Below, one piece after another: positions 1-64,000 of a stretch of 64,000 bases of DNA; positions within the stretch are counted from its first letter, which is position 1, and every line of letters begins with the position of its first letter. A model generated the notes under the pieces. It did not search any database and was not told the DNA's origin. It worked only from the letters and a program-made list of their open reading frames with translations. The stretch comes from a bacterium (GTDB lineage Bacteria; Patescibacteriota; Microgenomatia; Levybacterales; UBA12049). The DNA lies in the NCBI GenBank assembly GCA_021777565.1, contig JAJYDJ010000002.1, positions 197,082 through 261,081 on the forward strand, in the 5' to 3' direction. Made by a program: the position numbers and the translations under genes.

Positions 1-2211
1 AATCATCCAGTGATTCTTAACCGTGCTCCAACACTGCACAAGTTGAGTATGCAGGCATTCTATCCAAAGCTTATTGAAGGATCAGCAATCAGTTTGCATC
101 CTTGTGTGACCAGTGGATTTAACGCTGACTTTGACGGAGATCAGATGGCTGTACATATCCCACTTTCTAAGAAAGCACAACAGGAAGCTTTGGATCTCAT
201 GATGCCTCAAAACAACCTTTTGAAGCCGGCAGATAGTTCCCCAGCTAACATCCCTGCAAAGGAAATGGCAATTGGTGTCTATTACATTACCACCATTGAC
301 GAGAATCTTCGCAAAGAAGAACTCCCTGCCTTTGCGAATGCACATGAAGCAATTTTGGCTCAAGATACCAAGAAAATCGGTCTTCGTGAGCCTGTAATGG
401 TTCGTCTGGAAAAGAATGGCGAGCTGGTTGAGACAACAGTTGGTCGTATTAGATTCAATGAAGTCCTTCTGGAAGGTATGTCATACCTGAACGAAGCAGT
501 TGACGCAGGACGTATTAAGAAGCTTGTTACTGAAGCTCTGCAAAAATACACAAACAATGAAGTAGCAGTTCTTATTGATAACATCAAAGAGATCGGATTC
601 TATGGCGCGACTATCTCTGGTGTATCACTCTCAGTGTTTGACAACACCATGATTGCCAATAAAGGCGAAATGATCAATGGCGCTGAAAAGCAAGTTGAAG
701 AAATCATCTCCCAGTACGAGCAAGGTCTTATTACTATTGATGAGAGAAAGCGTTTGGTCAACGATGTCTGGATTGCAATGACTGAAAAGATTGCAGACGC
801 ATCTATGTCTAACCTCAAGCAGGACAACATGGTTCTCTTTACCATTAAATCCGGAGGTTCTCGTGGAGGCCGTGAACAGCTGAAACAGGTTCTTGGTATG
901 CGCGGACTTATTCAGGATCCAACAGGTAAGATCGTTGAATTGCCAATTAAGTCAAATTTCCGTGAAGGTCTGTCAATTTTTGAATACATTGCATCCGCTC
1001 GTGGATCTCGTAAAGGTCTTGCTGATACCGCTTTGAAGACAGCACAAGCTGGATACTTGACCCGACGTTTGGTTGATGTCTCTCATGATGTACTTATCAC
1101 CGAAGATGATTGTGGTACCACTGAAGGAGTAGTTGTTAAGATCGAGGCAGAACGCACCGCATCTTTGGAAGATCGTATTACTGGTCGTACCTCTCTTGAA
1201 AAGATTGTTGATGCAGACAAGAAGGTTTTGGTACACCCGGGTGAAGAGATTAGTCCTGAGATGGCAAAGAAGATCGCAAAGACAGGTGTTACTGAAGTGG
1301 CTGTCCGTTCACCACTCACCTGTAAACTTGCAAAAGGTGTTTGTGCAACCTGCTATGGATGGGACTTCTCAACACGAACTCGTGTAAAGAGTGGTACTCC
1401 AGTCGGAGTTGTTGCTGCACAGTCCATCGGTGAACCTGGTACTCAGCTGACTATGCGTACTAAGCATTTCGGAGGTATTTTGAAGGCTGACGTGACGCAG
1501 GGTCTCCCACGTATTGAAGAATTGTTTGAAATGCGTACACCAAAGAATTACTCAGCAGTGTCACAAATTACCGGTAAGGTAAAGATTGAACAGGTTGATG
1601 AAGGATACAAGATTACCGTGACTAACCACAAGGTTGAGCCAATCGATGTTCAGGAATACTTTGTTCCATTGGCCTCAGAACTGGCTGTGAAAGATGGGGA
1701 TGAAATCAATGCTGGGCAACCATTTGCTACTGGGTATCTTGATCCAAAAGAAGTACTGCGTGTCAGTGGTATCTCTACAACACAAAAGTATGTCATGGAT
1801 GAAATCCAGAAGGTATACGAAGCTCAGGGTATTGCTATTAACGATAAGCACTTTGAAGTAATCCTTCGCAAGATGGGCGATAAGATCATTATCGAGTCAG
1901 TTGGTGATACATCATTTGTTCCAGGAGACTTTGTCACTCGAGCACGATTTGACAATGTAAATGCTGAAGTACTCGCACAAGGTGCTATGCCAGCAACAGG
2001 TCGTCAGGTACTCCTTGGTATTACCAAGTCAGCACTGTTCTCTGACAGTTGGCTTTCAGCAGCATCATTCCAGGAGACAACCCATGTGTTAACAGAAGCA
2101 GCACTCCAGGGTCGTGAAGATAATTTGAACGGACTGAAAGAAAATGTTATCATTGGACGACTTATCCCAGTGGGTGGTAATGAGACTCCTGAGGAGGTAG
2201 TCATTAGTTAA
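1..2211 (+). CDS. rpoC: DNA-directed RNA polymerase subunit beta' (C-terminal ~735 aa; 5' end upstream of window)
   Basis: Reading frame open from nt 1 ([15 protein letters not shown]...); [12 protein letters not shown] catalytic motif; rpoC C-terminal domains; immediately precedes rpsL. Confidence 0.95.
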
Positions 2212-2215
2212 TTCT

Positions 2216-2638
2216 ATGCCAACGTTATCTCAATTAGTTCGTAAGGGTCGTGGAAAGAAAATTAAGCGTGTTCGCGCTACTGGTTTGTTGCGCTCATATA
2301 ACGCAAAAGATCGTCGATACAGTGCTACCGCTGCTCCACAAAAAAGAGGAGTAGTCACTCTGGTAAAGACAATGACACCTAAAAAACCAAACTCTGCGCT
2401 TCGAAAGGTTGCTAAAGTGCGTCTTTCCAACCGTATGGAAATCACTGCCTATATTCAAGGTGTTGGACACAGTTTGGCAGAACACGGTATCGTTTTGGTC
2501 CGTGGAGGTCGTGTAAAAGACTTGCCAGGTGTTAAGTATCATATCGTCCGTGGTAAGTTTGATTTACAAGGAGTTCAAAATAGAAAAACTTCCCGAAGTG
2601 TATATGGAACCAAGCGCCCGGCTCCGGCTAAGGCATAA
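2216..2638 (+). CDS. rpsL: 30S ribosomal protein S12
   Basis: [12 protein letters not shown]... canonical S12 N-terminus and [11 protein letters not shown] motif. Confidence 0.97.
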
Positions 2639-2646
2639 ATAAACCT

Positions 2647-3120
2647 ATGAGACATAAAAAAGCACCAAAAAGAATTATTAATCCAGATCCAATTTATGCA
2701 AGTGTATTGGTCTCTCAATTGACCAATCGCATCATGAAGGATGGGAAAAAGACAACCGCTGAAAAGCATGTCTATGCTCTTATGGATGCCTTGAAAGAAA
2801 AAGGTATGGATCCGATTGCTACCCTGGATAAGGCAATCCTGACCATTTCACCAAAAGTTGAGCTGAAAGCACGACGTGTTGGTGGTGCCAACTATCAAGT
2901 GCCAATTGATGTTCGTCCAGATCGTCGTGTCAGTCTTGGGCTTCGTTGGTTAGTAGATGCAGCCAGATCACGATCAAATAAAGAATATCATTTTTTCTGG
3001 CAAAAACTTCTGGCTGAGATTACTGACGCGCTTAATGAGCAAGGTGCCGCAATTACCAAGCGCAATAATACCCTCAAGCAGGCAGAGGCTAACAAAGCAT
3101 TTGCACACTTCAGATTCTAG
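2647..3120 (+). CDS. rpsG: 30S ribosomal protein S7
   Basis: MRHKKAPKRIINPDPIY... canonical S7. Confidence 0.97.
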   Translation: MRHKKAPKRIINPDPIYASVLVSQLTNRIMKDGKKTTAEKHVYALMDALKEKGMDPIATLDKAILTISPKVELKARRVGGANYQVPIDVRPDRRVSLGLRWLVDAARSRSNKEYHFFWQKLLAEITDALNEQGAAITKRNNTLKQAEANKAFAHFRF

Positions 3121-3126
3121 TCTTGC

Positions 3127-3132
3127 TATACT
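3127..3132 (+). promoter_or_regulatory. -10 box TATACT placed 6 nt upstream of ATG 3139 (leaderless-type start)
   Basis: gcTATACTagatacATG. Confidence 0.45.
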
Positions 3133-3138
3133 AGATAC

Positions 3139-3774
3139 ATGCTTTCTACAATTCTTTTCGATTTTGATGGTACCATCGCCGATACCTTTGAGCCAGCTAT
3201 AGATATTTTGTATGACATGGCGGATAAATATCATTATCCAAAGGTTGATAAGGAAGAGATTACCAAGATGCGCTCCTTGTCCATGAAAGAGGTGTGTGAC
3301 CAGCTGCATGTGCCATTGTGGAGGTTGCCATTTATCGCGGCAGAGCTTCAGGGACGGCTCTATGCCCACATGGAGCAAATACCTGCGTTTAAGGGCATGC
3401 CAGAGGCCTTAGAAAGGCTCAAGGGAATGGGGTACCGTTTGGGAATTGTCAGTTCCAACAATCAGCAAAATATCCAGCGGTTTCTCAAAGCACAGCATAT
3501 TGATGTCTTTGATGCCATTTATAGTGAAACAAGTATTTTTGGTAAAGCACGAGTTATCAGGGGATTTTTACAAAAATATCATGTGCAAAAGGATCATGTC
3601 GTCTATGTTGGTGATGAGATGCGAGACATAGAAGCTGCCAAACAAGTTGGTGTCCCAATGATTGCCGTAACATGGGGCCTTAATCTCAAGACTTCTTTGG
3701 AGAAGTTGCACCCAGAGTTTATCGCTGACTCGCCTAAAGAACTCATTGATGTTATCAAATCCTACAATACCTAA
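3139..3774 (+). CDS. HAD-family hydrolase (subfamily IA phosphatase-like)
   Basis: FDFDGTIADT motif I, later VGDEMRDIEAA motif; inserted between rpsG and fusA. Confidence 0.8.
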   Translation: MLSTILFDFDGTIADTFEPAIDILYDMADKYHYPKVDKEEITKMRSLSMKEVCDQLHVPLWRLPFIAAELQGRLYAHMEQIPAFKGMPEALERLKGMGYRLGIVSSNNQQNIQRFLKAQHIDVFDAIYSETSIFGKARVIRGFLQKYHVQKDHVVYVGDEMRDIEAAKQVGVPMIAVTWGLNLKTSLEKLHPEFIADSPKELIDVIKSYNT

Positions 3775-3782
3775 CGATTTGC

Positions 3783-3788
3783 TATACT
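3783..3788 (+). promoter_or_regulatory. -10 box TATACT placed 6 nt upstream of ATG 3795
   Basis: gcTATACTgtgtatATG; ORF-track start 3789 is a GTG that falls inside the spacer. Confidence 0.4.
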
Positions 3789-3794
3789 GTGTAT

Positions 3795-4436
3795 ATGCAG
3801 ACACTTCGTTGGCTTGGCCATGCTTCATTTCTCATAGATGAAAAATATTATATCGACCCATTTGAACTCCCTGAAGGTGATCTTCCAAAGGCTGACATTA
3901 TTTTTATCACTCATCCCCATCATGACCATTTTTCCCCCGCTGATATTGAGCGTGTTATAACACCTCAGACACTTATTGTCGCGCCGCAGGAGTGTCTGGA
4001 GACACTGCCGTATCCTGATGCACAAAAACAGATTGTAACGCCTCTACTTACAGGGAAAGCTCGCGACATAGATTTTATGACACTTCCTGCATACAATATG
4101 CATCCAGAAAAGCTGCAATTTCATCCAAAAGAAAAAGGATGGGTAGGATTTGTATTAGATATTGGTGGTAAACGAATTTATCACGCCGGGGATACCGATT
4201 TGATCCCAGAGATGTCTTCTCTCACCGATAAGCATGTTGATCTCGCATTATTGCCAATGGGCGGGATCTACACCATGGAAGTTGAAGAAGCAGCTCAGGC
4301 AGCCAACACAATTCAGGCCAAAACGACATCACCAATGCATTATAAAAGGCTTTTACAGGAGACGTCTCAAGATGCAGAAGCAAAATTCCAATCATTGGTG
4401 CATCTTTCTCAGGTTCAAATTTTGCAAGAAAAGTAA
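3795..4436 (+). CDS. MBL-fold metallo-hydrolase
   Basis: ITHPHHDHF (HxHxDH) motif; start moved to ATG 3795 (track gives GTG 3789). Confidence 0.75.
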   Translation: MQTLRWLGHASFLIDEKYYIDPFELPEGDLPKADIIFITHPHHDHFSPADIERVITPQTLIVAPQECLETLPYPDAQKQIVTPLLTGKARDIDFMTLPAYNMHPEKLQFHPKEKGWVGFVLDIGGKRIYHAGDTDLIPEMSSLTDKHVDLALLPMGGIYTMEVEEAAQAANTIQAKTTSPMHYKRLLQETSQDAEAKFQSLVHLSQVQILQEK

Positions 4437-5180
4437 TTATTCTACCGTTATAGAAAGCATCTTATCTCCGACTTGAAGTTTATGCACGACATCCATCCCA
4501 GAGATCACGCGGGCAAAAATAGTGTAGTTATGAGGAAGAGATGGATTATCAGCCAGCATGATAAAAAATTGTGAACCATTGGTGTTTGGTCCACGATTGG
4601 CCATTGCTACTATCCCTTCTCGATAGCCAGCTTTATAACTGTCAGTGTTAGGATTGAGTTCATCTTCAAAGGTTGGACCGTAAATTGAAACCCCCCCAGT
4701 GCCATTGCCATTCGGGTCTCCACCTTGGACGACAAAACCTGGTTCTACTCGGTGAAACGTGAGTCCATCATAGTAATGATATCTGGCAAGCGTTTCAAAG
4801 TTTGTAACTGTTTTTGGTGCGTCTGAGTTGAAAAATTGCAACCTGATGGTACCTTTGGTAGTTGTAATAGTGGCGGTTGTTGCAAGAGATATCCAATTGT
4901 TTTTATCAGCCCAAGGAGCCCCTGATGGACTTGCAACATTTTGTGAATCTGGCATAGGTGATGGGGTGAGTATAGCAGATGACTGCTGGTCTTGTGCTTG
5001 CGCCTGAATCTGGGGTTGAGTCTGTGTTTGCGCCTGAGTTTGAGCCTGAGATTGCGCCTGTGCAAAGGCCGGGGTAGGTGTTTCTTGTGATGGTAGGGGG
5101 GAAGATTTGGGCGTAATAAAGAAATTTTCTGCTGCGAAGAAAATACCAGCAGCAATCACGATTAGAAAGACATATTTCAT
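4437..5180 (-). CDS. cyclophilin-type peptidyl-prolyl cis-trans isomerase, membrane-anchored or secreted, with Q/A/T low-complexity linker
   Basis: GFVVQGGDPNGNGTGGVSIYG cyclophilin core; N-terminal hydrophobic segment; QAQSQAQTQAQTQTQPQ linker. Confidence 0.85.
   Translation of the reverse strand: MKYVFLIVIAAGIFFAAENFFITPKSSPLPSQETPTPAFAQAQSQAQTQAQTQTQPQIQAQAQDQQSSAILTPSPMPDSQNVASPSGAPWADKNNWISLATTATITTTKGTIRLQFFNSDAPKTVTNFETLARYHYYDGLTFHRVEPGFVVQGGDPNGNGTGGVSIYGPTFEDELNPNTDSYKAGYREGIVAMANRGPNTNGSQFFIMLADNPSLPHNYTIFARVISGMDVVHKLQVGDKMLSITVE
4983..5060 (-). repeat. degenerate CAG/CAA/GCN-rich tandem repeat encoding the (Q-A/T/S)n linker of the cyclophilin
   Basis: plus strand reads ...cttgcgcctgaatctggggttgagtctgtgtttgcgcctgagtttgagcctgagattgcgcctg. 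Confidence 0.5.
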
Positions 5181-5185
5181 ACGTG

Positions 5186-5191
5186 ATTGTA
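5186..5191 (-). promoter_or_regulatory. -10 box TACAAT (minus strand) placed 5 nt upstream of cyclophilin ATG at 5180
   Basis: minus strand reads cTAGAATACAATcacgtATG. Confidence 0.4.
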
Positions 5192-5214
5192 TTCTAGTAC
5201 ATTTTAAAAAAATA

Positions 5215-5223
5215 TGGTAGAAT
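5215..5223 (+). promoter_or_regulatory. extended -10 TGgTAGAAT for fusA (short unstructured leader ~10 nt, no SD)
   Basis: aatatGGTAGAATatccttacacatttttATG; divergent from the cyclophilin promoter. Confidence 0.4.
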
Positions 5224-5239
5224 ATCCTTACACATTTTT

Positions 5240-7384
5240 ATGGCCGATACAGCACCACGTAAACAAGACCTCGCAAAAATTCGCAATATTGGTATTATTG
5301 CGCATATTGACGCAGGGAAAACAACCACAACTGAAAGAATTCTTTACTACACAGGGCGCACTTACAAAATTGGTGATATTGACGAAGGAAATACCCAAAT
5401 GGACTGGATGGAACAGGAAAAAGAGCGCGGTATTACTATCGTTTCTGCTGCTACCACCACATTCTGGACTCATAGTGATGACAAGGCTGCTGGTAAAGAT
5501 GAAACATATCGCTTCAATATTATTGATACTCCAGGGCACGTAGACTTTACTGCAGAAGTAGAACGATCACTTCGTGTGCTTGATGGAGGCATTACTGTTC
5601 TTGATGCAGAAGAAGGCGTACAGGCGCAAAGTGAAACCGTATGGCGCCAGGCCGATAAATATAAGGTTCCACGTCTGTGTTTTGTGAATAAAATGGACAA
5701 GTTGGGTGCAAATTTCTTGGCTACTGTTGACAGTGTTGTTGAGAAGCTTGGTGCCAATCCTGCAATCATGGTGTTGCCAATTGGTGCAGAGAATACCTAC
5801 ACAGGAAATGTTGATCTGTTAACCCGTAAATCATATCTCTGGCTGCATGCTGATGAAACCGGTGCCAAATATGAAGTTCGTGATGAAGTACCAGAAGAGA
5901 TGAAAGAAGAAGTTGAAAAGTATCGTGCAAAGTTGATTGAACAAATTTGTGAAACTGATGATGTGCTTCTAGAAAAATTCTTTGCAGGCGAAGAACCATC
6001 TTTGCCAGAACTGAAGGCAGCACTTCGTAAAGCAGTTATCGGATATAAGTTGGTTCCAATGTTTGCTGGTGCAAGTCTTCGCCACAAGGGAGTACAACCA
6101 GTGCTTGATGCTGTTATTGATTATCTTCCATCTCCAGTTGATTTGGACCACGTAAAAGGTGAAAATCCAAAGACAGGTGAGGCAGAAGAGAGACATCTTA
6201 CTACTGAAGAACCACTCTGCGGATTAGCATTCAAAATCCAAGTTGATCCACACGTTGGTAAATTGACATACTTCCGTGTGTACTCTGGTAAAGTAACCGC
6301 AGGCTCATACATTTACAACAGTACCAAGGGAGTAACTGAGCGTATTGGTCGTATTCTTCTCATGCATGCCAACGATCGTGAAGAAATTAAAGAAGCATTT
6401 GCAGGGGAAATCGTCGCATTGGTTGGTCTCAAAGACACGGTAACAGGAGATACTCTTTGTGATGATAAATCACCAATTGTACTCGAGAAAATTACCTTCC
6501 CAGAACCAGTCATCTCTCTTGCTATTGAGCCAAAGACCAAGACAGACCAGGAAAGACTTGGTATGGCACTTAAGCGTTTGACAGAAGAAGATCCAACATT
6601 CCAGGTCAAGACCAACCATGAAACCAACCAAACCATTATTTCCGGTATTGGAGAATTACAACTTGAAGTTATGGTAGATCGTATGAAGCGTGAATTTAAC
6701 GTGTTGGCCAACGTCGGTGCCCCACAGGTAGCGTACAAAGAAACCATCAAGCGTCTTGCTGAAGGTGAAGGAAAATATATCCGCCAGTCAGGTGGTAAAG
6801 GTCAGTACGGTCACTGCTGGTTGAGGATTGAACCCCAGCCACGTGGTGAAGGATTCAAATTCGTCAACGCTATTAAAGGTGGCGCAATCCCTGCTGAATT
6901 CGTCTCATCCATTGAAAAAGGTGTCAAGGAGTCAGTAGAAAATGGTGTATTCTTAGGTTATCCAGTAGTAGACGTAAAAGTTACTGTCTATGATGGATCA
7001 TTCCACGAAGTTGATTCATCTGATATGGCATTTAAGATTGCTGCATCCATGGCTTTCCAGGCAGCAACGAAAAAAGCAGATATCACGCTTCTTGAGCCTA
7101 TCATGAAGGTGGAAGTCACCACGCCAAAAGAATATATGGGTGATATTATTGGTGATCTTTCTAGTAAGCGTGCACAAATCATGGGTACACAAGATAGATC
7201 AAACGCAACTATTATTCTGGCTCAAGTGCCTCTTGCTGAACTTTCAGGGTATGCCACAGCATTGCGCTCAATGTCAAAAGGTCGTGCCAGTTACTATATG
7301 GAAGCAAGTCACTACGACGAAGTGCCATCTAACATCATCGCGCAAATGCAATCTAAGTCAACCTTCACAGGACGTGTTGAGTAA
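5240..7384 (+). CDS. fusA: elongation factor G
   Basis: AHIDAGKTTTTERIL G1 motif, DTPGHVDF, full five-domain length (714 aa). Confidence 0.97.
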   Translation: MADTAPRKQDLAKIRNIGIIAHIDAGKTTTTERILYYTGRTYKIGDIDEGNTQMDWMEQEKERGITIVSAATTTFWTHSDDKAAGKDETYRFNIIDTPGHVDFTAEVERSLRVLDGGITVLDAEEGVQAQSETVWRQADKYKVPRLCFVNKMDKLGANFLATVDSVVEKLGANPAIMVLPIGAENTYTGNVDLLTRKSYLWLHADETGAKYEVRDEVPEEMKEEVEKYRAKLIEQICETDDVLLEKFFAGEEPSLPELKAALRKAVIGYKLVPMFAGASLRHKGVQPVLDAVIDYLPSPVDLDHVKGENPKTGEAEERHLTTEEPLCGLAFKIQVDPHVGKLTYFRVYSGKVTAGSYIYNSTKGVTERIGRILLMHANDREEIKEAFAGEIVALVGLKDTVTGDTLCDDKSPIVLEKITFPEPVISLAIEPKTKTDQERLGMALKRLTEEDPTFQVKTNHETNQTIISGIGELQLEVMVDRMKREFNVLANVGAPQVAYKETIKRLAEGEGKYIRQSGGKGQYGHCWLRIEPQPRGEGFKFVNAIKGGAIPAEFVSSIEKGVKESVENGVFLGYPVVDVKVTVYDGSFHEVDSSDMAFKIAASMAFQAATKKADITLLEPIMKVEVTTPKEYMGDIIGDLSSKRAQIMGTQDRSNATIILAQVPLAELSGYATALRSMSKGRASYYMEASHYDEVPSNIIAQMQSKSTFTGRVE

Positions 7385-7387
7385 TAT

Positions 7388-7834
7388 ATGACAGTAGAGG
7401 ATGCAACTTCTTCTACTTCCGCTTCTGAATCTGTTTCTATCCAATTTTCAGGACCACGAGAAAGTGATTTCCCACAGGTGAGAGCTGTTAGGCAGGTTCT
7501 TGATCTAAGGCCTGATCCTGATCAGGAGGCTAATGCAGGTTCATTCTGGGGGAAAAATGAAAGACCAGATGCTCCTTCACTCACAACAACGACAGATGGT
7601 ACAGAGGGAAGAAGACATATGCGTGTTGATGTTCCCATATCAGTGCTGCCGGTTGCCTTCTCTGTTGGTCAGCAATTGTATATCGTTCATGAAAGAAGTG
7701 TGCATACAGTGATAGTTGATAGTACACGACGCTATGTCTCTCAAAGGAGTACGAGCCACGAAGGAATGACATCTCTACAAGTAGATCCCTTTGACGATAC
7801 TCGTGATGTTGAAGTAAATATCAGCCGTCGCTGA
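7388..7834 (+). CDS. hypothetical protein (no recognisable domain), in the same frame as fusA and separated from it by only TAA plus one codon
   Basis: 148-aa ORF; Ser/Thr-rich N-terminus; no RBS; 3-nt gap after the fusA stop. Confidence 0.45.
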   Translation: MTVEDATSSTSASESVSIQFSGPRESDFPQVRAVRQVLDLRPDPDQEANAGSFWGKNERPDAPSLTTTTDGTEGRRHMRVDVPISVLPVAFSVGQQLYIVHERSVHTVIVDSTRRYVSQRSTSHEGMTSLQVDPFDDTRDVEVNISRR

Positions 7835-7890
7835 TCATCTTTCATTTTGACAACATCTCATATTTCTACTATCGTAAGTAGTGAAAGGAG

Positions 7891-8292
7891 GTGATTTATA
7901 TTTCAAACAAATTAGTAATGGTCGCGATTGTGGCACTCGCTCTTGGCCTTGGATTATATACAGGCTATCGGTTCGAGAAAAGAAAACTTGATACGATTGT
8001 TGGTGCGAGAGACATGATGTACACCAAACAACTCCATGAGCTACAAGGTTCAAATGACCAGCTTTCTATCTCATCAATGCTGGGGAAAGATCACTATATT
8101 GTCCAAAATGGAAAGGTTTTATTCGTAACGCAAGCAACAACTGAAGTGAAAAAAGATGTTGTCTTGGACAATCAAAGTACATTGACCACGGACGGAGTAT
8201 TTACTCCTAAAAATGGATCAAAGCAAACCTTGAGTAATGGTGCACTCATTTGGCCAGATGGTACCGTTTGGGTACATGGGAAAAGTTGGTAG
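7891..8292 (+). CDS. hypothetical membrane-anchored or secreted protein (single N-terminal TM helix)
   Basis: VAIVALALGLGLYTGY hydrophobic anchor; AAAGGAGGTGA SD at 7882-7892; start ambiguous (GTG 7891 or ATG 7918). Confidence 0.5.
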   Translation: MIYISNKLVMVAIVALALGLGLYTGYRFEKRKLDTIVGARDMMYTKQLHELQGSNDQLSISSMLGKDHYIVQNGKVLFVTQATTEVKKDVVLDNQSTLTTDGVFTPKNGSKQTLSNGALIWPDGTVWVHGKSW

Positions 8293-8357
8293 TAGATAAC
8301 ACATGGTGTCGTTTCATCCATAATACATGGAGAGGTATTTTTTTGTGGTCAAATTGG

Positions 8358-9383
8358 TCAGTATGTTCTTTTGAGGTTGTAGGCGAGTAACTCTTCAAGT
8401 ATGTTTGCATGGGTGAGTAGCGTGAGGTTCTTTTGTATCTCTTCTGCATGCATTGCCTCATCTTTCATCTGTTTTAGGATCTGTTCTTGTATATCATATC
8501 TCTGAAAAAGCTGCATAAGTGCGTCCAGTTGTTCCCTTGTAGCACCTTCATTTGCAAATACTGTATCAAACATGTTTTTCTCCTCAGGAGATATTTTCTC
8601 AAGAAGAGAAAGTACGTGAAATGTATATTTCCCTTCCCGGATATCTGAACCGACTGGTTTCCCAATTTCTTCTTCATTGCCAAAAAGCCCAATCGTGTCG
8701 TCTTGTAGTTGAAATATGGTACCAAGGTGCTCACCGAAGGCAGCGAGTTGGTTTTGTATCTGGTCAGGGAGTTGAGCACAGAGCGCCCCAATCATGAAAG
8801 GGAGTGAGAAGGTGTAACGAGCTGTTTTGGTGCGATAAGTTTGCAAAACAGTCTCTTTGGTTGGCTTGCCTCCTGGTACATACACATCCTGCATTTGACC
8901 AAGAGCGACATTGGCAAGCTCTTGAGAAAAAAGACTAATGACTTTTTGCTTGATCGTATCGCTTACATTCGCTTCTGAAACGAGTCTATATGAGAGAAAG
9001 ATCCCAATGTCTGCGACATAAAAGGCCATAGATTCGGCGGTATGAGGATTGGGGGTTTGTGTCATAAATTGTGCCTGCATACTTGGTTTGCCACGTCTAA
9101 GCATATCCTGATCAGTAACGTCATCCTGAATAAGAAGACTCGCATGAAAGAGTTCCATCGCTGCAGCAATAGGGAGTATATTGGCGGGATTGAAAGATGG
9201 ATCTTCAGAGGCGATGAGCAGAATACTGTTGCCTCTCACCGCTTTCCCACTTTGGCAGAACGAAATAAGTTTAGTGAATGCGTCCTCTCCCCAGACAAAA
9301 TCTTTGTGCAGCTCTTTTTGTGCCTCCAAGAAGGTCTTAAGGGTCTCTCGAATATCTTTGGTATAGGTAAAAAAATGGTCCAT
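8358..9383 (-). CDS. trans-polyprenyl diphosphate synthase (FPP/GGPP synthase family)
   Basis: Two Asp-rich motifs LIQDDVTDQD and FQLQDD; ~340 aa. Confidence 0.85.
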   Translation of the reverse strand: MDHFFTYTKDIRETLKTFLEAQKELHKDFVWGEDAFTKLISFCQSGKAVRGNSILLIASEDPSFNPANILPIAAAMELFHASLLIQDDVTDQDMLRRGKPSMQAQFMTQTPNPHTAESMAFYVADIGIFLSYRLVSEANVSDTIKQKVISLFSQELANVALGQMQDVYVPGGKPTKETVLQTYRTKTARYTFSLPFMIGALCAQLPDQIQNQLAAFGEHLGTIFQLQDDTIGLFGNEEEIGKPVGSDIREGKYTFHVLSLLEKISPEEKNMFDTVFANEGATREQLDALMQLFQRYDIQEQILKQMKDEAMHAEEIQKNLTLLTHANILEELLAYNLKRTY

Positions 9384-9384
9384 A

Positions 9385-10263
9385 TTAATGTTGCCACGAT
9401 AAATATTGTCCAGTTGAGAGAAGTCTTCCTCCTACTGATTCTTTCAGTGCAAGCTCCCCAATCTTGAGGTTCCCACCAAGGTTCGGGAAGTAATCCATAA
9501 AAACATTCTCAAGCATAATACTTGATGAGGAGATGGCATACGCATTTACGATAATAAAGAGTGGTGTATCAGAAAGTACTTTGCTAGAAAGCTCCATTAA
9601 CTCTGGGAAAAAATCATTAAATTTCCAGATATTTCCCTGTGGCCCATGTCCAAAAACTGGGGGATCCATGATAATACCGTCATACTTTACTCCACGTTTA
9701 ACCTCTCGTTGTAAAAACTTTACACAGTCGTCCAATATCCATCGAATTGGTTTATCGTCCAAATGAGAAAGATGTTGATTCTCTCGTGCCCAGGCGATCG
9801 CAGGTTTACTTGCATCCACATGAGTGACGCTGGCCCCTGACTGAGCCGCGATAAGACTTGCTGCTCCTGTGTAGGCAAAAAGATTAAGAATCCGTGGACT
9901 TTTGCCTTGTTTGGCTGAGTCCGTGACAGCAGATTCAATACTGTCCCACTGGATATGTTGTTCTGGGAACACGCCGGTGTGTTTAAATGGGCTCAATTTC
10001 ATCTGAAGGGTGATATTCTTATACGTAATTGGCCATTGCTGACTCATGAGCGGATTTTCCTTTACCCATTGACCTTTGTCTGCAGTTGTTCTTTGAAAGA
10101 TGGCATCAGCCTTCTGCCAAAGACTCTCGGGTGCTTTTTTCTTCCAGATAACTTGTGGATCAGGTCTTTGAAGGGTATATTTGCCAAACTTTTCTAACCG
10201 ATATCCATCGCCACTATCAATAAGTTCGTACTGATCCCAGCCATTTGTCTGTAAAACGTCCAT
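9385..10263 (-). CDS. class I SAM-dependent rRNA methyltransferase, RlmI/RlmK-like
   Basis: LFAYTGAASL SAM-binding motif and IIMDPPVFG (DPPxF) catalytic motif; start moved to ATG 10263 (track 10320) on the basis of TATAAT-N6-ATG. Confidence 0.7.
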   Translation of the reverse strand: MDVLQTNGWDQYELIDSGDGYRLEKFGKYTLQRPDPQVIWKKKAPESLWQKADAIFQRTTADKGQWVKENPLMSQQWPITYKNITLQMKLSPFKHTGVFPEQHIQWDSIESAVTDSAKQGKSPRILNLFAYTGAASLIAAQSGASVTHVDASKPAIAWARENQHLSHLDDKPIRWILDDCVKFLQREVKRGVKYDGIIMDPPVFGHGPQGNIWKFNDFFPELMELSSKVLSDTPLFIIVNAYAISSSSIMLENVFMDYFPNLGGNLKIGELALKESVGGRLLSTGQYLSWQH

Positions 10264-10269
10264 AAGAGT

Positions 10270-10275
10270 ATTATA
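10270..10275 (-). promoter_or_regulatory. -10 box TATAAT (minus strand) placed 6 nt upstream of methyltransferase ATG at 10263
   Basis: minus strand reads CTGCTATAATactcttATG. Confidence 0.45.
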
Positions 10276-10346
10276 GCAGGTAGGCATAGGATGTGTATCA
10301 AAGTATATCAAAATGCACAAATTTGCACTTTGCTTGCTAAAAAGTG

Positions 10347-10375
10347 TTGACGAAAGAAAAAATATTTTGTATCAT
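10347..10375 (+). promoter_or_regulatory. sigma-70-type promoter for tuf: -35 TTGACG, 17-nt spacer, -10 TATCAT
   Basis: TTGACGaaagaaaaaatattttgTATCAT; predicted TSS ~10382, ~33-nt leader without SD. Confidence 0.55.
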
Positions 10376-10414
10376 ACATTCAGTCTCAATTTTCTCGGGA
10401 CTTTTTTAAAGCAT

Positions 10415-11593
10415 ATGGCAACATACGTAAGAACAAAACCACACGTAAATATCGGAACCATTGGTCACGTCGACCATGGTAAGACAACAACAACCGCTGC
10501 TATTTCTGCAGTTCTTGCCAAAAAAGGCATGGCAGAAAAAGTTGGTATTGATAAGATTGACGGAGCCCCAGAAGAAAAGGCTCGTGGTATTACCATTAAC
10601 ATTGCTCATATCGAATACGAAACTGCAAAGCGCCACTATGCACATATTGATGCTCCAGGACACGCAGATTACATCAAGAACATGATTACTGGTGCTGCTC
10701 AGATGGACGGAGCAATCCTCGTTGTTTCAGCTCCAGATGGTCCAATGCCTCAGACTCGTGAACACATTCTTCTTGCTAAGCAAGTTGGCGTTCCAGCAAT
10801 TGTTGTTTACCTCAACAAGTGCGACATGGTTCAAGATGAAGAACTTCTTGACCTCGTTGAAATGGAAGTTCGTGAACTTTTGACCAAATACGGGTTTGAT
10901 GGTGACAATTGCCCAGTGATACGTGGTTCCTCTCTCAAAGCTTTAGAAGGCGATGCACACTATGAAGAACAAATCATGAAACTCATGGATGCATGTGATG
11001 AATACATCCCAGATCCAGTACGCGCAACTGATAAGCCTCTTCTTATGCCTATTGAAGACGTATTCTCTATCAAGGGCCGTGGTACTGTTGTAACTGGAAG
11101 AATTGAGCGCGGAATTGTAAAAGTTGGTGACGAAGTAGAAATCGTCGGTGTTAAACCAACACAGAAGACTGTTGTTACTGGTGTTGAAATGTTTAAGAAA
11201 TCACTTGATCAAGGTGAAGCAGGCGACAACGTAGGTATCTTGATTCGAGGTATTGAAAAGAATCAAGTTGAACGTGGTCAAGTTGTTGCAAAACCAGGTT
11301 CAATTACACCTCACACCAAATTTGAAGCTGAAATCGTTGTTCTTTCAAAAGAAGAAGGCGGACGACATACACCATTCTTTAATGGATATCGTCCACAGTT
11401 CTACATCAGAACAACTGACGTGACTGGTGTCGTAACTCTTCCAGAAGGTACTGAAATGGTTATGCCAGGTGATAACACACACATCACTGCAGAATTGATT
11501 GTACCAATTGCTTTGGAAGAAGGAATGAGATTTGCTATCCGCGAAGGTGGCAAGACCGTCGGAGCAGGAGCAATCACCAAAGTTATTAAATAA
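10415..11593 (+). CDS. tuf: elongation factor Tu
   Basis: [25 protein letters not shown]; full EF-Tu; track start 10313 runs through the promoter, so start set at ATG 10415. Confidence 0.97.
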
Positions 11594-11595
11594 AT

Positions 11596-11651
11596 AAAAT
11601 CTTGAGTAATCAAGATTTTATTTGTATGACCGCCAAAAGGGCGGTTTTTTT
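11596..11651 (+). terminator. tandem hairpins after tuf; the second is a canonical intrinsic terminator
   Basis: AAAATCTTGA-gtaa-TCAAGATTTT (11596-11619); ACCGCC-aaaag-GGCGGT followed by TTTTTT (11629-11651). Confidence 0.7.
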
Positions 11652-11657
11652 GTACTT

Positions 11658-12164
11658 ATGGAAGTTACTATCGCGAATTTACAAGATATTGACAGGATAT
11701 GGGAGATCATCTCTGCGAATGCTCAGTGGTTACTAAATTACAAAGGCCTCTCCCATTGGAGTTCCTATTATACAAAAGACCTGATAGTAGAGGTTTGCAA
11801 GACAAAAACAGTATTTGTTCTGAAAAATGAGCATGGAGTAGTTGGACTTATCGCAATTTCAGATCATATGCCTGACTACTATACTGAACCTAGTAAAGAA
11901 GCGCTTACAAAGCTTATTCCTCCGGTCTTATTCCTTTCAATGCTTGCTGTGGATCCTGCATATCATAGGCATGGATTTGCAAATATACTTCTGGACTTTA
12001 TAGAGAAGTATGCAAAAGACAATAAATACAAGACAGTATGCTTAGATTGTAGAGCTGAGGATACGTCGCTCGTCGCATGGTATCTGAGAAAGCAATTTGG
12101 GATACACAATACTTTTGTGGAAGGTGAAGACGAGACATATCTCATGATGCAAAAAATGATATAA
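11658..12164 (+). CDS. GNAT-family N-acetyltransferase
   Basis: AVDPAYHRHGFANILLDFIE acetyl-CoA binding motif; start set just after the tuf terminator (track 11622 overlaps the hairpin). Confidence 0.7.
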   Translation: MEVTIANLQDIDRIWEIISANAQWLLNYKGLSHWSSYYTKDLIVEVCKTKTVFVLKNEHGVVGLIAISDHMPDYYTEPSKEALTKLIPPVLFLSMLAVDPAYHRHGFANILLDFIEKYAKDNKYKTVCLDCRAEDTSLVAWYLRKQFGIHNTFVEGEDETYLMMQKMI

Positions 12165-12169
12165 GAGGA

Positions 12170-12175
12170 TATACT
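12170..12175 (+). promoter_or_regulatory. -10 box TATACT placed 6 nt upstream of ATG 12182
   Basis: gaTATACTgtcactATG. Confidence 0.45.
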
Positions 12176-12181
12176 GTCACT

Positions 12182-12913
12182 ATGCAAGACGCGTTTGAAA
12201 AAGTATTTAACAACAAAAAAAGAGTCCTTATTGTGACAGCTCACCCTGATGATGCAGAAATTTTCGCCGGGGGAACGATGGCCAGACTTATCGCCTCAGG
12301 TATTCAAGTACGCTCTGTGAAGGTGAGTTCTGGGGAGTGTGGATCACGACAAGAACAGATTACACAGGAAGAGTTGAAAAAAACTCGTGTCCAGGAAGAC
12401 AAAGCTTCGATGAAACTCTTGGGCCTGAAAGATGAAGACACTGTCTATTTAGACTGTGGAGACGGCAAAATCGAAGACAATCTCGATATCATTGGTAAAA
12501 TTGCTTTCCAAATTCGGGAGTTTAAACCTGATCTTATCATTACCCATAACCCTGAAGATGTCATAATTCGTTTTGCAAAAGATGTGAATTGGATTAATCA
12601 CAGGGACCATCGCAATACCGGGATCGTCACGACCTATGCGGCATATCCGTATAGTCGAGATAATCTTTTTTATCCAGAACAGCTCAAAGAAGTATCGCCA
12701 CATATTTGCAGTGAATTCCTTTTCGTAGACTATTACGATCATCCGGATGTGGTAGGTATTGAAGTGACTGATTTTGTTGAAAAAAGAATCCAGGCTCATG
12801 CCTCCCATGCATCACAATACACCGTAGAACATGCCAAAGATTCTGCAGACTTCTTCACCCTTCAACCTGACGGAAAACGATTTGAAACATTCCGCTACGT
12901 GATTGCTGACTAA
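12182..12913 (+). CDS. PIG-L/LmbE-family N-acetylglucosaminyl deacetylase
   Basis: VLIVTAHPDDAEIFAGG signature. Confidence 0.8.
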   Translation: MQDAFEKVFNNKKRVLIVTAHPDDAEIFAGGTMARLIASGIQVRSVKVSSGECGSRQEQITQEELKKTRVQEDKASMKLLGLKDEDTVYLDCGDGKIEDNLDIIGKIAFQIREFKPDLIITHNPEDVIIRFAKDVNWINHRDHRNTGIVTTYAAYPYSRDNLFYPEQLKEVSPHICSEFLFVDYYDHPDVVGIEVTDFVEKRIQAHASHASQYTVEHAKDSADFFTLQPDGKRFETFRYVIAD

Positions 12914-13473
12914 TGTTTACTGATCCCATTTTAATTCAACTTACACAGAAGTATCCTGCACCCACCTTTCAAGATAAATCAGAACGTTTATTTCTTGAGC
13001 TCGTGGAGTCTATTATTTCGCAACAGTTATCGGTGAAAGCATCAAATACGATTTTTGCCCGATTTGAGGCTCTTTTTGACACGCTTACCCCTCAAACACT
13101 TCTTGGGATGAATGATGAAAAGATTCGCGCCTGTGGCGTGTCTTATCAAAAGATAAAATATCTTAAGTCAGTAGCTGATGCATTTATAAACGGTATGATA
13201 CAAATCGATAAATTAAAGTATATGTCTGATGAGGAAGTAATCAGTCTTTTGACACAAATTCATGGGGTAGGCAGATGGACGGCTGAAATGATTTTGATTT
13301 TTACTCTTGCAAGACCTGATATCTTTTCACTCGGGGATCAAGGGCTAAAAAATGCTATTGAGAAACTGTATGGCGTGACTGACCTCAAAGAAATACTTGC
13401 CTTATCTGAGAAGTGGGCGCCATATCGGTCAACTGCCTGTTGGTATCTGTGGAAAAGTCTGGATAATACCTAA
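12913..13473 (+). CDS. HhH-GPD superfamily DNA glycosylase (AlkA/3-methyladenine glycosylase II-like catalytic domain)
   Basis: IHGVGRWTAEMILIF helix-hairpin-helix motif; start overlaps the previous stop (TAATG). Confidence 0.65.
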   Translation: MFTDPILIQLTQKYPAPTFQDKSERLFLELVESIISQQLSVKASNTIFARFEALFDTLTPQTLLGMNDEKIRACGVSYQKIKYLKSVADAFINGMIQIDKLKYMSDEEVISLLTQIHGVGRWTAEMILIFTLARPDIFSLGDQGLKNAIEKLYGVTDLKEILALSEKWAPYRSTACWYLWKSLDNT

Positions 13474-13474
13474 C

Positions 13475-13978
13475 TTACTGATCTCTTCGAGTATCCCGGC
13501 CAGGAGTTGATAGCTCAAGGCCAATCCGTAATAGTCTTTCGACGTCATCTGCTGGAGGATCATCTCTCTCCCATGGCTGAGGTACTTTAAACCCCGCAAA
13601 TTGCGCAAGAGTATGGTGGACTGTCTCTGTAGCTTGTGCAAGTGGTATACCTCTTGTTGAGATTTCAGCACCAATGAGGACGATACATGTTGAAAGTTGT
13701 GCACGATGTCTTTCTGACTGTGCGTATAAATGGTGAAGAGGGTCTCTAAAATGTGCGAAAGGAAGTGTTGCGGCCATTATTGCAGATTGAATCTCTGGAT
13801 GTTCTCTCAATAGCTGTTCTTGTCTCTGTTGAAAGAGTGTATAAAATGTTCTCTGCCAATGTGTACTAAACTCGTGAGGTGGTTCAATTAATGCCGCAAA
13901 GAGATTGGCACGGGGAGCCTGCATCATACTCAGAAGCGATGCATCTTGAAGTGAGACTTCTTGCTCAACTTGCGACAT
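13475..13978 (-). CDS. hypothetical protein (His-rich, no confident family)
   Basis: 167-aa ORF convergent with the glycosylase; TATAGT-N7-ATG on minus strand (+13986-13991). Confidence 0.5.
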   Translation of the reverse strand: MSQVEQEVSLQDASLLSMMQAPRANLFAALIEPPHEFSTHWQRTFYTLFQQRQEQLLREHPEIQSAIMAATLPFAHFRDPLHHLYAQSERHRAQLSTCIVLIGAEISTRGIPLAQATETVHHTLAQFAGFKVPQPWERDDPPADDVERLLRIGLELSTPGRDTRRDQ

Positions 13979-13985
13979 GGCTCAC

Positions 13986-13991
13986 ACTATA
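13986..13991 (-). promoter_or_regulatory. -10 box TATAGT (minus strand) 7 nt upstream of ATG 13978
   Basis: minus strand reads aaagcgTATAGTgtgagccATG. Confidence 0.35.
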
Positions 13992-14031
13992 CGCTTTTTG
14001 GGAATAAAGTCAAATAGAGGCTAATAACGCA

Positions 14032-14060
14032 TAGACAAATGTAGGGGGATGGTGTATACT
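14032..14060 (+). promoter_or_regulatory. candidate S10-operon promoter: -35 TAGACA, 17-nt spacer, -10 TATACT (with upstream TG)
   Basis: TAGACAaatgtagggggatggtgTATACT; ~19-nt leader to rpsJ ATG. Confidence 0.45.
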
Positions 14061-14085
14061 ACACGTACCGTTCTTTAAAAGACCT

Positions 14086-14394
14086 ATGCCTAAAGGAAGA
14101 ATTAGAGTTAGATTAAAAGCATATGACGCACGCGTCATTGATTCGTGTTGCCAACAAATTCTTGATACCGCCATCCGCACGGGCGCTAAGGTAGTAGGTC
14201 CTATTCCACTCCCAACTGATCGTTCCCTCTATGTTGTCAACAAAGGTCCATTTATTGATAAAGACGCACGAGACCACTTTGAAATGCGCGTACATAAGCG
14301 CCTTATTGATATCATGAGTCCAACAGATAAGACTATGGATAGTCTTTCTCATTTGGAGCTTCCAGCAGGTGTGGATATTGAAATCCGCATGTAA
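14086..14394 (+). CDS. rpsJ: 30S ribosomal protein S10
   Basis: MPKGRIRVRLKAYDARVID... canonical S10. Confidence 0.96.
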   Translation: MPKGRIRVRLKAYDARVIDSCCQQILDTAIRTGAKVVGPIPLPTDRSLYVVNKGPFIDKDARDHFEMRVHKRLIDIMSPTDKTMDSLSHLELPAGVDIEIRM

Positions 14395-14519
14395 TAATTA
14401 GCCACGTTCTCCCCTTGCGATATTCCCTCCCTTTTGGTACAATCTCAGTACACAAACCATGATGGTACAAACATTTGGTGTGATAACTAAAGGCTAGCTT
14501 CGGATTCTCGCTTGTGTGT

Positions 14520-14541
14520 AGCGGCTCCGGGCCGCTTTTTT
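14520..14541 (+). terminator. terminator-like or attenuator hairpin between rpsJ and rplC
   Basis: AGCGGC-tccgg-GCCGCT followed by TTTTT, then TAATAT-N6-ATG(14553). Confidence 0.5.
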
Positions 14542-14552
14542 AATATATAACT

Positions 14553-15491
14553 ATGAACGCAATATTAGCTAAAAAAATAAAACAATCTCAAGTGTTCTTG
14601 ACTGATGGGACACGGATGCCTGCTACGATCCTTGATGCTACCCCAAATACCGTCTATGCTGTCAAAACCGCAGATCGCGATGGATATGTCGCCATTCAAC
14701 TCGGTTTTGGTATGAAGAAAAATGCAACCAAAGCTGAAATCGGACACGCAAAAGGAGCCAATAAAGAAAAGGCTCCTTCTTTTTTGCGAGAAATTCGTTT
14801 GGAGACAGCTGATGGGATGGAAATTGGTGGCACAGTTAAAGCTGCTGAGGTTTTTGAGGTTGGAGATATCGTCGATGTTCAGGGTTTTTCAAAAGGAAAA
14901 GGATTTGCCGGCGTCGTGAAGCGTTTTCACTTCCGCGGTGGTCCACGAACTCATGGTCAGTCTGATCGTGAAAGAGCGCCTGGATCTATTGGAGCAGGTA
15001 CTACTCCAGGTCGTGTGTATAAAAATAAGCGCATGGCAGGCAAAAAGGGAAATGATTTTGTTACTATCAAAAATTTGATTGTCTTGGCTGTAAGTGAGAA
15101 TGAAATGGTTGTTTCAGGCCTTATCCCTGGGAAATTGACTGGTATGGTCACCGTACTCTCAACTGGGAAGAAAATGAAGAAGTTGGCAGACGTCATTGAC
15201 CCACTGATTGAGCTTCCAAAAGAAGAAGTTGTAGAGACACCAGTAGAAGAGATGGTTGAAGAGGCTCCAGTAGTCGCAGAAACACCATCTGAGGAAGTAC
15301 AAGCCGAAACTGAAAAAGAAAATGCAGAGACAGAAGGGTTTGTCGCAGCAGAAATGAGTGAAGAGCCAATTGAAAATGTAGAGGACTTGAAAAAAGAAGA
15401 ACCAGCAGCAGAGGAAGAAGCACCTGTTGCAGAAGAAGTAAAGCCTGCCGACGTTGAAAACTCTGGCGAGGCGAAGGAGGAGGAAAAATAA
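14553..15491 (+). CDS. rplC: 50S ribosomal protein L3 with ~100-aa acidic (E/A/V/P-rich) C-terminal extension
   Basis: Canonical L3 to ~aa 210, then EEVVETPVEEMVEEAPVVAETPSEEVQAETEKE...EAKEEEK. Confidence 0.93.
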   Translation: MNAILAKKIKQSQVFLTDGTRMPATILDATPNTVYAVKTADRDGYVAIQLGFGMKKNATKAEIGHAKGANKEKAPSFLREIRLETADGMEIGGTVKAAEVFEVGDIVDVQGFSKGKGFAGVVKRFHFRGGPRTHGQSDRERAPGSIGAGTTPGRVYKNKRMAGKKGNDFVTIKNLIVLAVSENEMVVSGLIPGKLTGMVTVLSTGKKMKKLADVIDPLIELPKEEVVETPVEEMVEEAPVVAETPSEEVQAETEKENAETEGFVAAEMSEEPIENVEDLKKEEPAAEEEAPVAEEVKPADVENSGEAKEEEK

Positions 15492-15494
15492 ACC

Positions 15495-16292
15495 ATGCCT
15501 AAAGTCGCAAAAACAGCTGAAAAAGCACCAAAAACAGTAAAAGCTACTAAAAGTACTGCTGTTAAAAAAGCAGTAGCAGAAGAAGTTGTAAAGGAGGCTG
15601 TGGTAACAGAGTCAGTAAAACCTATGAAAGAAAAGAAAACAATAACGTTAAATAAAGGGTTGAAAGCACCAGTTTTTGATATCAAGGGTAGTGAAGTTGA
15701 AACAACGGAGCTTCCAAAGGAATTATTTGCTGGCAAGGAAAACCCAACATTGGTCGCACAAGCAGTTCGCGTATATCTTGCCAACCAGCGCCAAGGGAAC
15801 GCATCGACCAAGACTCGAGGAGAGGTAACAGGGTCAACAAAGAAGATTTATCAGCAAAAGCATACTGGACGTGCTCGTCACGGTGGTAAGCGTGCTCCAA
15901 TCTTTGTTCATGGAGGTATCGCTCATGGTCCAAAACCACGAGATTACTCTTTGAAGCTTCCTGAAAAGATGAAGAAGGCAGCACTTGTTGCCGCACTTAC
16001 AGGGCGCGTTGCAGACGGTAGTTATGCTTTGGTTAAAGACCTCTTTAGTATGGAGACCAAGACAAAAGTAGCAGATGCATTTTTGACCAAGCTTGGCATG
16101 ACAGAAAAGCGCAGTCTATTGGTTGTTACCGGCTCAGATAACAAAGACGTTGTACGCTCACTTCGAAATCTGACAGGTGTGCAAGTGACCAGTGCAAGTC
16201 GTCTTACAACTTATGAAGTATTGGCCAAAAAATATGTACTCTTTATGAGTGAGGCATTACCAGTGCTTCAAGAAAGGGTAAAGGCAAAATAA
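15495..16292 (+). CDS. rplD: 50S ribosomal protein L4 with ~45-aa Lys/Ala/Thr-rich N-terminal extension
   Basis: MPKVAKTAEKAPKTVKATKSTAVKKAVAEE... then canonical L4. Confidence 0.93.
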   Translation: MPKVAKTAEKAPKTVKATKSTAVKKAVAEEVVKEAVVTESVKPMKEKKTITLNKGLKAPVFDIKGSEVETTELPKELFAGKENPTLVAQAVRVYLANQRQGNASTKTRGEVTGSTKKIYQQKHTGRARHGGKRAPIFVHGGIAHGPKPRDYSLKLPEKMKKAALVAALTGRVADGSYALVKDLFSMETKTKVADAFLTKLGMTEKRSLLVVTGSDNKDVVRSLRNLTGVQVTSASRLTTYEVLAKKYVLFMSEALPVLQERVKAK

Positions 16293-16293
16293 T

Positions 16294-16581
16294 ATGAACG
16301 TACTTATCAAACCAGTCATCACAGAAAAATCATTGATGGAAGCAGCAAAAAACCGCTTTACCTTTGAGGTAGCATTGAGTGCAACCAAGCCTGAGATTAA
16401 AAGGGTTGTTGAGGACCAGTTTGGCGTACACGTTTTGGGTGTTGCAACTATTATTACTCACGGGAAGACTATTCGTACCGGCAAAAACCGCCGAGAGTCA
16501 TTCCAAAAGGAAGTAAAAAAAGCTATTGTGACCCTCAAAGCAGGCGAAACCATCAGCTACTTTGAGCAGAAGGGTGAGTAA
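16294..16581 (+). CDS. rplW: 50S ribosomal protein L23
   Basis: MNVLIKPVITEKSLMEAAKNRFTFEV. Confidence 0.95.
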   Translation: MNVLIKPVITEKSLMEAAKNRFTFEVALSATKPEIKRVVEDQFGVHVLGVATIITHGKTIRTGKNRRESFQKEVKKAIVTLKAGETISYFEQKGE

Positions 16582-16590
16582 TGGTATAAT
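16582..16590 (+). promoter_or_regulatory. perfect extended -10 TGGTATAAT 5 nt upstream of rplB ATG 16596 (possible internal promoter)
   Basis: gagtaaTGGTATAATtgcatATG. Confidence 0.35.
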
Positions 16591-17333
16591 TGCATATGAA
16601 AAAACTCTTAGTAATTCGAAAAAAACACGGCGGGCGAGATACACAAGGAAGAGTAGCAGTTCGTCACCGAGGTGGAGAGCACAAGCGTTTTATCCGCTTG
16701 GTTGATTTTCGCCGAAATAAATCTTTAACAGGAACAATAGAAAGTATCGAGTACGATCCAAATCGTCACTGCAAAATTGCATTGGTGCTCTATCCGGATG
16801 GTGAACGTCGATACATATTATGCCCAGTTGGTCTGGAGATAGGCATGAAAGTTGTCTCAGGTCCAACCGCTGATATCAAGGTCGGGAACGCACTCCCACT
16901 GGAGCGCATTCCTATGGGTACAACAGTTCATAATATTGAACTTACAGCAGGTCGTGGTGGACAAATCGCCCGAGGTGCAGGAGTTGGAGCAACTGTTGGG
17001 TCAATTGAAGGGAATTTTATTCAGATCAAGTTGCCATCTGGAGAAGTTCGTAAAGTTGTTAAGAATTGTATGGCAACCATCGGCCAAGTCGGCAATGTCG
17101 GCTGGAAAGATGAAGTTATTGGTAAAGCAGGTCGTAAGCGTCATATGGGGATTCGACCAACAGTTCGTGGAGTTGCACAAAATCCACGATCACATCCACA
17201 CGGAGGTGGAGAAGGTCGAAGTGGTATCGGTATGCCTACACCAAAAACCTTTGCAGGACGCAATGCTGTTGGAAAGACACGACGACCAAAGAAGTATTCA
17301 AATAAGTTTATTGTGCAAAGGAGAAAGAAATAA
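16590..17333 (+). CDS. rplB: 50S ribosomal protein L2, N-terminally short (lacks ~25-30 aa present in typical bacterial L2)
   Basis: Begins (TTG 16590 or ATG 16596) ...[30 protein letters not shown]; canonical thereafter. Confidence 0.92.
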
Positions 17334-17335
17334 AT

Positions 17336-17620
17336 ATGAGTAGATCACTGAAAAAAGGACCATACATTGACGAGCGCGTGATGAAAAAAGTCATGACTCA
17401 GAAAGCAAGTGGCGATCACGGCCAGATAAAAACTTGGTCTCGTGCATGCCAAATTGCTCCTGAATTCGTTGGACACACCTTTGGTGTATATAACGGCCAT
17501 GTTTTTGTGAACGTATTCGTGACTGAATCTATGGTAGGACATCGTTTGGGTGAATTTTCACCAACACGTACCTTTAGATCACATGGACGTGTCGTCTCAC
17601 GTGAGATCTCAAAGACATAA
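17336..17620 (+). CDS. rpsS: 30S ribosomal protein S19
   Basis: [19 protein letters not shown]. Confidence 0.96.
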
Positions 17621-17625
17621 CATAT

Positions 17626-17949
17626 ATGAAAGCAATAGTACGAAACTTACAAGTAAGCCCACGCAAAGTCAGATTGGTTGCTGACAGTATCCGTGGTATG
17701 AATGCAGAAAAGGCACTGCGCCAGCTGACTCTCATTGAGAAGCATGCTAGTGAGCCGCTCACAAAAGTTATTAAGAGTGCTGTGGCTAACTCAGGCAAAG
17801 ACGCCCGAAGTCTCATGATCGAGACATTGGTTGTGAATGAAGGCATTTCTTTGAAACGTTTTCATCAAGCAACACGAGGTCGAATTGAGCCATTTCAAAA
17901 GCGTCGTAGTCACGTCAGTGTGATATTAAAGGAGGTAACCAATGGGTAA
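17626..17949 (+). CDS. rplV: 50S ribosomal protein L22
   Basis: MKAIVRNLQVSPRKVRLVADSIRG. Confidence 0.95.
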   Translation: MKAIVRNLQVSPRKVRLVADSIRGMNAEKALRQLTLIEKHASEPLTKVIKSAVANSGKDARSLMIETLVVNEGISLKRFHQATRGRIEPFQKRRSHVSVILKEVTNG

Positions 17950-18592
17950 GAAAGTAAATCCAACAGTATTGCGTTTAGGTACAATCTTTAATTGGCAAAG
18001 TCGATGGTTTGCTGGGAAAGATTACAAGACTATCCTCAAGCAGGATTTTGCCCTTCGTGATTCACTCATGAAGAAGCTTGCTCATGCTGGGATTGCACGA
18101 GTCGAAATTGAGCGTTCTATTAACAGTATTCGCATCATTTTGCATGTTGCTAAGCCAGGTATGGTGATCGGACGAGGCGGAAGTGGATTGGAAGATCTGA
18201 AAAAATTTATTACTGATATTCTTTCTGAAAAAGGGAAAATCGCAACAAAGAGTCTTCCTCGTGTAGATACTCGTGTTGAGGCTGTGAAAGAGCCAAATCT
18301 TGATGCCTATCTGGTAGCCAAGAATATCTCTGATCAGTTGGTAAAGCGCTTACCATTTAAGAGAGTCTTAAACCAGAATGCAGAACGTGTTATGGGTAGT
18401 GGAGCAAAGGGTGTTAAAATTTTAATCACCGGTCGTGTCGCAGGGTCAGATATCGCACGCCGAGAGAAGATTTCACTAGGTACTGTACCACTCTCAACGA
18501 TTCGCGAAGAGATTTTATATGCAACCTGTCCTGCACTTACTCAAAAAGGATACATTGGGGTAAAAGTGTGGATTAACTTAGGAGAGAAATAA
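17942..18592 (+). CDS. rpsC: 30S ribosomal protein S3
   Basis: [24 protein letters not shown]; KH domain; AAGGAGGT SD. Confidence 0.96.
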
Positions 18593-18593
18593 T

Positions 18594-19010
18594 ATGTTGT
18601 TAGCACCAAGAAGAACAAAATACCGAAAACAGATGAGAGGCACCATGAAAGGTGTGGCTCACTCTGGGACGACCCTTGCATTTGGGGACTATGGATTAGT
18701 GTCTGATGAGACGTCATGGGTTACGAGTCGACAGATTGAGGCAGCACGACGTGCTATCACCCATTACATTGCTCGAGGTGGTCGTGTATGGATCAGAATT
18801 TTTCCTGATAAACCAATCACGAAGAAACCACCAGAAGTCCGCATGGGGTCTGGAAAAGGTGATATTTTTGCCTACGTTGCATGTGTCAAACCAGGTCGTG
18901 TGATGTTTGAAATGGCAGGCGTGAATCGTGAAATGGCAAAGGAAGCTCTCAGGCTTGCTATGCACAAATTACCAGTGAAATCGACATTTATTGAGAAGGA
19001 GACTAAATAA
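18594..19010 (+). CDS. rplP: 50S ribosomal protein L16
   Basis: [16 protein letters not shown]. Confidence 0.96.
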
Positions 19011-19219
19011 TGGCAAAAAAAGCAGAAAAAGTAACAAAAGTAACTGAAAGTCCGTCAGCTGACGGAGCAACAGAGCGCATCATGACGCTCAAAAAAGAGA
19101 TCCAAAAGTTGCGTTTGGAGCTCGTGGCTGGTAAACTCAAAAACACCAGTGAGCTTTCAAAGAAGCGAAAGGAGATTGCACGTTTGTTAACAGCAGCGTC
19201 AGCAAAAAAATATGAGTAA
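19010..19219 (+). CDS. rpmC: 50S ribosomal protein L29
   Basis: 69 aa; ...LKKEIQKLRLELVAGKLKN. Confidence 0.9.
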   Translation: MAKKAEKVTKVTESPSADGATERIMTLKKEIQKLRLELVAGKLKNTSELSKKRKEIARLLTAASAKKYE

Positions 19220-19445
19220 AGTATTAAGAGGAAAAGTCGTAGCAGCAAAACAGGATAAAACCGCAGTGGTTGAAGTCCTTCGTCGTGTCGCTCATCCATT
19301 GTACAAGAGATTGATGCGTAAAACCAAAAGATATCAAGTTGATACCAATGGAAAAGAAGTAAAAGAAGGGATGGAAGTACGTATTGTTGAAACAGCGAAA
19401 ATGTCCAAAAACAAGTATTTTAAGATTGAGGAGGTAATCGCCTAA
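19212..19445 (+). CDS. rpsQ: 30S ribosomal protein S17
   Basis: LRGKVVAAKQDKTAVVEV. Confidence 0.93.
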   Translation: MSKVLRGKVVAAKQDKTAVVEVLRRVAHPLYKRLMRKTKRYQVDTNGKEVKEGMEVRIVETAKMSKNKYFKIEEVIA

Positions 19446-19446
19446 T

Positions 19447-19821
19447 ATGATTCAGCTAAGAAGTATGGTTCGCTCTGCCGATAACAGTGGAGCAAAAGTA
19501 TTACAAGTGATTCACGTCTATGGTGGATCTAAGCGAAAGTTTGGATTCGTCGGAGATGTTGTGAATTGTGTGGTAAAAAAAGCACTGCCAACAGGTACTG
19601 TGAAGACCAGTGAAATGGTAAAAGCAGTCTTGGTGAGAGCACGTAAAGAAACACGACGTAAAGATGGATCATATGTACGGTTCTCAGAAAATGCCGTAGT
19701 TGTCATTAAAGACATGAAGAATAAAGAACCAGTTGGTACTCGTATTTTTGGCCCAATTGCACGTGAGGTTCGTGATAGAGGATATATGAAAATCGTTAGT
19801 ATGGCACCGGAGGTAGTATAA
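19447..19821 (+). CDS. rplN: 50S ribosomal protein L14
   Basis: MIQLRSMVRSADNSGAK. Confidence 0.96.
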   Translation: MIQLRSMVRSADNSGAKVLQVIHVYGGSKRKFGFVGDVVNCVVKKALPTGTVKTSEMVKAVLVRARKETRRKDGSYVRFSENAVVVIKDMKNKEPVGTRIFGPIAREVRDRGYMKIVSMAPEVV

Positions 19822-19823
19822 GT

Positions 19824-20129
19824 ATGAAATTAAGAAAGAATGATGAAATTATTGTAACCAGAGGCAAAGAGAAAGGGAAAACAGGCAAAGTTGAGACTGT
19901 TATGCCAGCTGATTCAAAAGTGCTGATTCCAGGACTCAACGAATACAAGAGACACACCAAGGGTCGAGGGCAAGGTCAAAAATCAGAAATTGTGACCTTC
20001 TCACGTCCACTCAATGTAGCAAATGTTGCTTTGGTTTGCCCAAACTGCAAGAAACAGACTCGTATCGGTTTCCGCATGGAGAAAGATCAGAAAGTGCGTT
20101 TCTGCAAGAAATGTGAAAAAACAATATAA
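19824..20129 (+). CDS. rplX: 50S ribosomal protein L24 with C-terminal CxxC-X18-CxxC zinc-ribbon-like motif
   Basis: KOW region MKLRKNDEIIVTRGKEKGKTGKV; C-terminus VCPNCKKQTRIGFRMEKDQKVRFCKKCEK. Confidence 0.92.
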   Translation: MKLRKNDEIIVTRGKEKGKTGKVETVMPADSKVLIPGLNEYKRHTKGRGQGQKSEIVTFSRPLNVANVALVCPNCKKQTRIGFRMEKDQKVRFCKKCEKTI

Positions 20130-20131
20130 CT

Positions 20132-20668
20132 ATGAACGATATACAAAAACTATATACAGAAACAGTTGCCAAAGAGCTTGAAAGTGAGCTTGGGATTACC
20201 AACATTATGGCTGTCCCACGCGTGCGCAAGATCGTGGTAAACATTGGAGTAAAGGGAGCTATTGCAGATAAGAAAAATCTTGAAGTAGTTAACGGCGTGC
20301 TTGAGCAAATTACTGGACAGAAGCCAAAAGTGACTCGTGCCCGTATGTCTATCGCAGGCTTTAAGCTTCGAGAAAATGACAAGGTAGGTCTTATGGTTAC
20401 TCTCAGAGGTAAGCGCATGTATGATTTCCTTGAAAAACTAATCGCAATCGTTCTTCCTCGTATTAAAGATTTTAGAGGAGTTAAGGCTGGTAGTTTTGAC
20501 AAACAAGGGAACTATACGCTAGGATTAGCCGAATATAGTGTGTTCCCAGAAGTCGATTTGGCAAAGATTGACCGCATGTACGGTATGGAAATCACTATGG
20601 TAACAAATACAAATAAAGACGCAGCATACTTGCTTCTTAAGAAGCTTGGTATGCCGTTCCAGAAATAA
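20132..20668 (+). CDS. rplE: 50S ribosomal protein L5
   Basis: Canonical L5 (178 aa). Confidence 0.96.
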
Positions 20669-20669
20669 T

Positions 20670-20855
20670 ATGGCAAAGACATCAAGCATTGTTAAATTTT
20701 TGAATAAGCAGAAGTTTTCTACACGAGAGAAGAATCGTTGTGCTCTCTGTGGACGATCTCGCGCGTATATGAGAAAATTCGGATTGTGCAGAATTTGTTT
20801 TAGAGAGAAAGCACAGAAAGGAGAATTGCCAGGGGTATTAAAGGCAAGTTGGTAA
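20670..20855 (+). CDS. rpsZ: 30S ribosomal protein S14 type Z (zinc-binding, 61 aa)
   Basis: [10 protein letters not shown]...[20 protein letters not shown]; track start 20646 overlaps rplE. Confidence 0.93.
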
Positions 20856-20859
20856 GTAT

Positions 20860-21255
20860 ATGCAACATTACACAGTAGCAGACATTTTTATTAGATTGAA
20901 GAACGCAGCTCTCGCACGACGCAAGAGTGTTGAGTTTATCAAGTCCAAGCGTGCAGAAGCACTTTTGAACATTATGCAAGCAGAAGGATATATTTCTGGC
21001 CTTACTACTCGTGAAGAAGGCAGTAAGAAATTCCTGGTTGCAAATATTACTCGCCATGGGAAAGGCAGTGTCTTTACTGATGTAAAGATTATTTCTAAAC
21101 CATCCCTTCGCGTGTACGCAGATAAGAGTGATATTGAGAAGATGCAGCGAAAGAGTATTGGGCAGGTTATCCTCTCAACAAGTAAGGGTATTATGACAGG
21201 TAAAAAAGCACTTGAAACCGGTGTCGGTGGTGAAGTCTTAGTGGAGGTATGGTAA
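20860..21255 (+). CDS. rpsH: 30S ribosomal protein S8
   Basis: TVADIFIRLKNAALARRKSV. Confidence 0.95.
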   Translation: MQHYTVADIFIRLKNAALARRKSVEFIKSKRAEALLNIMQAEGYISGLTTREEGSKKFLVANITRHGKGSVFTDVKIISKPSLRVYADKSDIEKMQRKSIGQVILSTSKGIMTGKKALETGVGGEVLVEVW

Positions 21256-21256
21256 T

Positions 21257-21811
21257 ATGTCAAAGATCGGAAAATTAATTATTACAATCCCAAACGGTGT
21301 CACAGTCTCTCAAGCAGAGAATAAAGTGACCGTCCAAGGACCAAAAGGACAACTTTTTGTTGATGTACCAGCAGGGATTGTCGTAGCAATTGAAGAGGCA
21401 ACAGTAAAAGTCTCTCAGAAGGTTACAAACGATCGAACAACGCAGGCATTCTGGGGATTGGTACGTGCCAATATCGCAAATGCAATCAAAGGCGTTTCTG
21501 AAGGTTTTGAAGTACGTTTGGAAATGGTCGGCGTTGGATTTAGAGGTCAAGCAAGTGGTAGTGAATTGACACTCTCTCTTGGATTCTCTCATCCAGTAAA
21601 GATGAAGGCTCCACAAGGTGTTACTTTCGCCATGGGGGAGAATAACACAATTATCATTTCTGGATCAGATAAAATGATGGTTGGTGAGATAGCAGCAGAG
21701 ATTCGCGCTGTTCGCCCCCCAGAACCATACAAAGGAAAAGGTATAAAATACGTTGGCGAAAGAATTCGTCGTAAAGCAGGAAAGACCGCGAAAGCAGTCG
21801 GAGGTAAATAA
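21257..21811 (+). CDS. rplF: 50S ribosomal protein L6
   Basis: Canonical L6, 184 aa. Confidence 0.95.
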   Translation: MSKIGKLIITIPNGVTVSQAENKVTVQGPKGQLFVDVPAGIVVAIEEATVKVSQKVTNDRTTQAFWGLVRANIANAIKGVSEGFEVRLEMVGVGFRGQASGSELTLSLGFSHPVKMKAPQGVTFAMGENNTIIISGSDKMMVGEIAAEIRAVRPPEPYKGKGIKYVGERIRRKAGKTAKAVGGK

Positions 21812-21812
21812 T

Positions 21813-22151
21813 ATGCAAAACAGTAAATTACGAAGACAAAAAAGAACACGTGGCAATATTGTTAGTACAGAGAGTCGTCCACGACTTTCAGTACATCGAT
21901 CAAATAAACATATTGCTGTACAAATTATTGATGATACCAAAGGAGTTACTCTGGTTGGTATGACTGAGAAGCATGTCGAAGGTATTAAAGGCACCAAAAC
22001 AGAGCGTGCAGCACTTTTGGGTGAAGCACTTGCCAAGAAAGCAGTTGAAAAGAAAATCAGTACGGTCGTTTTTGATAAGGGAAGTTTCCGTTATCATGGA
22101 CGCGTCAGAGCACTGGCAGAGGGTGCAAGAAAAGGAGGCTTAGTATTCTAA
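21813..22151 (+). CDS. rplR: 50S ribosomal protein L18
   Basis: MQNSKLRRQKRTRGNI...; GGAGGT SD; track start 21753 overlaps rplF. Confidence 0.93.
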   Translation: MQNSKLRRQKRTRGNIVSTESRPRLSVHRSNKHIAVQIIDDTKGVTLVGMTEKHVEGIKGTKTERAALLGEALAKKAVEKKISTVVFDKGSFRYHGRVRALAEGARKGGLVF

Positions 22152-22152
22152 T

Positions 22153-22641
22153 ATGAATCCAGCACAACAATTTATTCAACCAGTATCAGAATTCACTGAA
22201 TCAGTGATCCAGGTGAATAGAACATCTAAGAAGACAACCGGTGGTAACAAAATCGGATTTGCTGTGTTGGCTGTCGTTGGGAACAAACAAGGTAAAGTTG
22301 GTGTTGGTCATGGAAAAGCAGGGGACGTTGCCTCTGCAATCCGTAAAGCAGTCTCAGGAGCAAAAAAACACTTAATCGAAGTTCCAGTATCTAACGGTAC
22401 TATTCCATTTGGTATTACGCTTAAGCGTGGTGCAGCAAAACTTATTTTGAAACCTGCTCCAAAGGGTAGTGGTATTATTGCCGGTGGCGCAGTCAGAAGT
22501 GTTGTTGCCGCTGCAGGTATTGAGAATATCTCCAGTAAGATTTTGGGGACAGGGAATAAATTGAGTAATGTCTATGCAACGCTTGAAGCACTTGAGCAAA
22601 TCTCCGCAATGGAGAAAAAGTTTAGTGCACGTAAAAAATAA
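22153..22641 (+). CDS. rpsE: 30S ribosomal protein S5
   Basis: Canonical S5; followed directly by rplO (no L30 gene). Confidence 0.96.
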   Translation: MNPAQQFIQPVSEFTESVIQVNRTSKKTTGGNKIGFAVLAVVGNKQGKVGVGHGKAGDVASAIRKAVSGAKKHLIEVPVSNGTIPFGITLKRGAAKLILKPAPKGSGIIAGGAVRSVVAAAGIENISSKILGTGNKLSNVYATLEALEQISAMEKKFSARKK

Positions 22642-22642
22642 T

Positions 22643-23086
22643 ATGAATATTAGTAATTTGAAAAAAATTGTTTCTAGACCAGGGAAAAGACTTGGACAAG
22701 GTCATGGGTCAGGTCGTGTCAAAACAGCTGGTCGTGGTACCAAAGGTCAGCATGCCCGTCACAATCTTGGTCCAACAAAGTATTTCTACAGTGGTGGATC
22801 ACTCGCGTTCGTAAAGCGTTTGCCATTCCTTCGTGGGAAAGGTCGCAATCAGTCTATGCAAGCAGATAAAGTAGCCGTTCCTGTTGATGCACTGAATGTC
22901 TTTGCTGCAAAAAGTACGGTAGATGTTGCAGCATTGATTGAGAAAAATATTATCAAAGCAAGTGAAAAAGGTAGTCGCATTAAGCTCGTTGGTGGCAAGG
23001 AGTTGACTGTTGCATTAACCGTAAAACTCCCCGTAACAACAGGTGCTCGAGAACTGATTGAAAAAGCAGGGGGAAACGTGGCATAA
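22643..23086 (+). CDS. rplO: 50S ribosomal protein L15
   Basis: [36 protein letters not shown]; track start 22568 overlaps rpsE. Confidence 0.94.
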
Positions 23087-23087
23087 T
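23082..23087 (+). promoter_or_regulatory. -10-like CATAAT overlapping the rplO stop, 6 nt upstream of secY ATG 23094
   Basis: gtggCATAATagcctcATG. Confidence 0.3.
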
Positions 23088-23093
23088 AGCCTC

Positions 23094-24380
23094 ATGGAGC
23101 ATATTCTTTCCACACTCAAGAATAGTTGGAATACTCAAGAAATTCGTAAAAAAATTCTCTTTACCGCTGGTATCTTTATTCTCTTTCGTTTATTTGCCCA
23201 TATTCCTGTTGCAGGAGTCAATCTCGCAAGCTTGCATAATCTCTTCTCCCAGAACCAGCTGTTAAATCTTTTAGATATCTTTTCAGGAGGCACGCTAGCA
23301 AATTTCTCAGTGATGGCGCTTGGACTAAATCCATATATCAACGCCTCTATCGTCATCCAACTTCTTACCATCGTTGTCCCTTCTCTTGACGCCTTGATGA
23401 AAGAAGGCGAGTCAGGACGAATGAAGATCAATCAATATACCCGTCTGCTGACAGTACCTCTTGCCTTTGGTCAGGCAGTTGCTATGTTTCTTTTACTCAG
23501 AAGTCAGCATATTGTTGGCACTATGTCACCTCTGAGCCTCGTGGCATTTCTCGTAACCATGACCGCTGGGACCATGATCTTGGTCTGGTTTGGTGAGCTC
23601 ATCTCGGAACGTGGTATTGGCAATGGCGTATCACTTCTTATCTTTGGAGGCATCGTCGGGCGCATGCCAGTCGCTATCAGTCAGACGGCAAGTACGATAA
23701 GTGGGGAAAATGCTATGAATCTTTTCATATTCCTGGCCCTCGCAATTGCTGTGATTGCAGGTGTTGTGCTTATCAATGAGGCTGCTCGTCAGATACCGGT
23801 ATATTACGCCAAACGTATGCGTGGCAATAAAGTCTATGGTGGCCAGTCATCCCATCTTCCACTTAAGCTCAATCAGGCTGGTGTTATTCCTATCATCTTT
23901 GCCGTTTCTCTGGTCCTATTCCCATCCATGGTTGCGAATTATTTCATTAACAGCACCAATCCTGGTATCCATAATGCCGCTGTATGGGCAGCTACCTTTT
24001 TCAGCCCAAATGGTGTTATGTATAACGTCTTCTACTTCTTGCTGGTTCTGATCTTTACCTTCTTCTATACCTCAGTCATTGTGAACCCACAAAAAATCGC
24101 TGAGGACATGCAGAAGAATGGTGGCTTCATCCCAGGTATCCGCCCAGGTGAACGTACGACCAAATATCTTAACTATGTACTTACTCGTATTACTCTTGCT
24201 GGTGGTGCCTTTTTGGGCCTTATTGCCATTTTCCCAACCATTGCCCGTAGTTTAACTAATGTTCAGACACTCTTGATCGGTGGTACAGGTATTCTTATCG
24301 TGGTGAGCGTTGTGCTTGAGACTGTAAAAGCCATGGAAGCACAAATTGTTATGCGTAACTATGATAAGTTCGCCAACTAA
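23094..24380 (+). CDS. secY: preprotein translocase subunit SecY
   Basis: [26 protein letters not shown]...; 10 TM segments. Confidence 0.95.
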
Positions 24381-24383
24381 CCT

Positions 24384-24929
24384 ATGAAGATAACACTTAT
24401 TGGTATTCAAGGCTCAGGCAAATCCACACAAGGGAACTTGTTAACCAAGAAATATAATATCCCCTATCTCTCAACGGGACACATCTTTCGGGAACTTTCC
24501 CAGGAGAAAACAGCTACTGGACGCTATATTAAAGAGATTATCACAGCCGGATTTCTGGTACCTGACGAAAAGACAATTGATATTGTGAAAGAGTACGTAG
24601 GCAGAGATGCGTATAAGAACGGCTATATCCTTGATGGGTTCCCTCGAACAGTCCAGCAGGCAAAATCATTCGCTTCTGAGATAGAGTCAGCTGTGTATAT
24701 ACGGGTCTCGGATAAAGAAGCTCTGTGGAGACTGGCTATGCGGGATAATGAAGTGCGCTCAGATGAGACGATTATGGCAGTCAAAAAGCGTATCGAGCTA
24801 TTTCATTTCGTCACCGAGCCTGTGCTTGATTGGTATCGCAAGCAGGGGAAGCTCATTGAAGTGGATGGAGAAGTCGATGTAGAGCAGGTTTTTGCCCAAA
24901 TCACGGCCGCTCTGGATAAAAAAGTATGA
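24384..24929 (+). CDS. adk: adenylate kinase (short-lid form)
   Basis: GIQGSGKSTQG P-loop; 181 aa. Confidence 0.92.
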   Translation: MKITLIGIQGSGKSTQGNLLTKKYNIPYLSTGHIFRELSQEKTATGRYIKEIITAGFLVPDEKTIDIVKEYVGRDAYKNGYILDGFPRTVQQAKSFASEIESAVYIRVSDKEALWRLAMRDNEVRSDETIMAVKKRIELFHFVTEPVLDWYRKQGKLIEVDGEVDVEQVFAQITAALDKKV

Positions 24930-25753
24930 TTATCACCAAAACACCACAAGAAATCGCAATCATGAAAAAGGCTGGTCACATGCTCGCAACTGCCTTGCAG
25001 GAGACGTGCCAGGCTGTCAAACCTGGTATTTCAGAGATAGAACTGGATAAACTGGCTGAGAAGTCCATTCGTGCACAGGGCGGTGAGCCTGGCTTTAAGA
25101 AGGTCGAAGGCTACCACAACACGCTCTGTATAGAGACCAATGACGTCGTGGTCCACGGGATCCCCCGTAAATACGTTCTCAAGGAAGGGGATATTGTAGG
25201 GCTTGATTGTGGGGTATTTTTGCAAGGCTTTCATACTGATATGGCTGAGACTGTTCGTGTCCTGAAGGCCCCTTCAAAGGCCTCAGAATGGCTTTCTAGC
25301 ATGGGCTCGGACTATAAGACGCACAGCTATGACAGTACTGAGGAGGATGAGGTAGATAGATTCCTGCGTATCGGGAAGGAAGCTATGTGGGATGGCATTA
25401 ACCAGGTCAAGGCTGGTAATCGTGTTGGTCATATCTCTGCAGCGATGCAAGAGAAAGCTGAGAAGATTGGTGGCTATAGTGTGGTGAGAAGCCTTGTTGG
25501 GCACGGAGTGGGTAGAGAGCTGCATGAGGATCCTGAGATCCCAGGGTACGCTACCAGACCTATCGAAAAAACACCACTTCTTAAGCCAGGTATGACGATA
25601 GCAATAGAGATTATCTATATTATGGGTGGCAAGGAAGTTGCGTATCGGGGAGATGACGACTGGACGATTGTCTCGGAAGATGGGTCATTATCAGCCATGT
25701 TTGAGCGTAGTGTGGTGGTCACAGAGGCAGGCTTCGAGCTTATTACTGTCTAG
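24926..25753 (+). CDS. map: type I methionine aminopeptidase (with ~25-aa internal insertion)
   Basis: Metal ligands in HGIPRKYVLKEGDIVGLDCG...GHGVGRELHEDPEI. Confidence 0.92.
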   Translation: MIITKTPQEIAIMKKAGHMLATALQETCQAVKPGISEIELDKLAEKSIRAQGGEPGFKKVEGYHNTLCIETNDVVVHGIPRKYVLKEGDIVGLDCGVFLQGFHTDMAETVRVLKAPSKASEWLSSMGSDYKTHSYDSTEEDEVDRFLRIGKEAMWDGINQVKAGNRVGHISAAMQEKAEKIGGYSVVRSLVGHGVGRELHEDPEIPGYATRPIEKTPLLKPGMTIAIEIIYIMGGKEVAYRGDDDWTIVSEDGSLSAMFERSVVVTEAGFELITV

Positions 25754-25807
25754 GCACGATACCCTTTGCGTAACTCAAAAGAGTTTGCTATAATCAAACA
25801 AGTCTTT

Positions 25808-26023
25808 ATGGTGCATCAAGGATCAATAGAGCTCACTGGTACAGTTATTGAAGCTCTTCCCGGCACTACGTTTCGAATTCAACTGCCTGATGAATCGGTA
25901 GTGATTTGCACGTTAGCTGGTAAGATGCGGATTCATTTTGTGAAAATATTGCCAGGAGACAAAGTACAGATCGAGGTATCACCATATGATATGACTCGAG
26001 GAAGGATAACAAGAAGACTATGA
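25808..26023 (+). CDS. infA: translation initiation factor IF-1
   Basis: [26 protein letters not shown] aligns with the IF-1 S1 domain; track start 25766 is probably too long. Confidence 0.9.
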
Positions 26024-26133
26024 AAGTACAAGCAAGTGTCAAACCACGATGCAGTAAATGCAAAGTGATCAAAAGAAAAGGTGTTGTTCGTGTCGTGTGT
26101 GAAAACCCACGTCATAAGCAGCGACAAGGGTAA
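26020..26133 (+). CDS. rpmJ: 50S ribosomal protein L36 (37 aa; not in ORF track)
   Basis: [37 protein letters not shown]; C3H zinc ribbon; ATG overlaps infA TGA (ATGA). Confidence 0.9.
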
Positions 26134-26139
26134 AAAATT

Positions 26140-26571
26140 ATGCGTATTAGTGGTGTAAATATTCCTGACGAAAAAAGAACAGATATTGCTTTGACCTATA
26201 TCTATGGCATTGGCCGCTCCAATGTCGCTGATGTATTGGCAAGAGCACAGGTTGCCGCTACAACACGTGTAAAAAACCTCACTGAAGATGAACAAAAAAG
26301 ACTTTTGGATGCCCTTTCAACCCTGAGGCTTGAAGGTGATCTCAGAGCAGAAGAAATGCTAAACATTAAGCGTCTGAAAGATATTGGTAGTTATCGTGGG
26401 AGCCGCCACATTCATGGCCTTCCAACCAAAGGACAGCGCACAAGATCAAATGCTCGTACCCGTAGAGGCAAGAGAATGACGATCGGAGCTATGAAGAAGG
26501 AGGTTCTTGCAAAGCTCGAGGCATCACAAAAGCAAAAAGAAGTAACAGCAGCAAAAGCATCAAAGAAGTAA
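26140..26571 (+). CDS. rpsM: 30S ribosomal protein S13
   Basis: MRISGVNIPDEKRTDIALTYIYGIG. Confidence 0.96.
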   Translation: MRISGVNIPDEKRTDIALTYIYGIGRSNVADVLARAQVAATTRVKNLTEDEQKRLLDALSTLRLEGDLRAEEMLNIKRLKDIGSYRGSRHIHGLPTKGQRTRSNARTRRGKRMTIGAMKKEVLAKLEASQKQKEVTAAKASKK

Positions 26572-26572
26572 T

Positions 26573-26968
26573 ATGAGAGCAAAAAAAACTGTATCAAAGA
26601 AAAAGAAAGTGAATGTAGTCGTCTCTGAAAGAGGGCGTGTCTACATTAACGCAACATTTAATAACACCATGGTGACAGTAACCAATAATACTGGTGACGT
26701 CGTCGCATGGAGTTCATCCGGAGCAAAGGGGTTTAAGGGAACACGTAAATCTACTCCATATGCAGGAGGGTTGGCCGTAGAAGATGCAGTCAAGAAAGCA
26801 ATGGAAGCAGGTATTACGATGGTTGATGTCTTTATTAAAGGACCAGGACCAGGACGAGACAGTGGTCTTCGCTCAGTTCGTGGTGCAGGACTTTCGATTA
26901 TGTCAATTTCTGATATCACCCCTATCCCACACAATGGGCCACGGGCGAAGAAGAAGCGACGTGTATAA
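26573..26968 (+). CDS. rpsK: 30S ribosomal protein S11
   Basis: Canonical S11. Confidence 0.96.
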   Translation: MRAKKTVSKKKKVNVVVSERGRVYINATFNNTMVTVTNNTGDVVAWSSSGAKGFKGTRKSTPYAGGLAVEDAVKKAMEAGITMVDVFIKGPGPGRDSGLRSVRGAGLSIMSISDITPIPHNGPRAKKKRRV

Positions 26969-26981
26969 TACATAAAAACAT

Positions 26982-27587
26982 ATGGCACACTATATTGGAC
27001 CAAAACATAAACTAGCACGAAGAGAAGGGGTAAACCTTTTGGATAAAACATCCAACACCCTCCTTCGCCGTCTTAACCAGATTCCTGGTATGCACGGGGC
27101 AAAACGAAGAAAGAAGCTCTCTGAATATGGGCAACAGCTGCGCGAGAAACAAAAGGCAAAAGTTATGTATGGAGTCCAAGAAAGACAATTTAAGACATTG
27201 GTGGACAAACTTCGTACCCGCAAAGGTGATACAGGAGAATTGATTATTGCTGCGCTTGAGACACGTCTTGATAACGTCGTCTATCGTCTGGGATTTGCTT
27301 CTAGTAGATTCATGGCACGCCAAATCGTTTCCCATGGTCATATTATGGTAAATGGCAAAACACTCAACATCCCATCCTATGCAGTTAAAGTTGATGATGT
27401 GATTAGTCTTTCTGCTAAGATGCAGCAAAACCCACAAGTGGCAAAGCTTCTTACTGATGAGAATAAGGCAATGCCAGCATTTTTGGAGAAAAAAGCTACT
27501 GTTGGCAAGCTAATCCGCCAGCCAGAACGCACCGATGTTGAAGTTCCATTTCAGACACAATTAATTGTTGAATATTATTCACGTTAA
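26982..27587 (+). CDS. rpsD: 30S ribosomal protein S4
   Basis: MAHYIGPKHKLARREG; S4 domain. Confidence 0.96.
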   Translation: MAHYIGPKHKLARREGVNLLDKTSNTLLRRLNQIPGMHGAKRRKKLSEYGQQLREKQKAKVMYGVQERQFKTLVDKLRTRKGDTGELIIAALETRLDNVVYRLGFASSRFMARQIVSHGHIMVNGKTLNIPSYAVKVDDVISLSAKMQQNPQVAKLLTDENKAMPAFLEKKATVGKLIRQPERTDVEVPFQTQLIVEYYSR

Positions 27588-27602
27588 TGCTATACTACCC
27601 AT

Positions 27603-28517
27603 ATGTTGAACACGACATTTACCGTTAAAGCGCTCAAAGAAACACCAGATTACGCACTTTTCGTAATCAGTCCATTGGACACCGGTTACGGTTACACACT
27701 CGGACATTCACTCAAGCGCACCATGCTTACTTCTATTGAAGGAGCAGCAATTACCTCAGTAAAGATTAACGGCGTCGCTCACAAATTCTCAACAGTTCCA
27801 GGTTTGAAAGAAAACGTCGTTGATTTCCTCCTTAACTTGAAAGAGCTTTCTGTTCGTCTTTCTGGCAGTAAAACATCTGCAACCGTTCGTCTCTCTGTAA
27901 AAGGTCCAAAAGAAATTACTGGAGCAGACGTTGAAGTTTCAGATGGTGTAGAAATTGCAAATCCAGATCACTATCTCGGTTACCTCTCAGACAAGAAACT
28001 TGAGATGGAAATGACTGTTGAAAAAGGATTTGGATACTCTTTGGCAGAAGAACGATCTTCTGAGGAAGTTGGCCAAATCATGGTTGATGCTATTTTCTCC
28101 CCAGTCAAGCGTGTTGATTACAAAGTAAGTAGTACTCGTGTAGGACGACAAACAAATCTTGATGAAGTTACTATGGAAGTATGGACCAATGGTTCAGTTA
28201 CTCCACGTGAAGCTTTGGAAAGTGCAGCACGAACACTCGCACAGTATTATGTACAAATGTACAACCCATCAGCAGAGGTAACAGCAGAAGCTCCTGTAAA
28301 AGCAGCAGCTGCAAACGATGGTGCATCAATCACTATCGATGAACTCGACCTCCCAACACGTATTAGTAACAGTTTAAAAAATGGTGGTATTGAAAATGTA
28401 GCAGAATTACTTGCTACACCAAAGAAAGAATTAGCAAGTATGAGAAATATGGGAGCAAAGTCAATTACCGTGATCGAAGAAAAGTTAGCAGAAAAAGGGA
28501 TTTCATTCCCTGTATAA
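27603..28517 (+). CDS. rpoA: DNA-directed RNA polymerase subunit alpha
   Basis: N-terminal dimerisation domain and alpha-CTD (ELDLPTRISNSLKNGGIENVAELL). Confidence 0.95.
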   Translation: MLNTTFTVKALKETPDYALFVISPLDTGYGYTLGHSLKRTMLTSIEGAAITSVKINGVAHKFSTVPGLKENVVDFLLNLKELSVRLSGSKTSATVRLSVKGPKEITGADVEVSDGVEIANPDHYLGYLSDKKLEMEMTVEKGFGYSLAEERSSEEVGQIMVDAIFSPVKRVDYKVSSTRVGRQTNLDEVTMEVWTNGSVTPREALESAARTLAQYYVQMYNPSAEVTAEAPVKAAAANDGASITIDELDLPTRISNSLKNGGIENVAELLATPKKELASMRNMGAKSITVIEEKLAEKGISFPV

Positions 28518-28518
28518 G

Positions 28519-28622
28519 TCGAAATTCGAATATCGAAATTCTAAACAACAGAAACGTTCGAGTTTTTCAAATGAATATTTGAGATTGTTTCGGATTTCGT
28601 CATAAGAATTTCGATTTTTTTT
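28519..28622 (+). repeat. rpoA-rplQ intergenic direct and inverted repeats (two TCGAAATTC copies, then complementary GAATTTCGA followed by T8)
   Basis: TCGAAATTC at 28519-27 and 28533-41; GAATTTCGA at 28606-14; TTTTTTTT at 28615-22. Confidence 0.45.
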
Positions 28623-28628
28623 GTCTTT

Positions 28629-29102
28629 ATGAAGAAAAAAGTTTTTGGAAGAAGATTACAACGAGATACAAAGGAGCGTAAAGCACTCTTTAAGAGTCTG
28701 ACACGTGAGCTCATTTTGTGTGATGGGATCAAGACAACTGAAGCAAAAGCAAAATCAGTCAAAGGATCTATTGAAAAATTGATCACCAAGGCTCGAGACA
28801 ATGCATCAGAGACTAAAAGAATGCTTAGTGGTGTATACGAAGAAAAAGTTATCACTCGATTGGTTGACAATATCGCACCACGATTTGTCGGTCGTCCAGG
28901 TGGATATACTCGTATTGTACGCTTAGGTAATAGAGTACAGGATAATGCACCAATGGTTCTTTTGGAACTGGTTGAAGGTGAGAAAAAAGTAGAAAAAGCA
29001 GTCCCAACCGCTGCAGAAGCACCAAAAAAGGTCGAAAAGAAGACAAAAGTAGTGAAGACAACCGTAAAAAAAGAGACAAAAAAGGAGACAGCAAAGAAAT
29101 AA
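28629..29102 (+). CDS. rplQ: 50S ribosomal protein L17 with Lys-rich C-terminal extension
   Basis: Canonical L17 then KKVEKAVPTAAEAPKKVEKKTKVVKTTVKKETKKETAKK. Confidence 0.94.
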   Translation: MKKKVFGRRLQRDTKERKALFKSLTRELILCDGIKTTEAKAKSVKGSIEKLITKARDNASETKRMLSGVYEEKVITRLVDNIAPRFVGRPGGYTRIVRLGNRVQDNAPMVLLELVEGEKKVEKAVPTAAEAPKKVEKKTKVVKTTVKKETKKETAKK

Positions 29103-29103
29103 T

Positions 29104-29538
29104 ATGAAACTTAGTCACGCAACAAAGACAACAAAACAGACAGAACTGGCACATGCATGGCACTTGATTGATGCAAAAGACCAGACACTTGGTCGTATTT
29201 CAACAAAAGTTGCTGAATTATTAATTGGTAAGAAAAAGCCAAACTTTGTAACCAATCTTGATTGTGGTGACTTTGTTGTTGTACTGAATGCAGAGACCGT
29301 AAAGGTAACTGGTAAAAAATTCACTGACAAAGTGTATTATCGTCATTCACAAATGCCAGGTGGATTTAAAGCAGAGACATTTAAAGAGCTTATTAATCGT
29401 CGACCAGAAGCAGCGCTAGAGCATGCAATTCGCGGCATGTTGCCAAAAAACAAACTTCGTGCGAAAATGCTCAAGAGACTTCGTGTCGTCGTTGGAAATG
29501 AAAATCCTTTCCAAGAGAATTTTCCAAAGGAGAAATAA
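29104..29538 (+). CDS. rplM: 50S ribosomal protein L13
   Basis: Canonical L13. Confidence 0.95.
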   Translation: MKLSHATKTTKQTELAHAWHLIDAKDQTLGRISTKVAELLIGKKKPNFVTNLDCGDFVVVLNAETVKVTGKKFTDKVYYRHSQMPGGFKAETFKELINRRPEAALEHAIRGMLPKNKLRAKMLKRLRVVVGNENPFQENFPKEK

Positions 29539-29541
29539 TAT

Positions 29542-30009
29542 ATGGAACCAGAAGTGAAAGTAAAAAAAACAAGTAAAAAAGAATACGCATACGCAGTTGG
29601 ACGCCGTAAGGAGTCAACAGCACGTATCCGTGTGTATACAAATACTCCATCTCTTGAGATGTGGGGAGAGACAAAAATTGAAAAAGGGAAGATGTATGTG
29701 AACCAATTGCCAATTGAGAAATACTTCAATGGCAAAACTCATGAACCAATGTATCTTAAGCCTTTAGTAGCAACTGACACGGTTGGTAAATTTACTATTA
29801 CTGCCCGCGTAGTAAGTGGTGGACACAAGGGTCAGCTGGATGCTTTCGTTCATGGACTTGCACGTGCTCTTTTGGCTCTTGATAGTACCAAATATCACAA
29901 ACTTCTCAAATCAGCAGGATTCTTGACCCGCGATGCACGCGTACGCCAACGACGTAATGTCGGTACTGGTGGAAAAGCACGACGTGCCAAACAGTCTCCA
30001 AAGCGATAA
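29542..30009 (+). CDS. rpsI: 30S ribosomal protein S9
   Basis: C-terminal GGKARRAKQSPKR. Confidence 0.95.
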   Translation: MEPEVKVKKTSKKEYAYAVGRRKESTARIRVYTNTPSLEMWGETKIEKGKMYVNQLPIEKYFNGKTHEPMYLKPLVATDTVGKFTITARVVSGGHKGQLDAFVHGLARALLALDSTKYHKLLKSAGFLTRDARVRQRRNVGTGGKARRAKQSPKR

Positions 30010-30043
30010 ATCGCCCTTACAAGAAATCGATATAGTTTATCTC

Positions 30044-30160
30044 TTATTTTTTATTTACTTGTTTCCATAACCACATGCCCAAAAGCACGAGGTCAATAAA
30101 TACCACAAGATATAATATTGATCCGAAGATGCTAAAACCTCCTCCATACCAACTCATCAT
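30044..30160 (-). CDS. candidate 38-aa single-TM membrane peptide (not in ORF track)
   Basis: MMSWYGGGFSIFGSILYLVVFIDLVLLGMWLWKQVNKK; AAAGGGGAT SD-like 8 nt upstream on minus strand. Confidence 0.35.
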   Translation of the reverse strand: MMSWYGGGFSIFGSILYLVVFIDLVLLGMWLWKQVNKK

Positions 30161-30249
30161 TTTTATCATCCCCTTTCATATTTAGCATAGATCACACTAT
30201 CATTTTTTGCTAATACATTTTCCACTCTTGTATTTGTGAAAAATTTGCT

Positions 30250-30255
30250 TATAAT
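30250..30255 (+). promoter_or_regulatory. -10 box TATAAT 6 nt upstream of ATG 30262
   Basis: TTGTAT-16-TATAATaaaaatATG. Confidence 0.45.
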
Positions 30256-30261
30256 AAAAAT

Positions 30262-31005
30262 ATGCCAACGAAAAAAAAGACAACAACAGTGAAGAAGACA
30301 ACCGCTGCTGCTCCAGTAAAACGAACCAGAACAACATCTCGCAAAGTAAAACCCCAAGAAGAAATGTTTGTTGAAGAAGTCGTAATGACAGAAACGGCAC
30401 AATCAAAAAATTCACTTTTTGCATTTAACAAAAAGAAAACAATTCGTCTTGTTATCGGTATTTTTGTTGTTGGTGTTATTTTGTACCTCATCAGAAGTTG
30501 GTTTATCGTTGCTATTGTTAACGGACGCCCAATCTGGAGATATTCATTTGATAGACAACTTGAACAACAAGGTGGTAAGCAAGTTCTTTCTAACCTAGAA
30601 ACAAAGATGCTTATTCAGCAAGAAGCAGATCGCAGACACATCACTGTCAGTGATAAAGAACTCGCAGATTCACAAAAACAAATTGAACAAAGTCTTGCGT
30701 CCCAAAATCAGACACTTTCAGCAGCATTAACTGCCCGAGGCATGTCTATGTCTGACTTTAGAGATCAACTGTATCTGCAAAAATTAATTGAAAAACTTCT
30801 TGGGAGTCAGATCGCTGTCTCAGACACCGAAATTAATGATTTCTTGGCACAGAATAAAGATTTCCTTCCACAGGGAATGAGTGATGCAGATGCGTCCTCC
30901 AGTGCACGTGAGCAGCTTATGCAACAGAAGGTACAGACAGTATTCCCAACATATCTGGCAGGATTGCAGAAAAATGCCAAGATCATTGACTTCGTAAGCT
31001 TCTAA
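30262..31005 (+). CDS. membrane-anchored SurA-N-terminal-like chaperone domain protein with Lys/Thr-rich N-terminal tail
   Basis: MPTKKKTTTVKKTT... basic tail, one TM helix, then IAIVNGRPIWRYSFDRQLEQ resembling the SurA/PpiD N-domain; no parvulin domain. Confidence 0.55.
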   Translation: MPTKKKTTTVKKTTAAAPVKRTRTTSRKVKPQEEMFVEEVVMTETAQSKNSLFAFNKKKTIRLVIGIFVVGVILYLIRSWFIVAIVNGRPIWRYSFDRQLEQQGGKQVLSNLETKMLIQQEADRRHITVSDKELADSQKQIEQSLASQNQTLSAALTARGMSMSDFRDQLYLQKLIEKLLGSQIAVSDTEINDFLAQNKDFLPQGMSDADASSSAREQLMQQKVQTVFPTYLAGLQKNAKIIDFVSF

Positions 31006-31063
31006 AGAATCTAACTGGTCCTCTGTAGGTGCCCTAAAAGAGGTTTTTCATGTGTTTGTAGTG

Positions 31064-31134
31064 TCGGGATGCCCAGAATCGGACTGGGACTACCGCACCC
31101 CCAGCGCGGCGTACTACCACTATACTACATCCCG
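31064..31134 (-). tRNA. tRNA-Pro (anticodon GGG)
   Basis: Folded by eye on the minus strand: acceptor CGGGATG/CATCCCG (C1:G72), U8, D-arm GTAT-AGTGGTA-GTAC, anticodon arm CCGCG-CTGGGGG-TGCGG (U33, GGG, G37), variable TAGT, T-arm CCCAG-TCCGATT-CTGGG, discriminator A73; CCA not encoded; T-loop has C at position 55. Confidence 0.75.
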
Positions 31135-31150
31135 TTTATGGCTAAAGCCT

Positions 31151-31159
31151 ATTTTATCA
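31151..31159 (-). promoter_or_regulatory. extended -10 TGaTAAAAT (minus strand) ~16 nt upstream of the tRNA-Pro 5' end
   Basis: minus strand reads TGATAAAATaggctttagccataaa then CGGGATG... Confidence 0.35.
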
Positions 31160-31232
31160 CAGGAAAATGTAAATTGTTCTAGTTTTATCTCTTGTAATTT
31201 GTCTCGTGTTAGGATAATTTATCTATATACCT

Positions 31233-32336
31233 ATGGCACGTACATCTACCCCCAAAACAACCGGTGTATCCTCAGATGCAGATACAGAACACAAATTAGA
31301 AGCGGTCAAACTTGCAATGGAAGCAATTGAAAAACAATTTGGTCGCGGCTCTATTATGCGCTTTGGAGAAGCAGCCGGGAAATTAGATATTTCTGTTATC
31401 TCAACAGGGATTCTTCCTGTAGATATCGCTCTTGGAGTCGGTGGACTTCCTCGAGGAAGAATTGTAGAGATCTACGGACCTGAAGCCTCAGGTAAAACAA
31501 CGGTATGTCTTTCTGTTATTGCTCAAGCCCAAAAGCATGGGGGAGTGGCTGCCTTTATTGATGCTGAACATGCACTTGATCCACTTCGTGCGCAGCAGAT
31601 TGGGGTCAAGCTTGATGAACTCTTGATCTCACAGCCTGATACAGGAGAACAAGCACTTGAAATTGCTGAGAGTTTAGTCCGCTCTGGTGGCATAGATGTA
31701 CTCGTTATTGACTCAGTTGCAGCTCTTGTCCCGAAAGCAGAAATTGAAGGAGAAATGGGTGATGCAATGGTAGGACTGCAAGCACGACTCATGTCTCAGG
31801 CTCTTCGTAAGTTGACTGGTGTAGTTGCCAAATCCAAAACACTTCTAATTTTTACCAATCAACTCCGTCAAAAAATCGGTGTGATGTTTGGAAACCCGGA
31901 AACAACCACTGGTGGGTTAGCTCTTAAGTTCTATGCGTCAGTTCGTATCGATATCCGAAAAATCGAGACGTTGAAAGTTGGGGATAAAGTAGTTGGGTCA
32001 CGACATCGTGCAAAGATTGTGAAAAATAAAGTTGCCGTGCCATTTAGAATTGCAGAATTTGAAATTACTGAAGAAGGTATCTCTCGTGAAGGAGGCATTC
32101 TGGATGTAGCCATTGAAATGGGCATTATTCAGAAGTCTGGTGCATTTTTGCGTTACGAAGGAGAAATGCTCGGGCAAGGGCGTAGTGCAGCTATCCAGAC
32201 ACTCCAAGAGAATAAGGACCTTCAGAAAAAGATGGTGAGTCAGATTATGGACCAAGCAAAATCTCATGCTCCAATGACGGTTGGACATGAAGAAGATGAA
32301 GATGGTGAAGACAAAACTTCTGAAGAACTAGGATAG
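31233..32336 (+). CDS. recA: recombinase RecA (short N-terminal extension, acidic C-terminal tail)
   Basis: GPEASGKTT Walker A; L1/L2 loops; 367 aa. Confidence 0.96.
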
Positions 32337-32951
32337 TTATTTCTCAAACTTCTCGTTAATCAATGCAAGTGCTTTTTCAAAAACTTCCTCTCGAGTAGTC
32401 ACCGGAAGCAATGGCATCTGATAGGTATCTGTCTCACGCTGTAACCACTCATTAAACTTTATTAGCCAAATGTGTTCAATTTTTTTAATTTCGTCAGAAT
32501 ACTTGTCTGCATCATTCCATAGGCCCCGATTGAAGATCACATCTTTCAACCTATCAACGTCGGTATCTGTTAAAAAAAGAGGAATAATTTGTTTTCCCTC
32601 AGGTTGGTACTCATGTAGCTCCTTTGGCATAAGGGCAACTCCTTCTATAACGTATGATTGCCAGTCATAGTTAGTTTCGATAAAACGCTTTACACCTTCC
32701 CATACATCACTACTTTCATTAATTTGGTTTTGTACAATTTGCTCTGGGGTAAATTTCTCAAAATACTCTTCTGGAGTAATATCTACGCTATCAAAAAGAA
32801 ATGGATATTCTTTTTTAGTGACGAGTTCCTGCATAAATGACCTGATGATATCAGTAGAGATATAGGGGATACTGAAATGCTTAGCAAGTGACTTTGCTAG
32901 ACTACTTTTACCAGCACATGGTGAACCACCAATAAGTATGATTTTTTGCAT
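32337..32951 (-). CDS. P-loop NTPase/kinase (AAA_33 / chloramphenicol-phosphotransferase-like fold)
   Basis: ILIGGSPCAGKSSLAK Walker A; 204 aa; antisense between recA and recX. Confidence 0.6.
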   Translation of the reverse strand: MQKIILIGGSPCAGKSSLAKSLAKHFSIPYISTDIIRSFMQELVTKKEYPFLFDSVDITPEEYFEKFTPEQIVQNQINESSDVWEGVKRFIETNYDWQSYVIEGVALMPKELHEYQPEGKQIIPLFLTDTDVDRLKDVIFNRGLWNDADKYSDEIKKIEHIWLIKFNEWLQRETDTYQMPLLPVTTREEVFEKALALINEKFEK

Positions 32952-32989
32952 ACGGTGATTATATCAAATACTCCTGTTACAATACTCAC

Positions 32990-33568
32990 ATGGAATCCCT
33001 TTTAAATGCTGCGTTGCAATACCTTTCTCGAAGACCACGAAGTGAAAAAGAAATACGAGCATATCTTCAGAAGAAACTCCAGAAGAGGGCATGCATAATC
33101 GCAAAAGGAAAAGATGAGGAAGTACTGCTCCAGATGAGGAAAGTACTTAGTGAAGAAATAGAACAGGTGGTCAGTCGTCTCAGGGAACTTCATTTTATCG
33201 ATGATTTTGCTTTTGCCAAATGGTGGGTAGAGCAGCGTACTCGCGTCAAGCCAAAAGGGTGGCATGCAATTCTTTTTGAGCTACGGCAAAAAGGGATCAC
33301 CCAAAACGTCATTGATGATATCAAAGAAGAGATTGCACGTGGGATAGATGAAGCGAAGGCTAGTCTTGATGCTGGGGTACTAGCTCAGGACAGTGTCCGA
33401 AATGAGTTCTCCCTGGCTCTGGAGTTGGCGAAAAAGAAAATGAGAATCATAGGGACTCTGCCTAGGGAGAAGGTCTATCAGCGACTAGGAGGGTTCTTAG
33501 GGCGACGAGGCTTCTCTATGGATACGATACGGCGTGTATTTGACGAGGTTTTGCCAAAAAGTGTATAA
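32990..33568 (+). CDS. recX: probable RecA regulator RecX
   Basis: 192 aa helical repeat protein; LQYLSRRPRSEKEIRAYLQKK resembles RecX repeats; synteny with recA. Confidence 0.55.
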   Translation: MESLLNAALQYLSRRPRSEKEIRAYLQKKLQKRACIIAKGKDEEVLLQMRKVLSEEIEQVVSRLRELHFIDDFAFAKWWVEQRTRVKPKGWHAILFELRQKGITQNVIDDIKEEIARGIDEAKASLDAGVLAQDSVRNEFSLALELAKKKMRIIGTLPREKVYQRLGGFLGRRGFSMDTIRRVFDEVLPKSV

Positions 33569-33665
33569 TAAGCATAGGAACAGAAGGATAAATGCATATG
33601 TGCACGGATTCTTACACGATATCCCACAACGCCTAAAACACAGGCATCCTTCTGCTGAATAAAAT

Positions 33666-34913
33666 ATGAGTACACAAGATGACATCCTAGATTTAGAGAA
33701 AAAGGTCCTTGCAAAAGAAGAAAAGCTTGAAAGACAATATCAGGAAATTGAAAAACTTCGCAGCGAATATATCGAAAAATTAGAAAAAGTTGCAAAGCTC
33801 ACTGCTGATAATGCAAAATCAGAACTTCTAGCAGAAGTTGAGAAGCGTGAAGCTGAAGCACTTTCAAGAATTATTTCTGAGAAAGAAGAAGCTATTAAGG
33901 CAGAGGCCAACCAAAAAGCAAAAGAAATTTTGGCTGATGCTATGCGACATGGCAAAACAGAATATGTTGCCGAATATACTGTCTCAGTTATTGAACTAGA
34001 AAATGACGAGATGAAAGGCCGTATTATTGGCCAGGGCGGACGCAATATTAGAGCATTTGAAAATGCTACCGGTGTTGACGTGTTGCTTGAGGAAGAAAAG
34101 GTTATTCGTCTCTCGTCATTTGACCAGATTCGTCGAGAAGTTGCCAAGAGATCACTCATGAAGCTTCTAAAAGACGCTCGTATCACGCCAGTGCGTATTG
34201 AAGAGATTGTTGCACAGACTCGAGAAGAGATGGAAAGAGTCATGCTTGAAGAAGGAGAAAATCTTGCGAAAGAAGTTGGCGTATACAAAGTACCAGTTGA
34301 CCTTCTCAAGATTTTAGGACGCTTCAAATTCCGCACCTCTTATGGACAAAACCTGGTCATTCATTCCTTTGAAGTTGCAAAGATTGCAGTCGCAATTGCA
34401 GAAGAAATTGGTGCTGACGTGAATGTGGTTCGCCTCGCAGGGTTATTCCATGACATTGGAAAAGTTGTTGAAGGTGATGGAAGTCATGTGAAATTAGGTG
34501 TTGATTTGTTACAAAAATTCAACTTTCCACAACCAGTTATTGATTGTGTGGCACAGCACCATGAAGACACGCCATTTACCTCAGTAGAATCCGTTATTAT
34601 GCATGTTGCTGATGCTATCTCTGCTGCACGACCTGGTGCACGTCATCAGGATGTAGAAGGGTATGTACAGCGCGTGAAAGATATGGAGAGTTTGGCCAAA
34701 CAATTTGATGGTGTCATGGATGCGTACGCATTTGAGTCAGGACGAGAACTTCGTGTCATTGTTGCACCAGAACACATGCGGGATGATGAATGCATTATTC
34801 TAGCTAACAAACTTCGTGAAGAAATGACTAAAAAAATGGCAATTCCTGGAGAAGTAAAAGTGACTGTTATTCGAGAATTTAGAGCTTCTGCAGGTGGCAA
34901 TACAAGTGCCTAA
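33666..34913 (+). CDS. rny: ribonuclease Y (KH + HD domains) lacking the usual N-terminal transmembrane anchor
   Basis: KH: GRIIGQGGRNIRAFENATGVDV; HD: AGLFHDIGKV...; coiled-coil N-terminus; in-frame stop immediately upstream. Confidence 0.8.
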   Translation: MSTQDDILDLEKKVLAKEEKLERQYQEIEKLRSEYIEKLEKVAKLTADNAKSELLAEVEKREAEALSRIISEKEEAIKAEANQKAKEILADAMRHGKTEYVAEYTVSVIELENDEMKGRIIGQGGRNIRAFENATGVDVLLEEEKVIRLSSFDQIRREVAKRSLMKLLKDARITPVRIEEIVAQTREEMERVMLEEGENLAKEVGVYKVPVDLLKILGRFKFRTSYGQNLVIHSFEVAKIAVAIAEEIGADVNVVRLAGLFHDIGKVVEGDGSHVKLGVDLLQKFNFPQPVIDCVAQHHEDTPFTSVESVIMHVADAISAARPGARHQDVEGYVQRVKDMESLAKQFDGVMDAYAFESGRELRVIVAPEHMRDDECIILANKLREEMTKKMAIPGEVKVTVIREFRASAGGNTSA

Positions 34914-35086
34914 TCTCCTCCTCCTTTCTTATCCATAAGTCTAGTTTTGTCTGATTTCTCTGCGACAAAAAAGTATATGAATTTATACTGAATTGGTTAC
35001 AAAATCGTGCTAATCGATAACTCTTCAAATAATGAAATTTGGTCGAGAAAGATATAATTGGATGGGATGTGTGTAGCTTTGATCTG

Positions 35087-35116
35087 TTGACACTTAGACT
35101 TAATTCATCGGACAAT
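35087..35116 (+). promoter_or_regulatory. candidate hup promoter TTGACA-18-GACAAT
   Basis: ctgTTGACActtagacttaattcatcgGACAATag; ~30-nt leader with GAGGTGA SD at 35142-35148. Confidence 0.3.
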
Positions 35117-35152
35117 AGAGTCATTCATAACTGCCCGGAATCGAGGTGATAG

Positions 35153-35428
35153 TTGATGACAAAAAGAGACCTCATTGATATTGTTGCAAAGAAAGCAAAC
35201 CTAACTAACAAGGCAGCTCGCGAAGCTGTGCAAACTATGTTGAACTCTGTTCGTGATAGTTTGAAGAGAGGCGAAAAAGTCGTTATTACTGGTTTCGGTA
35301 CTTTCTCAGTTCGAAGTCGTAAAAAGCGAGCCGGAAGAAACCCAAAGACCGGTGAACGAATTACTATCGATGCACGCAAGGCTCCTGGATTTACCCCAGG
35401 GAAGACTTTGAAAAAAGTTGTTCGATAA
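35153..35428 (+). CDS. hup: DNA-binding protein HU
   Basis: MTKRDLIDIVAKKANLTNKAAREAV...RNPKTGE; strong SD GAGGTGA. Confidence 0.93.
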   Translation: MMTKRDLIDIVAKKANLTNKAAREAVQTMLNSVRDSLKRGEKVVITGFGTFSVRSRKKRAGRNPKTGERITIDARKAPGFTPGKTLKKVVR

Positions 35429-35445
35429 AAGTAATTCTATTTGAG

Positions 35446-35489
35446 AAAGAGAAGGCTTGTGGCAGATTGTCCAGGCCTTCTCTTTTCGT
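35446..35489 (+). terminator. hup terminator hairpin (11-bp stem AAAGAGAAGGC/GCCTTCTCTTT, large loop) overlapping the -35 of the next promoter
   Basis: AAAGAGAAGGC ttgtggcagattgtccag GCCTTCTCTTT tcgtt. Confidence 0.45.
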
Positions 35490-35495
35490 TACAAT
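35467..35495 (+). promoter_or_regulatory. promoter -35 TTGTCC, 17-nt spacer, -10 TACAAT, 6 nt upstream of ABC ATPase ATG 35502 (leaderless)
   Basis: TTGTCCaggccttctcttttcgtTACAATacgtatATG. Confidence 0.5.
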
Positions 35496-35501
35496 ACGTA
35501 T

Positions 35502-36491
35502 ATGTCACTCATCTCAGTTAATCATTTTTCAAAATATTACACCGTCTATAAAAAAGAGCCAGGGTTTATGGGCTCGGTAAAGTCGCTTCTGGTACGTAAA
35601 TATGAAGAAGTAAAAGCAGTCGATGATATTTCTTTCTCTGTAGAGTCGGGTGAATTGATCGGCTTTATTGGTCCAAATGGGGCGGGGAAAACAACGACTC
35701 TCAAATCGCTTACTGGCCTTCTTTATCCTACAAAAGGAGAGGTTTCAGTACTCGGCTATACGCCATTTGAGAGGAAGCATGCGTTTTTAAAAGAAATCTC
35801 ACTTGTCATGGGGCAGAAAAATCAGCTCCTGTGGGATCTGCCTGCAATTGACTCGTTTATCCTGAATAAAGAAATGTATGGTATTGCAGATAAAACATTT
35901 AAATCACAGTTGAATGAACTTACTGAACTTCTGGATGTAAAAGCGTTTCTTGAGATACCCATTAGAAAACTTTCATTAGGACAGAGGATGAAAATGGAAT
36001 TAATTGGTGCATTAATTCATAATCCTAAAGTGCTATTCCTTGATGAACCAACGATTGGCCTTGACGTGGTTGTTCAAAAAAATCTTCGTGAGTTTATTGC
36101 TGAATACAACAAAAAATATGAGGCAACTATTCTTCTCACCAGTCACTACATGAAAGATGTAGAGGCGCTTTGTAAGCGAGTCATTATGATTAATCATGGC
36201 AAGATCCTTTTTGATGGGGAACTGTCCAAACTTATTGAACAATATGCACCAACCAAAGAAGTCTCTGCAGTCCTTGGTAATAAGATCAGTGAAAAAGATA
36301 TAGTAAAAATTGGTGAAGTAAAAAGGTACCTTGCCCCACAAATTACTCTGCGCATCCCAAGAGCGCATATCGGTGATGCAGTGAAAAAACTTATCGAGAT
36401 TGGCAATGTTGAGGATTTATCAGTTCAAGATCCAGATATTGAAGATGTCATCCGCGATATATTTAGTGCTAAAAATCCACAGGAGTCCTAA
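35502..36491 (+). CDS. ABC transporter ATP-binding protein (ABC-2 type)
   Basis: GPNGAGKTTTLK Walker A, LSLGQRMKMELIGAL signature, LFLDEPT Walker B; track start 35457 is a TTG inside the hup terminator. Confidence 0.85.
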   Translation: MSLISVNHFSKYYTVYKKEPGFMGSVKSLLVRKYEEVKAVDDISFSVESGELIGFIGPNGAGKTTTLKSLTGLLYPTKGEVSVLGYTPFERKHAFLKEISLVMGQKNQLLWDLPAIDSFILNKEMYGIADKTFKSQLNELTELLDVKAFLEIPIRKLSLGQRMKMELIGALIHNPKVLFLDEPTIGLDVVVQKNLREFIAEYNKKYEATILLTSHYMKDVEALCKRVIMINHGKILFDGELSKLIEQYAPTKEVSAVLGNKISEKDIVKIGEVKRYLAPQITLRIPRAHIGDAVKKLIEIGNVEDLSVQDPDIEDVIRDIFSAKNPQES

Positions 36492-36494
36492 TAC

Positions 36495-37289
36495 ATGCAG
36501 ACATATATCCTTATTGCCAAAAGTGTCTGGGATCAGAAATTTGCCTACCGTCTAAATTTTATTCTCTGGCGTGTTCGCAATGTGATTCAATTCCTTGCTA
36601 CATACTATTTGTGGTTCTCTGTAGTCCCTGTTAATGGGTCTATCGCAGGATATTCACAACATATGATGCTTACCTATGTCTTAGGCACGCTTCTCGTGAG
36701 TGCCTTTACCCTTACGACAGCACTTGGTGACGTGGGACCAGAGATACAAAATGGTGATCTCTCCAACTCACTGATCAGGCCGTTGAACTACTTTATGTAT
36801 TGGATGGCAAAAGATGCAGGAGATAAAGCTGCAAATCTTTTTTTCTCTGTTATTGAAATTGCCCTTATTATTCTACTTCTCCGTCCACCGTTTTATTGGC
36901 AAACAAATCCATGGTATCTTCTTGCCAGTGTAATTTGTATACTTCTCGCGATCGTTATGAACTTTCTCATTAATATGATTTTAGGATTTATTGCATTTTG
37001 GTCACCAGAGATTTGGGCGCCGCGTTTTCTTACGATGATTATTATTCAATTCCTTGGAGGAAGTTTATTCCCATTGGATATTTTCCCAAAAATCATGGTG
37101 CAGATTTTTCAAGTACTTCCATTTCAGTACCTTGTCTATTTCCCTTTGAAAGTGTATTTAGGGCAAATTCCCCTTATGCAAATTCTCATCGGGTTTGTGA
37201 CGATGATTGTCTGGATTGGGATTATGTGGATCTCATGTCAAATGATTTGGAGAAAAGGACTATACGTTTATAGTGCGGAAGGAAGATAA
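36495..37289 (+). CDS. ABC-2 family transporter permease
   Basis: 6 predicted TM helices; follows the ATPase. Confidence 0.7.
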   Translation: MQTYILIAKSVWDQKFAYRLNFILWRVRNVIQFLATYYLWFSVVPVNGSIAGYSQHMMLTYVLGTLLVSAFTLTTALGDVGPEIQNGDLSNSLIRPLNYFMYWMAKDAGDKAANLFFSVIEIALIILLLRPPFYWQTNPWYLLASVICILLAIVMNFLINMILGFIAFWSPEIWAPRFLTMIIIQFLGGSLFPLDIFPKIMVQIFQVLPFQYLVYFPLKVYLGQIPLMQILIGFVTMIVWIGIMWISCQMIWRKGLYVYSAEGR

Positions 37290-37292
37290 GAT

Positions 37293-38075
37293 ATGAAGAA
37301 ATATATTATTGTTTGGTGGAAACTTGTCAGTGCCACATCAGCTATTGCCCTAGCTGCACGTTTTAGTGCAATCATGTTTACTGTTGGTAAAATTGTACGC
37401 CTTGGTATGTTTTTAGTTTTTCTCTATGTCATTATGGGGAAAGCAAAAACGCTAGTAGGATTCTCACAAGATCAAATCATTCTTTTTTTCTTAACGTTTA
37501 ATTTTGTAGATACGCTGGTGCAGATGTTACTGAGAGAAGTGTATCGCTTTAGAGGATATATTGTGAATGGGACATTTGATGGATTTTTAACCAAGCCAAT
37601 TTCGCCACTATTTCGTGCACTTTTTGGGGGCGGAGATATTTTAGACATGCCAATGGTTTTGATCATGTTCTTGCTCATAGCGGCACTATGCATTTTCAAA
37701 ATTCATCCTTCTCTTGAAGGCGTAGTCCTTTATGGCTTACTTCTGGTTAATAGTTTTCTTATGGCCATGGCGTTTCATATTTTTGTAGTTGGTTTGGCCA
37801 TCAGGACAACAGAAGTAGATAGCGCCATTATGATGTATCGAGATATCACCTCACTTGGACGTATGCCAGTTGATATCTACAAGGAGCCTTTGAGAAGCAT
37901 TATTACCTTTGTGATTCCTGTTGGTATTATGATGACGTTCCCAGTGAAATTCCTCTATGGATTATTAAATTGGCAATCATTTGTGCTCGCCTGTGGTCTG
38001 AGTGCTCTTTTTTTGGTCCTGAGTGTGGTTTTCTGGAGAAATGCCCTCAGATATTATACCAGCGCCAGTAGTTAG
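37293..38075 (+). CDS. ABC-2 family transporter permease (second subunit)
   Basis: 6 predicted TM helices. Confidence 0.7.
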   Translation: MKKYIIVWWKLVSATSAIALAARFSAIMFTVGKIVRLGMFLVFLYVIMGKAKTLVGFSQDQIILFFLTFNFVDTLVQMLLREVYRFRGYIVNGTFDGFLTKPISPLFRALFGGGDILDMPMVLIMFLLIAALCIFKIHPSLEGVVLYGLLLVNSFLMAMAFHIFVVGLAIRTTEVDSAIMMYRDITSLGRMPVDIYKEPLRSIITFVIPVGIMMTFPVKFLYGLLNWQSFVLACGLSALFLVLSVVFWRNALRYYTSASS

Positions 38076-38098
38076 CCTTACCGTGGTATAATAATGGC

Positions 38099-39124
38099 AT
38101 GACTAGCAGAAATATCCTGATTTTGACGACTTTAATCGGTGGCGGTACATTCCTGTACTTTCAACGGTCATTCCTGGTCCCACTGATCCTGGCAGTGGTC
38201 TTTGCCTATATCTTTAGCCCCTTTGTCAGGCTTCTCAATCAAAAGCTCCATATTCCAAGACTTGTTGGCGTGATCAGCGTATACACGCTCTTGATTAGTC
38301 TTGTACTTTTGGTCGGGACACTTCTCTCTCACAGGGTAAATATCGAATCTTTGGAAATTAATACTGTTGCCAATAATGCATTGCATCAAGCACGAGTAGA
38401 AGCAAGTCTTCTCCCTGAGTGGATTCAGCCGGCAGTTATTAACGGTATCAACACGATACGCAGATCACGTATATTTACTTTCTTTACAGGTGCGACTATG
38501 TCATCACCATCGATTGATCAGGCAATCTCACAACTCACCATGTTTTTTGTATTTGTCTTTGGAAGTTTTTATTTTCTTAAAGATGGTGAGCTACTGGTTG
38601 CGCGATTTGTCTCCTTGTTCAACGAATCAAAAAGGAGTGATCTGGAGGATGTCTTTAAACAAATGAATGCAGTGCTCGGAGGTTACCTGAGAGGACAGTT
38701 ATTTCTTATCTTTTTTGTTGCACTCATGTTGTATGTGGCATTGAGTATTGTTGGAATAAAATTTGCACTCACTCTGGCCATTTTCTCAGGTTTTGCTGAA
38801 ATTGTCCCAGTCATTGGCCCTATTCTCGCAGGAACAATAGCGGTCTTGGTAGTATATATCACCAATGGGGCTGCCCACGTGTCACTCCCAGTACTTGATG
38901 TATCACTTATTGTGATTGCAATTTATTTTGTTATTCGTCAATTTGAAGATTATTTTGTTATGCCTTTTGTCATGGGAAGAATTACGAAATTACCAGCATT
39001 TGTTGTCTTTCTTGCCGTCGTTGTCGGGGGACATATCGCAGGAGTACTGGGTATGGTTCTTGCAGTACCATTTGTCGCTATGCTTCGAGTCGCTCTCCCC
39101 TTTGTGAAGAAACATTATTTGTAA
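38099..39124 (+). CDS. AI-2E family transporter (PerM/YdiK-like, UPF0118)
   Basis: 8 TM helices; GPILAGTIAVLVVY and C-terminal VPFVAMLRV motifs. Confidence 0.75.
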   Translation: MTSRNILILTTLIGGGTFLYFQRSFLVPLILAVVFAYIFSPFVRLLNQKLHIPRLVGVISVYTLLISLVLLVGTLLSHRVNIESLEINTVANNALHQARVEASLLPEWIQPAVINGINTIRRSRIFTFFTGATMSSPSIDQAISQLTMFFVFVFGSFYFLKDGELLVARFVSLFNESKRSDLEDVFKQMNAVLGGYLRGQLFLIFFVALMLYVALSIVGIKFALTLAIFSGFAEIVPVIGPILAGTIAVLVVYITNGAAHVSLPVLDVSLIVIAIYFVIRQFEDYFVMPFVMGRITKLPAFVVFLAVVVGGHIAGVLGMVLAVPFVAMLRVALPFVKKHYL

Positions 39125-39125
39125 T

Positions 39126-39454
39126 GTCCTAGGAAGTGAGTAAGCCAGATTCTGTTATTACATCGCAATCTATCTCACGCCTTCTAACCTTGACGCTCCT
39201 GGAAAATATATCATCGCGCCAATCGGAAGTTGCAGCAGGTGGGATTGCCCGTTTCACTCTCGCTCGTCTCTGTTGCTCTCAGACTGTGTTGATTCACATT
39301 CTGTTTATTTCTCCACATGCGAGTAAAGAGAAATAACACCAGCGCTTCTCCCTTACGGGATTATACGTCAGAGCTTACGCCCCATTCCCGATTTTCCTCC
39401 TGTCTGGACTTTCCTCTCCAATTGCTTGGAGTAGCGATCCTGCTTCCTAGGACA
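39126..39454 (-). ncRNA. rnpB: RNase P RNA (bacterial, compact ~330 nt)
   Basis: Minus strand: 5' GUCCUAGGAAG...GAGAGGAAAGUCCAGAC (P4 5' strand)...GCAACAGAGA...ACAGAAUCUGGCUUACUCACUUCCUAGGAC 3' (P4 3' strand and P1); 11-bp terminal helix joins the ends; own promoter just upstream. Confidence 0.88.
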
Positions 39455-39459
39455 CTCGT

Positions 39460-39488
39460 ATTATAGCTTGGATTGAAAGGAGAAGCAA
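39460..39488 (-). promoter_or_regulatory. rnpB promoter (minus strand): -35 TTGCTT, 17-nt spacer, -10 TATAAT, TSS ~6 nt later at the P1 start
   Basis: minus strand reads TTGCTTctcctttcaatccaagcTATAATacgagTGTCCTAGG. Confidence 0.6.
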
Positions 39489-39490
39489 AA

Positions 39491-42451
39491 CTAGCCCATG
39501 AGATCACGGTATCTGCAGGCGAGGCAGTCTTTTTCACTGCAACGGCTCTCCCAGAAGCTAAGATCTTTGGTCTGTTGGATACAGTCGGTGATGAGTGCTT
39601 GAAGCGCCTGAATATCTTCATCAGTAATGGTAAATGTCTCTGATTTATATGATCCATTCTCAAGTGGGCGGACAAAATCAAGAGATGTCTCACGTGTCGC
39701 AAAACGCTTACTATTCCAATTCTCAACAAGCAGGGCATAGAAGGTTAACTGTCTTTTATACATCCCTTCTTCGCCGTCTTTCTCAAGTGAAGTGCGACTT
39801 TTGGGTCTACCTGTTTTGTAATCATGGATAACCCATCCAAGGTCGGTCTTTTCTAGAAGATCAAGTCTTCCTTTAAGATAGACATCATGACTTACACGCA
39901 CTTTATCAATGGATACTTCTGTCATAAGAGTGTCACTCCAGGAGGACACGATTTGTGAAAGAAAACCTGGGAGATCATGCCCTGCCTGTGTCATACATCG
40001 GGTCTTCATGTCAGAGGAGATATCTTCTTTTGTTAACATCTCATTCAAAGATTGAAGGAGCTCTTCTGTTGTTAGTGATTTTCTCTTCATAAGATACATC
40101 TTAATAAGTGAGTGAATGGCACTCCCATATATCATTGATTCATTTTTCTCTTGTGGTATCTCAATAAGATTTTCAAAAACAAAACGCCAAGGACAGGTGA
40201 GAAAATTATTTAAGGCAGTTGCAGAAATTCCTTTCTGTTGTAAAAGTGCCCAAATATATTTTTGATATAACTCATTTTGGTCGTTCTCTTGAACAATTTT
40301 TTCATGTGTTATGAGTGGTTGGTTGAGTACCTGTTGCTCAAATGCTGCTGTGTCGATTTCCTGAACATCAGATTGCAGTTCAGTGATGAATGATGAAGGG
40401 AGAACATGCTGCCCTGTGGTATCAGTATCTGCATACGTTACTACGACTTCTTTTCTCGCACGAGTAAGTGCAACATAAAAGAGCCTTCTCTCGTCATCTA
40501 CATCACTTGGTTGTGTGCTTAGCCTCGTTAGTGTGTGCCCCCATGGAATTTTAAATTGAGTCGCATGAGTACGATCATTGCCGAATCCCTTCTCAGTTCC
40601 ATGAACAATATAGACAATATCAAACTCTTTTCCCTTCGCTTTGTGCGCCGTCATCAATTGAACACCTTGGCGTAGTTGTTCTGGAATGTTTATAGACAGA
40701 GGGACATGATGGTCTTTCATGGAGGTAATATATCCAAGGAAATCCTCCAGTGTATACGACTCCTGTTTGGCTTGCAGTTCTTGTAGTTTGGCATAGAGTC
40801 GTTGCATTCTCTCAAGATGAAGAATTGAGTCGGGGAGAGTCAGGGCATAAGCAAGTAGTCCCGAAGAGTGAAGCATAGTTACGAAAAGATTGTCTACAGA
40901 TTCCTGGCTGTGACTCAACCACATCTCAAGTTTCATGAGAAATTCTGCTACTGCGTTGTTAAGAGTATGCTCAGACTGTTTGTCTTTCAATAGTTGGATA
41001 AGTGGTATGCGTTTTTCACGTGCTTGTTGGACATACTCATAGAGTGTAAGTGGGGGAATATGAAAGAATGGAAAGTGAAGACAGGCAAAAAGAAAAGTAT
41101 CTTCATGAGGATTTGCGACAAGTTGCAGAAGGGTTATTAGAAAATGGACTGCGACATCATCAAAAATGTTTTCATCTGTATGTGAGAAGAAAGTAATATG
41201 AGCGCTCTGGAGGCTCTCGATCAAGGGATATGCATCTTTATTGTTTCTTATCAAAATTGCTATTTCTTCAGGTGCAGTCCCATGTGAAATCTTATCTTGG
41301 ATGTCTTTTATAATAAATGCGTGTTCTGCATTCAGAGTCGTAAAATGTGCGAGCTGTATGGGACGAGATGGATAGTCCGAATTATGTTTGAGTGGCTCTT
41401 GAGAAAGAAGTGCGGAGCTTTGTGTGATAATTTTGTGCGATGCAGACAAAATGTCTGGCGTTGATCGATAATTTTGATCAAGCGAAATAAACACTGCCGA
41501 CGGATATTTTGTCTTAAAATAAAGAAAATTCTCAAGAGATGCACCCTGAAAACGATAAATTGCCTGCTTATCATCTCCTACAACAAAAAGATTTGGCGCA
41601 TCAAAATAATTGCATAAAAATTCAACAATTTTGTTCTGTGCAGTATTTGTATCTTGATGTTCATCTACCAAAATGTATTGATACTTTTCTTGCAGAGACA
41701 AGAGAAAGTCTGGATGATTGGCAAACGTGTCGAGGGTGATTAATAGCATGTCATTAAAGTCATACAGATGTTTCTCTCGAAGTATCTCTTGATAGTCTTT
41801 ATAGACGAGTAAGAGTTCTTTATTTTTTGCTATCGCTTTTTCTTCGTCTTTATACATTCCCTTCATCTTGCCTTTAAATCTTCCTGAGTCATATATTTTA
41901 TCCGGGGTGTCTAAAAAGGCTTGATCTTGTTGTTGTATCCCTTTCTGTAACATCTCAGGTGTAACTCCTTCTTTCTTGAGCTCATTAATAGCAGAAAGGA
42001 GTGGGCGAACATAATATGCTGGGTCACCAATTGGTTTAAGAATGTCAAAATCATGACTCGTTAGGATTGATTCTATCATTTGGATCTGGTCAAGTTCGGT
42101 TGCCGCGCTACTAGAAACAAATGATGGAAATTCTTCTGGATAGCTTTGGATAAGCATGTTTGCAAGCCCATGGAACGTGTAAATAGACACTCGGTATGCC
42201 GGCGTTCCAATAAGAGAAGCAAGTCTCTCTCTCATCTCAAAGGCTGCATTTTCAGTGAAGGTAAGTGCGAGAATATTCTCAGGGTTTATTTGTGTTTTTA
42301 AAAGGATATTCGCGATGCGTAGGGTAAGCACCTGGGTTTTTCCAGTCCCTGGGCCCGCAGCGACCAGTACAGGCCCTTCAATGGTGTCAACCGCAATTTT
42401 TTGATTTGCATTAAGTTTGTTGTATGCAGTCTCAAATTGAGAGTTCGTCAT
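39491..42451 (-). CDS. UvrD/PcrA-family helicase fused to C-terminal PD-(D/E)xK (RecB/Cas4-like) nuclease with Cys cluster
   Basis: N-terminal AAGPGTGKT Walker A; C-terminal VIHDYKTG nuclease motif and CSEKDCLACRYRD cysteines; 986 aa. Confidence 0.8.
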   Translation of the reverse strand: MTNSQFETAYNKLNANQKIAVDTIEGPVLVAAGPGTGKTQVLTLRIANILLKTQINPENILALTFTENAAFEMRERLASLIGTPAYRVSIYTFHGLANMLIQSYPEEFPSFVSSSAATELDQIQMIESILTSHDFDILKPIGDPAYYVRPLLSAINELKKEGVTPEMLQKGIQQQDQAFLDTPDKIYDSGRFKGKMKGMYKDEEKAIAKNKELLLVYKDYQEILREKHLYDFNDMLLITLDTFANHPDFLLSLQEKYQYILVDEHQDTNTAQNKIVEFLCNYFDAPNLFVVGDDKQAIYRFQGASLENFLYFKTKYPSAVFISLDQNYRSTPDILSASHKIITQSSALLSQEPLKHNSDYPSRPIQLAHFTTLNAEHAFIIKDIQDKISHGTAPEEIAILIRNNKDAYPLIESLQSAHITFFSHTDENIFDDVAVHFLITLLQLVANPHEDTFLFACLHFPFFHIPPLTLYEYVQQAREKRIPLIQLLKDKQSEHTLNNAVAEFLMKLEMWLSHSQESVDNLFVTMLHSSGLLAYALTLPDSILHLERMQRLYAKLQELQAKQESYTLEDFLGYITSMKDHHVPLSINIPEQLRQGVQLMTAHKAKGKEFDIVYIVHGTEKGFGNDRTHATQFKIPWGHTLTRLSTQPSDVDDERRLFYVALTRARKEVVVTYADTDTTGQHVLPSSFITELQSDVQEIDTAAFEQQVLNQPLITHEKIVQENDQNELYQKYIWALLQQKGISATALNNFLTCPWRFVFENLIEIPQEKNESMIYGSAIHSLIKMYLMKRKSLTTEELLQSLNEMLTKEDISSDMKTRCMTQAGHDLPGFLSQIVSSWSDTLMTEVSIDKVRVSHDVYLKGRLDLLEKTDLGWVIHDYKTGRPKSRTSLEKDGEEGMYKRQLTFYALLVENWNSKRFATRETSLDFVRPLENGSYKSETFTITDEDIQALQALITDCIQQTKDLSFWESRCSEKDCLACRYRDLMG

Positions 42452-42470
42452 GAGGATATTCTAACACACT

Positions 42471-44309
42471 TTATTGGTAGCCTTTAGCTTGAAGAGTAAA
42501 AAGTTCTGCGTACTTGCTTTCCTTTTTCATCAATTGCTCATGATTGCCAGATTCAATGATTTTGCCTTTATCTAAAACATAGATAATGTCCGCATGCCGT
42601 ACCGTTGAGAACCGATGGGAAATAATCAGTACAGTTTTATTCTTGGAAAGTCTTTGAACTTTATCAAAAATTTCTGCTTCTGCCTTGGCATCAATTGCTG
42701 CCGTTGGCTCATCCAGGATAAGCACATCTGCATTGCGATAGAACGATTTCGCTAAGGCAACCTTTTGCCATTGTCCTCCGGAAAGTTCAATACCTCCTTC
42801 AAATGTTTTCCCGAGCATTTGATCAAATTTGTCCGGCAATTCAGTGATCATACTACTCGCTCCGGAGTCGCGAGCAGCATGAGTAATTTCTGCATCTCTG
42901 TATTCACGATTGATATCACCATAATGAATGTTTTCTTTTATCGTTGCATGATAGGTGCCATAATCCTGAAAAAGAATTCCGAGTTTTTCTCGCCAATCGT
43001 TTAGTTTGATCTCGTTGAGTGGGTGATTATCAATCGTAATCGTCCCAGATGATGGCTCGTACAATCGTGCCAATAATTTAATCACTGTTGATTTTCCAGC
43101 TCCATTCTCACCAACAAAAGCAACTTTCTGCCCTGATTCAATTGTTAATGAAAAGTCATTGAGTATATTCTTTTTCGAATCAGGGTATGCAAAGGTTACA
43201 TGCTCAAATTTGATCTCAGGTGCCTTCCCTTTATTGTTAAGTGGAATTGCTGTTGGGCTATCAATAATGGCTGGTTTTGTATCAATAACGAGGAAGACAT
43301 CCCGAATATATTGACTTTGTTCATAAATAGAAGCAAAACTACTAAACAAGCTGCTTAAACTACCCTGGAAGTTACTTACTGAAAGTGTATAAAGCTGCAA
43401 ATCTCCTAGTGTGTAGTTACGATAAATTACTTGAAAGACAACATACGCATCAATGCCCCAGGAGGTAAATGTTGACGCAAAACGAGATAGGATGATATAC
43501 ACAATATTTTCTTTTGCCAGTTTCTTGTTGTCTTCATAAAATTCTTTGCGGAATGTTTGTAATTGCATGAGGAATTTCTCTCGGAGGTTATATAGTTTTA
43601 TTTCTTTAATTTGTCGATAATCAATCAGCAGGTCTGTCAAATACCCTATCCTTTTTCGGATCGGCGCACGCCAACTCCATACATTATAAAATTGTTGTGA
43701 TTGTTTTGTCTGTCGAATAAATTCGGGGATCGCTACAAGCAGAAGAATGACAACAATCCAGACATTTGCACGTGCCAAAAATCCTAAGTAAATTGCTCCT
43801 CCAAAAATTGACTGTAGGACCATACCAATATTATCAATAAGTTGCTGAGGACGACCATATATACTGTTGGATGCTTTATGCATAATACTTTTAAATTCAC
43901 TATTTTCTAGGGTTTGTTGATCAAGTTGACTAACACTTTGCGTATAAATCTGCTGAATAATGTCAGGAGTTTTAATCCACATAAGTGTTCGGACAAAGCT
44001 TTGTAAGCTAAATGTCAATCCAGTAATTACTGGAATTACAAGCAGAACGCCAAGATAAAAATAAAGAGTTGGAAAAATTGGTGTGTGATGACTATATACG
44101 GCCACAATAAAATTAGTTAATTGCCGAATAATATAGAGATTTACACCGCCAAGGGCAGTTGGAATAAGTATGGTTAAAAGTGAAATGGTAAAAAGAAATT
44201 TGTTGTATTTCCAGACAAGCCGAATAAGTCGCCAACTTGTAGTGAAGGAGTCACGAATGGAAATTTTTTCTTTCTTCTTCTCTGCGTCGTCTTTGTGTTT
44301 CTTATTCAT
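42471..44309 (-). CDS. ABC exporter, fused permease/ATPase (MsbA/MdlB-like)
   Basis: 6 TM + NBD; GENGAGKST, LSGGQWQKVALA, ILDEPTAAID. Confidence 0.85.
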   Translation of the reverse strand: MNKKHKDDAEKKKEKISIRDSFTTSWRLIRLVWKYNKFLFTISLLTILIPTALGGVNLYIIRQLTNFIVAVYSHHTPIFPTLYFYLGVLLVIPVITGLTFSLQSFVRTLMWIKTPDIIQQIYTQSVSQLDQQTLENSEFKSIMHKASNSIYGRPQQLIDNIGMVLQSIFGGAIYLGFLARANVWIVVILLLVAIPEFIRQTKQSQQFYNVWSWRAPIRKRIGYLTDLLIDYRQIKEIKLYNLREKFLMQLQTFRKEFYEDNKKLAKENIVYIILSRFASTFTSWGIDAYVVFQVIYRNYTLGDLQLYTLSVSNFQGSLSSLFSSFASIYEQSQYIRDVFLVIDTKPAIIDSPTAIPLNNKGKAPEIKFEHVTFAYPDSKKNILNDFSLTIESGQKVAFVGENGAGKSTVIKLLARLYEPSSGTITIDNHPLNEIKLNDWREKLGILFQDYGTYHATIKENIHYGDINREYRDAEITHAARDSGASSMITELPDKFDQMLGKTFEGGIELSGGQWQKVALAKSFYRNADVLILDEPTAAIDAKAEAEIFDKVQRLSKNKTVLIISHRFSTVRHADIIYVLDKGKIIESGNHEQLMKKESKYAELFTLQAKGYQ

Positions 44310-45276
44310 CCCTGGAAGGAAGCTCTCTCGTACTTGATAACTTCTGTCCCATGAGGGTAACAGTTTTTTGAGTTTGCGTCAACTGATTTGCCGCGTTGTT
44401 TAAGTGTTTATTAACAATGCCAAGTGATTCATCGACTTTTTCATAGTCGACCTTGAGACCATGAATTAATTTAAATACTTCTTTCGCTTGTGATTCTATT
44501 TTTCTTCCTTCAAAAGAGAGCAAGATTGTCTGGAGGTGGGCATACAAGGTGCTAGGCGAAACAATATATACTCGTTTTCTTCTTGCGTATTCAAGAAGTT
44601 CTGGGATATTTACGATTTCATAAAATACCCCTTCACTTGGGACATACATAAGAGCAAAATTCATAGTTCCTTCATCTGGCAAAATATATTTTTCAGCAAT
44701 AGCATCAATATGTCGTTTTACATCTCTTATGAATTCTCTCAGTGCTACCTCCTTCTCCTCTTTTGTTTTACTATTCACTAGCTTTTGAAAATTTTCCAGT
44801 GGAAATTTTGCATCGATGGGGAGAATGCCGGCATCAGTTTTAATCGCTGCATCTACTTTCTGCCCAGATTTAAAAGCATATTGCAAAGAAAATGTATTTT
44901 TAGGAAACGTTTGTGAGATAAGATCGTTAAGTACTTGTTCACCAACATTACCACGAAGCTTTGGGCTTTTTAAAAGAGTATTGAGTTCTTCCATATTGCG
45001 TCCAATTTCTGTCATTTTACCAATCTCAAGATTAACATCTCGTATCACAGAAGCTGCCTTATCAAGTCGCTCATTGAGTTGTTTGGTGTTCTCCTGGAGG
45101 ACTTGTGTCATATGTGAGGAATTAGACTGCAGAGAAATTTGCATGGATTTAAGCCATTCAAGAAGTGTGGTATCAGTCGCTTTTTGTGTGAGCTGATTGA
45201 GCTTGTTTAACACTACAAAAAGAAGGATACCGATTCCAATGGCAAGCACACAGAGGATGATCACGAGCAGATCCAT
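44302..45276 (-). CDS. rmuC: DNA recombination protein RmuC
   Basis: N-terminal TM, long coiled coil, RmuC C-terminal domain. Confidence 0.75.
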   Translation of the reverse strand: MDLLVIILCVLAIGIGILLFVVLNKLNQLTQKATDTTLLEWLKSMQISLQSNSSHMTQVLQENTKQLNERLDKAASVIRDVNLEIGKMTEIGRNMEELNTLLKSPKLRGNVGEQVLNDLISQTFPKNTFSLQYAFKSGQKVDAAIKTDAGILPIDAKFPLENFQKLVNSKTKEEKEVALREFIRDVKRHIDAIAEKYILPDEGTMNFALMYVPSEGVFYEIVNIPELLEYARRKRVYIVSPSTLYAHLQTILLSFEGRKIESQAKEVFKLIHGLKVDYEKVDESLGIVNKHLNNAANQLTQTQKTVTLMGQKLSSTRELPSRDE

Positions 45277-45315
45277 GTACTCACTAGTGTATCACAACGG
45301 GTTAGTGATCGCAGG

Positions 45316-45708
45316 TTATTTCCCACCCATGAATTGTAGACAATTGCCTTCTGGATCAAGGAACGTGGAAACATATCTTGGGTTTTCCTCTGTATATCCT
45401 GGCATAAGCTCAGGTTCACAGACAATGGTAACCTCAGGATGGGATTTTACTTTTTCATACCAACCAGATACAGAGTTGACGTATAAATTTATGATATGTC
45501 TATATGGATCGGGATTTTTTGCAGCAACTTTGTCATGCTTCCCAATCCATATTGTTGATCCGTCTCCTACTGCGACATCATAACCATAGTCGTTAGGAAT
45601 ATTGAGCTGTCTTGAGATGCTCAGGCCCAGTGTGTCGGTGTAAAACTTCACAAGGACATCAGGAGTGAGAGAAAAAACAAGATATTTGTATCTCTGAATT
45701 GGATCCAT
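45316..45708 (-). CDS. VOC/glyoxalase-family protein
   Basis: C-terminal FLDPEGNCLQF typical of the glyoxalase/bleomycin-resistance fold; start moved to MDPIQRY (track 45813 overlaps tsaD). Confidence 0.6.
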   Translation of the reverse strand: MDPIQRYKYLVFSLTPDVLVKFYTDTLGLSISRQLNIPNDYGYDVAVGDGSTIWIGKHDKVAAKNPDPYRHIINLYVNSVSGWYEKVKSHPEVTIVCEPELMPGYTEENPRYVSTFLDPEGNCLQFMGGK

Positions 45709-45714
45709 GGAGTA

Positions 45715-45720
45715 ATTATA
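45715..45720 (-). promoter_or_regulatory. -10 TATAAT (minus strand, TGtg upstream) 6 nt before VOC ATG 45708
   Basis: minus strand reads TGTGTATAATtactccATG. Confidence 0.45.
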
Positions 45721-45733
45721 CACAAAAAATCTG

Positions 45734-46750
45734 TTAGTCAAAATATAATTCTGGATTTGCTCGCAACTCTTCCCAGGGTAGTGGGGTATTATGCATGATT
45801 GCTGCTGCACCAATCATGGCGGCATTATCAGTTGAGAATTTTCTTTCGGGCGAGAAGAATGCCAAATTATGTTCAGTCGCAACGGCACGAAATCTTTCAG
45901 TAAGAGTCTGGTTGGCGGTAACACCACCACCAAGAAGGATGGTTTTCACATTTAGATCTTCGGCTGCCTTAAAAGTGGTCTGGATCAGCATGTCAAAGAT
46001 GGCTTCCTGCAGTGCATAACAGAGATCATAGGTCATTGGTTCTGTCAGGTCTCCCTGGCTTTGTAATTTCTGCACTTCGTTGCGCACGGCGGTCTTAAGC
46101 CCTGAAAAAGAAAAATCGTATGGGGTATCAAGTCTTGCACGGGGGAAGGTGAATACGCCTTTGTGCCCTGATTTTGCATATTTCTCTATGGTTGGTCCCG
46201 CAGGATAAGAAAGACCCAGCAGTCTTCCCGACTTATCAAACGCCTCTCCTGCAGCATCATCACGTGTGCCTCCTATCCACCTGAGTGAGGTTTCATTCTC
46301 CATGAAAACGAGATCAGTATGTCCTCCAGAGACAATAAGAGCAAGTGCAGGAAAATCGCTCTCTTGTGGGGCAATTTCTGAAAGCCAGTTGGCATAAATG
46401 TGCCCATAGAGATGATTGACGGGAATGATTGGCTTATTCCAAACCCAGGCAAGTGTTTTTGCAGCCTCAACGCCTACGAGAAGCGAGCCAATGAGCCCAG
46501 GGCCATAGGTAACACCAATTGCATCGATGGAGTCTATTGGGGTATCTTGCAAAGCCTCTTTAATAACTGGCACCATAAATTTTGCTTGTTCACGAGCAGC
46601 CACCTCAGGGATTATGCCACCTGTTTGACTATGAAGGGCAAGAGAAGTTGCAATGACATTGGTTACGCAGTGCATACGGCCATTCTCGCCGCGTTCAATG
46701 ATGGCAGCACTTGTCTCGTCGCAGGATGTTTCAATAGCCAGGATACGCAT
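45734..46750 (-). CDS. tsaD: tRNA N6-adenosine threonylcarbamoyltransferase TsaD
   Basis: MRILAIETSCDETSAAI; Kae1/YgjD family. Confidence 0.92.
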   Translation of the reverse strand: MRILAIETSCDETSAAIIERGENGRMHCVTNVIATSLALHSQTGGIIPEVAAREQAKFMVPVIKEALQDTPIDSIDAIGVTYGPGLIGSLLVGVEAAKTLAWVWNKPIIPVNHLYGHIYANWLSEIAPQESDFPALALIVSGGHTDLVFMENETSLRWIGGTRDDAAGEAFDKSGRLLGLSYPAGPTIEKYAKSGHKGVFTFPRARLDTPYDFSFSGLKTAVRNEVQKLQSQGDLTEPMTYDLCYALQEAIFDMLIQTTFKAAEDLNVKTILLGGGVTANQTLTERFRAVATEHNLAFFSPERKFSTDNAAMIGAAAIMHNTPLPWEELRANPELYFD

Positions 46751-46759
46751 AAAGTGGAA

Positions 46760-47296
46760 TTAGTGGATGTTGAAGGTGGCAACATCACCAAGTTTGAATT
46801 GATATTTCTTACTCAAGCCACCACTGATTTCAAGGACGATATTTGATGGCGCGGCTGGCTTGAAAATTTGAGGATTAATTGACTGATTTACTGGTGGTTG
46901 TGCATTCTGGACCATAGTCACAATCTTGTTATTCTGGAAATAGATGATATCGAGTGCAAATCTCATTTGTTTCATCCAGAATCCGTAATAGTCTGGTGTA
47001 TCAAAAAGGAATACCATACCACGGTCCTGTGCTATGCTATCACGATTACCCAGACCTTGTACTTTCTGTTGCTCGCTTCGTGCAACTTCTACGGTAAAGA
47101 CATGTCCATCAATGGTAACAGTAGAAGGGACAGGGGTTGGACTTGCCACAGGAGCAGTTGTTGGGTTAGTTTGTGCACCTTTTTGAAGCTTCGGACTATT
47201 TTGGATGAGCAAAAATACGCCTACGCCAATCGCGATGAGTATTCCTAAAATAAGCCATCGAGAACTTTGCAGTTGCATAGGTATAGTATAGCACAA
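46760..47296 (-). CDS. DUF192 (COG1430) domain protein, secreted or anchored
   Basis: N-terminal TM; RGMVFLFDTPDYYGFWMKQMRFALDIIYF DUF192 core. Confidence 0.7.
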   Translation of the reverse strand: MCYTIPMQLQSSRWLILGILIAIGVGVFLLIQNSPKLQKGAQTNPTTAPVASPTPVPSTVTIDGHVFTVEVARSEQQKVQGLGNRDSIAQDRGMVFLFDTPDYYGFWMKQMRFALDIIYFQNNKIVTMVQNAQPPVNQSINPQIFKPAAPSNIVLEISGGLSKKYQFKLGDVATFNIH

Positions 47297-47300
47297 TGGA

Positions 47301-48461
47301 TCAAACGAAAGTAATTTTGACTGGTTTGATGAGAAGGAGTACAGAGATCAAAAAGGAGACAGCAATAGCTGCAATGAATGGTGCTTGTGCACTGTACCAG
47401 GCAAAAAGAAGCCCAAAGACAAATTGTCCAATCGCACTACCGCTATCCCCGGCAATAACATGCATTGCTGATCCTTTTGTCATGTGTTCTGAGGGGAGCG
47501 CATCAAAGGTGAGTCCTTTAATGACAGGAGAAGTACCTCGCGCAAAAATGCCAAGGATAAAAGTGAGTACATATAAGAGAACAATATTAGATGTAATGAG
47601 AAGCAAGATCAAAAGGACACCCATAAGGAACTCGCTATACATGAGTGCGATTGTCCCAGATGACCTTTTTGCAAAAAATCCTATTACCCATCTACCACAC
47701 AGATATCCACCAAAGATACAAGATTGCAAAAGGATGCTGCTTTCAAGTGAATATCCTTTTGCAAGAAAGATGAATGGAAGAAATACGAAAAGCTGTGAAC
47801 TTGCCAGTGAATCAAGAAATTCAAAGACTAATGTGTATAAAAATGTTTTGTTTTTTCTCAGTGGCTGTAGATCTTTTTCTTTGGAAAGTGTTTTTGCAGA
47901 CTGGATATTGGGTAGTACCCACGAGAGAACCAAAGACAGACAAGAAATAAAAATAATACAGAGCAATGGAATCTGCTTGAATCCTAGATATATTGCGCCA
48001 CTAACGATAAGTGGGAAGATAATACGTGCCAGATCTGTCATCATAAATAGTGCTGCAAGCGTGGTATAACGATCACCTGGTTTGGTCATGTGCCCTGCAA
48101 GCGTATTTACCCCTGACATCCCGATACCTACCCCAAATCCTGCAATGATGAACGCACACATAAGTAACGATTGGCTCAGGACAAGATAGCCAGCATAGAG
48201 TATCACTGCGGCCAAGATGAGAAGAAGGGATGATCCGATCATGATCTTCTTTACTGATGCTCGGTGTGCCCATTTTGCTATGACAAATGCACCAAGGATT
48301 AGGAAAAAGATAAAAAGTCCACCCCAGTAGCCAACGGCAAGTTTATTCACAATATGTTCTTCGTAAAATACAGGAAGTAGTACAAAATAAAAAACACCAG
48401 AGCCCTTAACAATAGTTTGCAATAGTGAGAGATTGATATATCCAAAAATGCCCTTTTTCAT
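47301..48461 (-). CDS. MFS transporter
   Basis: 12 TM segments; start moved to MKKGIFGY (ATG 48461) on the basis of TATAAT-N7-ATG; track start 48590 overlaps serS. Confidence 0.7.
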   Translation of the reverse strand: MKKGIFGYINLSLLQTIVKGSGVFYFVLLPVFYEEHIVNKLAVGYWGGLFIFFLILGAFVIAKWAHRASVKKIMIGSSLLLILAAVILYAGYLVLSQSLLMCAFIIAGFGVGIGMSGVNTLAGHMTKPGDRYTTLAALFMMTDLARIIFPLIVSGAIYLGFKQIPLLCIIFISCLSLVLSWVLPNIQSAKTLSKEKDLQPLRKNKTFLYTLVFEFLDSLASSQLFVFLPFIFLAKGYSLESSILLQSCIFGGYLCGRWVIGFFAKRSSGTIALMYSEFLMGVLLILLLITSNIVLLYVLTFILGIFARGTSPVIKGLTFDALPSEHMTKGSAMHVIAGDSGSAIGQFVFGLLFAWYSAQAPFIAAIAVSFLISVLLLIKPVKITFV

Positions 48462-48468
48462 AACGCCT

Positions 48469-48474
48469 ATTATA
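48469..48474 (-). promoter_or_regulatory. -10 TATAAT (minus strand) 7 nt upstream of MFS ATG 48461
   Basis: minus strand reads tcTATAATaggcgttATG. Confidence 0.4.
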
Positions 48475-48510
48475 GAGAATTCTCTTCTAGATTGCAGTAG
48501 ATGAAGCGTG

Positions 48511-48516
48511 TATAAT
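48511..48516 (+). promoter_or_regulatory. -10 TATAAT 6 nt upstream of serS ATG 48523 (divergent from the MFS promoter)
   Basis: gcgtgTATAATaatctcATGttggatattaaa. Confidence 0.5.
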
Positions 48517-48522
48517 AATCTC

Positions 48523-49809
48523 ATGTTGGATATTAAATACGTCAGGGAGAATAAGGAAAAAGTAGAGAAAGCAGCTCGTGATAAGCACATGACTGTGGAT
48601 ATTACTCATGTGTTGGAGATTGATGATAAACGAAAAGAGTTGCAAATTGTTGTCCAACAACTGCAAGAAGAGAGAAATATCTTAACCAATGCTATCACAG
48701 GTAAACCTACAGATGACCAAATTGCAAAGGGGAAAGAACTACGAGAAAGACTGGCTCGCGAGGAAGATGCACTCAAGGCAGTACAAGAAGAGTTGAAAGA
48801 ATATCTGTATAAAGTTCCTAACGTGCCTCTGGATAGTGTCCCATTCGGTGAGAGTGAAGATGATAACGTCGTAAGTAAGACAGTGGGAGAGCCAACGAAA
48901 TTTAGTTTTCAACCGAAGAATCATTGGGAGATTGCGCAACTGCATGGGTGGATTGATAAAGAACGTGCAGCAAAAGTGAGTGGTGCACGATTTGCATACC
49001 TAAAAGGTGATCTCGTACGACTTCATTTTGCTGTAGTTCAATTTGTCATGCAGACACTGACTGATGAGAGTGTTTTGAAAAAAATTATTGATGGAAACCA
49101 TCTCAATGTTAGTCCAAAAGGATTTGTCCCGGTACTTCCTCCTGCGATGGTAAGGACGGAGCCATATCAAAAAACCGCACGGCTCAACAAAGAGGAAACA
49201 ACATATAAGATTGAAGGTGAGGATGCTTGGCTTAATGCAAGTGCTGAGCACAGTCTATGCCCGATGTATATGGATGAGACACTTGAAGAACAGGAGTTGC
49301 CACTTCGCTTTATTGGGTATAGTACTTCTTTTAGAAAAGAAGCCGGGACCTATGGGAAGGATATGGAAGGTATTTTACGCATGCACCAATTTGATAAATT
49401 GGAAATGGAAAGCTTCACAACACCAGAAGAAGGATTGGAAGAACATGCATTTTTAATTGCAATTCAAGAATATCTGATGCAGGAATTAGGACTTCCTTAT
49501 CGGGTTTTGCAAAAGTGCGTTGCCGATATTGGTGGGCCAAATGCCGCAGGAGTAGACATAGAAGTTTGGCTTCCAGGTCAGCAAAAGTATCGAGAAACGC
49601 ACACGGCTGACTACATGACTGATTACCAAGCACGAAGATTACAGACTCGTATTAAAGGGAAAGGATTCGTTCATACCAATGATGCGACTGCTATGTCACA
49701 ACGTCCGCTTATCGCGATTCTTGAGAACTATCAACAAGAAGATGGAAGTGTACGGGTTCCACAAGTGCTTCAAAAATGGATTGGGAAAGAAGTTATTGGC
49801 GAAAAATAA
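48523..49809 (+). CDS. serS: seryl-tRNA synthetase
   Basis: MLDIKYVRENKEKVEK canonical SerS N-terminus; class II motifs; track GTG start 48508 includes the -10 box. Confidence 0.93.
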   Translation: MLDIKYVRENKEKVEKAARDKHMTVDITHVLEIDDKRKELQIVVQQLQEERNILTNAITGKPTDDQIAKGKELRERLAREEDALKAVQEELKEYLYKVPNVPLDSVPFGESEDDNVVSKTVGEPTKFSFQPKNHWEIAQLHGWIDKERAAKVSGARFAYLKGDLVRLHFAVVQFVMQTLTDESVLKKIIDGNHLNVSPKGFVPVLPPAMVRTEPYQKTARLNKEETTYKIEGEDAWLNASAEHSLCPMYMDETLEEQELPLRFIGYSTSFRKEAGTYGKDMEGILRMHQFDKLEMESFTTPEEGLEEHAFLIAIQEYLMQELGLPYRVLQKCVADIGGPNAAGVDIEVWLPGQQKYRETHTADYMTDYQARRLQTRIKGKGFVHTNDATAMSQRPLIAILENYQQEDGSVRVPQVLQKWIGKEVIGEK

Positions 49810-50527
49810 CTAAAAATCTATTTGCTCCAAACTCATCTCGTCGTATTTCTCCTGTAAGTCCTGAAGGAATAGTAAATGACGCGTGTGAGTGAGTGTCATC
49901 TATCTCCAGAATCGCAAATCCATCTGGTGCAAGTCTATCCGGTAATTGTTGTAAAAAGTTATTGATTATTTCAGCCCCTGTCGGCCCACCATCAAGTGCG
50001 AGAAGTGGCTCATATGCTTTTACGCTTGCATCAAGACGCTTTATTCTTTCAGAAGGGATATAGGGGAGATTCGCAGTAATCACATCAAATGTCCCACTGA
50101 TTGATTGAAATAGATCACTTACAACAAGGGAAATATCTTTTTGATCGTGTGAAATGTGTCGCTGTACATTTTTCTGTGCGATTTTCAATGCATCTGGTGA
50201 AATATCAGCAAGCGTCAACGAACAAGAAATTTCTTTTTTTTGCAGTTCTAAGAACAATGTAATACCAATACAACCACTTCCTGTGCCAAGATCTAACACT
50301 CGAACAGACTTTTTTTTCACATGATTGAGCGAAAGAGTAATGATTTCTTCAGTTTCGATACGTGGGATAAGAACATGTTCATCAACAAAAAAATCTCTTC
50401 CATAAAATTCTGCAACCCCAACAATATATTCGACTGGTTTTTCATCAGTAATTTCTTCCCAGTTTTTTTGGTGTTTGTATAAAAAGTTTTTTTCTCTTGG
50501 AGATAAAATTCTTTTTTGTGCCTGCAT
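49793..50527 (-). CDS. HemK/PrmC-family protein-(glutamine-N5) methyltransferase
   Basis: VLDLGTGSGCIGI SAM motif; ITANLPYIP (NPPY-variant) motif; overlaps serS 3' end by 17 nt. Confidence 0.55.
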   Translation of the reverse strand: MQAQKRILSPREKNFLYKHQKNWEEITDEKPVEYIVGVAEFYGRDFFVDEHVLIPRIETEEIITLSLNHVKKKSVRVLDLGTGSGCIGITLFLELQKKEISCSLTLADISPDALKIAQKNVQRHISHDQKDISLVVSDLFQSISGTFDVITANLPYIPSERIKRLDASVKAYEPLLALDGGPTGAEIINNFLQQLPDRLAPDGFAILEIDDTHSHASFTIPSGLTGEIRRDEFGANRFLVIFRQ

Positions 50528-50693
50528 AGATAAATGTGCCGATGATATAAAAAATGTTTTAGAATCAATCTAATCAATAACTTTTGAAGCTAACAAAAAC
50601 TATTGACAAACATTAAAAAAATTCTTCATGATGAGTATATCATACCTGCCCAACAACAATGGATTGTTGGAAGAACACGAGGAGGTGATCGAC

Positions 50694-50774
50694 ATGCCAG
50701 CAAAGAAAAAAACAACAAAGCGAAAGACAACAACAAAGAGAACAACCAAGAAAACAACCAAGAAGCGAAAGTAA
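50694..50774 (+). CDS. 26-aa Lys/Thr-rich basic peptide with strong SD (not in ORF track)
   Basis: MPAKKKTTKRKTTTKRTTKKTTKKRK; GGAGGTGA at 50681-88, 5-nt spacer, ATG; followed by two hairpins. Confidence 0.4.
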   Translation: MPAKKKTTKRKTTTKRTTKKTTKKRK

Positions 50775-50790
50775 GTTACTTGGTATCTTA

Positions 50791-50845
50791 ACCAATTAAT
50801 TGATCAATTGGTTTCCCCCCGCGTTTATCGTGGGGGGATTTGTGT
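50791..50845 (+). terminator. hairpins after the small peptide ORF: CCAATT-N8-AATTGG, then 9-bp GC hairpin CCCCCCGCG-tttat-CGTGGGGGG followed by ATTTGTGT
   Basis: 50791-50810 and 50815-50837. Confidence 0.5.
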
Positions 50846-50850
50846 ATATG

Positions 50851-50859
50851 TGATAAAAT
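50851..50859 (+). promoter_or_regulatory. extended -10 TGaTAAAAT 6 nt upstream of secA ATG 50866
   Basis: gTGATAAAATagatgtATGgcaATG. Confidence 0.45.
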
Positions 50860-50865
50860 AGATGT

Positions 50866-53532
50866 ATGGCAATGAATTTCCTTACCAAAATTTTTGATTC
50901 AAACGAGAAAGAGATAAAACGTCTTCAGACAATTACTACCGAAATTAATGCCCTTGAGCCTGCGATGCAGAAACTTAAGATTGAAGACTTCCCTAAAAAA
51001 ACTACTCAACTGAAAGAAAGAGTTGCTGCTGGTGAGTCTCTTGACGCACTGCTGCCGGAAGCTTTTGCTCTGGTGCGTGAAGCGACGGTGCGTTCACTAG
51101 GCATGCGTCATTTTGATGAGCAGATTATGGGAGGCATTGTCCTCTCTGAGGGGAAAATTGCTGAACAAAAGACTGGTGAAGGAAAAACGTTGACTGCGGT
51201 ACTACCACTTTACCTCCATGCATTGACTGGCAAGGGTGTTCATTTAGTTACGGTCAACGACTATCTTGCGAGACTTGGTGCTGGATGGGTAGGGCCAATT
51301 TTTGATCTACTCGGCATGAAAGTATCGGCAATGATTAATAACGCATCTTTTGTTTTTGATGTGAATTATGAAAACCCCAGTGTGAAAGATTTCAGACTTG
51401 CCAGGCTCAAGCCAATTGAACGAAAAGAAGCATATGCTGTTGACGTTACGTATGGTATTAACTCAGAATTTGGATTTGATTATTTGCGTGACAACATGGC
51501 ACAAGATAAAGCACAACTTGTACAGCGTGGATATTATTACGCGATTGTTGATGAAGTTGACTCGGTGCTTATTGATGAGGCCCGAACACCGCATATTATC
51601 TCAGCACCGGATGAAGTTCCAACAGATAAGTATTATCAGTATGCACAAATCGTAGATAAACTTGTCCCAGATACTGATTTTACACTTGATGAAAAACAGC
51701 GAAGTGCACATTTGACAGAACGCGGACTCACAAAGATTGAGAAATTATTTGGTATTACAGAAATTTATGAAAAAGATTTTGACACGGTATATCATTTGGA
51801 AGCTGCACTGAAAGCACGAGCACTTTTCCATAAGGAAAAAGATTATATTGTTCGCGATAATCAGGTAATTTTGGTTGACGAATTTACAGGAAGACTTATG
51901 GAGGGTCGTCGACTTTCAGAAGGACTGCATCAAGCACTTGAAGCAAAAGAGAATGTCACAATTCAGCGTGAATCCAAGACGCTCGCTACTGTCTCATTGC
52001 AGAATTATTTTCGTATGTATACCCATCTCGCCGGTATGACGGGTACTGCAACGACAGAGGCGGAAGAGTTCCACAAAATTTATAAATTAGATGTTGTTGC
52101 TATACCCACGCATAATCCTGTGCAGCGCGAGGATATGCCAGACATCATTTATAAAACAGAACGCGCGAAATTTGCAGCAGTAGTCAGAGAGGTTGAAGAA
52201 GCACATGCAAAAGGGCAACCAGTATTGATTGGTACTACGTCAATTGAAAGAAATGAAATTCTTTCACAATTTCTCAAAAGAAAGGGTATTGTCCACGAAC
52301 TTTTAAATGCAAAGAATCACGAACGGGAAGCGCAGATTATTGCAAAAGCAGGTGAAAAAGGAGCAGTAACCGTTGCAACCAACATGGCTGGAAGAGGAGT
52401 TGATATTATCCTTGGTGGCGACGTCCCAAAGCTTGAGGATGGGAATGTGGAGCCTGAAAGTAAAGAGTATAAAGAATGGCAGAAAAAGCATGACGAGGTT
52501 GTACAGCTTGGTGGACTGTACGTCATCGGTACAGAACGACATGAATCCAGAAGAATTGATAATCAGCTCAGAGGGCGCAGTGGTCGCCAGGGGGACCCTG
52601 GAAAGTCACAATTCTTTGTCTCACTCTCTGATGATGTCATGAGACTTTTTGGTGGAGATAGTATCGCCAATATGATGACAAGACTCAATATGCCTGAGGA
52701 CACTCCACTTTCACATAATCTTGTATCGCGCGCCATTGAACAAGCTCAAATGAAAGTTGAAGGATATAACTTTGATGTACGTAAATATGTCGTTGAATAT
52801 GATGATGTCCTTAATAAACAGCGTGAGATCATTTACAAGAAAAGAAATTCAGTACTTCTCACGGAAGATAAAGAAGAACTACATACACTCGTGCATGACG
52901 CCCTGCATGGTGCTCTTTCGCTCGTTCTCATGCAAGTGCAGGAGAGTGATGCAGATGATATGAATGCAAAGATTATGAATGAACTGGTCACCATTATTCC
53001 TTTTGATCCGACATCTCAGCAGCAGATACTCACACAACTCATGCAGCTGCGTACATTTGAAGAAAAAGAATCTTTCCTCACCCAATTACTGACCGATGTA
53101 TTTACCAAACATGAAACAGATCTCGGGGAGACGGCAGTACCTATTTATCGATTTGTTTTCTTGAAGGCTATTGATGATCTATGGATGGACCATCTTACGA
53201 CGATGGAAGCACTCCGCGAAGGGGTGAGGCTAAGAGGATATGGGCAAAAAGACCCACTGGTGGAATATAAAAATGAAGGATTCACGCTTTTTGAGAGACT
53301 CATGAACAGTATTGATGATACGGTTGCGCATACTGTCTTTAAGATTCGTATGGATGTAAATCCATTTCAACAAATGCCACAAGGTATGCCGGAAAAAGAA
53401 ACAGAAAAGATAGCATCAACGGCTAAAAAAACAAAAGAAAAAGAAAAAAAGTCTGGAGATAAACCAGGTCGTAATGACCCCTGCTGGTGTGGCAGTGGGA
53501 AAAAATATAAAAAATGTCACTTCCCTAACTAA
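50866..53532 (+). CDS. secA: preprotein translocase ATPase SecA
   Basis: DEAD motor domains, C-terminal zinc-binding CWCGSGKKYKKCH. Confidence 0.96.
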   Translation: MAMNFLTKIFDSNEKEIKRLQTITTEINALEPAMQKLKIEDFPKKTTQLKERVAAGESLDALLPEAFALVREATVRSLGMRHFDEQIMGGIVLSEGKIAEQKTGEGKTLTAVLPLYLHALTGKGVHLVTVNDYLARLGAGWVGPIFDLLGMKVSAMINNASFVFDVNYENPSVKDFRLARLKPIERKEAYAVDVTYGINSEFGFDYLRDNMAQDKAQLVQRGYYYAIVDEVDSVLIDEARTPHIISAPDEVPTDKYYQYAQIVDKLVPDTDFTLDEKQRSAHLTERGLTKIEKLFGITEIYEKDFDTVYHLEAALKARALFHKEKDYIVRDNQVILVDEFTGRLMEGRRLSEGLHQALEAKENVTIQRESKTLATVSLQNYFRMYTHLAGMTGTATTEAEEFHKIYKLDVVAIPTHNPVQREDMPDIIYKTERAKFAAVVREVEEAHAKGQPVLIGTTSIERNEILSQFLKRKGIVHELLNAKNHEREAQIIAKAGEKGAVTVATNMAGRGVDIILGGDVPKLEDGNVEPESKEYKEWQKKHDEVVQLGGLYVIGTERHESRRIDNQLRGRSGRQGDPGKSQFFVSLSDDVMRLFGGDSIANMMTRLNMPEDTPLSHNLVSRAIEQAQMKVEGYNFDVRKYVVEYDDVLNKQREIIYKKRNSVLLTEDKEELHTLVHDALHGALSLVLMQVQESDADDMNAKIMNELVTIIPFDPTSQQQILTQLMQLRTFEEKESFLTQLLTDVFTKHETDLGETAVPIYRFVFLKAIDDLWMDHLTTMEALREGVRLRGYGQKDPLVEYKNEGFTLFERLMNSIDDTVAHTVFKIRMDVNPFQQMPQGMPEKETEKIASTAKKTKEKEKKSGDKPGRNDPCWCGSGKKYKKCHFPN

Positions 53533-53538
53533 CTTCCT

Positions 53539-54156
53539 ATGATTTCATTTGTCTATTTTGATGTTGGCGGTGTTCTTGCAATTGACTTTAGTGGGAACGA
53601 TGGGTTCACTCAGCTGGGAAAGGAAATGGGAGTACCAGAGGGGCACATGGGTGAATTCATGCAGCTTTTCATAGATGAAGAACGCGCCTGTTGCACGACA
53701 GACCCTATCGACATGCTACTTCCACATCTTGAAAAAACATTCGGGATAACAATCCCCCAGTCGTACTCACTGCTTGATGGATTTGTGCGTCATTTTCACC
53801 GCAATGATAGCATTTGGCCGGTTGTTGAATATGCAAAATCAAAAGCACGCGTTGGTACCTTAACCAATATGTATGTGAATATGTTTCGCGAGCTTGAGGC
53901 CAAGCATGTGATCGAAACTGTCGCGTGGGATGTCATGGTTGACTCCACCAAAGTTGGGTACATAAAACCTGATAAAGAGATATTTCTTCTTGCACAAGAA
54001 AAGGCTGGAGTCCCAGCAGGTGAGATACTGTTTGTTGAGAACTCCCAAAAACACATTGACGCGGCAAGGGAGCTTGGGTGGCAGACATTTCTCTATGATC
54101 CAAAACATCCCGAAGCGTCAAGTGAAGCACTCTTGGATTATTTAAAAAACGCATGA
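53539..54156 (+). CDS. HAD-family hydrolase
   Basis: YFDVGGVL motif I (DxGGV); 205 aa. Confidence 0.6.
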   Translation: MISFVYFDVGGVLAIDFSGNDGFTQLGKEMGVPEGHMGEFMQLFIDEERACCTTDPIDMLLPHLEKTFGITIPQSYSLLDGFVRHFHRNDSIWPVVEYAKSKARVGTLTNMYVNMFRELEAKHVIETVAWDVMVDSTKVGYIKPDKEIFLLAQEKAGVPAGEILFVENSQKHIDAARELGWQTFLYDPKHPEASSEALLDYLKNA

Positions 54157-54809
54157 ACTGGCAGAAGGCAACTCTTATCAAAAAACGTCAATCTGCAGAG
54201 GATGTCTGGGTACTTACGGTAAAGCCGGAGAAGTGGGAGCCATTTGATCCTGGACAATTTTATCAACTGCAACTCCCGGGGATTTTTCTCGATCGTTGCT
54301 ACTCAATTCTTTCAACTCCAGCAGACGAAGGCATACTCGAATTTGGCATACAGTGTATACCAGGAGGAGTTCTCTCTCCTCAATTGTGTGAGATGGAAGT
54401 TGGGGGAAGTATCGAGATCATCGGACCACAGGGAGCATATTTTAACTGGAAACCAGAGATGAGGGGACCACTTGTGCTTATTGGTGGTGGGTCTGGCATG
54501 GTGCCACTTATTTCCATCTATAATCACGTGAAGTCTCTAGATCCAGGTCTCCCTATTACTTTTATCATGAGTGCAAAAAGCCCAGAAAAAATTATGGATT
54601 ACAATTCATGGAAAGACAGACTTATTACTCGTTTTACATCATCTGAGCCAAGAATTGATCAAGACTTTTTACAAAACAAGATTGATCTTGCACAAAAAGA
54701 TGCGATGTATTTTATCTGCGGATCAGGAAGATTTACCTATGATATAAAAAACTATTTAGAGAATTTGGGAGTAGAAAAAATACAAATACAATCAGAGCAG
54801 TTTTTTTAG
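54153..54809 (+). CDS. FAD/NAD(P)-binding oxidoreductase (ferredoxin-NADP reductase-like, small)
   Basis: RCYSILS FAD-binding motif region, PLVLIGGGSGMVPL NAD-binding motif. Confidence 0.6.
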   Translation: MNWQKATLIKKRQSAEDVWVLTVKPEKWEPFDPGQFYQLQLPGIFLDRCYSILSTPADEGILEFGIQCIPGGVLSPQLCEMEVGGSIEIIGPQGAYFNWKPEMRGPLVLIGGGSGMVPLISIYNHVKSLDPGLPITFIMSAKSPEKIMDYNSWKDRLITRFTSSEPRIDQDFLQNKIDLAQKDAMYFICGSGRFTYDIKNYLENLGVEKIQIQSEQFF

Positions 54810-54815
54810 TATACT

Positions 54816-55505
54816 TTGTTTATGACAGAAGATATCCTTACCTCGCTTGGAGCTCAACCCTCAGTAAGTGAGGAACGTGGATTGGCACTCCTTAATGATA
54901 CTGATCTTGTAATTTTCAGCCCAGGTATTAGCACTGGAGGATTTGCTGAGATTCGTATGGCAAAATCCAATCCTTCAAGACATATCATCTCCACTACGAT
55001 TGATGATAAAGGATTATCCTTTGCACAAGAAGTGATAGAAACCTCAGGAGTTAAAAATCAAATTGACACAAAACTCGAAGATTTGCGTGACATGAATTAT
55101 CCGGAAGACTATTTTGATTTTATCTATGCTCGTTTGGTACTTCATTATCTCTCTGCACAAGATCTTGATGCAGTACTACATCGCATGTATCTGTCTCTTA
55201 AGAAGAATGGTAGGATTTTTGTTGTTGTAAGGTCTATAAAAAACCCTAACACCAATGACCCGGAATATACATATGACCCAGTAACAAAATTAAGTAGAGA
55301 TGTGCATAGGCGAGCAGACGGGTCAATTGAAGCAACAAGTGTCAGATATTTTCATTCGCCAGAAAGTATCAGTGAACATCTTGAGAGTGCAGGATTTCAT
55401 ATAGTCGCCATAGAAGAGTATCAAGAGCGCCTCTATAAGGATTTCATGAGAAAAGAAATTTCCCCTAATATTGACCATCTCATTGAGGTCGTTGCAACAA
55501 AATAA
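54816..55505 (+). CDS. class I SAM-dependent methyltransferase
   Basis: Rossmann-like VIFSPGISTGG... motif I region; 229 aa. Confidence 0.55.
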   Translation: MFMTEDILTSLGAQPSVSEERGLALLNDTDLVIFSPGISTGGFAEIRMAKSNPSRHIISTTIDDKGLSFAQEVIETSGVKNQIDTKLEDLRDMNYPEDYFDFIYARLVLHYLSAQDLDAVLHRMYLSLKKNGRIFVVVRSIKNPNTNDPEYTYDPVTKLSRDVHRRADGSIEATSVRYFHSPESISEHLESAGFHIVAIEEYQERLYKDFMRKEISPNIDHLIEVVATK

Positions 55506-55506
55506 T

Positions 55507-55944
55507 ATGACAGAAGCGCTGTATCATCTCGGAATTAAAGCAATTATTAAAAATCACGAGGGGAAAATCTTGCTTCTTCAAGTGAATCCATCTGCGCTTC
55601 GTGGATACTCAGGAGAACCATATTGGGATATCCCTGGAGGGAGAGTCCAGGCAGGAGACAATGTAGAAGAGACATTGAGGAGAGAACTGCTTGAAGAAAC
55701 TGGTATTAACGATGTGAGGAGTATTACCCCATTCTCGATGGTATTATCAAACATTCGTATCCCAACAGATGCAGGCAGTGTCGGGCTTATTTTAAGTTCT
55801 TATGTCTGTGAAATTGCTGGCATGCCTGAGATCACACTCAGTAGTGAACATCAAAAAGCTTCCTGGTTTAGCCCAGAGGAGGCAGCTGAGCTTTTGAAAG
55901 TAAAATATCCTGCAGAATTTATTGAGAAAATAAAAGAAGTATAA
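55507..55944 (+). CDS. NUDIX hydrolase
   Basis: Nudix box GGRVQAGDNVEETLRRELLEETGI; track start 55471 overlaps the previous gene. Confidence 0.75.
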   Translation: MTEALYHLGIKAIIKNHEGKILLLQVNPSALRGYSGEPYWDIPGGRVQAGDNVEETLRRELLEETGINDVRSITPFSMVLSNIRIPTDAGSVGLILSSYVCEIAGMPEITLSSEHQKASWFSPEEAAELLKVKYPAEFIEKIKEV

Positions 55945-55947
55945 AGA

Positions 55948-56925
55948 CTAAAAGTCTGGGATGACCGTTGACTTCACTTTCTTTAATTTTGCCACATAAA
56001 ATCCTTCCATAGTTTCTGATGGTGAGACACGAAGTGTTTTCACAAGGTCAGGGTTATAATTTCTTTTACCAAATGACGTCAGTCCTGGCATGGCATCAGT
56101 GAGCGAGGGAATAGAAACTTTTTCTACCTCAAGACATCCTTGCTCTTTCTCTAAAATCCAATCAACAACCTCTTCATTTTCCTCCGGAGAGAGCGTGCAG
56201 GTAGAGTACACGATCGTGCCACCCACCTTTGTCGCACTCACAGCAGACCGTATGAGAAATTTTTGTTTTTGTGAAAGTTCTTTCACTTTTTTTGGGGACC
56301 AGTCAGCATATGATTTTGGATCTTCAGTGTAAAATCTCCCTTCCATACTACAAGGAACATCTACCAGGGTTTTATCAAAATACTGTGGGCTTTGTTTCCA
56401 CAAAAACTCTCCGGGCATCATAACTATCGTGGTATTAGTAACTCCTTGCACTGCTAAATTAGCCTTGAGACGGAAGTTTCGTATTCGACTACTATCATTG
56501 GCGATAATTTCTCCCGTGTTTTCCATCATTGCTGCCATTTGGGTTGTTTTGCTGCCTGGTGCTGCACACAGATCAAGTACTTTATCTCCCTTTTGTGGGT
56601 CAAGAACAAGTGGTGGAATCATACTTGAGAGACTCTGTACATAGAGCTCCCCTTGAGTATAGTAGTCGGTCGCCGTTAAGACTTTCTGTTCAACATTTTT
56701 TAAGATAAAAGCGATAGTATTCCAAGAGACAGTATCGACATGAATGCCTAGTTGTGCAAGTGCAGAGAGTAGAGCCTCTTGTGTCGTTTTGAGTGTGTTG
56801 ACTCTGAAGGTGGAGGGCTTTCTCTTTGAAAATGAAGCAAGCACACGATCATAGTCTCTCGTCTCTGGGAAGAGGAGATGGAGTTTTTCTAAAAATGCTT
56901 GTGGCAAGCTCTGCGTGTCGTTCAT
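55948..56925 (-). CDS. rRNA cytosine-C5 methyltransferase (RsmB/RsmF, NOL1/NOP2/Sun family)
   Basis: DLCAAPGSKTTQ SAM motif, catalytic DVPCSMEG. Confidence 0.75.
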   Translation of the reverse strand: MNDTQSLPQAFLEKLHLLFPETRDYDRVLASFSKRKPSTFRVNTLKTTQEALLSALAQLGIHVDTVSWNTIAFILKNVEQKVLTATDYYTQGELYVQSLSSMIPPLVLDPQKGDKVLDLCAAPGSKTTQMAAMMENTGEIIANDSSRIRNFRLKANLAVQGVTNTTIVMMPGEFLWKQSPQYFDKTLVDVPCSMEGRFYTEDPKSYADWSPKKVKELSQKQKFLIRSAVSATKVGGTIVYSTCTLSPEENEEVVDWILEKEQGCLEVEKVSIPSLTDAMPGLTSFGKRNYNPDLVKTLRVSPSETMEGFYVAKLKKVKSTVIPDF

Positions 56926-56931
56926 GGCTGT

Positions 56932-56940
56932 ATTGTACCA
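56932..56940 (-). promoter_or_regulatory. extended -10 TGGTACAAT (minus strand) 6 nt upstream of RsmF-like ATG 56925
   Basis: minus strand reads TGGTACAATacagccATG. Confidence 0.45.
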
Positions 56941-56986
56941 GAAAAAGGCATGGGAGGTGGGTCTCTCCTGTCAATTTAGCACTCTC

Positions 56987-57014
56987 TTGACAAGACTGAT
57001 AAAGGCGTTATAAT
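56987..57014 (+). promoter_or_regulatory. consensus sigma-70 promoter TTGACA-16-TATAAT, 6 nt upstream of clpB ATG 57021 (leaderless)
   Basis: TTGACAagactgataaaggcgtTATAATagttttATG. Confidence 0.6.
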
Positions 57015-57020
57015 AGTTTT

Positions 57021-59186
57021 ATGAACCCGAATGACCAGAATGGCATCCCAGATTTTCTTAAGCCGGTGAGCCATGAAGAGGCACTCAAAAAATTTACCAT
57101 CAACCTCACACAGGTCGCCAAATCAGGCAAAATAGATCCTGTCATCGGACGCGAGTCAGAAATCCGTCGTGTTATGGAAATTCTTTCAAGGCGTACGAAA
57201 AATAATCCTGTTCTAATAGGTGATCCAGGTGTTGGGAAAACCGCTATCGTTGAAGGATTAGCGCTTCAGATTGTCGAAGGGAAGGTCCCAACCACTCTGA
57301 AGGACAAGGAGGTTTTGATGCTAGATTTTGCTCAGCTGTTAGCGGGAGCGAAGTTCCGTGGCGAATTTGAAGAGCGCCTCAAGGGTGTTATTAAAGGGAT
57401 AGAAGACAGCGATGGCAAATATATTATTTTTATTGATGAGCTTCATACAATTATCGGTGGTGGATCCAGTGAAGGTGGGACTGACGCCGCCAACATTTTG
57501 AAGCCATCACTTGCTCGTGGGACTCTGCGTACGATTGGAGCAACAACTGTCACTGAGTATCGACGATATATTGAGAAGGATCCAGCGTTGGCAAGGCGTT
57601 TTCAACAGGTTTTGGTTGAAGAGCCTACGGTGGAAGATACTATTTCAATTCTTCGTGGCATCAAAGAGAGGTATGAATTGCATCATGGCATCCGTATTAC
57701 AGACAATGCACTCATTGCCGCAGCTCGTCTGTCAGCACAATATATTCCTCAGAGATTTCTTCCTGACAAGGCAATTGATTTGATTGATGAAGCGGCAGCT
57801 GCTATTAAGATTGAGACAGAGAGTATGCCTGCAGAGTTGGATGCGCTTAAGCGTCGCATTACCCAGCATGAAATTAGTCTCACAGCGTTGAAAAAGGAAA
57901 AGACTGATATCGCACGGTCCCGAGCCGAACAAGAGAGGAAAGACGCAGAGCAATTGAAAAATGAAGCAGAAACTATAGAGAAGCGTTGGAGTGAACAGAA
58001 GGACTTAATTCAAAAATTGCAGGGAGTAAGAGCAAAAATAGACGCGTTGCGTATAGAACTTGAGCAGGCAGAAAGAGACGTCCAATTGGAAAAAGCTGCA
58101 GAGATTAAGTTTGGTAAGATTCCGGAATTAGAAAAAGAACTACAAACTCTTCAGTCAGAGTGGGACAAAATTCCAAGTGAAGAAAAAGTACTGCGTGAAG
58201 AAGTAGATGAGGATGATATTGCTAAAGTCGTTGGTCGCTGGACAGGTGTGCCCGTCACACGGATGCTTGCAAGTGAAGCAGAACGACTAGCACATCTGGA
58301 AGATGAACTGAAAGAGCGAGTTATTGGGCAGGATGAAGCGCTAGTACTTCTGGCACGCGCTATTAGACGGTCACGTTCTGGATTGTCTTCCAAATCAAAA
58401 CCGGTTGGTTCATTTCTTTTCCTTGGTCCAACAGGTGTGGGTAAGACAGAAACAGCCAAAGCACTGGCTACGATTCTGTTTAACGACGAACATGCAATGA
58501 CGCGCATTGATATGAGTGAATATCAGGAATCACACACTGTGGCACGACTGATTGGCGCACCTCCAGGATATGTTGGATATGAAGAAGGTGGGCAGCTCAC
58601 TGAGGCAGTCAGGAGAAAACCATACTCGGTGATCCTTATCGACGAGATTGAGAAAGCTCATCCACAGGTATTTAATCTTTTCTTGCAAATATTTGACGAG
58701 GGAAGATTGACGGATAGTAAAGGAGTTACGGTGGATTTCAAAAATGCCATCATTATTATGACAAGCAATATTGGCAGTGACATCATACTGGAAGAATCAA
58801 GTGCAAAGAAACAAAATAAGGATGAACTGCAGAAGAAAATGTGGGCAAGACTTCGTGACTTTTTCAAACCTGAATTTTTAAACAGGCTTGATAGTGTTGT
58901 AATCTATAACGCGTTAACAGTTCGCGATATGTTAGAAATTGCGAAATTACAACTTGAAGAAGTGAAAGAGAGACTTGCTGAAAATGATATCAACTTTACC
59001 TTTGATGATGACCTGGCATTCTACTTTGCTGAAAATGGGTATGATCCGGATTTCGGTGCCCGTCCACTCAAGAGGCTTATCGAAGAGAAGTTGGTCGATG
59101 AAATTGCTATGAGAATTGTTGAGAATCGTATTAAACCAGGAGATACTATTACTCCCAAAATTGAAGATGGGAAAATTACCTTCTAA
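57021..59186 (+). CDS. clpB: ClpB-type AAA+ disaggregase lacking the N-terminal domain
   Basis: Two AAA modules ([16 protein letters not shown]), long coiled-coil M-domain between Walker B and sensor of D1; 721 aa. Confidence 0.85.
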
Positions 59187-59216
59187 TTCTTCATTGCTCC
59201 CCCTAAAAATCTAGGC

Positions 59217-59222
59217 TACAAT
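59217..59222 (+). promoter_or_regulatory. -10 TACAAT 6 nt upstream of GTG start 59229
   Basis: ggcTACAATcaagagGTG. Confidence 0.35.
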
Positions 59223-59228
59223 CAAGAG

Positions 59229-60884
59229 GTGAAAAGATTTTTCTCTTCTCAGTGGTGTATTGTAATCGCTATTTTTCTTCTGGCACTTGGTATTCGTGTG
59301 ATTAGCTTGTCTAGCCTCCCAAATGGATTTCATATTGATGAAGTCATGACTGGCTATGTGGGGAGACTCATCCTTTTGACCGGGAGAGACATCTATGGGA
59401 ATCATTGGCCACTCTGGTACTTTAATACTTTTGGTGATTATCGCGTTATTGCACCGTTTTATATCAATGGACTTTCGACGTTTATATTTGGTGTAAACAT
59501 TTTTGCCATACGATTCCCTGCTGCCCTTTTTGGGGCATTGATTGTATTCCCAATGTACACGATCAGTAAGTCAATTTTTGGGAAAAATTATTTTGCCTAT
59601 GTCCCTCCCCTTCTTTTGGCAGTATTGCCTTGGCATATCATTCTCTCTCGTGCAACATCAGAGGGAATTATGGGGTTAACGGTGCTCCTGACTGGTATGG
59701 CTTTTTTGGTAGCATCCATTCAAAACAAGAAGATGTTACACATTCTAGTTGGGACAGTTCTTCTTGCAGTGACTTATTTTTTATACCCTTCATTTCGTGT
59801 CTTAGCACCTCTGTCCTTAATACCATTTATTTTTATTGCATCAGAAAAGAAGAAATGGTATGCCATCATGCTTCTCTTGCTGCTAGTTCTGACGTACTGT
59901 GTCGGGAATACGGTATGGGGGAGAGGGAGATTTGAACAAACCTCTATTTTCTCTGGTACCACAGCACAGCAGGTAGCCGCACGTACCCAAGGGCTCTCCT
60001 TTGCAGAAGGGCCATCTCATATTGTCCTTGCAAAGATATTTGACAATAAAGCAGTCGCCTATTCAAATATTTTGTTAAACAATTATTTAGTTTACTTCTC
60101 ACCACAATTTCTGTACGGGAACGAAAGATTCCCAGACCGTTATGTTGTCCCTTACTTCGGACTTTTGTTCGGAGCACTGATACTTCTTTTGACAGGACTG
60201 TTACTTCCACGGATAAAAGAAGAGAATCTTTCTTGGTATCTTGCCTGTTGGTATTTTCTTATCATTGCGCCACTCCCTGGTATGCTTACGGCAGATGATA
60301 TCCCAAATCTTCATCGTGTTCTTTTTATGATGATACCTTTTGTTTTGATGGGAACCTATGGACTGAAGCGATGGTTATCTCTCTTTAAGAGATGGCCAGT
60401 TGCTCGTAATGGGTTTATTGTACTCTGCGTGATAGCGGGGCTTGGGGAGTTGGTCTTTTTTGGCCATGCGTATGCAGTACAATCACCATCCTACAGAAGT
60501 GAAGCCCGTAATGATGGGTATATTGCCCTTGTATCTTATTTAAAGCAAGCTCATGAGAACAATATCCCACTTCTTATTTCAGCGCAAGATAGCGTGGCCA
60601 TATATTATCTTTTCTTTACGAATAATTTTGATCAGAAGTATGCAGGGGCCTTCAAAGGTGACGTGAAAATAGGACAAATTGATAACATGACTTTTACGGA
60701 CATGTGGTGCCCATCAACAATTTATGCAAAGGACCCTTACAAACCTCCCGTTACGATTGTTGAATATGGAGACTGTAAAGTCCCTTCAACGTATAAAATA
60801 GAGAAGGTAATTATGAGAAAAGATAGTACAACTGCCTTCCATGTCCTCACCTGGCAAGGGCTCCCACCAGGGGCACAAAATTAG
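59229..60884 (+). CDS. GT39/GT83-family (ArnT/PMT-like) membrane glycosyltransferase
   Basis: Multi-TM; conserved HIDEVM Asp-Glu motif in first extracytoplasmic loop; 551 aa. Confidence 0.75.
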   Translation: MKRFFSSQWCIVIAIFLLALGIRVISLSSLPNGFHIDEVMTGYVGRLILLTGRDIYGNHWPLWYFNTFGDYRVIAPFYINGLSTFIFGVNIFAIRFPAALFGALIVFPMYTISKSIFGKNYFAYVPPLLLAVLPWHIILSRATSEGIMGLTVLLTGMAFLVASIQNKKMLHILVGTVLLAVTYFLYPSFRVLAPLSLIPFIFIASEKKKWYAIMLLLLLVLTYCVGNTVWGRGRFEQTSIFSGTTAQQVAARTQGLSFAEGPSHIVLAKIFDNKAVAYSNILLNNYLVYFSPQFLYGNERFPDRYVVPYFGLLFGALILLLTGLLLPRIKEENLSWYLACWYFLIIAPLPGMLTADDIPNLHRVLFMMIPFVLMGTYGLKRWLSLFKRWPVARNGFIVLCVIAGLGELVFFGHAYAVQSPSYRSEARNDGYIALVSYLKQAHENNIPLLISAQDSVAIYYLFFTNNFDQKYAGAFKGDVKIGQIDNMTFTDMWCPSTIYAKDPYKPPVTIVEYGDCKVPSTYKIEKVIMRKDSTTAFHVLTWQGLPPGAQN

Positions 60885-60896
60885 AAGTGAAAAAGT

Positions 60897-61868
60897 TTAA
60901 TTGACAACACTTTGAGGATTTCCTTGGCAGACCGCAATTACATTCTCAACCCACATGGTCATAAGATTATCAAGGGATTGTTGAGTGAACCAGGCAACAG
61001 TTACTGATGGCCAAACATTTCCCACGTATTCAGATACCGGTTTAGCATTGTCACCTTCAAATGCATACCCGCTAATTTTATTCTCAGCAACTAACTTTAG
61101 AAGGTAGTCTTCGTCAAATATGACTTTTATTCTGTTCAATCCAATGAATAATGCATCTTTACGAAGTAAGTCAAGCTTGTCATTCCCAAGTAGTCCTTTC
61201 GTTTCGTTGTTTTCTATGAGTGCGGGGATAATTATCTGAGATGACTTTAATAGTTCATCAAGCTCTTTGTACTCAAAACGATCATCTCGAGACGACTTAG
61301 ACCAATACGTTACGTTGGCGCCAAGTCCTTGAAAATTTTCTGCAATTCTTTTCCCAATTCGTCCAAGTCCAATAATGCCGACAGTACTTCCTCTTATTTG
61401 AAGTGGTTGTGTGTCCCAATTGATCTGCCAATTATTTTTCATGTGAAGAGGTATCCTTCTAGCAATCTGCATACTCAATGCTACTGCGTATTCAGCAACA
61501 GAATCTGTTGAAAATCCTGCACAGTTAATTGCAAGAATACCCTTCTCTTTAAGAAGTACTGGCTTGATCCAATCATAAGAAGTAGATGATGTAACAACTG
61601 CTTTTACATTTTTAACAAGTTCACCGAGTGATTCAACATCAAGATCCCATTCAAACGCATCGGGATCAACTGCAAGGACTTTGTCTTCAGTGTCAGTTTG
61701 CAAGGCTTGAATATCTGCAAGTTTTCCTTTATGCGAAATGGTGATTACTTCTCCAAAATCTTTTAACTTCTCAATTGCGTCTTTAGGTAAAAGAGGTATA
61801 TCTCCAGGATAGATAAAATATATATGCATACTATTATTTAATTTTAACAGTTGTGATGTAAATTGCAA
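60897..61868 (-). CDS. D-isomer-specific 2-hydroxyacid dehydrogenase (PGDH/glyoxylate reductase family)
   Basis: GIIGLGRIGKRIAE NAD-binding motif; catalytic His/Glu/Arg region. Confidence 0.8.
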   Translation of the reverse strand: MQFTSQLLKLNNSMHIYFIYPGDIPLLPKDAIEKLKDFGEVITISHKGKLADIQALQTDTEDKVLAVDPDAFEWDLDVESLGELVKNVKAVVTSSTSYDWIKPVLLKEKGILAINCAGFSTDSVAEYAVALSMQIARRIPLHMKNNWQINWDTQPLQIRGSTVGIIGLGRIGKRIAENFQGLGANVTYWSKSSRDDRFEYKELDELLKSSQIIIPALIENNETKGLLGNDKLDLLRKDALFIGLNRIKVIFDEDYLLKLVAENKISGYAFEGDNAKPVSEYVGNVWPSVTVAWFTQQSLDNLMTMWVENVIAVCQGNPQSVVN

Positions 61869-62691
61869 TTATGATTTCTACAGCACCAATAATAAAAAGA
61901 AGTGTCGGTATCTCTTTAAAGAAAATAAGACCCAAGAGTGCTCCAACAATTGGTTCAAGCATCAAAATCATAGTGCCGGTACCGGCAGAGACAGTAAGAA
62001 AACCTTTATTTGTTAAGTAATATGCGGCAAAATTAAAGACGCCAAAAATGAGGATTAACATGCCATTGAACGGATTTAAGTGAATAGCTTGATGTTCCAA
62101 GAAGATGGCGCCAAATGCACTCGTAAGCATTGCTATGCTGACACTCCAGAAAGTTATACTCTCTGGAGAATATCCTCTCTTAAGAAGAACACGGCTCCCA
62201 ATCACATATATCCCAAAACAGGTTGATGCTAAGAATGCGAGTGTATTCCCCCAAAGGTACTGTCCAAGCTGTGTGGGATTAAATATCAAAATTAAAACAC
62301 AGAAAAGGAGCACCATGGCAATTGCAAGATTTTTTGTAATCTTCTCTTTTAAAATGAAAGCAGCCAGAATGCCAGTTATGATGGGGTAGGACGAAAAGAT
62401 AAATACAACGTTACCAATAGTACTATGGTAAATTGCATAAGTATAAAGCATGATCTGAAGCCCATATCCAACGACGCCCATGATCAAGATGACCAGATAG
62501 TCACTTTTTGTCTTAAGCAATAGATTTTGTTTTTTTTGGATAGTTACTGCTCCCATGAGTGCGCAGGCGATAATGAGGCGTAAAAATGTCTGCCCAAAAG
62601 GGGCTAAATCTGTGCTCAGAAATCGCACAAGTATGCCCATTGAGCCATAGCAACACGCTGCCAGAACTAAATAAAGGTAACCTTTTTTCAT
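61834..62691 (-). CDS. EamA/DMT-family transporter
   Basis: 10 TM helices, two EamA repeats. Confidence 0.7.
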   Translation of the reverse strand: MKKGYLYLVLAACCYGSMGILVRFLSTDLAPFGQTFLRLIIACALMGAVTIQKKQNLLLKTKSDYLVILIMGVVGYGLQIMLYTYAIYHSTIGNVVFIFSSYPIITGILAAFILKEKITKNLAIAMVLLFCVLILIFNPTQLGQYLWGNTLAFLASTCFGIYVIGSRVLLKRGYSPESITFWSVSIAMLTSAFGAIFLEHQAIHLNPFNGMLILIFGVFNFAAYYLTNKGFLTVSAGTGTMILMLEPIVGALLGLIFFKEIPTLLFIIGAVEIIIAIYITTVKIK

Positions 62692-62740
62692 AAGAAGAAG
62701 TTTACAAGAGTGGGTAGGAGTTGTATAATTGACGTCGGAT

Positions 62741-63544
62741 ATGTCCGACAGGTCATTACAACTGCAACTAGAGTCCTTTGGTCTTCATGAAATTGAAGCA
62801 AAAATTTATCTGTATTTGGTTAATAAGGAACCACAGACGATATTAGAGATAGCTCGTGCACTAGGGCTTCCAAGGACCTCAATATATGATAACAGTACTA
62901 AATTGCTGGAGAAAGGGTTAGTTCGCAAAGAGATTGGATACAAAACCCAGAAATTTCAGGCGGCACCACTAGCCATGATAGAGGGTCTCATCGATAAAGA
63001 AAGGGAGAGAATAACCCAGATGGAAGATGATTTGAGTAAGCTTCAGCAAAATCTTGCACATGCATTTATACCGAATGCAACAACACAGGTCAGATATTAT
63101 CATGGCGTTCAAGGATTTCAGCAAATGATGTGGAATGCACTCGATGCTGAGAAAGAGTTAATTGGGTATTCACAATTCGGCCGGGTAGAGGTGGTGGGTG
63201 AGAAATTTGCACTCAGGCACCACGAGGAAACTAAAAATCGGAAGTTAGTTGATAGAGTGATTACAAATCCAAGAAAGGATATTATCGACTTTCTAAGTCT
63301 ACCTATAGAAATCGAGAGAAGAACGTATCAACATATTCGTTTTGTCGATCAAAAAGATTTATATGTCTCTGGAGATGTAACGATTTACAACAACGTGTTT
63401 GCTGTGTGTTACTGGCAACAAGGAGAAGTCGTTGGGGTTGAAATTGAAAATGCGGAATTAGTTAAGCAACAGAAAAGTATTTTTGAACAAATGTGGCAGA
63501 TTGCACAACCGTGGGATTCTTATTTGCTAAGTGAAAATTTGTAG
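62741..63544 (+). CDS. TrmB-family transcriptional regulator (N-terminal wHTH)
   Basis: EAKIYLYLVNKEPQTILEIARALGLPRTSIYDNSTKLLEKGLV; track TTG start 62729 lies inside TGTATAAT. Confidence 0.6.
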   Translation: MSDRSLQLQLESFGLHEIEAKIYLYLVNKEPQTILEIARALGLPRTSIYDNSTKLLEKGLVRKEIGYKTQKFQAAPLAMIEGLIDKERERITQMEDDLSKLQQNLAHAFIPNATTQVRYYHGVQGFQQMMWNALDAEKELIGYSQFGRVEVVGEKFALRHHEETKNRKLVDRVITNPRKDIIDFLSLPIEIERRTYQHIRFVDQKDLYVSGDVTIYNNVFAVCYWQQGEVVGVEIENAELVKQQKSIFEQMWQIAQPWDSYLLSENL

Positions 63545-64000
63545 TCGTTGAAGTGGTACTTCATCCTGAGTTTAGAAATATTCAGTGACAGGTAGGAATT
63601 TATAGTAGGATCATCGATAGTTTTGTTTTTCCCAATCTTTTTTACTGCTTGTTGCAACAACTCAACGTATACGAGAAATCTTTCCAGAGCTTGTTGTTGA
63701 AACTCAGATAATTCTTTAATTTTGATTTTTTCGATAATCTGTTCAATTGGTGTATCAACATTTCTTTGGAAATAATGCAATCTGTTGCGAAAGGTTGCCA
63801 GACTCCTTTTGTACAGTTCCTGGTCAAGTTCTTGTGCTTTTTTGCGATTGCCAATAACTTCTTGAAAGCCTGCCATCATGAGGAGTTTGGTTCTATCAAT
63901 CATTGATCCGCCAGCACTGTCTTTCTCTGGGACAGAAATATTCATAATTTCATTTTGTGCACGAGCAATTGAGGGGAGAAAACAAGCAAGTGCACCCTCA
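63520..64000 (-). CDS. hypothetical protein, 5' end beyond window
   Basis: Minus-strand frame open to nt 64000; convergent 25-nt overlap with the TrmB-like gene. Confidence 0.4.
   Translation of the reverse strand, partial: EGALACFLPSIARAQNEIMNISVPEKDSAGGSMIDRTKLLMMAGFQEVIGNRKKAQELDQELYKRSLATFRNRLHYFQRNVDTPIEQIIEKIKIKELSEFQQQALERFLVYVELLQQAVKKIGKNKTIDDPTINSYLSLNISKLRMKYHFNDYKFSLSK

Follow-up and report, generated by a model that had tools for sequence, protein, structure and literature searches.

A tiny Lys-rich gene upstream of secA in Levyibacterial genomes is neither a SecM-like regulator nor a duplicated protein module

A tiny Lys-rich gene lies directly upstream of secA in Levyibacterial (CPR) genomes, and it is neither a SecM-like regulator nor a duplicated protein module. 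Its sequence signals indicate that the unit has its own promoter and terminator and that secA is served by a separate promoter. The best explanation, which is put forward tentatively, is that the unit is an independently transcribed gene for a translated oligolysine peptide that acts in trans as a nucleic-acid-binding polycation. The gene would then form a self-contained transcription unit of ~200 nt, probably highly expressed, in which a 5' hairpin may have a stabilising role in the short transcript. Translation of the ORF and the role of its peptide as the active product are inferences from the sequence. The peptide, 26 aa here and 9-30 aa in relatives, would act as an intracellular polycation that binds nucleic acid in trans, and its target could be the ribosome, RNA or the nucleoid, with histone-H1 tails, protamines and polyamines as models. 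Stability of the very short mRNA would come from the conserved hairpins at the stop codon, which may also link its structure to translation or offer a site for autoregulatory binding.

The tiny-gene unit is located between prmC/serS and secA in the 64,000-nucleotide stretch of DNA from a Levyibacteriota-like CPR bacterium that was analysed (the window), with all of its features on the + strand. The conserved upstream motif TTTTGAAGC (50582-50590) is followed by an A-rich tract and stands directly 5' of the -35 box; it could be a UP-element-like sequence or a regulator site. The tiny gene's promoter P1 (50603-50632) consists of TTGACA at 50603-50608, an 18-nt spacer and the -10 box CATGAT at 50627-50632, and its score in a promoter scan was 10/12. 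The predicted fold places a 5'-UTR hairpin (CCAACAA ... TTGTTGG) at 50646-50673. A perfect 8-nt Shine-Dalgarno (SD) sequence, GGAGGTGA (50681-50688), precedes ATG 50694 by 5 nt and has only two occurrences in the 64 kb, including this one. The tiny ORF MPAKKKTTKRKTTTKRTTKKTTKKRK (50694-50774, with TAA at 50772-50774) encodes 26 aa, 13 of which are Lys, and it is the sole K/R/T-rich 20-residue stretch in all six frames of the window. Hairpin 1 (TTGGT / ACCAA, 50780-50795), which was read by eye and is missing from the window's own MFE fold, begins 5 nt past the stop codon. Part of its 3' arm is shared with the 5' arm of hairpin 2 (50792-50811), the palindrome CCAATT-aattgatc-AATTGG, in which CCAATT (50792-50797) and AATTGG (50806-50811) are separated by 8 nt. 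The intrinsic terminator (50814-50846) comprises a stem-loop at 50814-50838, with 10 pairs (8 G-C) and a 5-nt loop, followed by TTTGTGT. The neighbouring secA gene (50866-53532, 888 aa) lies outside the unit and is preceded by its putative promoter P2, an extended -10 box TGATAAAAT (50851-50859) located 6 nt before ATG 50866. A preliminary description of this DNA had placed the SD, the tiny ORF, the hairpins, the terminator and the secA -10 box at the same positions. It had also stated that an upstream ATG (50628) lacks promoter support; this ATG falls within the -10 box of P1 and hence upstream of the likely transcription start. The 62-aa ORF 50603-50791 called by the gene caller, which is in another frame than the tiny ORF and has its TTG start in the -35 box of P1, is spurious.

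The unit is conserved among relatives of the window. Ten Levyibacterial loci were retrieved via SecA alone, at SecA identities of only 64-68%, and three further loci (L063, L081 and L101) were added through a pattern scan; with the window, and without L167, they make up 13 members. The unit is present between serS and secA in nine of the ten SecA-retrieved relatives (L003-L006, L166 and L168-L171) and absent from L167, and its order is shared: TTGACA promoter, 5' hairpin, GGAGGTGA, start codon, Lys-rich ORF, hairpins and terminator. The SD, the start codon and the K-rich frame are kept in 9/10 relatives, and the tiny Lys-rich gene of the preliminary description is genuine, as are its strong SD and its terminator. 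No poly-Lys ORF of this kind was found in 39 secA loci from other phyla (0/39). GGAGGTGA is invariant in 13/13 members, 5-8 nt upstream of the start codon, and the ORF is kept in one member with a TTG start. TTGACA is invariant in the 13 members as well, with a -10 box of the CAnGAT/GATTAT type at 17-18 nt in nearly all of them (L166 and L170 have the divergent boxes CACTAT and CATTCT), and TTTGA(A/G)GC stands at a constant distance from TTGACA in 13/13. The 5'-UTR hairpin recurs with differing sequences in 11 of the 12 relatives; L081, which has a very short UTR, is without it.

The composition of the tiny peptides is conserved and their sequence is not. The ORFs of the relatives start with MAKKK, MAAKK, MPVKK or (TTG)AVKK and have 9-30 codons, a three-fold variation in length, and several read MAKKKKKKK. 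Their 173 codons in the 13 members comprise K111 A23 T20 R11 V3 P2 S2 H1; Lys thus makes up ~64% of the residues, the remainder being chiefly Ala/Thr/Arg/Val/Ser/Pro, and D, E, N, Q and I have zero occurrences. Glu, Asn, Gln and Ile are absent even though GAA/GAG, AAC/AAT, CAA/CAG and ATA are one step from Lys codons, and Ala is frequent though two steps away. AAG accounts for 65 of the 111 Lys codons compared with 35% genome-wide (P=3e-7); long A runs are thereby avoided, none exceeding 7-8. This codon use speaks against the poly-AAA stalling or sliding of ribosomes that had been proposed. Because the residue set is restricted and AAG is preferred, the ORFs point to selection acting on a polycationic product. 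Consistently, the comparative data favour the small polycation among the options raised previously: the peptides are confined to K/R/A/T/V/S/P apart from a single H, and acidic and amide residues are avoided.

Signal peptides, TM segments and hydrophobic stretches are absent from all 13 peptides, and no conserved arrest motif was found among the 13 members, whose C-termini are variable K/R runs. NCBIfam and Pfam scans with ten poly-K peptides gave no significant match, a search of PDB chain sequences gave no match, and a 50-aa poly-K query against a large protein database gave no match at E≤1, probably owing to low-complexity correction; detectable homology to basic protein families was therefore absent from these four sources. 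One poly-K ORF of another lineage produced a sub-threshold match to PF07382 HC2 (E=0.5), and the window peptide produced none. As a counterpoint to the peptide reading, the 9-residue MAKKKKKKK is very short for a stable functional product. A further counterpoint is that ORF length is free (9-30 codons) and that the palindrome is better conserved than the peptide.

The N-terminus of the tiny ORF had been regarded as a near-duplicate of that of the SurA-like gene at 30262, and the two starts do share 21/27 nt, the best non-self 27-mer match in the window. However, a codon-shuffle null that keeps the K/T codon composition gives P=0.09 for codons 3-9, so that the DNA similarity is not beyond chance, and there is none 5' of the ATG or past codon 9, the level after 27 nt being that of chance. 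SurA-like orthologues (36-57% identity) already start MP[TA]KKK..., and their K/T-rich tail is ancestral, whereas the MPAKKKTT start of the tiny ORF is confined to the window's lineage and the tiny ORFs of relatives start otherwise. Because the similarity is within chance, the orthologues share this start and the tiny-ORF starts differ among relatives, the two N-termini converged in low-complexity sequence. It is very improbable that the tiny ORF is a duplicated SurA-like N-terminal module or a chance ORF in A-rich spacer DNA, the latter being excluded by the conservation of SD, start and frame in 12 relatives and by the absence of such ORFs elsewhere. The sequence features recorded in the preliminary description are real, but the near-duplication is a mere resemblance; of its interpretation, the tiny Lys-rich gene stands and the polycation option is favoured, and the duplicated module, the secM-like upstream ORF and the poly-AAA stalling are not supported.

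At the start of secA, a script could score 12 members, and 9 of them have TGnTAA(A/G)AT at 6-8 nt upstream of the ATG; L169, in which the secA start was mis-called, adds a tenth, with TGATAAAAT present at a spacing judged by eye. No SD was found upstream of secA. Because an extended -10 box lies 6-8 nt before the ATG and an SD is lacking, the secA mRNA is probably leaderless, as many genes of this genome appear to be: an extended -10 box at this distance was found at 10 of 69 ORF starts in the window, compared with 0.9 expected (P=3e-8). The U-tract of the terminator reaches up to or into the spacer of the extended -10 box of secA.

This arrangement fits neither secM-type control nor classical attenuation of secA. 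In a monitoring substrate of the SecM/MifM/VemP type, an arrested ribosome would expose the secA translation start until Sec activity releases it, and the position of a short ORF upstream of secA is the one observation that agrees with this idea. Published searches for monitoring substrates ask for a signal or TM sequence, for an arrest sequence conserved at the C-terminus and for a spacer of >30 residues (PMC10987492). None of these is seen in the tiny peptides, which have 9-30 residues, are purely polar/basic and end in variable C-termini. Furthermore, a strong terminator intervenes, and secA has its own -10 box and no SD to sequester or unmask. L167, without the unit, still has a TGATAAGAT box before secA. 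The secM-like role suggested earlier is already contradicted and is scarcely credible.

A cis-regulatory leader of another kind would use the transit of ribosomes across the Lys codons to report Lys-tRNA supply or translation capacity to secA, through terminator read-through or through the overlapping secA promoter (by interference or by hand-over of the terminating RNA polymerase). Hairpins and a terminator placed after a series of codons for a single amino acid are indeed the layout of a classical attenuator. Among the 13 Levyibacterial loci examined, the 12 relatives with the unit all have it directly 5' of secA. The contact between the terminator U-tract and the spacer of the secA -10 box is in line with such a leader, as are the short U-tracts (3-4 U) of the window, L003, L166 and L171, since the terminators of the long-ORF subtypes, the window included, may leak. 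However, constrained folding gave a terminator stem of 9-13 pairs with the ribosome absent, mid-ORF or at the stop codon in 13/13 members, and no antiterminator. The AUG in any read-through transcript would be internal and lack an SD, secA possesses a promoter of its own, which L167 keeps in the form of its -10 box, and secA has no link to lysine metabolism. In his, phe, thr and trp leaders, the non-regulatory codons are not so constrained as the non-Lys codons are here. The same ORF class also occurs convergent with prmC, with nothing downstream. Such a leader function is therefore unlikely. The strict place upstream of secA across the clade could nevertheless reflect a cis function.

The most sequence-conserved element of the unit is the RNA palindrome rather than the peptide. 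Hairpin 2 is represented in relatives by the sequence-conserved CCAATTGATCAATTGG, and the palindrome is unique in the window. Three of the four types of palindrome variant in relatives are G-U-compatible solely on the + strand. The stop codon lies inside the hairpin-1-equivalent stem in 9/13 members, and in relatives of the L004/L005 type this stem, with the stop codon included, shows compensatory changes at two pairs. When the ribosome footprint is masked in folding, the palindrome of 7/13 members takes another pairing partner depending on where the ribosome stands. The terminator stems differ and covary freely among the 13 members, with the T run on the + strand only. MAFFT/RNAalifold alignments of the region are unreliable owing to the repeated arms AATTGGTAA and TTACCAATT, and per-sequence folds were used instead. 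Searches against Rfam 15 returned only a tRNA for the window and no family match for 20 related loci, and a permissive search of 50560-50900 gave sub-threshold noise only.

The embedding of the stop codon in hairpin 1 and the switching of the palindrome suggest a possible role for the RNA itself or for the act of translation. The functional product could then be the RNA, a small structured and possibly dual-function sRNA (trans-acting or protein-binding), with the perfect SD and the poly-Lys mini-ORF loading ribosomes that remodel or stabilise it; on terminating at the stop codon, a ribosome would melt hairpin 1 and let the conserved CCAAUUGAUCAAUUGG element pair anew. The conservation and uniqueness of the palindrome, its wobble variants that work on + strand RNA only, the compensatory pairs, the ribosome-dependent partner and the unconstrained ORF length agree with this proposal, as does a separate, lysA-adjacent group of such ORFs, in which a long conserved 3' structure has the stop codon at its base. 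However, 64% Lys, the exclusion of D/E/N/Q/I and the AAG bias would be needless for ribosome loading alone. No conserved target complementarity was found, a match between a hairpin arm and the secA 5' coding region being seen by eye in some genomes only, and no Rfam family matches. Moreover, the switch is not universal, since hairpins 1 and 2 can coexist in the L005/L006/L168/L169 subtype. An RNA product is thus a serious possibility but an improbable one.

Several other readings of the region were rejected. The palindrome as a DNA operator does not agree with a half-site layout that differs between hairpins 1 and 2, with a varying distance to the secA start or with the one-strand G-U variants. 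An SRP RNA or other housekeeping RNA beside secA was dismissed as there was no Rfam match. An antisense Phe/Leu-rich hydrophobic ORF (- strand, 50600-50761) has no SD or conserved start, and the terminator has the wrong polarity for it. Pairing in trans between the hairpin arms and the 5' coding region of secA, through UUUGGUAAA in some genomes and CUUACCAAA in the window, is not conserved in the members.

The ORF of the window appears to be one of a class of tiny poly-lysine genes that is widespread but has escaped annotation, since similar ORFs are found in further metagenomic lineages and in unrelated genomic surroundings. Of 120 metagenomic matches, about 36 are tiny poly-K/A/T/V/P ORFs preceded by a perfect SD. 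Four run convergent with prfA-prmC, without any gene downstream that they could regulate, and 11 lie in the nadD/lysA spacer. In this spacer a TTGCAA-17-TATACT promoter located 3' of the unit's terminator serves lysA itself; a Lys attenuator of lysA was rejected on this ground. A search of the literature on Lys-rich small proteins of Patescibacteria, poly-Lys leaders, lysA attenuators, leaderless CPR genes and CPR ribosome structures yielded no description of the element. It may be speculated, with considerable doubt, that oligolysine peptides (~9-50 aa, K plus A/T/V/P) are widespread, unannotated and abundant polycations in CPR/Patescibacteria and other uncultivated bacteria, made from dedicated small structured transcripts with a perfect SD and stop-codon hairpins. 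They would serve as stand-ins for polyamines or as counter-ions of the ribosome or nucleoid in cells of minimal biosynthesis, and their 3' RNA structures would be translation-coupled or peptide-binding and autoregulatory.

Such poly-K mini-ORFs are missed by gene callers, the 62-aa spurious ORF being called instead in the source contigs, and they fall into no Pfam, NCBIfam or Rfam family. If the peptide is real, few conserved gene products of bacteria would be shorter than the 9-residue MAKKKKKKK with its full set of expression signals, and streamlined cells would have an overlooked route to supply ribosomes or the nucleoid with polycations. If the RNA or the act of translation matters instead, the unit would be a new translation-coupled RNA element. 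For the regulation of secA, the analogy to secM is removed, and secA of this lineage appears leaderless like many genes of the genome.

The tiny gene resembles several known systems in part. Like SecM, MifM, VemP and ApcA/ApdA/ApdP, it is a short ORF directly 5' of a gene for protein export. However, its peptide of only 9-30 residues is without a signal or TM sequence or an arrest motif, a terminator separates it from secA, and secA, with an extended -10 box of its own, lacks an SD-sequestering stem. With the attenuators hisL, pheL, thrL, trpL and leuL it shares a mini-ORF dominated by one amino acid (here Lys, 111/173 codons), alternative hairpins and a terminator 3' of the ORF, and a ribosome footprint at the stop codon that overlaps the first hairpin. 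In contrast to these attenuators, the alternative hairpins never compete with the terminator, only hairpins 1 and 2 switch, the non-regulatory codons are compositionally constrained, and the downstream secA is outside the lysine pathway and has its own promoter. The dual-function sRNAs SgrS/SgrT, RNAIII/hld and SR1/SR1P are likewise short structured transcripts that end in a terminator and carry a mini-ORF, whose translation is predicted here; the tiny-gene unit differs in that no base-pairing target was identified and that the ORF bears its strongest expression signals. The very small basic ribosomal proteins bL37, bS22, bTHX and eL41 are encoded by stand-alone genes, have ≤35 aa and an extreme positive charge, and are often unannotated; their sequences are family-specific, conserved in length and mostly Arg-rich. 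The tiny gene is similarly stand-alone, ≤35 aa, extremely positive and missed by annotation, but its peptides of 9-30 aa are conserved in composition only and have no PDB, NCBIfam or Pfam match. The Lys/Ala/Pro/Thr-rich nucleoid polycations (histone H1 C-terminal tails, chlamydial Hc1/Hc2, AlgP and the mycobacterial HupB tail) are much longer or appended to folded domains. With these polycations the tiny peptide shares the K/A/T/P/V/S alphabet and the expected disorder.

Between prmC/serS and secA (ATG 50866), the plus strand of the window carries a compact unit with its own expression signals. A 26-codon ORF (ATG 50694, TAA 50772–50774) encodes the Lys-rich peptide MPAKKKTTKRKTTTKRTTKKTTKKRK and is preceded by the Shine–Dalgarno (SD) sequence GGAGGTGA (50681–50688), which lies 5 nt ahead of the ATG and occurs only twice in the 64-kb window. 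The inverted repeat CCAATT-8 nt-AATTGG (50792–50797 and 50806–50811; hereafter hairpin 2), a terminator stem-loop (50814–50838) of 10 pairs, 8 of them G-C, with TTTGTGT next, and the secA −10 element TGATAAAAT (50851–50859), 6 nt ahead of the secA ATG, follow on the same strand. Every one of these elements, all listed in the preliminary description, is present on reading 50200–51200. The 1.2 kb scanned has no terminator-like site other than this stem-loop, and the poly-Lys ORF is the sole K/R/T-rich stretch of 20 residues in all six frames of the 64 kb. A promoter, TTGACA-18-CATGAT (50603–50632, plus strand; 10/12 matches in a promoter scan), precedes the ORF, and the in-frame upstream ATG at 50628 falls within its −10 box. 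Immediately upstream of the unit lies prmC on the minus strand (49793–50527; TIGR03534, 199.1 bits, at cut-off), itself preceded by serS. The window SecA is 64–68% identical to SecA of Candidatus Levyibacteriota/Patescibacteria metagenome-assembled genomes.

Gene callers overlook this ORF. On the two public contigs carrying the window's exact SecA (L001 and L002), a 62-aa ORF in another frame is annotated (2738–2926, corresponding to 50603–50791), whose TTG start coincides with the opening TTG of the −35 hexamer TTGACA. This ORF is devoid of an SD and is not kept in relatives. This call is probably an annotation artefact masking the real tiny ORF. In the relative L169, SecA (P0073, 926 aa, start 2501) is called from inside the conserved palindrome, about 60–70 nt upstream of the real ATG, an over-extension that is due to the unannotated unit.

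Ten Levyibacterial loci (L003–L006, L166–L171) were found through SecA alone and are thus unbiased as to the ORF. Nine of the ten carry the unit in the serS–secA spacer; in L167, the whole unit is absent and the spacer is 60 nt, with TGATAAGAT still ahead of secA. Three extra members (L063, L081 and L101) come from a metagenome pattern scan, giving 13 with the window. The order in relatives is TTTGA(A/G)GC with an A-rich tract, TTGACA, the −10 box (CAnGAT/GATTAT type, 17–18 nt from TTGACA), a 5′-UTR hairpin, GGAGGTGA, the start codon 5–8 nt further on, the Lys-rich ORF, the hairpins and the terminator. TTGACA and GGAGGTGA are invariant across the carriers; the 5′-UTR hairpin varies in sequence from member to member, and the GC-rich terminator stem differs in nearly all of them. 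The peptide is MPVKKKTAHKKTATKKATSKKTKTKAKKRK in L003, AVKKRKTKKTTKRKTKKRR with a TTG start in L166, MAAKKKKAAKKTKKKSKK in L171, MAKKKKKKK in L004, L006 and L168, MAKKRKKKK in L005, MAKKRKKRK in L170 and MAKKKKAKKKKK in L169. Conservation therefore extends beyond the hairpins to an SD-led K-rich frame, the length and exact sequence of which are not kept. As a negative control, SD-preceded ORFs of 8–60 codons with at least 50% K/R were scanned over 445 kb; such ORFs are confined to the serS–secA spacer, and none occurs at 39 secA loci of other phyla. A chance ORF is very improbable given this retention of the frame.

The TTTGA(A/G)GC motif with its A-rich tract lies 12–14 nt upstream of the tiny-gene −35, at 50582–50590 in the window and at the same place in 12/12 relatives, and may be a regulator site or UP-like element. 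Similar sequences (TTGAAGC/TTGAGGC) are also found in L166, L005 and L006 in the stretch separating the terminator from the secA −10. The gene order in L166–L171 is an aminoacyl-tRNA synthetase, Ham1, serS, the poly-Lys unit (absent in L167) and secA. L168 and L169 have a class-I lysyl-tRNA synthetase (PF01921) at this place, L166 and L167 a synthetase of the class-II tRNA-synt_2 type; it may be a coincidence that lysS lies two genes ahead of a poly-Lys ORF.

The composition of the peptide appears to be under selection. The 13 ORFs hold 173 post-start codons, comprising 111 Lys, 23 Ala, 20 Thr, 11 Arg, 3 Val, 2 Pro, 2 Ser and 1 His. Glu, Asn, Gln and Ile codons, each one mutation from AAA/AAG, are missing from all 173, and Ala (GCA), two steps from Lys codons, is the second commonest residue. 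Within codons, G is common at the third position (AAG) and the second (AGA); at the first it is found only in GCN/GTA, never in GAR. Such a frame- and charge-dependent pattern is difficult to account for by constraints on the RNA. AAG accounts for 65 of the 111 Lys codons, compared with 35% in the genome (P=3e-7), and for 8 of 11 in the window ORF (P=0.012), so that A runs are kept to 8 or fewer. The poly-AAA ribosome sliding or stalling suggested in the preliminary description does not fit this preference; codon choice argues against a designed poly-A device and for faithful decoding. TAG, which is decoded by RF1 only, ends 6/13 Levyibacterial tiny ORFs and 8/9 of a lysA-adjacent group, and TGA is never used; the stops of long ORFs of the window are TAA 55, TAG 10 and TGA 4. 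This use of TAG may reflect pairing of the stop codon within a hairpin.

In members of the L004/L005 type, hairpin 1 (UAAUUGGUAAGC...GC.UUACCAAUU) takes the stop codon itself into its stem, and compensatory changes are seen at two of its pairs. Members keep the sequence of hairpin 2, CCAATTGATCAATTGG, which is unique in the window. Because three of its four variants (CCAATTGATCGATTGG, CCAATTGATCAGTTGG and CCAGTTGATCAATTGG) are G-U-compatible on the plus strand only, sequence comparison favours an RNA hairpin rather than a DNA operator; the fourth, CCAATTGATCATTTGG, has one U-U mismatch. Three of four subtypes, that of the window among them (by eye, TTGGT/ACCAA vs CCAATT/AATTGG), have a hairpin 1 whose 3′ arm doubles as the 5′ arm of hairpin 2 or is able to invade it, and a ribosome terminating at the stop would shift the pairing between the two. 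The fourth subtype has a duplicated arm that lets both hairpins coexist, and hence the pairing switch is not universal. Each member was folded under three masks of the ribosome footprint: no ribosome, a ribosome stalled mid-ORF and a ribosome on the stop codon. Masking is predicted to alter only hairpin 1/palindrome pairing, in 7/13 members, and the palindrome of the window is predicted to stay self-paired in all three states. The main rival explanation, in which the functional entity is a structured RNA remodelled by translation, draws support from the sequence-conserved palindrome, the embedded stop codon and the free ORF length; set against the codon pattern, we regard it as unlikely.

A role in cis on secA, by way of read-through or an interplay of promoters, retains some probability because the unit keeps a constant position within the clade. 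In 9/12 script-scorable members, TGnTAA(A/G)AT ends 6–8 nt ahead of the secA ATG with no SD. L169 has the same box, with spacing judged by eye because its secA start is mis-called, and an inserted element parts the −10-like box from the ATG in L003, L170 and L171. These inserts of 50–130 nt (L003, 2863–3000; L171, about 2425–2500; L170, about 2450–2500) may be a miniature repeat element displacing a leaderless promoter; those of L003 and L171 hold hairpin-forming repeats such as gtcatcctgaacgcagtgaaggatc...gcctcagaatgac. Throughout the window, an extended −10 box lies 5–9 nt ahead of the start in 10/69 long ORFs, compared with 0.9 expected (P=3e-8). Many operon-leading genes carry a TATAAT-like box (frequently with extended TGn) 5–9 nt ahead of the ATG and lack an SD, for example at 3139, 27603, 30262, 32990, 38099 and 57021 and, on the minus strand, at 32337, 39491, 44302 and 55948. 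SD motifs occur chiefly at internal operon genes, such as those of the ribosomal-protein cluster. Leaderless mRNAs thus appear to be the norm in this Levyibacteriota-like genome, and secA, with a −10 box near its ATG and no SD, is most likely leaderless and separately promoted. The terminator U-tract adjoins the secA promoter. The terminator stem (9–13 pairs) persists in every modelled ribosome state in 13/13 members, and so no antiterminator is predicted. Every structural hallmark of a cis role that could be tested is absent, which leaves such a role improbable.

The more specific proposal of a secM-like regulatory ORF fares worse. Published criteria for Sec/YidC monitoring substrates (PMC10987492) call for a signal or TM segment, an arrest sequence conserved at the C terminus and a spacer longer than 30 residues; the tiny ORF fails 3/3 of them. 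With neither an antiterminator nor an SD to unmask, we consider a secM-like function hardly credible.

The membrane-anchored SurA_N_3 (PF13624) protein encoded at 30262–31005 has a cytoplasmic N-terminal tail rich in K, T and V (MP[TA]KKK...), which precedes the TM segment and is kept in orthologues. The tiny ORF and the start of this gene (ATGCCAGCAAAGAAAAAAACAACAAAG vs ATGCCAACGAAAAAAAAGACAACAACA) are identical at 21/27 nt, the top non-self 27-mer match in the window (runners-up, 19), and had been taken for a duplicated module. When K/T-rich codons of both genes are shuffled, however, the identity observed in codons 3–9 is reached or exceeded in 9% of trials, within chance for such codons. 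Past the match, identity drops to about 50%. The sequences preceding the two ORFs are unrelated: a TATAAT box stands 6 nt ahead of the start codon at 30262, making that gene probably leaderless, in contrast to the SD-led 5′ UTR of the tiny ORF. Because orthologues at only 36–57% identity (P0121–P0128) begin MPAKKKVTSKK..., MPTKKTSPKK... or MPTKKKTVTKK..., the SurA-like tail is old; the MPAKKKTT start of the tiny ORF is confined to this lineage. By these comparisons, the two N-termini are convergent low-complexity sequence, and duplication has scarcely any likelihood.

Similar ORFs recur elsewhere. The metagenome pattern GGAGGTGA-N5-7-ATGSCA-N0-3-AAGAAAA matches at least 120 loci; about 36 of the 120 matches listed are tiny (6–89 aa) K-rich ORFs, the rest being ordinary proteins starting MAKK or MPKK. 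Eleven loci among the matches listed (L047, L052, L071, L090, L116, L118, L121, L127, L147, L148 and L163; in L163, reverse strand, oriented coordinates 4155–4415) all lie between nadD (minus strand) and lysA (TIGR01048). They share a TTGACA promoter, a 5′ UTR, the sequence ...aaaggatttaatcagccaaaaGGAGGTGAtaaaataATG, a 21–36-aa K/A/V/T ORF of MAKKKAKKKAKKK type, a conserved multi-hairpin 3′ domain of 60–200 nt whose closing stem GCGUAAC...GUUAUGC starts from the stop codon, and after it a strong terminator (AAUGGAAGGUU...AACCUUCCAUUUU); the unit has no match in Rfam. A Lys-codon attenuator of lysA was considered and dropped: all six loci with the spacer displayed have a TTGCAA-17-TATACT promoter between terminator and lysA, and hence this unit also looks independent of its downstream gene.

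At four further loci among the matches listed (L132, L140, L153 and L158), a poly-Lys ORF of 18–35 aa with a terminator is convergent with the 3′ end of prfA–prmC (TIGR00019, TIGR03534). The PrmC sequences are diverged, and there is no gene downstream to regulate. The window unit likewise adjoins prmC (49793–50527, minus strand), but divergently, and a link to translation termination is possible. The remaining poly-Lys ORFs among the matches listed have varied contexts, including one upstream of an HU gene, and GC contents of 0.30–0.68. L070 carries a 22-aa MPTKKKAPAKKTATKKAPAKKK ORF (oriented 1560–1628) and a terminator-like hairpin; some 150 nt downstream is the gene for an HU-family DNA-binding protein (oriented 1776–2048; identity by eye), which has its own SD. 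All groups share one alphabet of K, A, T, V, R, P and S. D, E, N, Q, I, L, F, Y, W and C account for 0/914 codons in these ORFs, chosen at no less than 40% K/R, with a K/E-rich ORF (L110) and a few unrelated basic ORFs set aside.

Consensus expression signals, frame- and charge-specific composition, frame-protecting codon choice, independence from the gene downstream and repeated occurrence in unrelated contexts together lead us to interpret the unit, tentatively and at somewhat less than an even chance, as an independent gene, the oligolysine product of which would act in trans as a polycation. No description of such a unit was found in the searchable literature, and no homology is detectable to leader-peptide attenuators, mini ribosomal proteins, H1/Hc2 tails or dual-function sRNAs. 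The unit resembles leader-peptide attenuators in layout, and its peptide resembles mini ribosomal proteins of the bL37/bS22/eL41 type in size and charge; however, both comparisons fail the defining tests that could be run. The peptide is also similar in composition to H1/Hc2-type tails, and the unit to dual-function sRNAs in transcript architecture. Its kind is thus that of a small ORF-encoded basic peptide or a dual-function small transcript.

Follow-up and report, generated by a model that had tools for sequence, protein, structure and literature searches.

Promoter-like −10 hexamers six nucleotides before start codons predict leaderless mRNAs in a Microgenomates-type Patescibacterium

INTRODUCTION

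Leaderless gene expression is a familiar feature of Deinococcus and of mycobacteria. In Deinococcus-Thermus, a "−10 motif adjacent to the open reading frame (ORF)" has been described for D. deserti (de Groot 2014) and D. radiodurans (PMC12340547): TANNNT stands about 6 to 7 bp before approximately one-third of the starts, a GGAG ribosome-binding site (RBS) is used elsewhere, the −35 element is often absent but boosts expression when it lies at 17 bp, and variants resembling TACACT or TATACT are frequent. In D. radiodurans, this motif was established experimentally to be the promoter of leaderless genes (PMC12340547). In Actinobacteria (M. tuberculosis, M. smegmatis, and Streptomyces), a Pribnow box lies 6 to 8 nt before operon-first genes, a Shine-Dalgarno (SD) sequence serves the internal ones, and 25 to 50% of the transcripts are leaderless, an architecture modeled as "group C" in GeneMarkS-2 (PMC6028130). 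Almost all group C genomes with genetic code 11 are high in GC; group C also includes low-GC Mycoplasma, with code 4, reduced AT-rich genomes, and 30 to 60% of the transcripts predicted to be leaderless (MetaGeneMark-2 preprint, 10.1101/2022.07.25.500264). In archaea (Haloferax, Sulfolobus; "group D"), leaderless mRNAs also begin at the start codon, with SD sequences used alongside for internal genes.

The organism dealt with here is a Microgenomates-type Patescibacterium with a genome of about 1 Mb (a 0.95-Mb contig) and 41% GC. It appears to use genetic code 11: the ORFs listed under translation table 11 and the translations of the gene calls are consistent with TGA as a stop. We analyzed a stretch of 64,000 nucleotides (the window), for which leaderless mRNAs had been proposed as a genome-wide signature, with a −10 box 5 to 7 nt upstream of the start codon at about 20 loci (the original prediction); "genome-wide" here has a basis of 65.5 kb out of the 953-kb contig, and for the rest it is an extrapolation. 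As judged from its sequence, the architecture matches the known group C/Deinococcus −10 type, and its occurrence in this lineage appears to be new. Unlike the GC-rich, free-living Deinococcus-Thermus hosts, this is a low-GC member of the Patescibacteria, and the spacing of its motif is sharper. The predicted leaderless fraction is similar to that of Actinobacteria, in which leaderless genes may start with either GTG or ATG, whereas here 27 of the 28 candidate starts are ATG and the sole exception is GTG. Mycoplasma belongs to another phylum and uses another code, and the strong GGAGG-type SD sequences of the ribosomal operons are retained here; in archaea, a TATA box lies about 22 to 26 nt upstream and the transcription machinery is different. 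In the literature searched, which did not include the TM7x transcriptome paper, we came across no description of leaderless mRNAs from Patescibacteria/CPR, and a domain-wide survey left out unclassified and symbiotic species (PMC12340547).

RESULTS AND DISCUSSION

A −10-like hexamer recurs at one distance from start codons

The gene set consisted of 77 gene calls from the public record for the same contig, made without reference to the motif. Spacing is given as Nx, the count of nucleotides from the end of the hexamer to the start codon, and we distinguished a strict motif, TA[TC]A[AC]T (TAYAMT), from a loose one, TANNNT. The window contained 16 matches to TAYAMT-N6-ATG, compared with 2.97 ± 1.74 (maximum, 8) in 100 dinucleotide shuffles. 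Taken as a whole, the data confirm the pattern put forward in the original prediction and show it to be more pronounced than described there. All 16 matches precede ORFs of 130 to 721 codons, while only 16.6% of all ATGs are followed by ORFs of 100 codons or more. In the spacing profile of the strict motif, N6 was the top position (16 matches) and the other spacings gave 0 to 5, with the exception of N2 (10 matches); we regard this second "peak" as noise, the ORFs after those matches being only 4 to 23 codons long.

The same position stood out when the gene calls were used. The strict motif was found at N6 of 18 of the 77 genes against a background of 0.1 per position (binomial P = 1.7e-35), and the loose one at N6 of 21 genes against 1.53 per position (P = 2.6e-18), with three further genes at N5 and three at N7. 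Counted over N5 to N7, the loose motif marks 28 of the 77 genes (36%), about 4.6 of which are expected by chance. Two characteristics of the group C/Deinococcus type, a localized TANNNT peak 6 to 8 nt before the starts and a motif at roughly 25 to 50% of genes or operon-first genes, are both seen in these numbers. The first divergent pair outside the window also carried TATAAT and TACAAT, both at N6. That such matches arose by chance in an AT-rich genome, with start codons picked to fit the motif, gains some plausibility from the 41% GC and from the abundance of the loose motif (about 1.5 occurrences at each position in 77 genes); the shuffles, the spacing profile, the ORF lengths, the independent gene calls, and the out-of-window pair reject this explanation, which we consider extremely improbable.

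At all 17 loci listed in the original prediction, the hexamer was found 5 to 7 nt before the start. Of these, secY (CATAAT) has no statistical backing, and rplB (N5, operon-internal) is plausible only. The list itself was incomplete and lacked at least nine loci (rplC, rpoA, the kinase-like gene, recX, and the genes for the AI-2E transporter, the AddA-like protein, DUF192, a methyltransferase, and EamA, all located below).

Start codons of the candidate genes

Starts were anchored by Pfam/NCBIfam profile alignments and by the conserved SerRS N terminus MLDI. The corrected starts put forward earlier place the beginning of the profiles at residues 1 to 7 for most proteins, and the public calls agree with them for the MBL, methyltransferase, rplB, secY, VOC, MFS, and serS genes, leaving the ABC ATPase ambiguous. 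In serS (48511..48525, plus strand), TATAAT, preceded by GTG, stands at N6 of ATG 48523; position 1 of the Seryl_tRNA_N model falls on residue 1, and MLDI is conserved in 77 relatives. The divergent MFS transporter gene (48459..48474, minus strand; 61-bp spacer) has TATAAT at N7 of ATG 48461, and its public call of 386 aa has the identical start. A second divergent pair, with a 38-bp spacer, is formed by a P-loop kinase-like gene (32949..32963, minus strand; TATAAT, N6, ATG 32951), in which position 1 or 2 of the Pfam model falls on residues 4 to 5, and recX (32978..32992, plus strand; TACAAT, N6, ATG 32990), in which position 3 of the RecX_HTH1 model falls on residue 6.

On the plus strand, TATACT at N6 precedes the genes for a HAD hydrolase (3127..3141; ATG 3139, 18-nt gap after rpsG), an MBL-fold hydrolase (3783..3797; ATG 3795), a PIG-L deacetylase (12170..12184; ATG 12182), RpoA (27591..27605; TGC-TATACT, ATG 27603, 15-nt gap after rpsD), and a methyltransferase (54810..54824; ATG 54822), whose 12-nt intergenic gap equals exactly the hexamer plus 6 nt; on the minus strand, it precedes DUF192 (47276..47290; TGC-TATACT, N6, ATG 47278). 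TATAAT at N6 was found at a SurA-like gene (30250..30264, plus; ATG 30262) and those for the AI-2E transporter (38087..38101, plus; TGG-TATAAT, ATG 38099), the RlmI-like methyltransferase (10261..10275, minus; TGC-TATAAT, ATG 10263, public call of 292 aa), and the VOC/glyoxalase protein (45706..45720, minus; TGTG-TATAAT, ATG 45708, public call of 130 aa). The AddA-like helicase-nuclease gene (42449..42463, minus) has TGT-TAGAAT at N6 of ATG 42451, and the PMT_2/GT39-like gene (59217..59231, plus), the only one with a GTG start, has TACAAT at N6 of GTG 59229. At N5 are the hexamers of cyclophilin (5178..5191, minus; TACAAT, ATG 5180) and of the operon-internal rplB (16585..16598, plus; TGG-TATAAT, ATG 16596), the latter tentatively a possible internal promoter. 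Loose motifs precede a 167-aa ORF (13976..13991, minus; TATAGT, N7, ATG 13978), rplC (14541..14555, plus; TAATAT, N6, ATG 14553), where position 2 of the L3_bact model falls on residue 4, and the EamA transporter gene (62689..62704, minus; TAAACT, N7, ATG 62691).

Two starts are ambiguous. The ABC ATPase gene (35490..35504, plus) has TTGTCC-17-TACAAT at N6 of ATG 35502, the public call is 35568, and the NCBIfam models begin at about residue 23 to 33. In secA (50854..50868, plus), TGA-TAAAAT stands at N6 of ATG 50866, which is the start in the NCBI call, that in the ENA call being 50872.

The motif-bearing genes include ones that lie just 12 to 25 nt past a same-strand neighbor, the spacer consisting of the hexamer and 6 nt only. 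The hexamers could be real but minor internal promoters, with the clustered genes (HAD, MBL, rpoA, AI-2E, DUF192, VOC, and the methyltransferase at 54822) being expressed mostly from polycistronic read-through, as many candidates follow such a neighbor with no terminator between. These genes, however, have neither an SD sequence nor a stop/start overlap and so no obvious initiation signal on a polycistronic RNA, and read-through leaves the divergent and terminator-flanked cases unexplained; we therefore find it very unlikely.

The hexamers have the sequence properties of promoters

An extended −10 element (TGn) accompanied 13 of the 28 candidates but only 44 of 488 other TANANT hexamers (odds ratio, 8.7; P = 1e-6). 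The hexamers of secA and rplC are each immediately preceded by a terminator: that of secA (50814..50838, plus strand), of the intrinsic type, has a hairpin of 10 pairs, 8 of them GC, followed by a T-run, and ends 27 nt before the ATG, and the rplC hexamer adjoins a terminator-like hairpin of sequence GCGGCTCCGGGCCGC with T6 after it. In the divergent pairs, the start-to-start distance is merely 38, 61, 95, and 47 bp. With terminators so close upstream and divergent spacers so short, there is no room for a promoter farther upstream. Together with the −35 element and operator of clpB described below, these features support the view that the hexamers behave as −10 elements of DNA promoters.

Good −35 elements turned out to be rare. 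A scan for the full TTGACA-N16-18-TATAAT consensus gave no excess (42, compared with 48.6 ± 7.1 in the shuffles), so a good −35 occurs in a few promoters only (those of clpB, TrmB, tuf, and hup); the mean best −35 score of the candidates (2.87) was barely higher than that of the control (2.59), and a recognizable −35 was missing at most candidate promoters. Reduced structure at the 5′ end of the mRNA was not seen in the candidates either: their first 30 to 45 nt were no less structured than those of the other genes, and the minimum free energy of positions +1 to +45 (−3.5 versus −2.7 kcal/mol; P = 0.07) differed in the opposite direction. A pyrimidine at −1, considered as independent evidence for the transcription start site (TSS), was present in 27 of the 28 candidates but, as judged by eye, also in most noncandidates, and did not discriminate.

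The divergent clpB-rsmF pair lies at the coordinates given in the original prediction. In rsmF (56923..56937, minus strand), TGG-TACAAT stands at N6 of ATG 56925; position 1 of the RsmF_N Pfam model falls on residue 7, and the public call has the identical start. Its divergent partner clpB (57009..57023, plus strand) has TATAAT at N6 of ATG 57021, a start that is shared with the public call and has an in-frame stop six codons upstream. A TTGACA −35 element (56987..56992, plus strand) lies 16 bp before TATAAT, so that the promoter agrees with the consensus at 12 of 12 positions and was the top match of a 20-kb scan. CIRCE/HrcA heat-shock promoters have in common an inverted repeat of the TTAGCACTC-N9-GAGTGCTAA type at the promoter of a chaperone gene. 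Both were found here: the gene product is identified as ClpB by TIGR03346 (1069 bits), and a CIRCE-like repeat of the HrcA operator type, TTAGCACTC-N9-GACTGATAA (56976..57002, plus strand), has two mismatches to the consensus, both in its right arm (7/9), with 0.02 matches expected by chance. The operator surrounds the −35 element, a position that would follow from there being no leader to house it. No HrcA domain was detected among the gene calls of the window. The −35 element and the repeat are conserved in relatives L001 to L010, with a perfect right arm in L007, L009, and L010, and the layout of operator, −35, and −10 is kept in nine close relatives, with the ATG 6 to 14 nt past the −10.

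These observations bear on an alternative in which the UAUAAU-like element is a non-SD, A/U-rich RBS or an S1 site in leadered mRNAs, their promoters lying unrecognized upstream, as in group B (Bacteroidota type). The motif is located where an RBS would be, and the bS1 proteins of CPR bacteria are reported to be unusual, being short and having three to four domains (PMC9297842). Against it stand the excess of TGn just 5′ of the hexamer, which is a feature of DNA/sigma contact, the consensus −35 of clpB at 16 bp and the operator conserved around the hexamer, the terminators directly before the secA and rplC hexamers, the lack of the motif at tightly coupled internal genes, and the single sharp spacing in place of a broad distribution; the same question was settled experimentally in favor of promoter function in Deinococcus (PMC12340547). 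We consider an RNA element most unlikely.

Operon-internal genes use SD sequences or translational coupling

The proposed coexistence of two modes of initiation is supported at the sequence level. No rRNA gene lies in the window, and no 16S rRNA 3′ end, in which an anti-SD sequence could be read, was found in the other loci examined. In rpsC (17925..17944, plus strand), the SD sequence AAAGGAGG lies 6 nt before ATG 17942, and rplF, rplR, rplN, rplX, and rplD have SD sites resembling it. GGAGG or GGAG was found 6 to 14 nt before rplD, rpsS, rpsC, rplP, rpmC, rplN, rplX, rplF, rplR, rpsI, hup, and the gene for ABC2 permease 1, and AGGA before that for ABC2 permease 2; others have a stop/start overlap. 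In hup (35139..35158, plus strand), GAGGTGA precedes ATG 35156 and a TTGACA-type promoter lies about 60 nt upstream. The SD-type RBS at other genes is a further trait of the group C/Deinococcus type, and the group B trait, the same motif at both first and internal operon genes, was not found: where the intergenic gap is 8 nt or shorter, the genes have SD sequences or stop/start overlaps and lack the motif, except for a loose TAGTAT at N6 of rpsE. We read this match as chance because rpsE is SD-adjacent and stop/start coupled.

Transcription is predicted to begin on the start codon

The pattern is most readily explained, with a probability that we put at about 80%, by promoters of the sigma-70 (sigma-A) type set so that the first base transcribed would be the A of ATG, which would yield leaderless mRNAs. 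RNA polymerase would recognize a −10 of TA[T/C]A[A/C]T, often extended by TGn, with a mostly poor −35; the last T of the hexamer being 6 bp before the ATG, the canonical distance from the −10 to the TSS would place +1 on the A and give a transcript beginning pppAUG. A leader of 0 nt can hold no SD sequence. Together with initiator tRNA and IF2, the ribosome would engage the 5′-terminal AUG directly without SD pairing, in about one-third of the genes of the stretch, and genes in tight operons (the ribosomal clusters, the ABC permeases) would rely instead on GGAGG-type SD sequences or stop/start coupling. We infer the position of the TSS and the SD-independent translation from what was observed directly, namely, the motif, its spacing and context, the anchored starts, and their conservation. 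Wherever the leaderless reading makes a prediction that can be checked in the sequence (spacing, TGn, the −35 and CIRCE, terminators, starts, SD sites or overlaps at operon-internal genes, and the out-of-window pair), the data agreed with it.

Alternatively, the hexamers might be promoters with a TSS a few bases before the ATG, giving mini-leaders of 1 to 5 nt and mRNAs that are not strictly leaderless. The preference of relatives for N7-8 or N10 and the N5, N7, and N11-13 cases within the window speak for this. The single-position peak at N6 (21 genes, versus 3 and 3), the canonical distance for +1 on the A, speaks against it, and such transcripts would in any case be functionally the same class, since "leaderless" usually denotes a 5′ untranslated region of about 5 nt or less. 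We regard mini-leaders as unlikely. For several genes (TrmB, rpsD, infA, fusA, and rpsJ), the −10 lies at N11 to N23, and therefore short SD-less leaders exist too.

The pattern in relatives

The pattern recurs among relatives and is absent in the sampled Parcubacteria or Saccharibacteria. In 71 nonredundant relatives, serS has TAnnnT at N5-7 in 38, at N8-11 in 12, and an SD sequence instead in 13. Spacing in the relatives is broader or shifted, to N7-8 or N10, and strict initiation on the A may therefore fail in places. Neighboring leaderless genes were no more common beside a leaderless serS than beside an SD-led one (10% versus 11 to 12%). We give even odds to the broader proposal that leaderless initiation at a frequency like that of Deinococcus, about one gene in three, is a lineage-wide trait of the Microgenomates type, with the −10-to-ATG spacing quantized by sublineage (N6, N7-8, and N10). 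No CPR bacterium would have been known to have this trait before, and group C would gain one of its few low-GC members with code 11. If true, the quantized spacing would point to lineage-specific TSS selection or to a reduced CPR ribosome that tolerates leaders of 1 to 4 nt.

The leaderless reading would add a lineage whose ribosomes are reduced (lack of uL30, a truncated uL2, and a short bS1 have been reported) to those that rely heavily on leaderless mRNAs, and it would challenge the impression that standard-code bacterial group C genomes are essentially high in GC. It would be explained how spacers of 12 to 25 nt can hold independent promoters in a genome of about 1 Mb, and expression of CPR genes in other hosts would have to reckon with many genes that have no RBS at all. 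For CPR bacteria known only from metagenomes, an ATG 6 nt past TAYAMT offers a rule for gene starts, from which promoters and predicted TSSs could be obtained without a transcriptome. Applied to automatic calls, this rule exposes faulty starts: the call for tuf is too long, and those for the ABC ATPase, secA, and several starts of the ORF track are affected.

Position of the hexamers relative to start codons

The original prediction listed 17 loci with a -10-like hexamer 5 to 7 nt upstream of the start codon, and at all 17 the stated hexamer was found at that distance from the stated start. In a comparison of the window with dinucleotide shuffles, the strict motif TA[TC]A[AC]T followed by 6 nt and ATG (spacing N6) occurred 16 times versus 2.97 ± 1.74, and no shuffle reached 16. 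Across spacings of 0 to 24 nt there were 0 to 5 strict matches each, save at N6 (16) and N2 (10). The N2 group was rejected as a second peak and regarded as noise, the ORFs behind these matches having only 4 to 23 codons. All 16 ORFs headed by the N6 matches span 130 to 721 codons; of all ATGs in the window, only 16.6% precede ORFs with 100 or more codons.

Since a motif-driven choice of starts was to be avoided, public gene calls served as the start set, comprising 77 genes called on the public contig and spanning 2216-64000 plus 1.5 kb past the window. The loose motif TANNNT ended exactly 6 nt before the public start in 21 of the 77 genes, 18 of them with the strict form, against per-position backgrounds of 1.53 (loose, p = 2.6e-18) and 0.1 (strict, p = 1.7e-35); N5 and N7 contributed 3 genes each. 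Three homology-based start corrections (secA 50866, ABC ATPase 35502, and tuf 10415) were made before the final count, in which TANNNT at N5 to N7 preceded 28 of the 77 genes (36%; chance expectation, ~4.6). ATG is the start in 27 of these 28 candidates. Nine more loci had been overlooked, among them rpoA, recX, and an AddA-like helicase, and a blind prediction was borne out: the first divergent pair past the window, 65160-/65208+, has TATAAT and TACAAT at N6. The CATAAT assigned to secY is without statistical support, and for rplB the hexamer TGGTATAAT is present at N5, but the gene is operon-internal and hence a promoter there is only plausible. Overall, the observation was confirmed and extended.

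Assignment of start codons

Positions 1 to 3 of Pfam or NCBIfam models begin within residues 1 to 7 of HAD, MBL, the kinase-like gene product, RecX, AI-2E, SerRS, SecA, RsmF, and uL3; for the AddA-like protein, PIG-L, and RpoA the models begin within 13 to 24 residues. The corrected starts proposed for MBL, the RlmI-like MTase, rplB, secY, VOC, MFS, and serS are identical to those of the public gene calls. The longer starts offered alongside the sequence do lie within the promoter, as had been claimed; the GTG of serS at 48508, for example, is the GTG of GTGTATAAT. Ambiguous starts are those of secA (50866 or 50872) and the ABC ATPase, for which the public call is 35568, with NCBIfam models aligning from residue ~23-33, versus 35502, which would add an LISVNHFSKYY strand typical of ABC N termini. 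The public call of tuf (start 10313, 426 aa) includes ~34 surplus codons: the conserved N terminus of EF-Tu begins at 10415, 40 nt downstream of the promoter TTGACG-17-TATCAT (10346-10374). The tuf leader predicted from the promoter position is ~33 nt long, without an obvious Shine-Dalgarno (SD) site. In the start region of the DUF6799 gene (7881-7920), the SD AAAGGAGGTGA immediately adjoins GTG 7891, the public start (ATG 7918) is 27 nt off, and an in-frame ATT at 7900 is better spaced from the SD, leaving the start ambiguous.

Evidence for promoters at the DNA level

Several features point to the hexamers being DNA-level promoters. Of the 28 candidates, 13 have an extended -10, in which a TG precedes the hexamer with one base in between, compared with 44 of the 488 remaining TANANT hexamers (p = 1e-6; odds ratio, 8.7). 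Only 27 nt separate the secA ATG from the end of a strong terminator hairpin (50814-50838), and the TAATAT hexamer of rplC is immediately preceded by a GC-rich hairpin and T6, so that at both genes neither a second promoter nor a long leader would fit. The divergent pairs held up as well: in all four, one of them beyond the window, each gene has its own hexamer at N6 or N7, within start-to-start spacers of only 38 bp (kinase-like/recX), 61 bp (MFS/serS), 95 bp (rsmF/clpB), and 47 bp (65160-/65208+). Genes lying no more than 8 nt behind a neighbor have no motif and show GGAGG/GGAG or a stop/start overlap instead, with the sole exception of rpsE, 1 nt behind its neighbor, where a loose TAGTAT at N6 was read as a chance match. 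Same-strand genes with the motif lie 12 to 42 nt behind their neighbor, and the smallest gap, 12 nt (MTase 54822), equals the length of the hexamer and the 6 nt after it.

Most candidates have no good -35 match, and a full scan for the two-hexamer -35/-10 consensus showed no enrichment, which fits promoters driven by the -10 or extended -10. In Deinococcus radiodurans, the -10 motif likewise suffices alone, and a -35 added at 17 bp raises expression (PMC12340547).

The clpB promoter on the plus strand (TTGACA 56987-56992, 16 bp, TATAAT 57009-57014, 6 nt, ATG) was the sole 12/12 consensus promoter in a 20-kb scan. A CIRCE-type inverted repeat of the kind bound by HrcA, TTAGCACTC-N9-GACTGATAA (56976-57002; 0.02 expected by chance), holds the -35 within its loop; together, operator and -35 identify the hexamer as a promoter -10. 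This module is retained in nine close relatives, with the ATG following the -10 after 6 nt in L001, L003, L006, and L008, after 8 to 10 nt in L002, L004, L005, and L009, and after 14 nt in L007; in L010 it lies ~100 nt upstream. Conservation of the repeat in L001 to L010 suggests that clpB is under HrcA control in this lineage. The encoded protein (57021-59186, 721 aa) aligns to the ClpB equivalog model from position 151 onward only and thus lacks the N-terminal domain; homologues of more distant Patescibacteria (CPR) reach ~150 aa further upstream.

Proposed leaderless initiation alongside leadered genes

At the sequence level, the known leaderless architecture of bacteria is the reading with the best support and one we hold with high confidence (roughly 0.8). 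The (extended) -10 would be bound by the RNA polymerase holoenzyme, the 6-nt discriminator would set +1 on the A of ATG, and the resulting pppAUG... transcript would be decoded without SD pairing; both the transcription start and the SD-independent translation are what we infer. The single-position peak at N6 is expected if even short 5' extensions are disfavored. In Escherichia coli, leaderless expression depends strongly on how close the AUG lies to the 5' end.

In line with the proposed use of two initiation modes, leadered SD genes are also present (hup, internal ribosomal genes, and a 26-aa Lys-rich peptide). An intermediate class, TrmB, rpsD, infA, fusA, and rpsJ, has a -10 at N11 to N23 and no SD. 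For four of these, TTTACA-17-TATAAT-N11 of TrmB (62724-62743), TGTGTATAAT-N12 of rpsD (26970-26984), TATAAT-N13 of infA (25789-25810), and TAGAAT-N16 of fusA (5218-5242), the promoters predict leaders of 4 to 10 nt without an SD. The Lys/Thr-rich peptide MPAKKKTTKRKTTTKRTTKKTTKKRK (50694-50774), with a strong GAGGAGGTGA SD and a 10-bp GC-rich terminator (50814-50838) downstream, may be a small basic protein that associates with the ribosome or the nucleoid. The rpsJ-rplC spacer (14395-14552) is an unusual 158 nt long. Besides TACAAT and a mini-ORF of 10 codons (MMVQTFGVIT*), it has a terminator-like hairpin, GCGGCTCCGGGCCGC with T6 behind it, adjoining the rplC promoter, and the spacer may serve for attenuation or autoregulation.

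Relation to known systems

The same pattern defines GeneMarkS-2 group C, with a Pribnow box 6 to 8 nt from first genes and a ribosome-binding site for internal genes, to which 90% of Actinobacteria and 97% of Deinococcus-Thermus belong (PMC6028130). It is also that of the Deinococcus -10 motif, found ~6 to 7 bp before about one third of ORFs and experimentally validated (PMC12340547). The host differs from those bacteria in having a low-GC, ~1-Mb CPR genome; nearly all code-11 group C genomes are high-GC according to the MetaGeneMark-2 preprint (10.1101/2022.07.25.500264). In the literature searched we found no report of leaderless mRNAs in Patescibacteria: a study of CPR ribosomes describes loss of the anti-SD in some Parcubacteria and a short bS1, and does not mention them (PMC9297842), and the domain-wide survey in the Deinococcus paper left out unclassified and symbiotic species (PMC12340547). 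The proposed mechanism is thus a known one, now in a lineage for which we found no prior report.

Distribution among relatives

Upstream of serS, whose product has an unambiguous start (MLDI...), 71 nonredundant metagenomic loci (SerRS identity, 54 to 63%) had TANNNT at N5 to N7 in 38 cases and at N8 to N11 in 12, an SD-like site in 13, and neither signal in 8. In SD-led loci, the -10 lies farther upstream in the visible cases, e.g., L117. With serS itself removed, the strict motif preceded ORFs of at least 100 codons in the SerRS loci 26, 40, 25, 18, and 14 times at N6 to N10, respectively, versus ~4 elsewhere.

By a uniform measure (ORFs of 150 codons or more with the strict motif at N5 to N8 upstream of an ATG located within their first 100 codons), the fraction was 19/70 ORFs (27%) in the window, 11/69 (16%) in close ClpB relatives, 81/843 (~10%) in SerRS-related loci, 3/101 (3%) in other Patescibacteria (Falkow-, Morani-, Pacei-, and Saccharibacteria and Parcubacteria), and 8/691 (1.2%) in other phyla. 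The trait is therefore common to the organism's relatives and not to all CPR sampled, the other-class samples being small and the taxonomy of the metagenomic SerRS loci provisional. The spacing from -10 to ATG was N6 in the window and in L001, L003, L006, and L008, N7 or N8 in L002, L004, and L005, and N10 in a serS subgroup (L123, L137, L139, L142, and L154); on these small numbers, the preferred spacing seems lineage-specific.

The 64-kb window (GC, 41%) carries rpoC'-rpsL-rpsG, fusA, tuf, the S10-spc-alpha ribosomal clusters, recA/recX, serS, secA, and clpB, and an identical sequence is present on a 953,194-bp ENA contig (ERZ27236897 k141_2336031) and in NCBI GCA_027424575.1. Among species-representative genomes, the closest ClpB loci come from a "Patescibacteria group bacterium" (identity, 79%) and, at 70%, from Candidatus Blackburnbacteria, a member of the Microgenomates group by NCBI taxonomy. 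No rpmD (uL30/L30) is called between rpsE and rplO in the window, and uL2 (16596-17333) lacks ~28 N-terminal residues relative to bacterial models, both being typical of CPR (PMC9297842). Compared with bacterial models, uL3 (14553-15491) has a C-terminal extension of ~110 aa.
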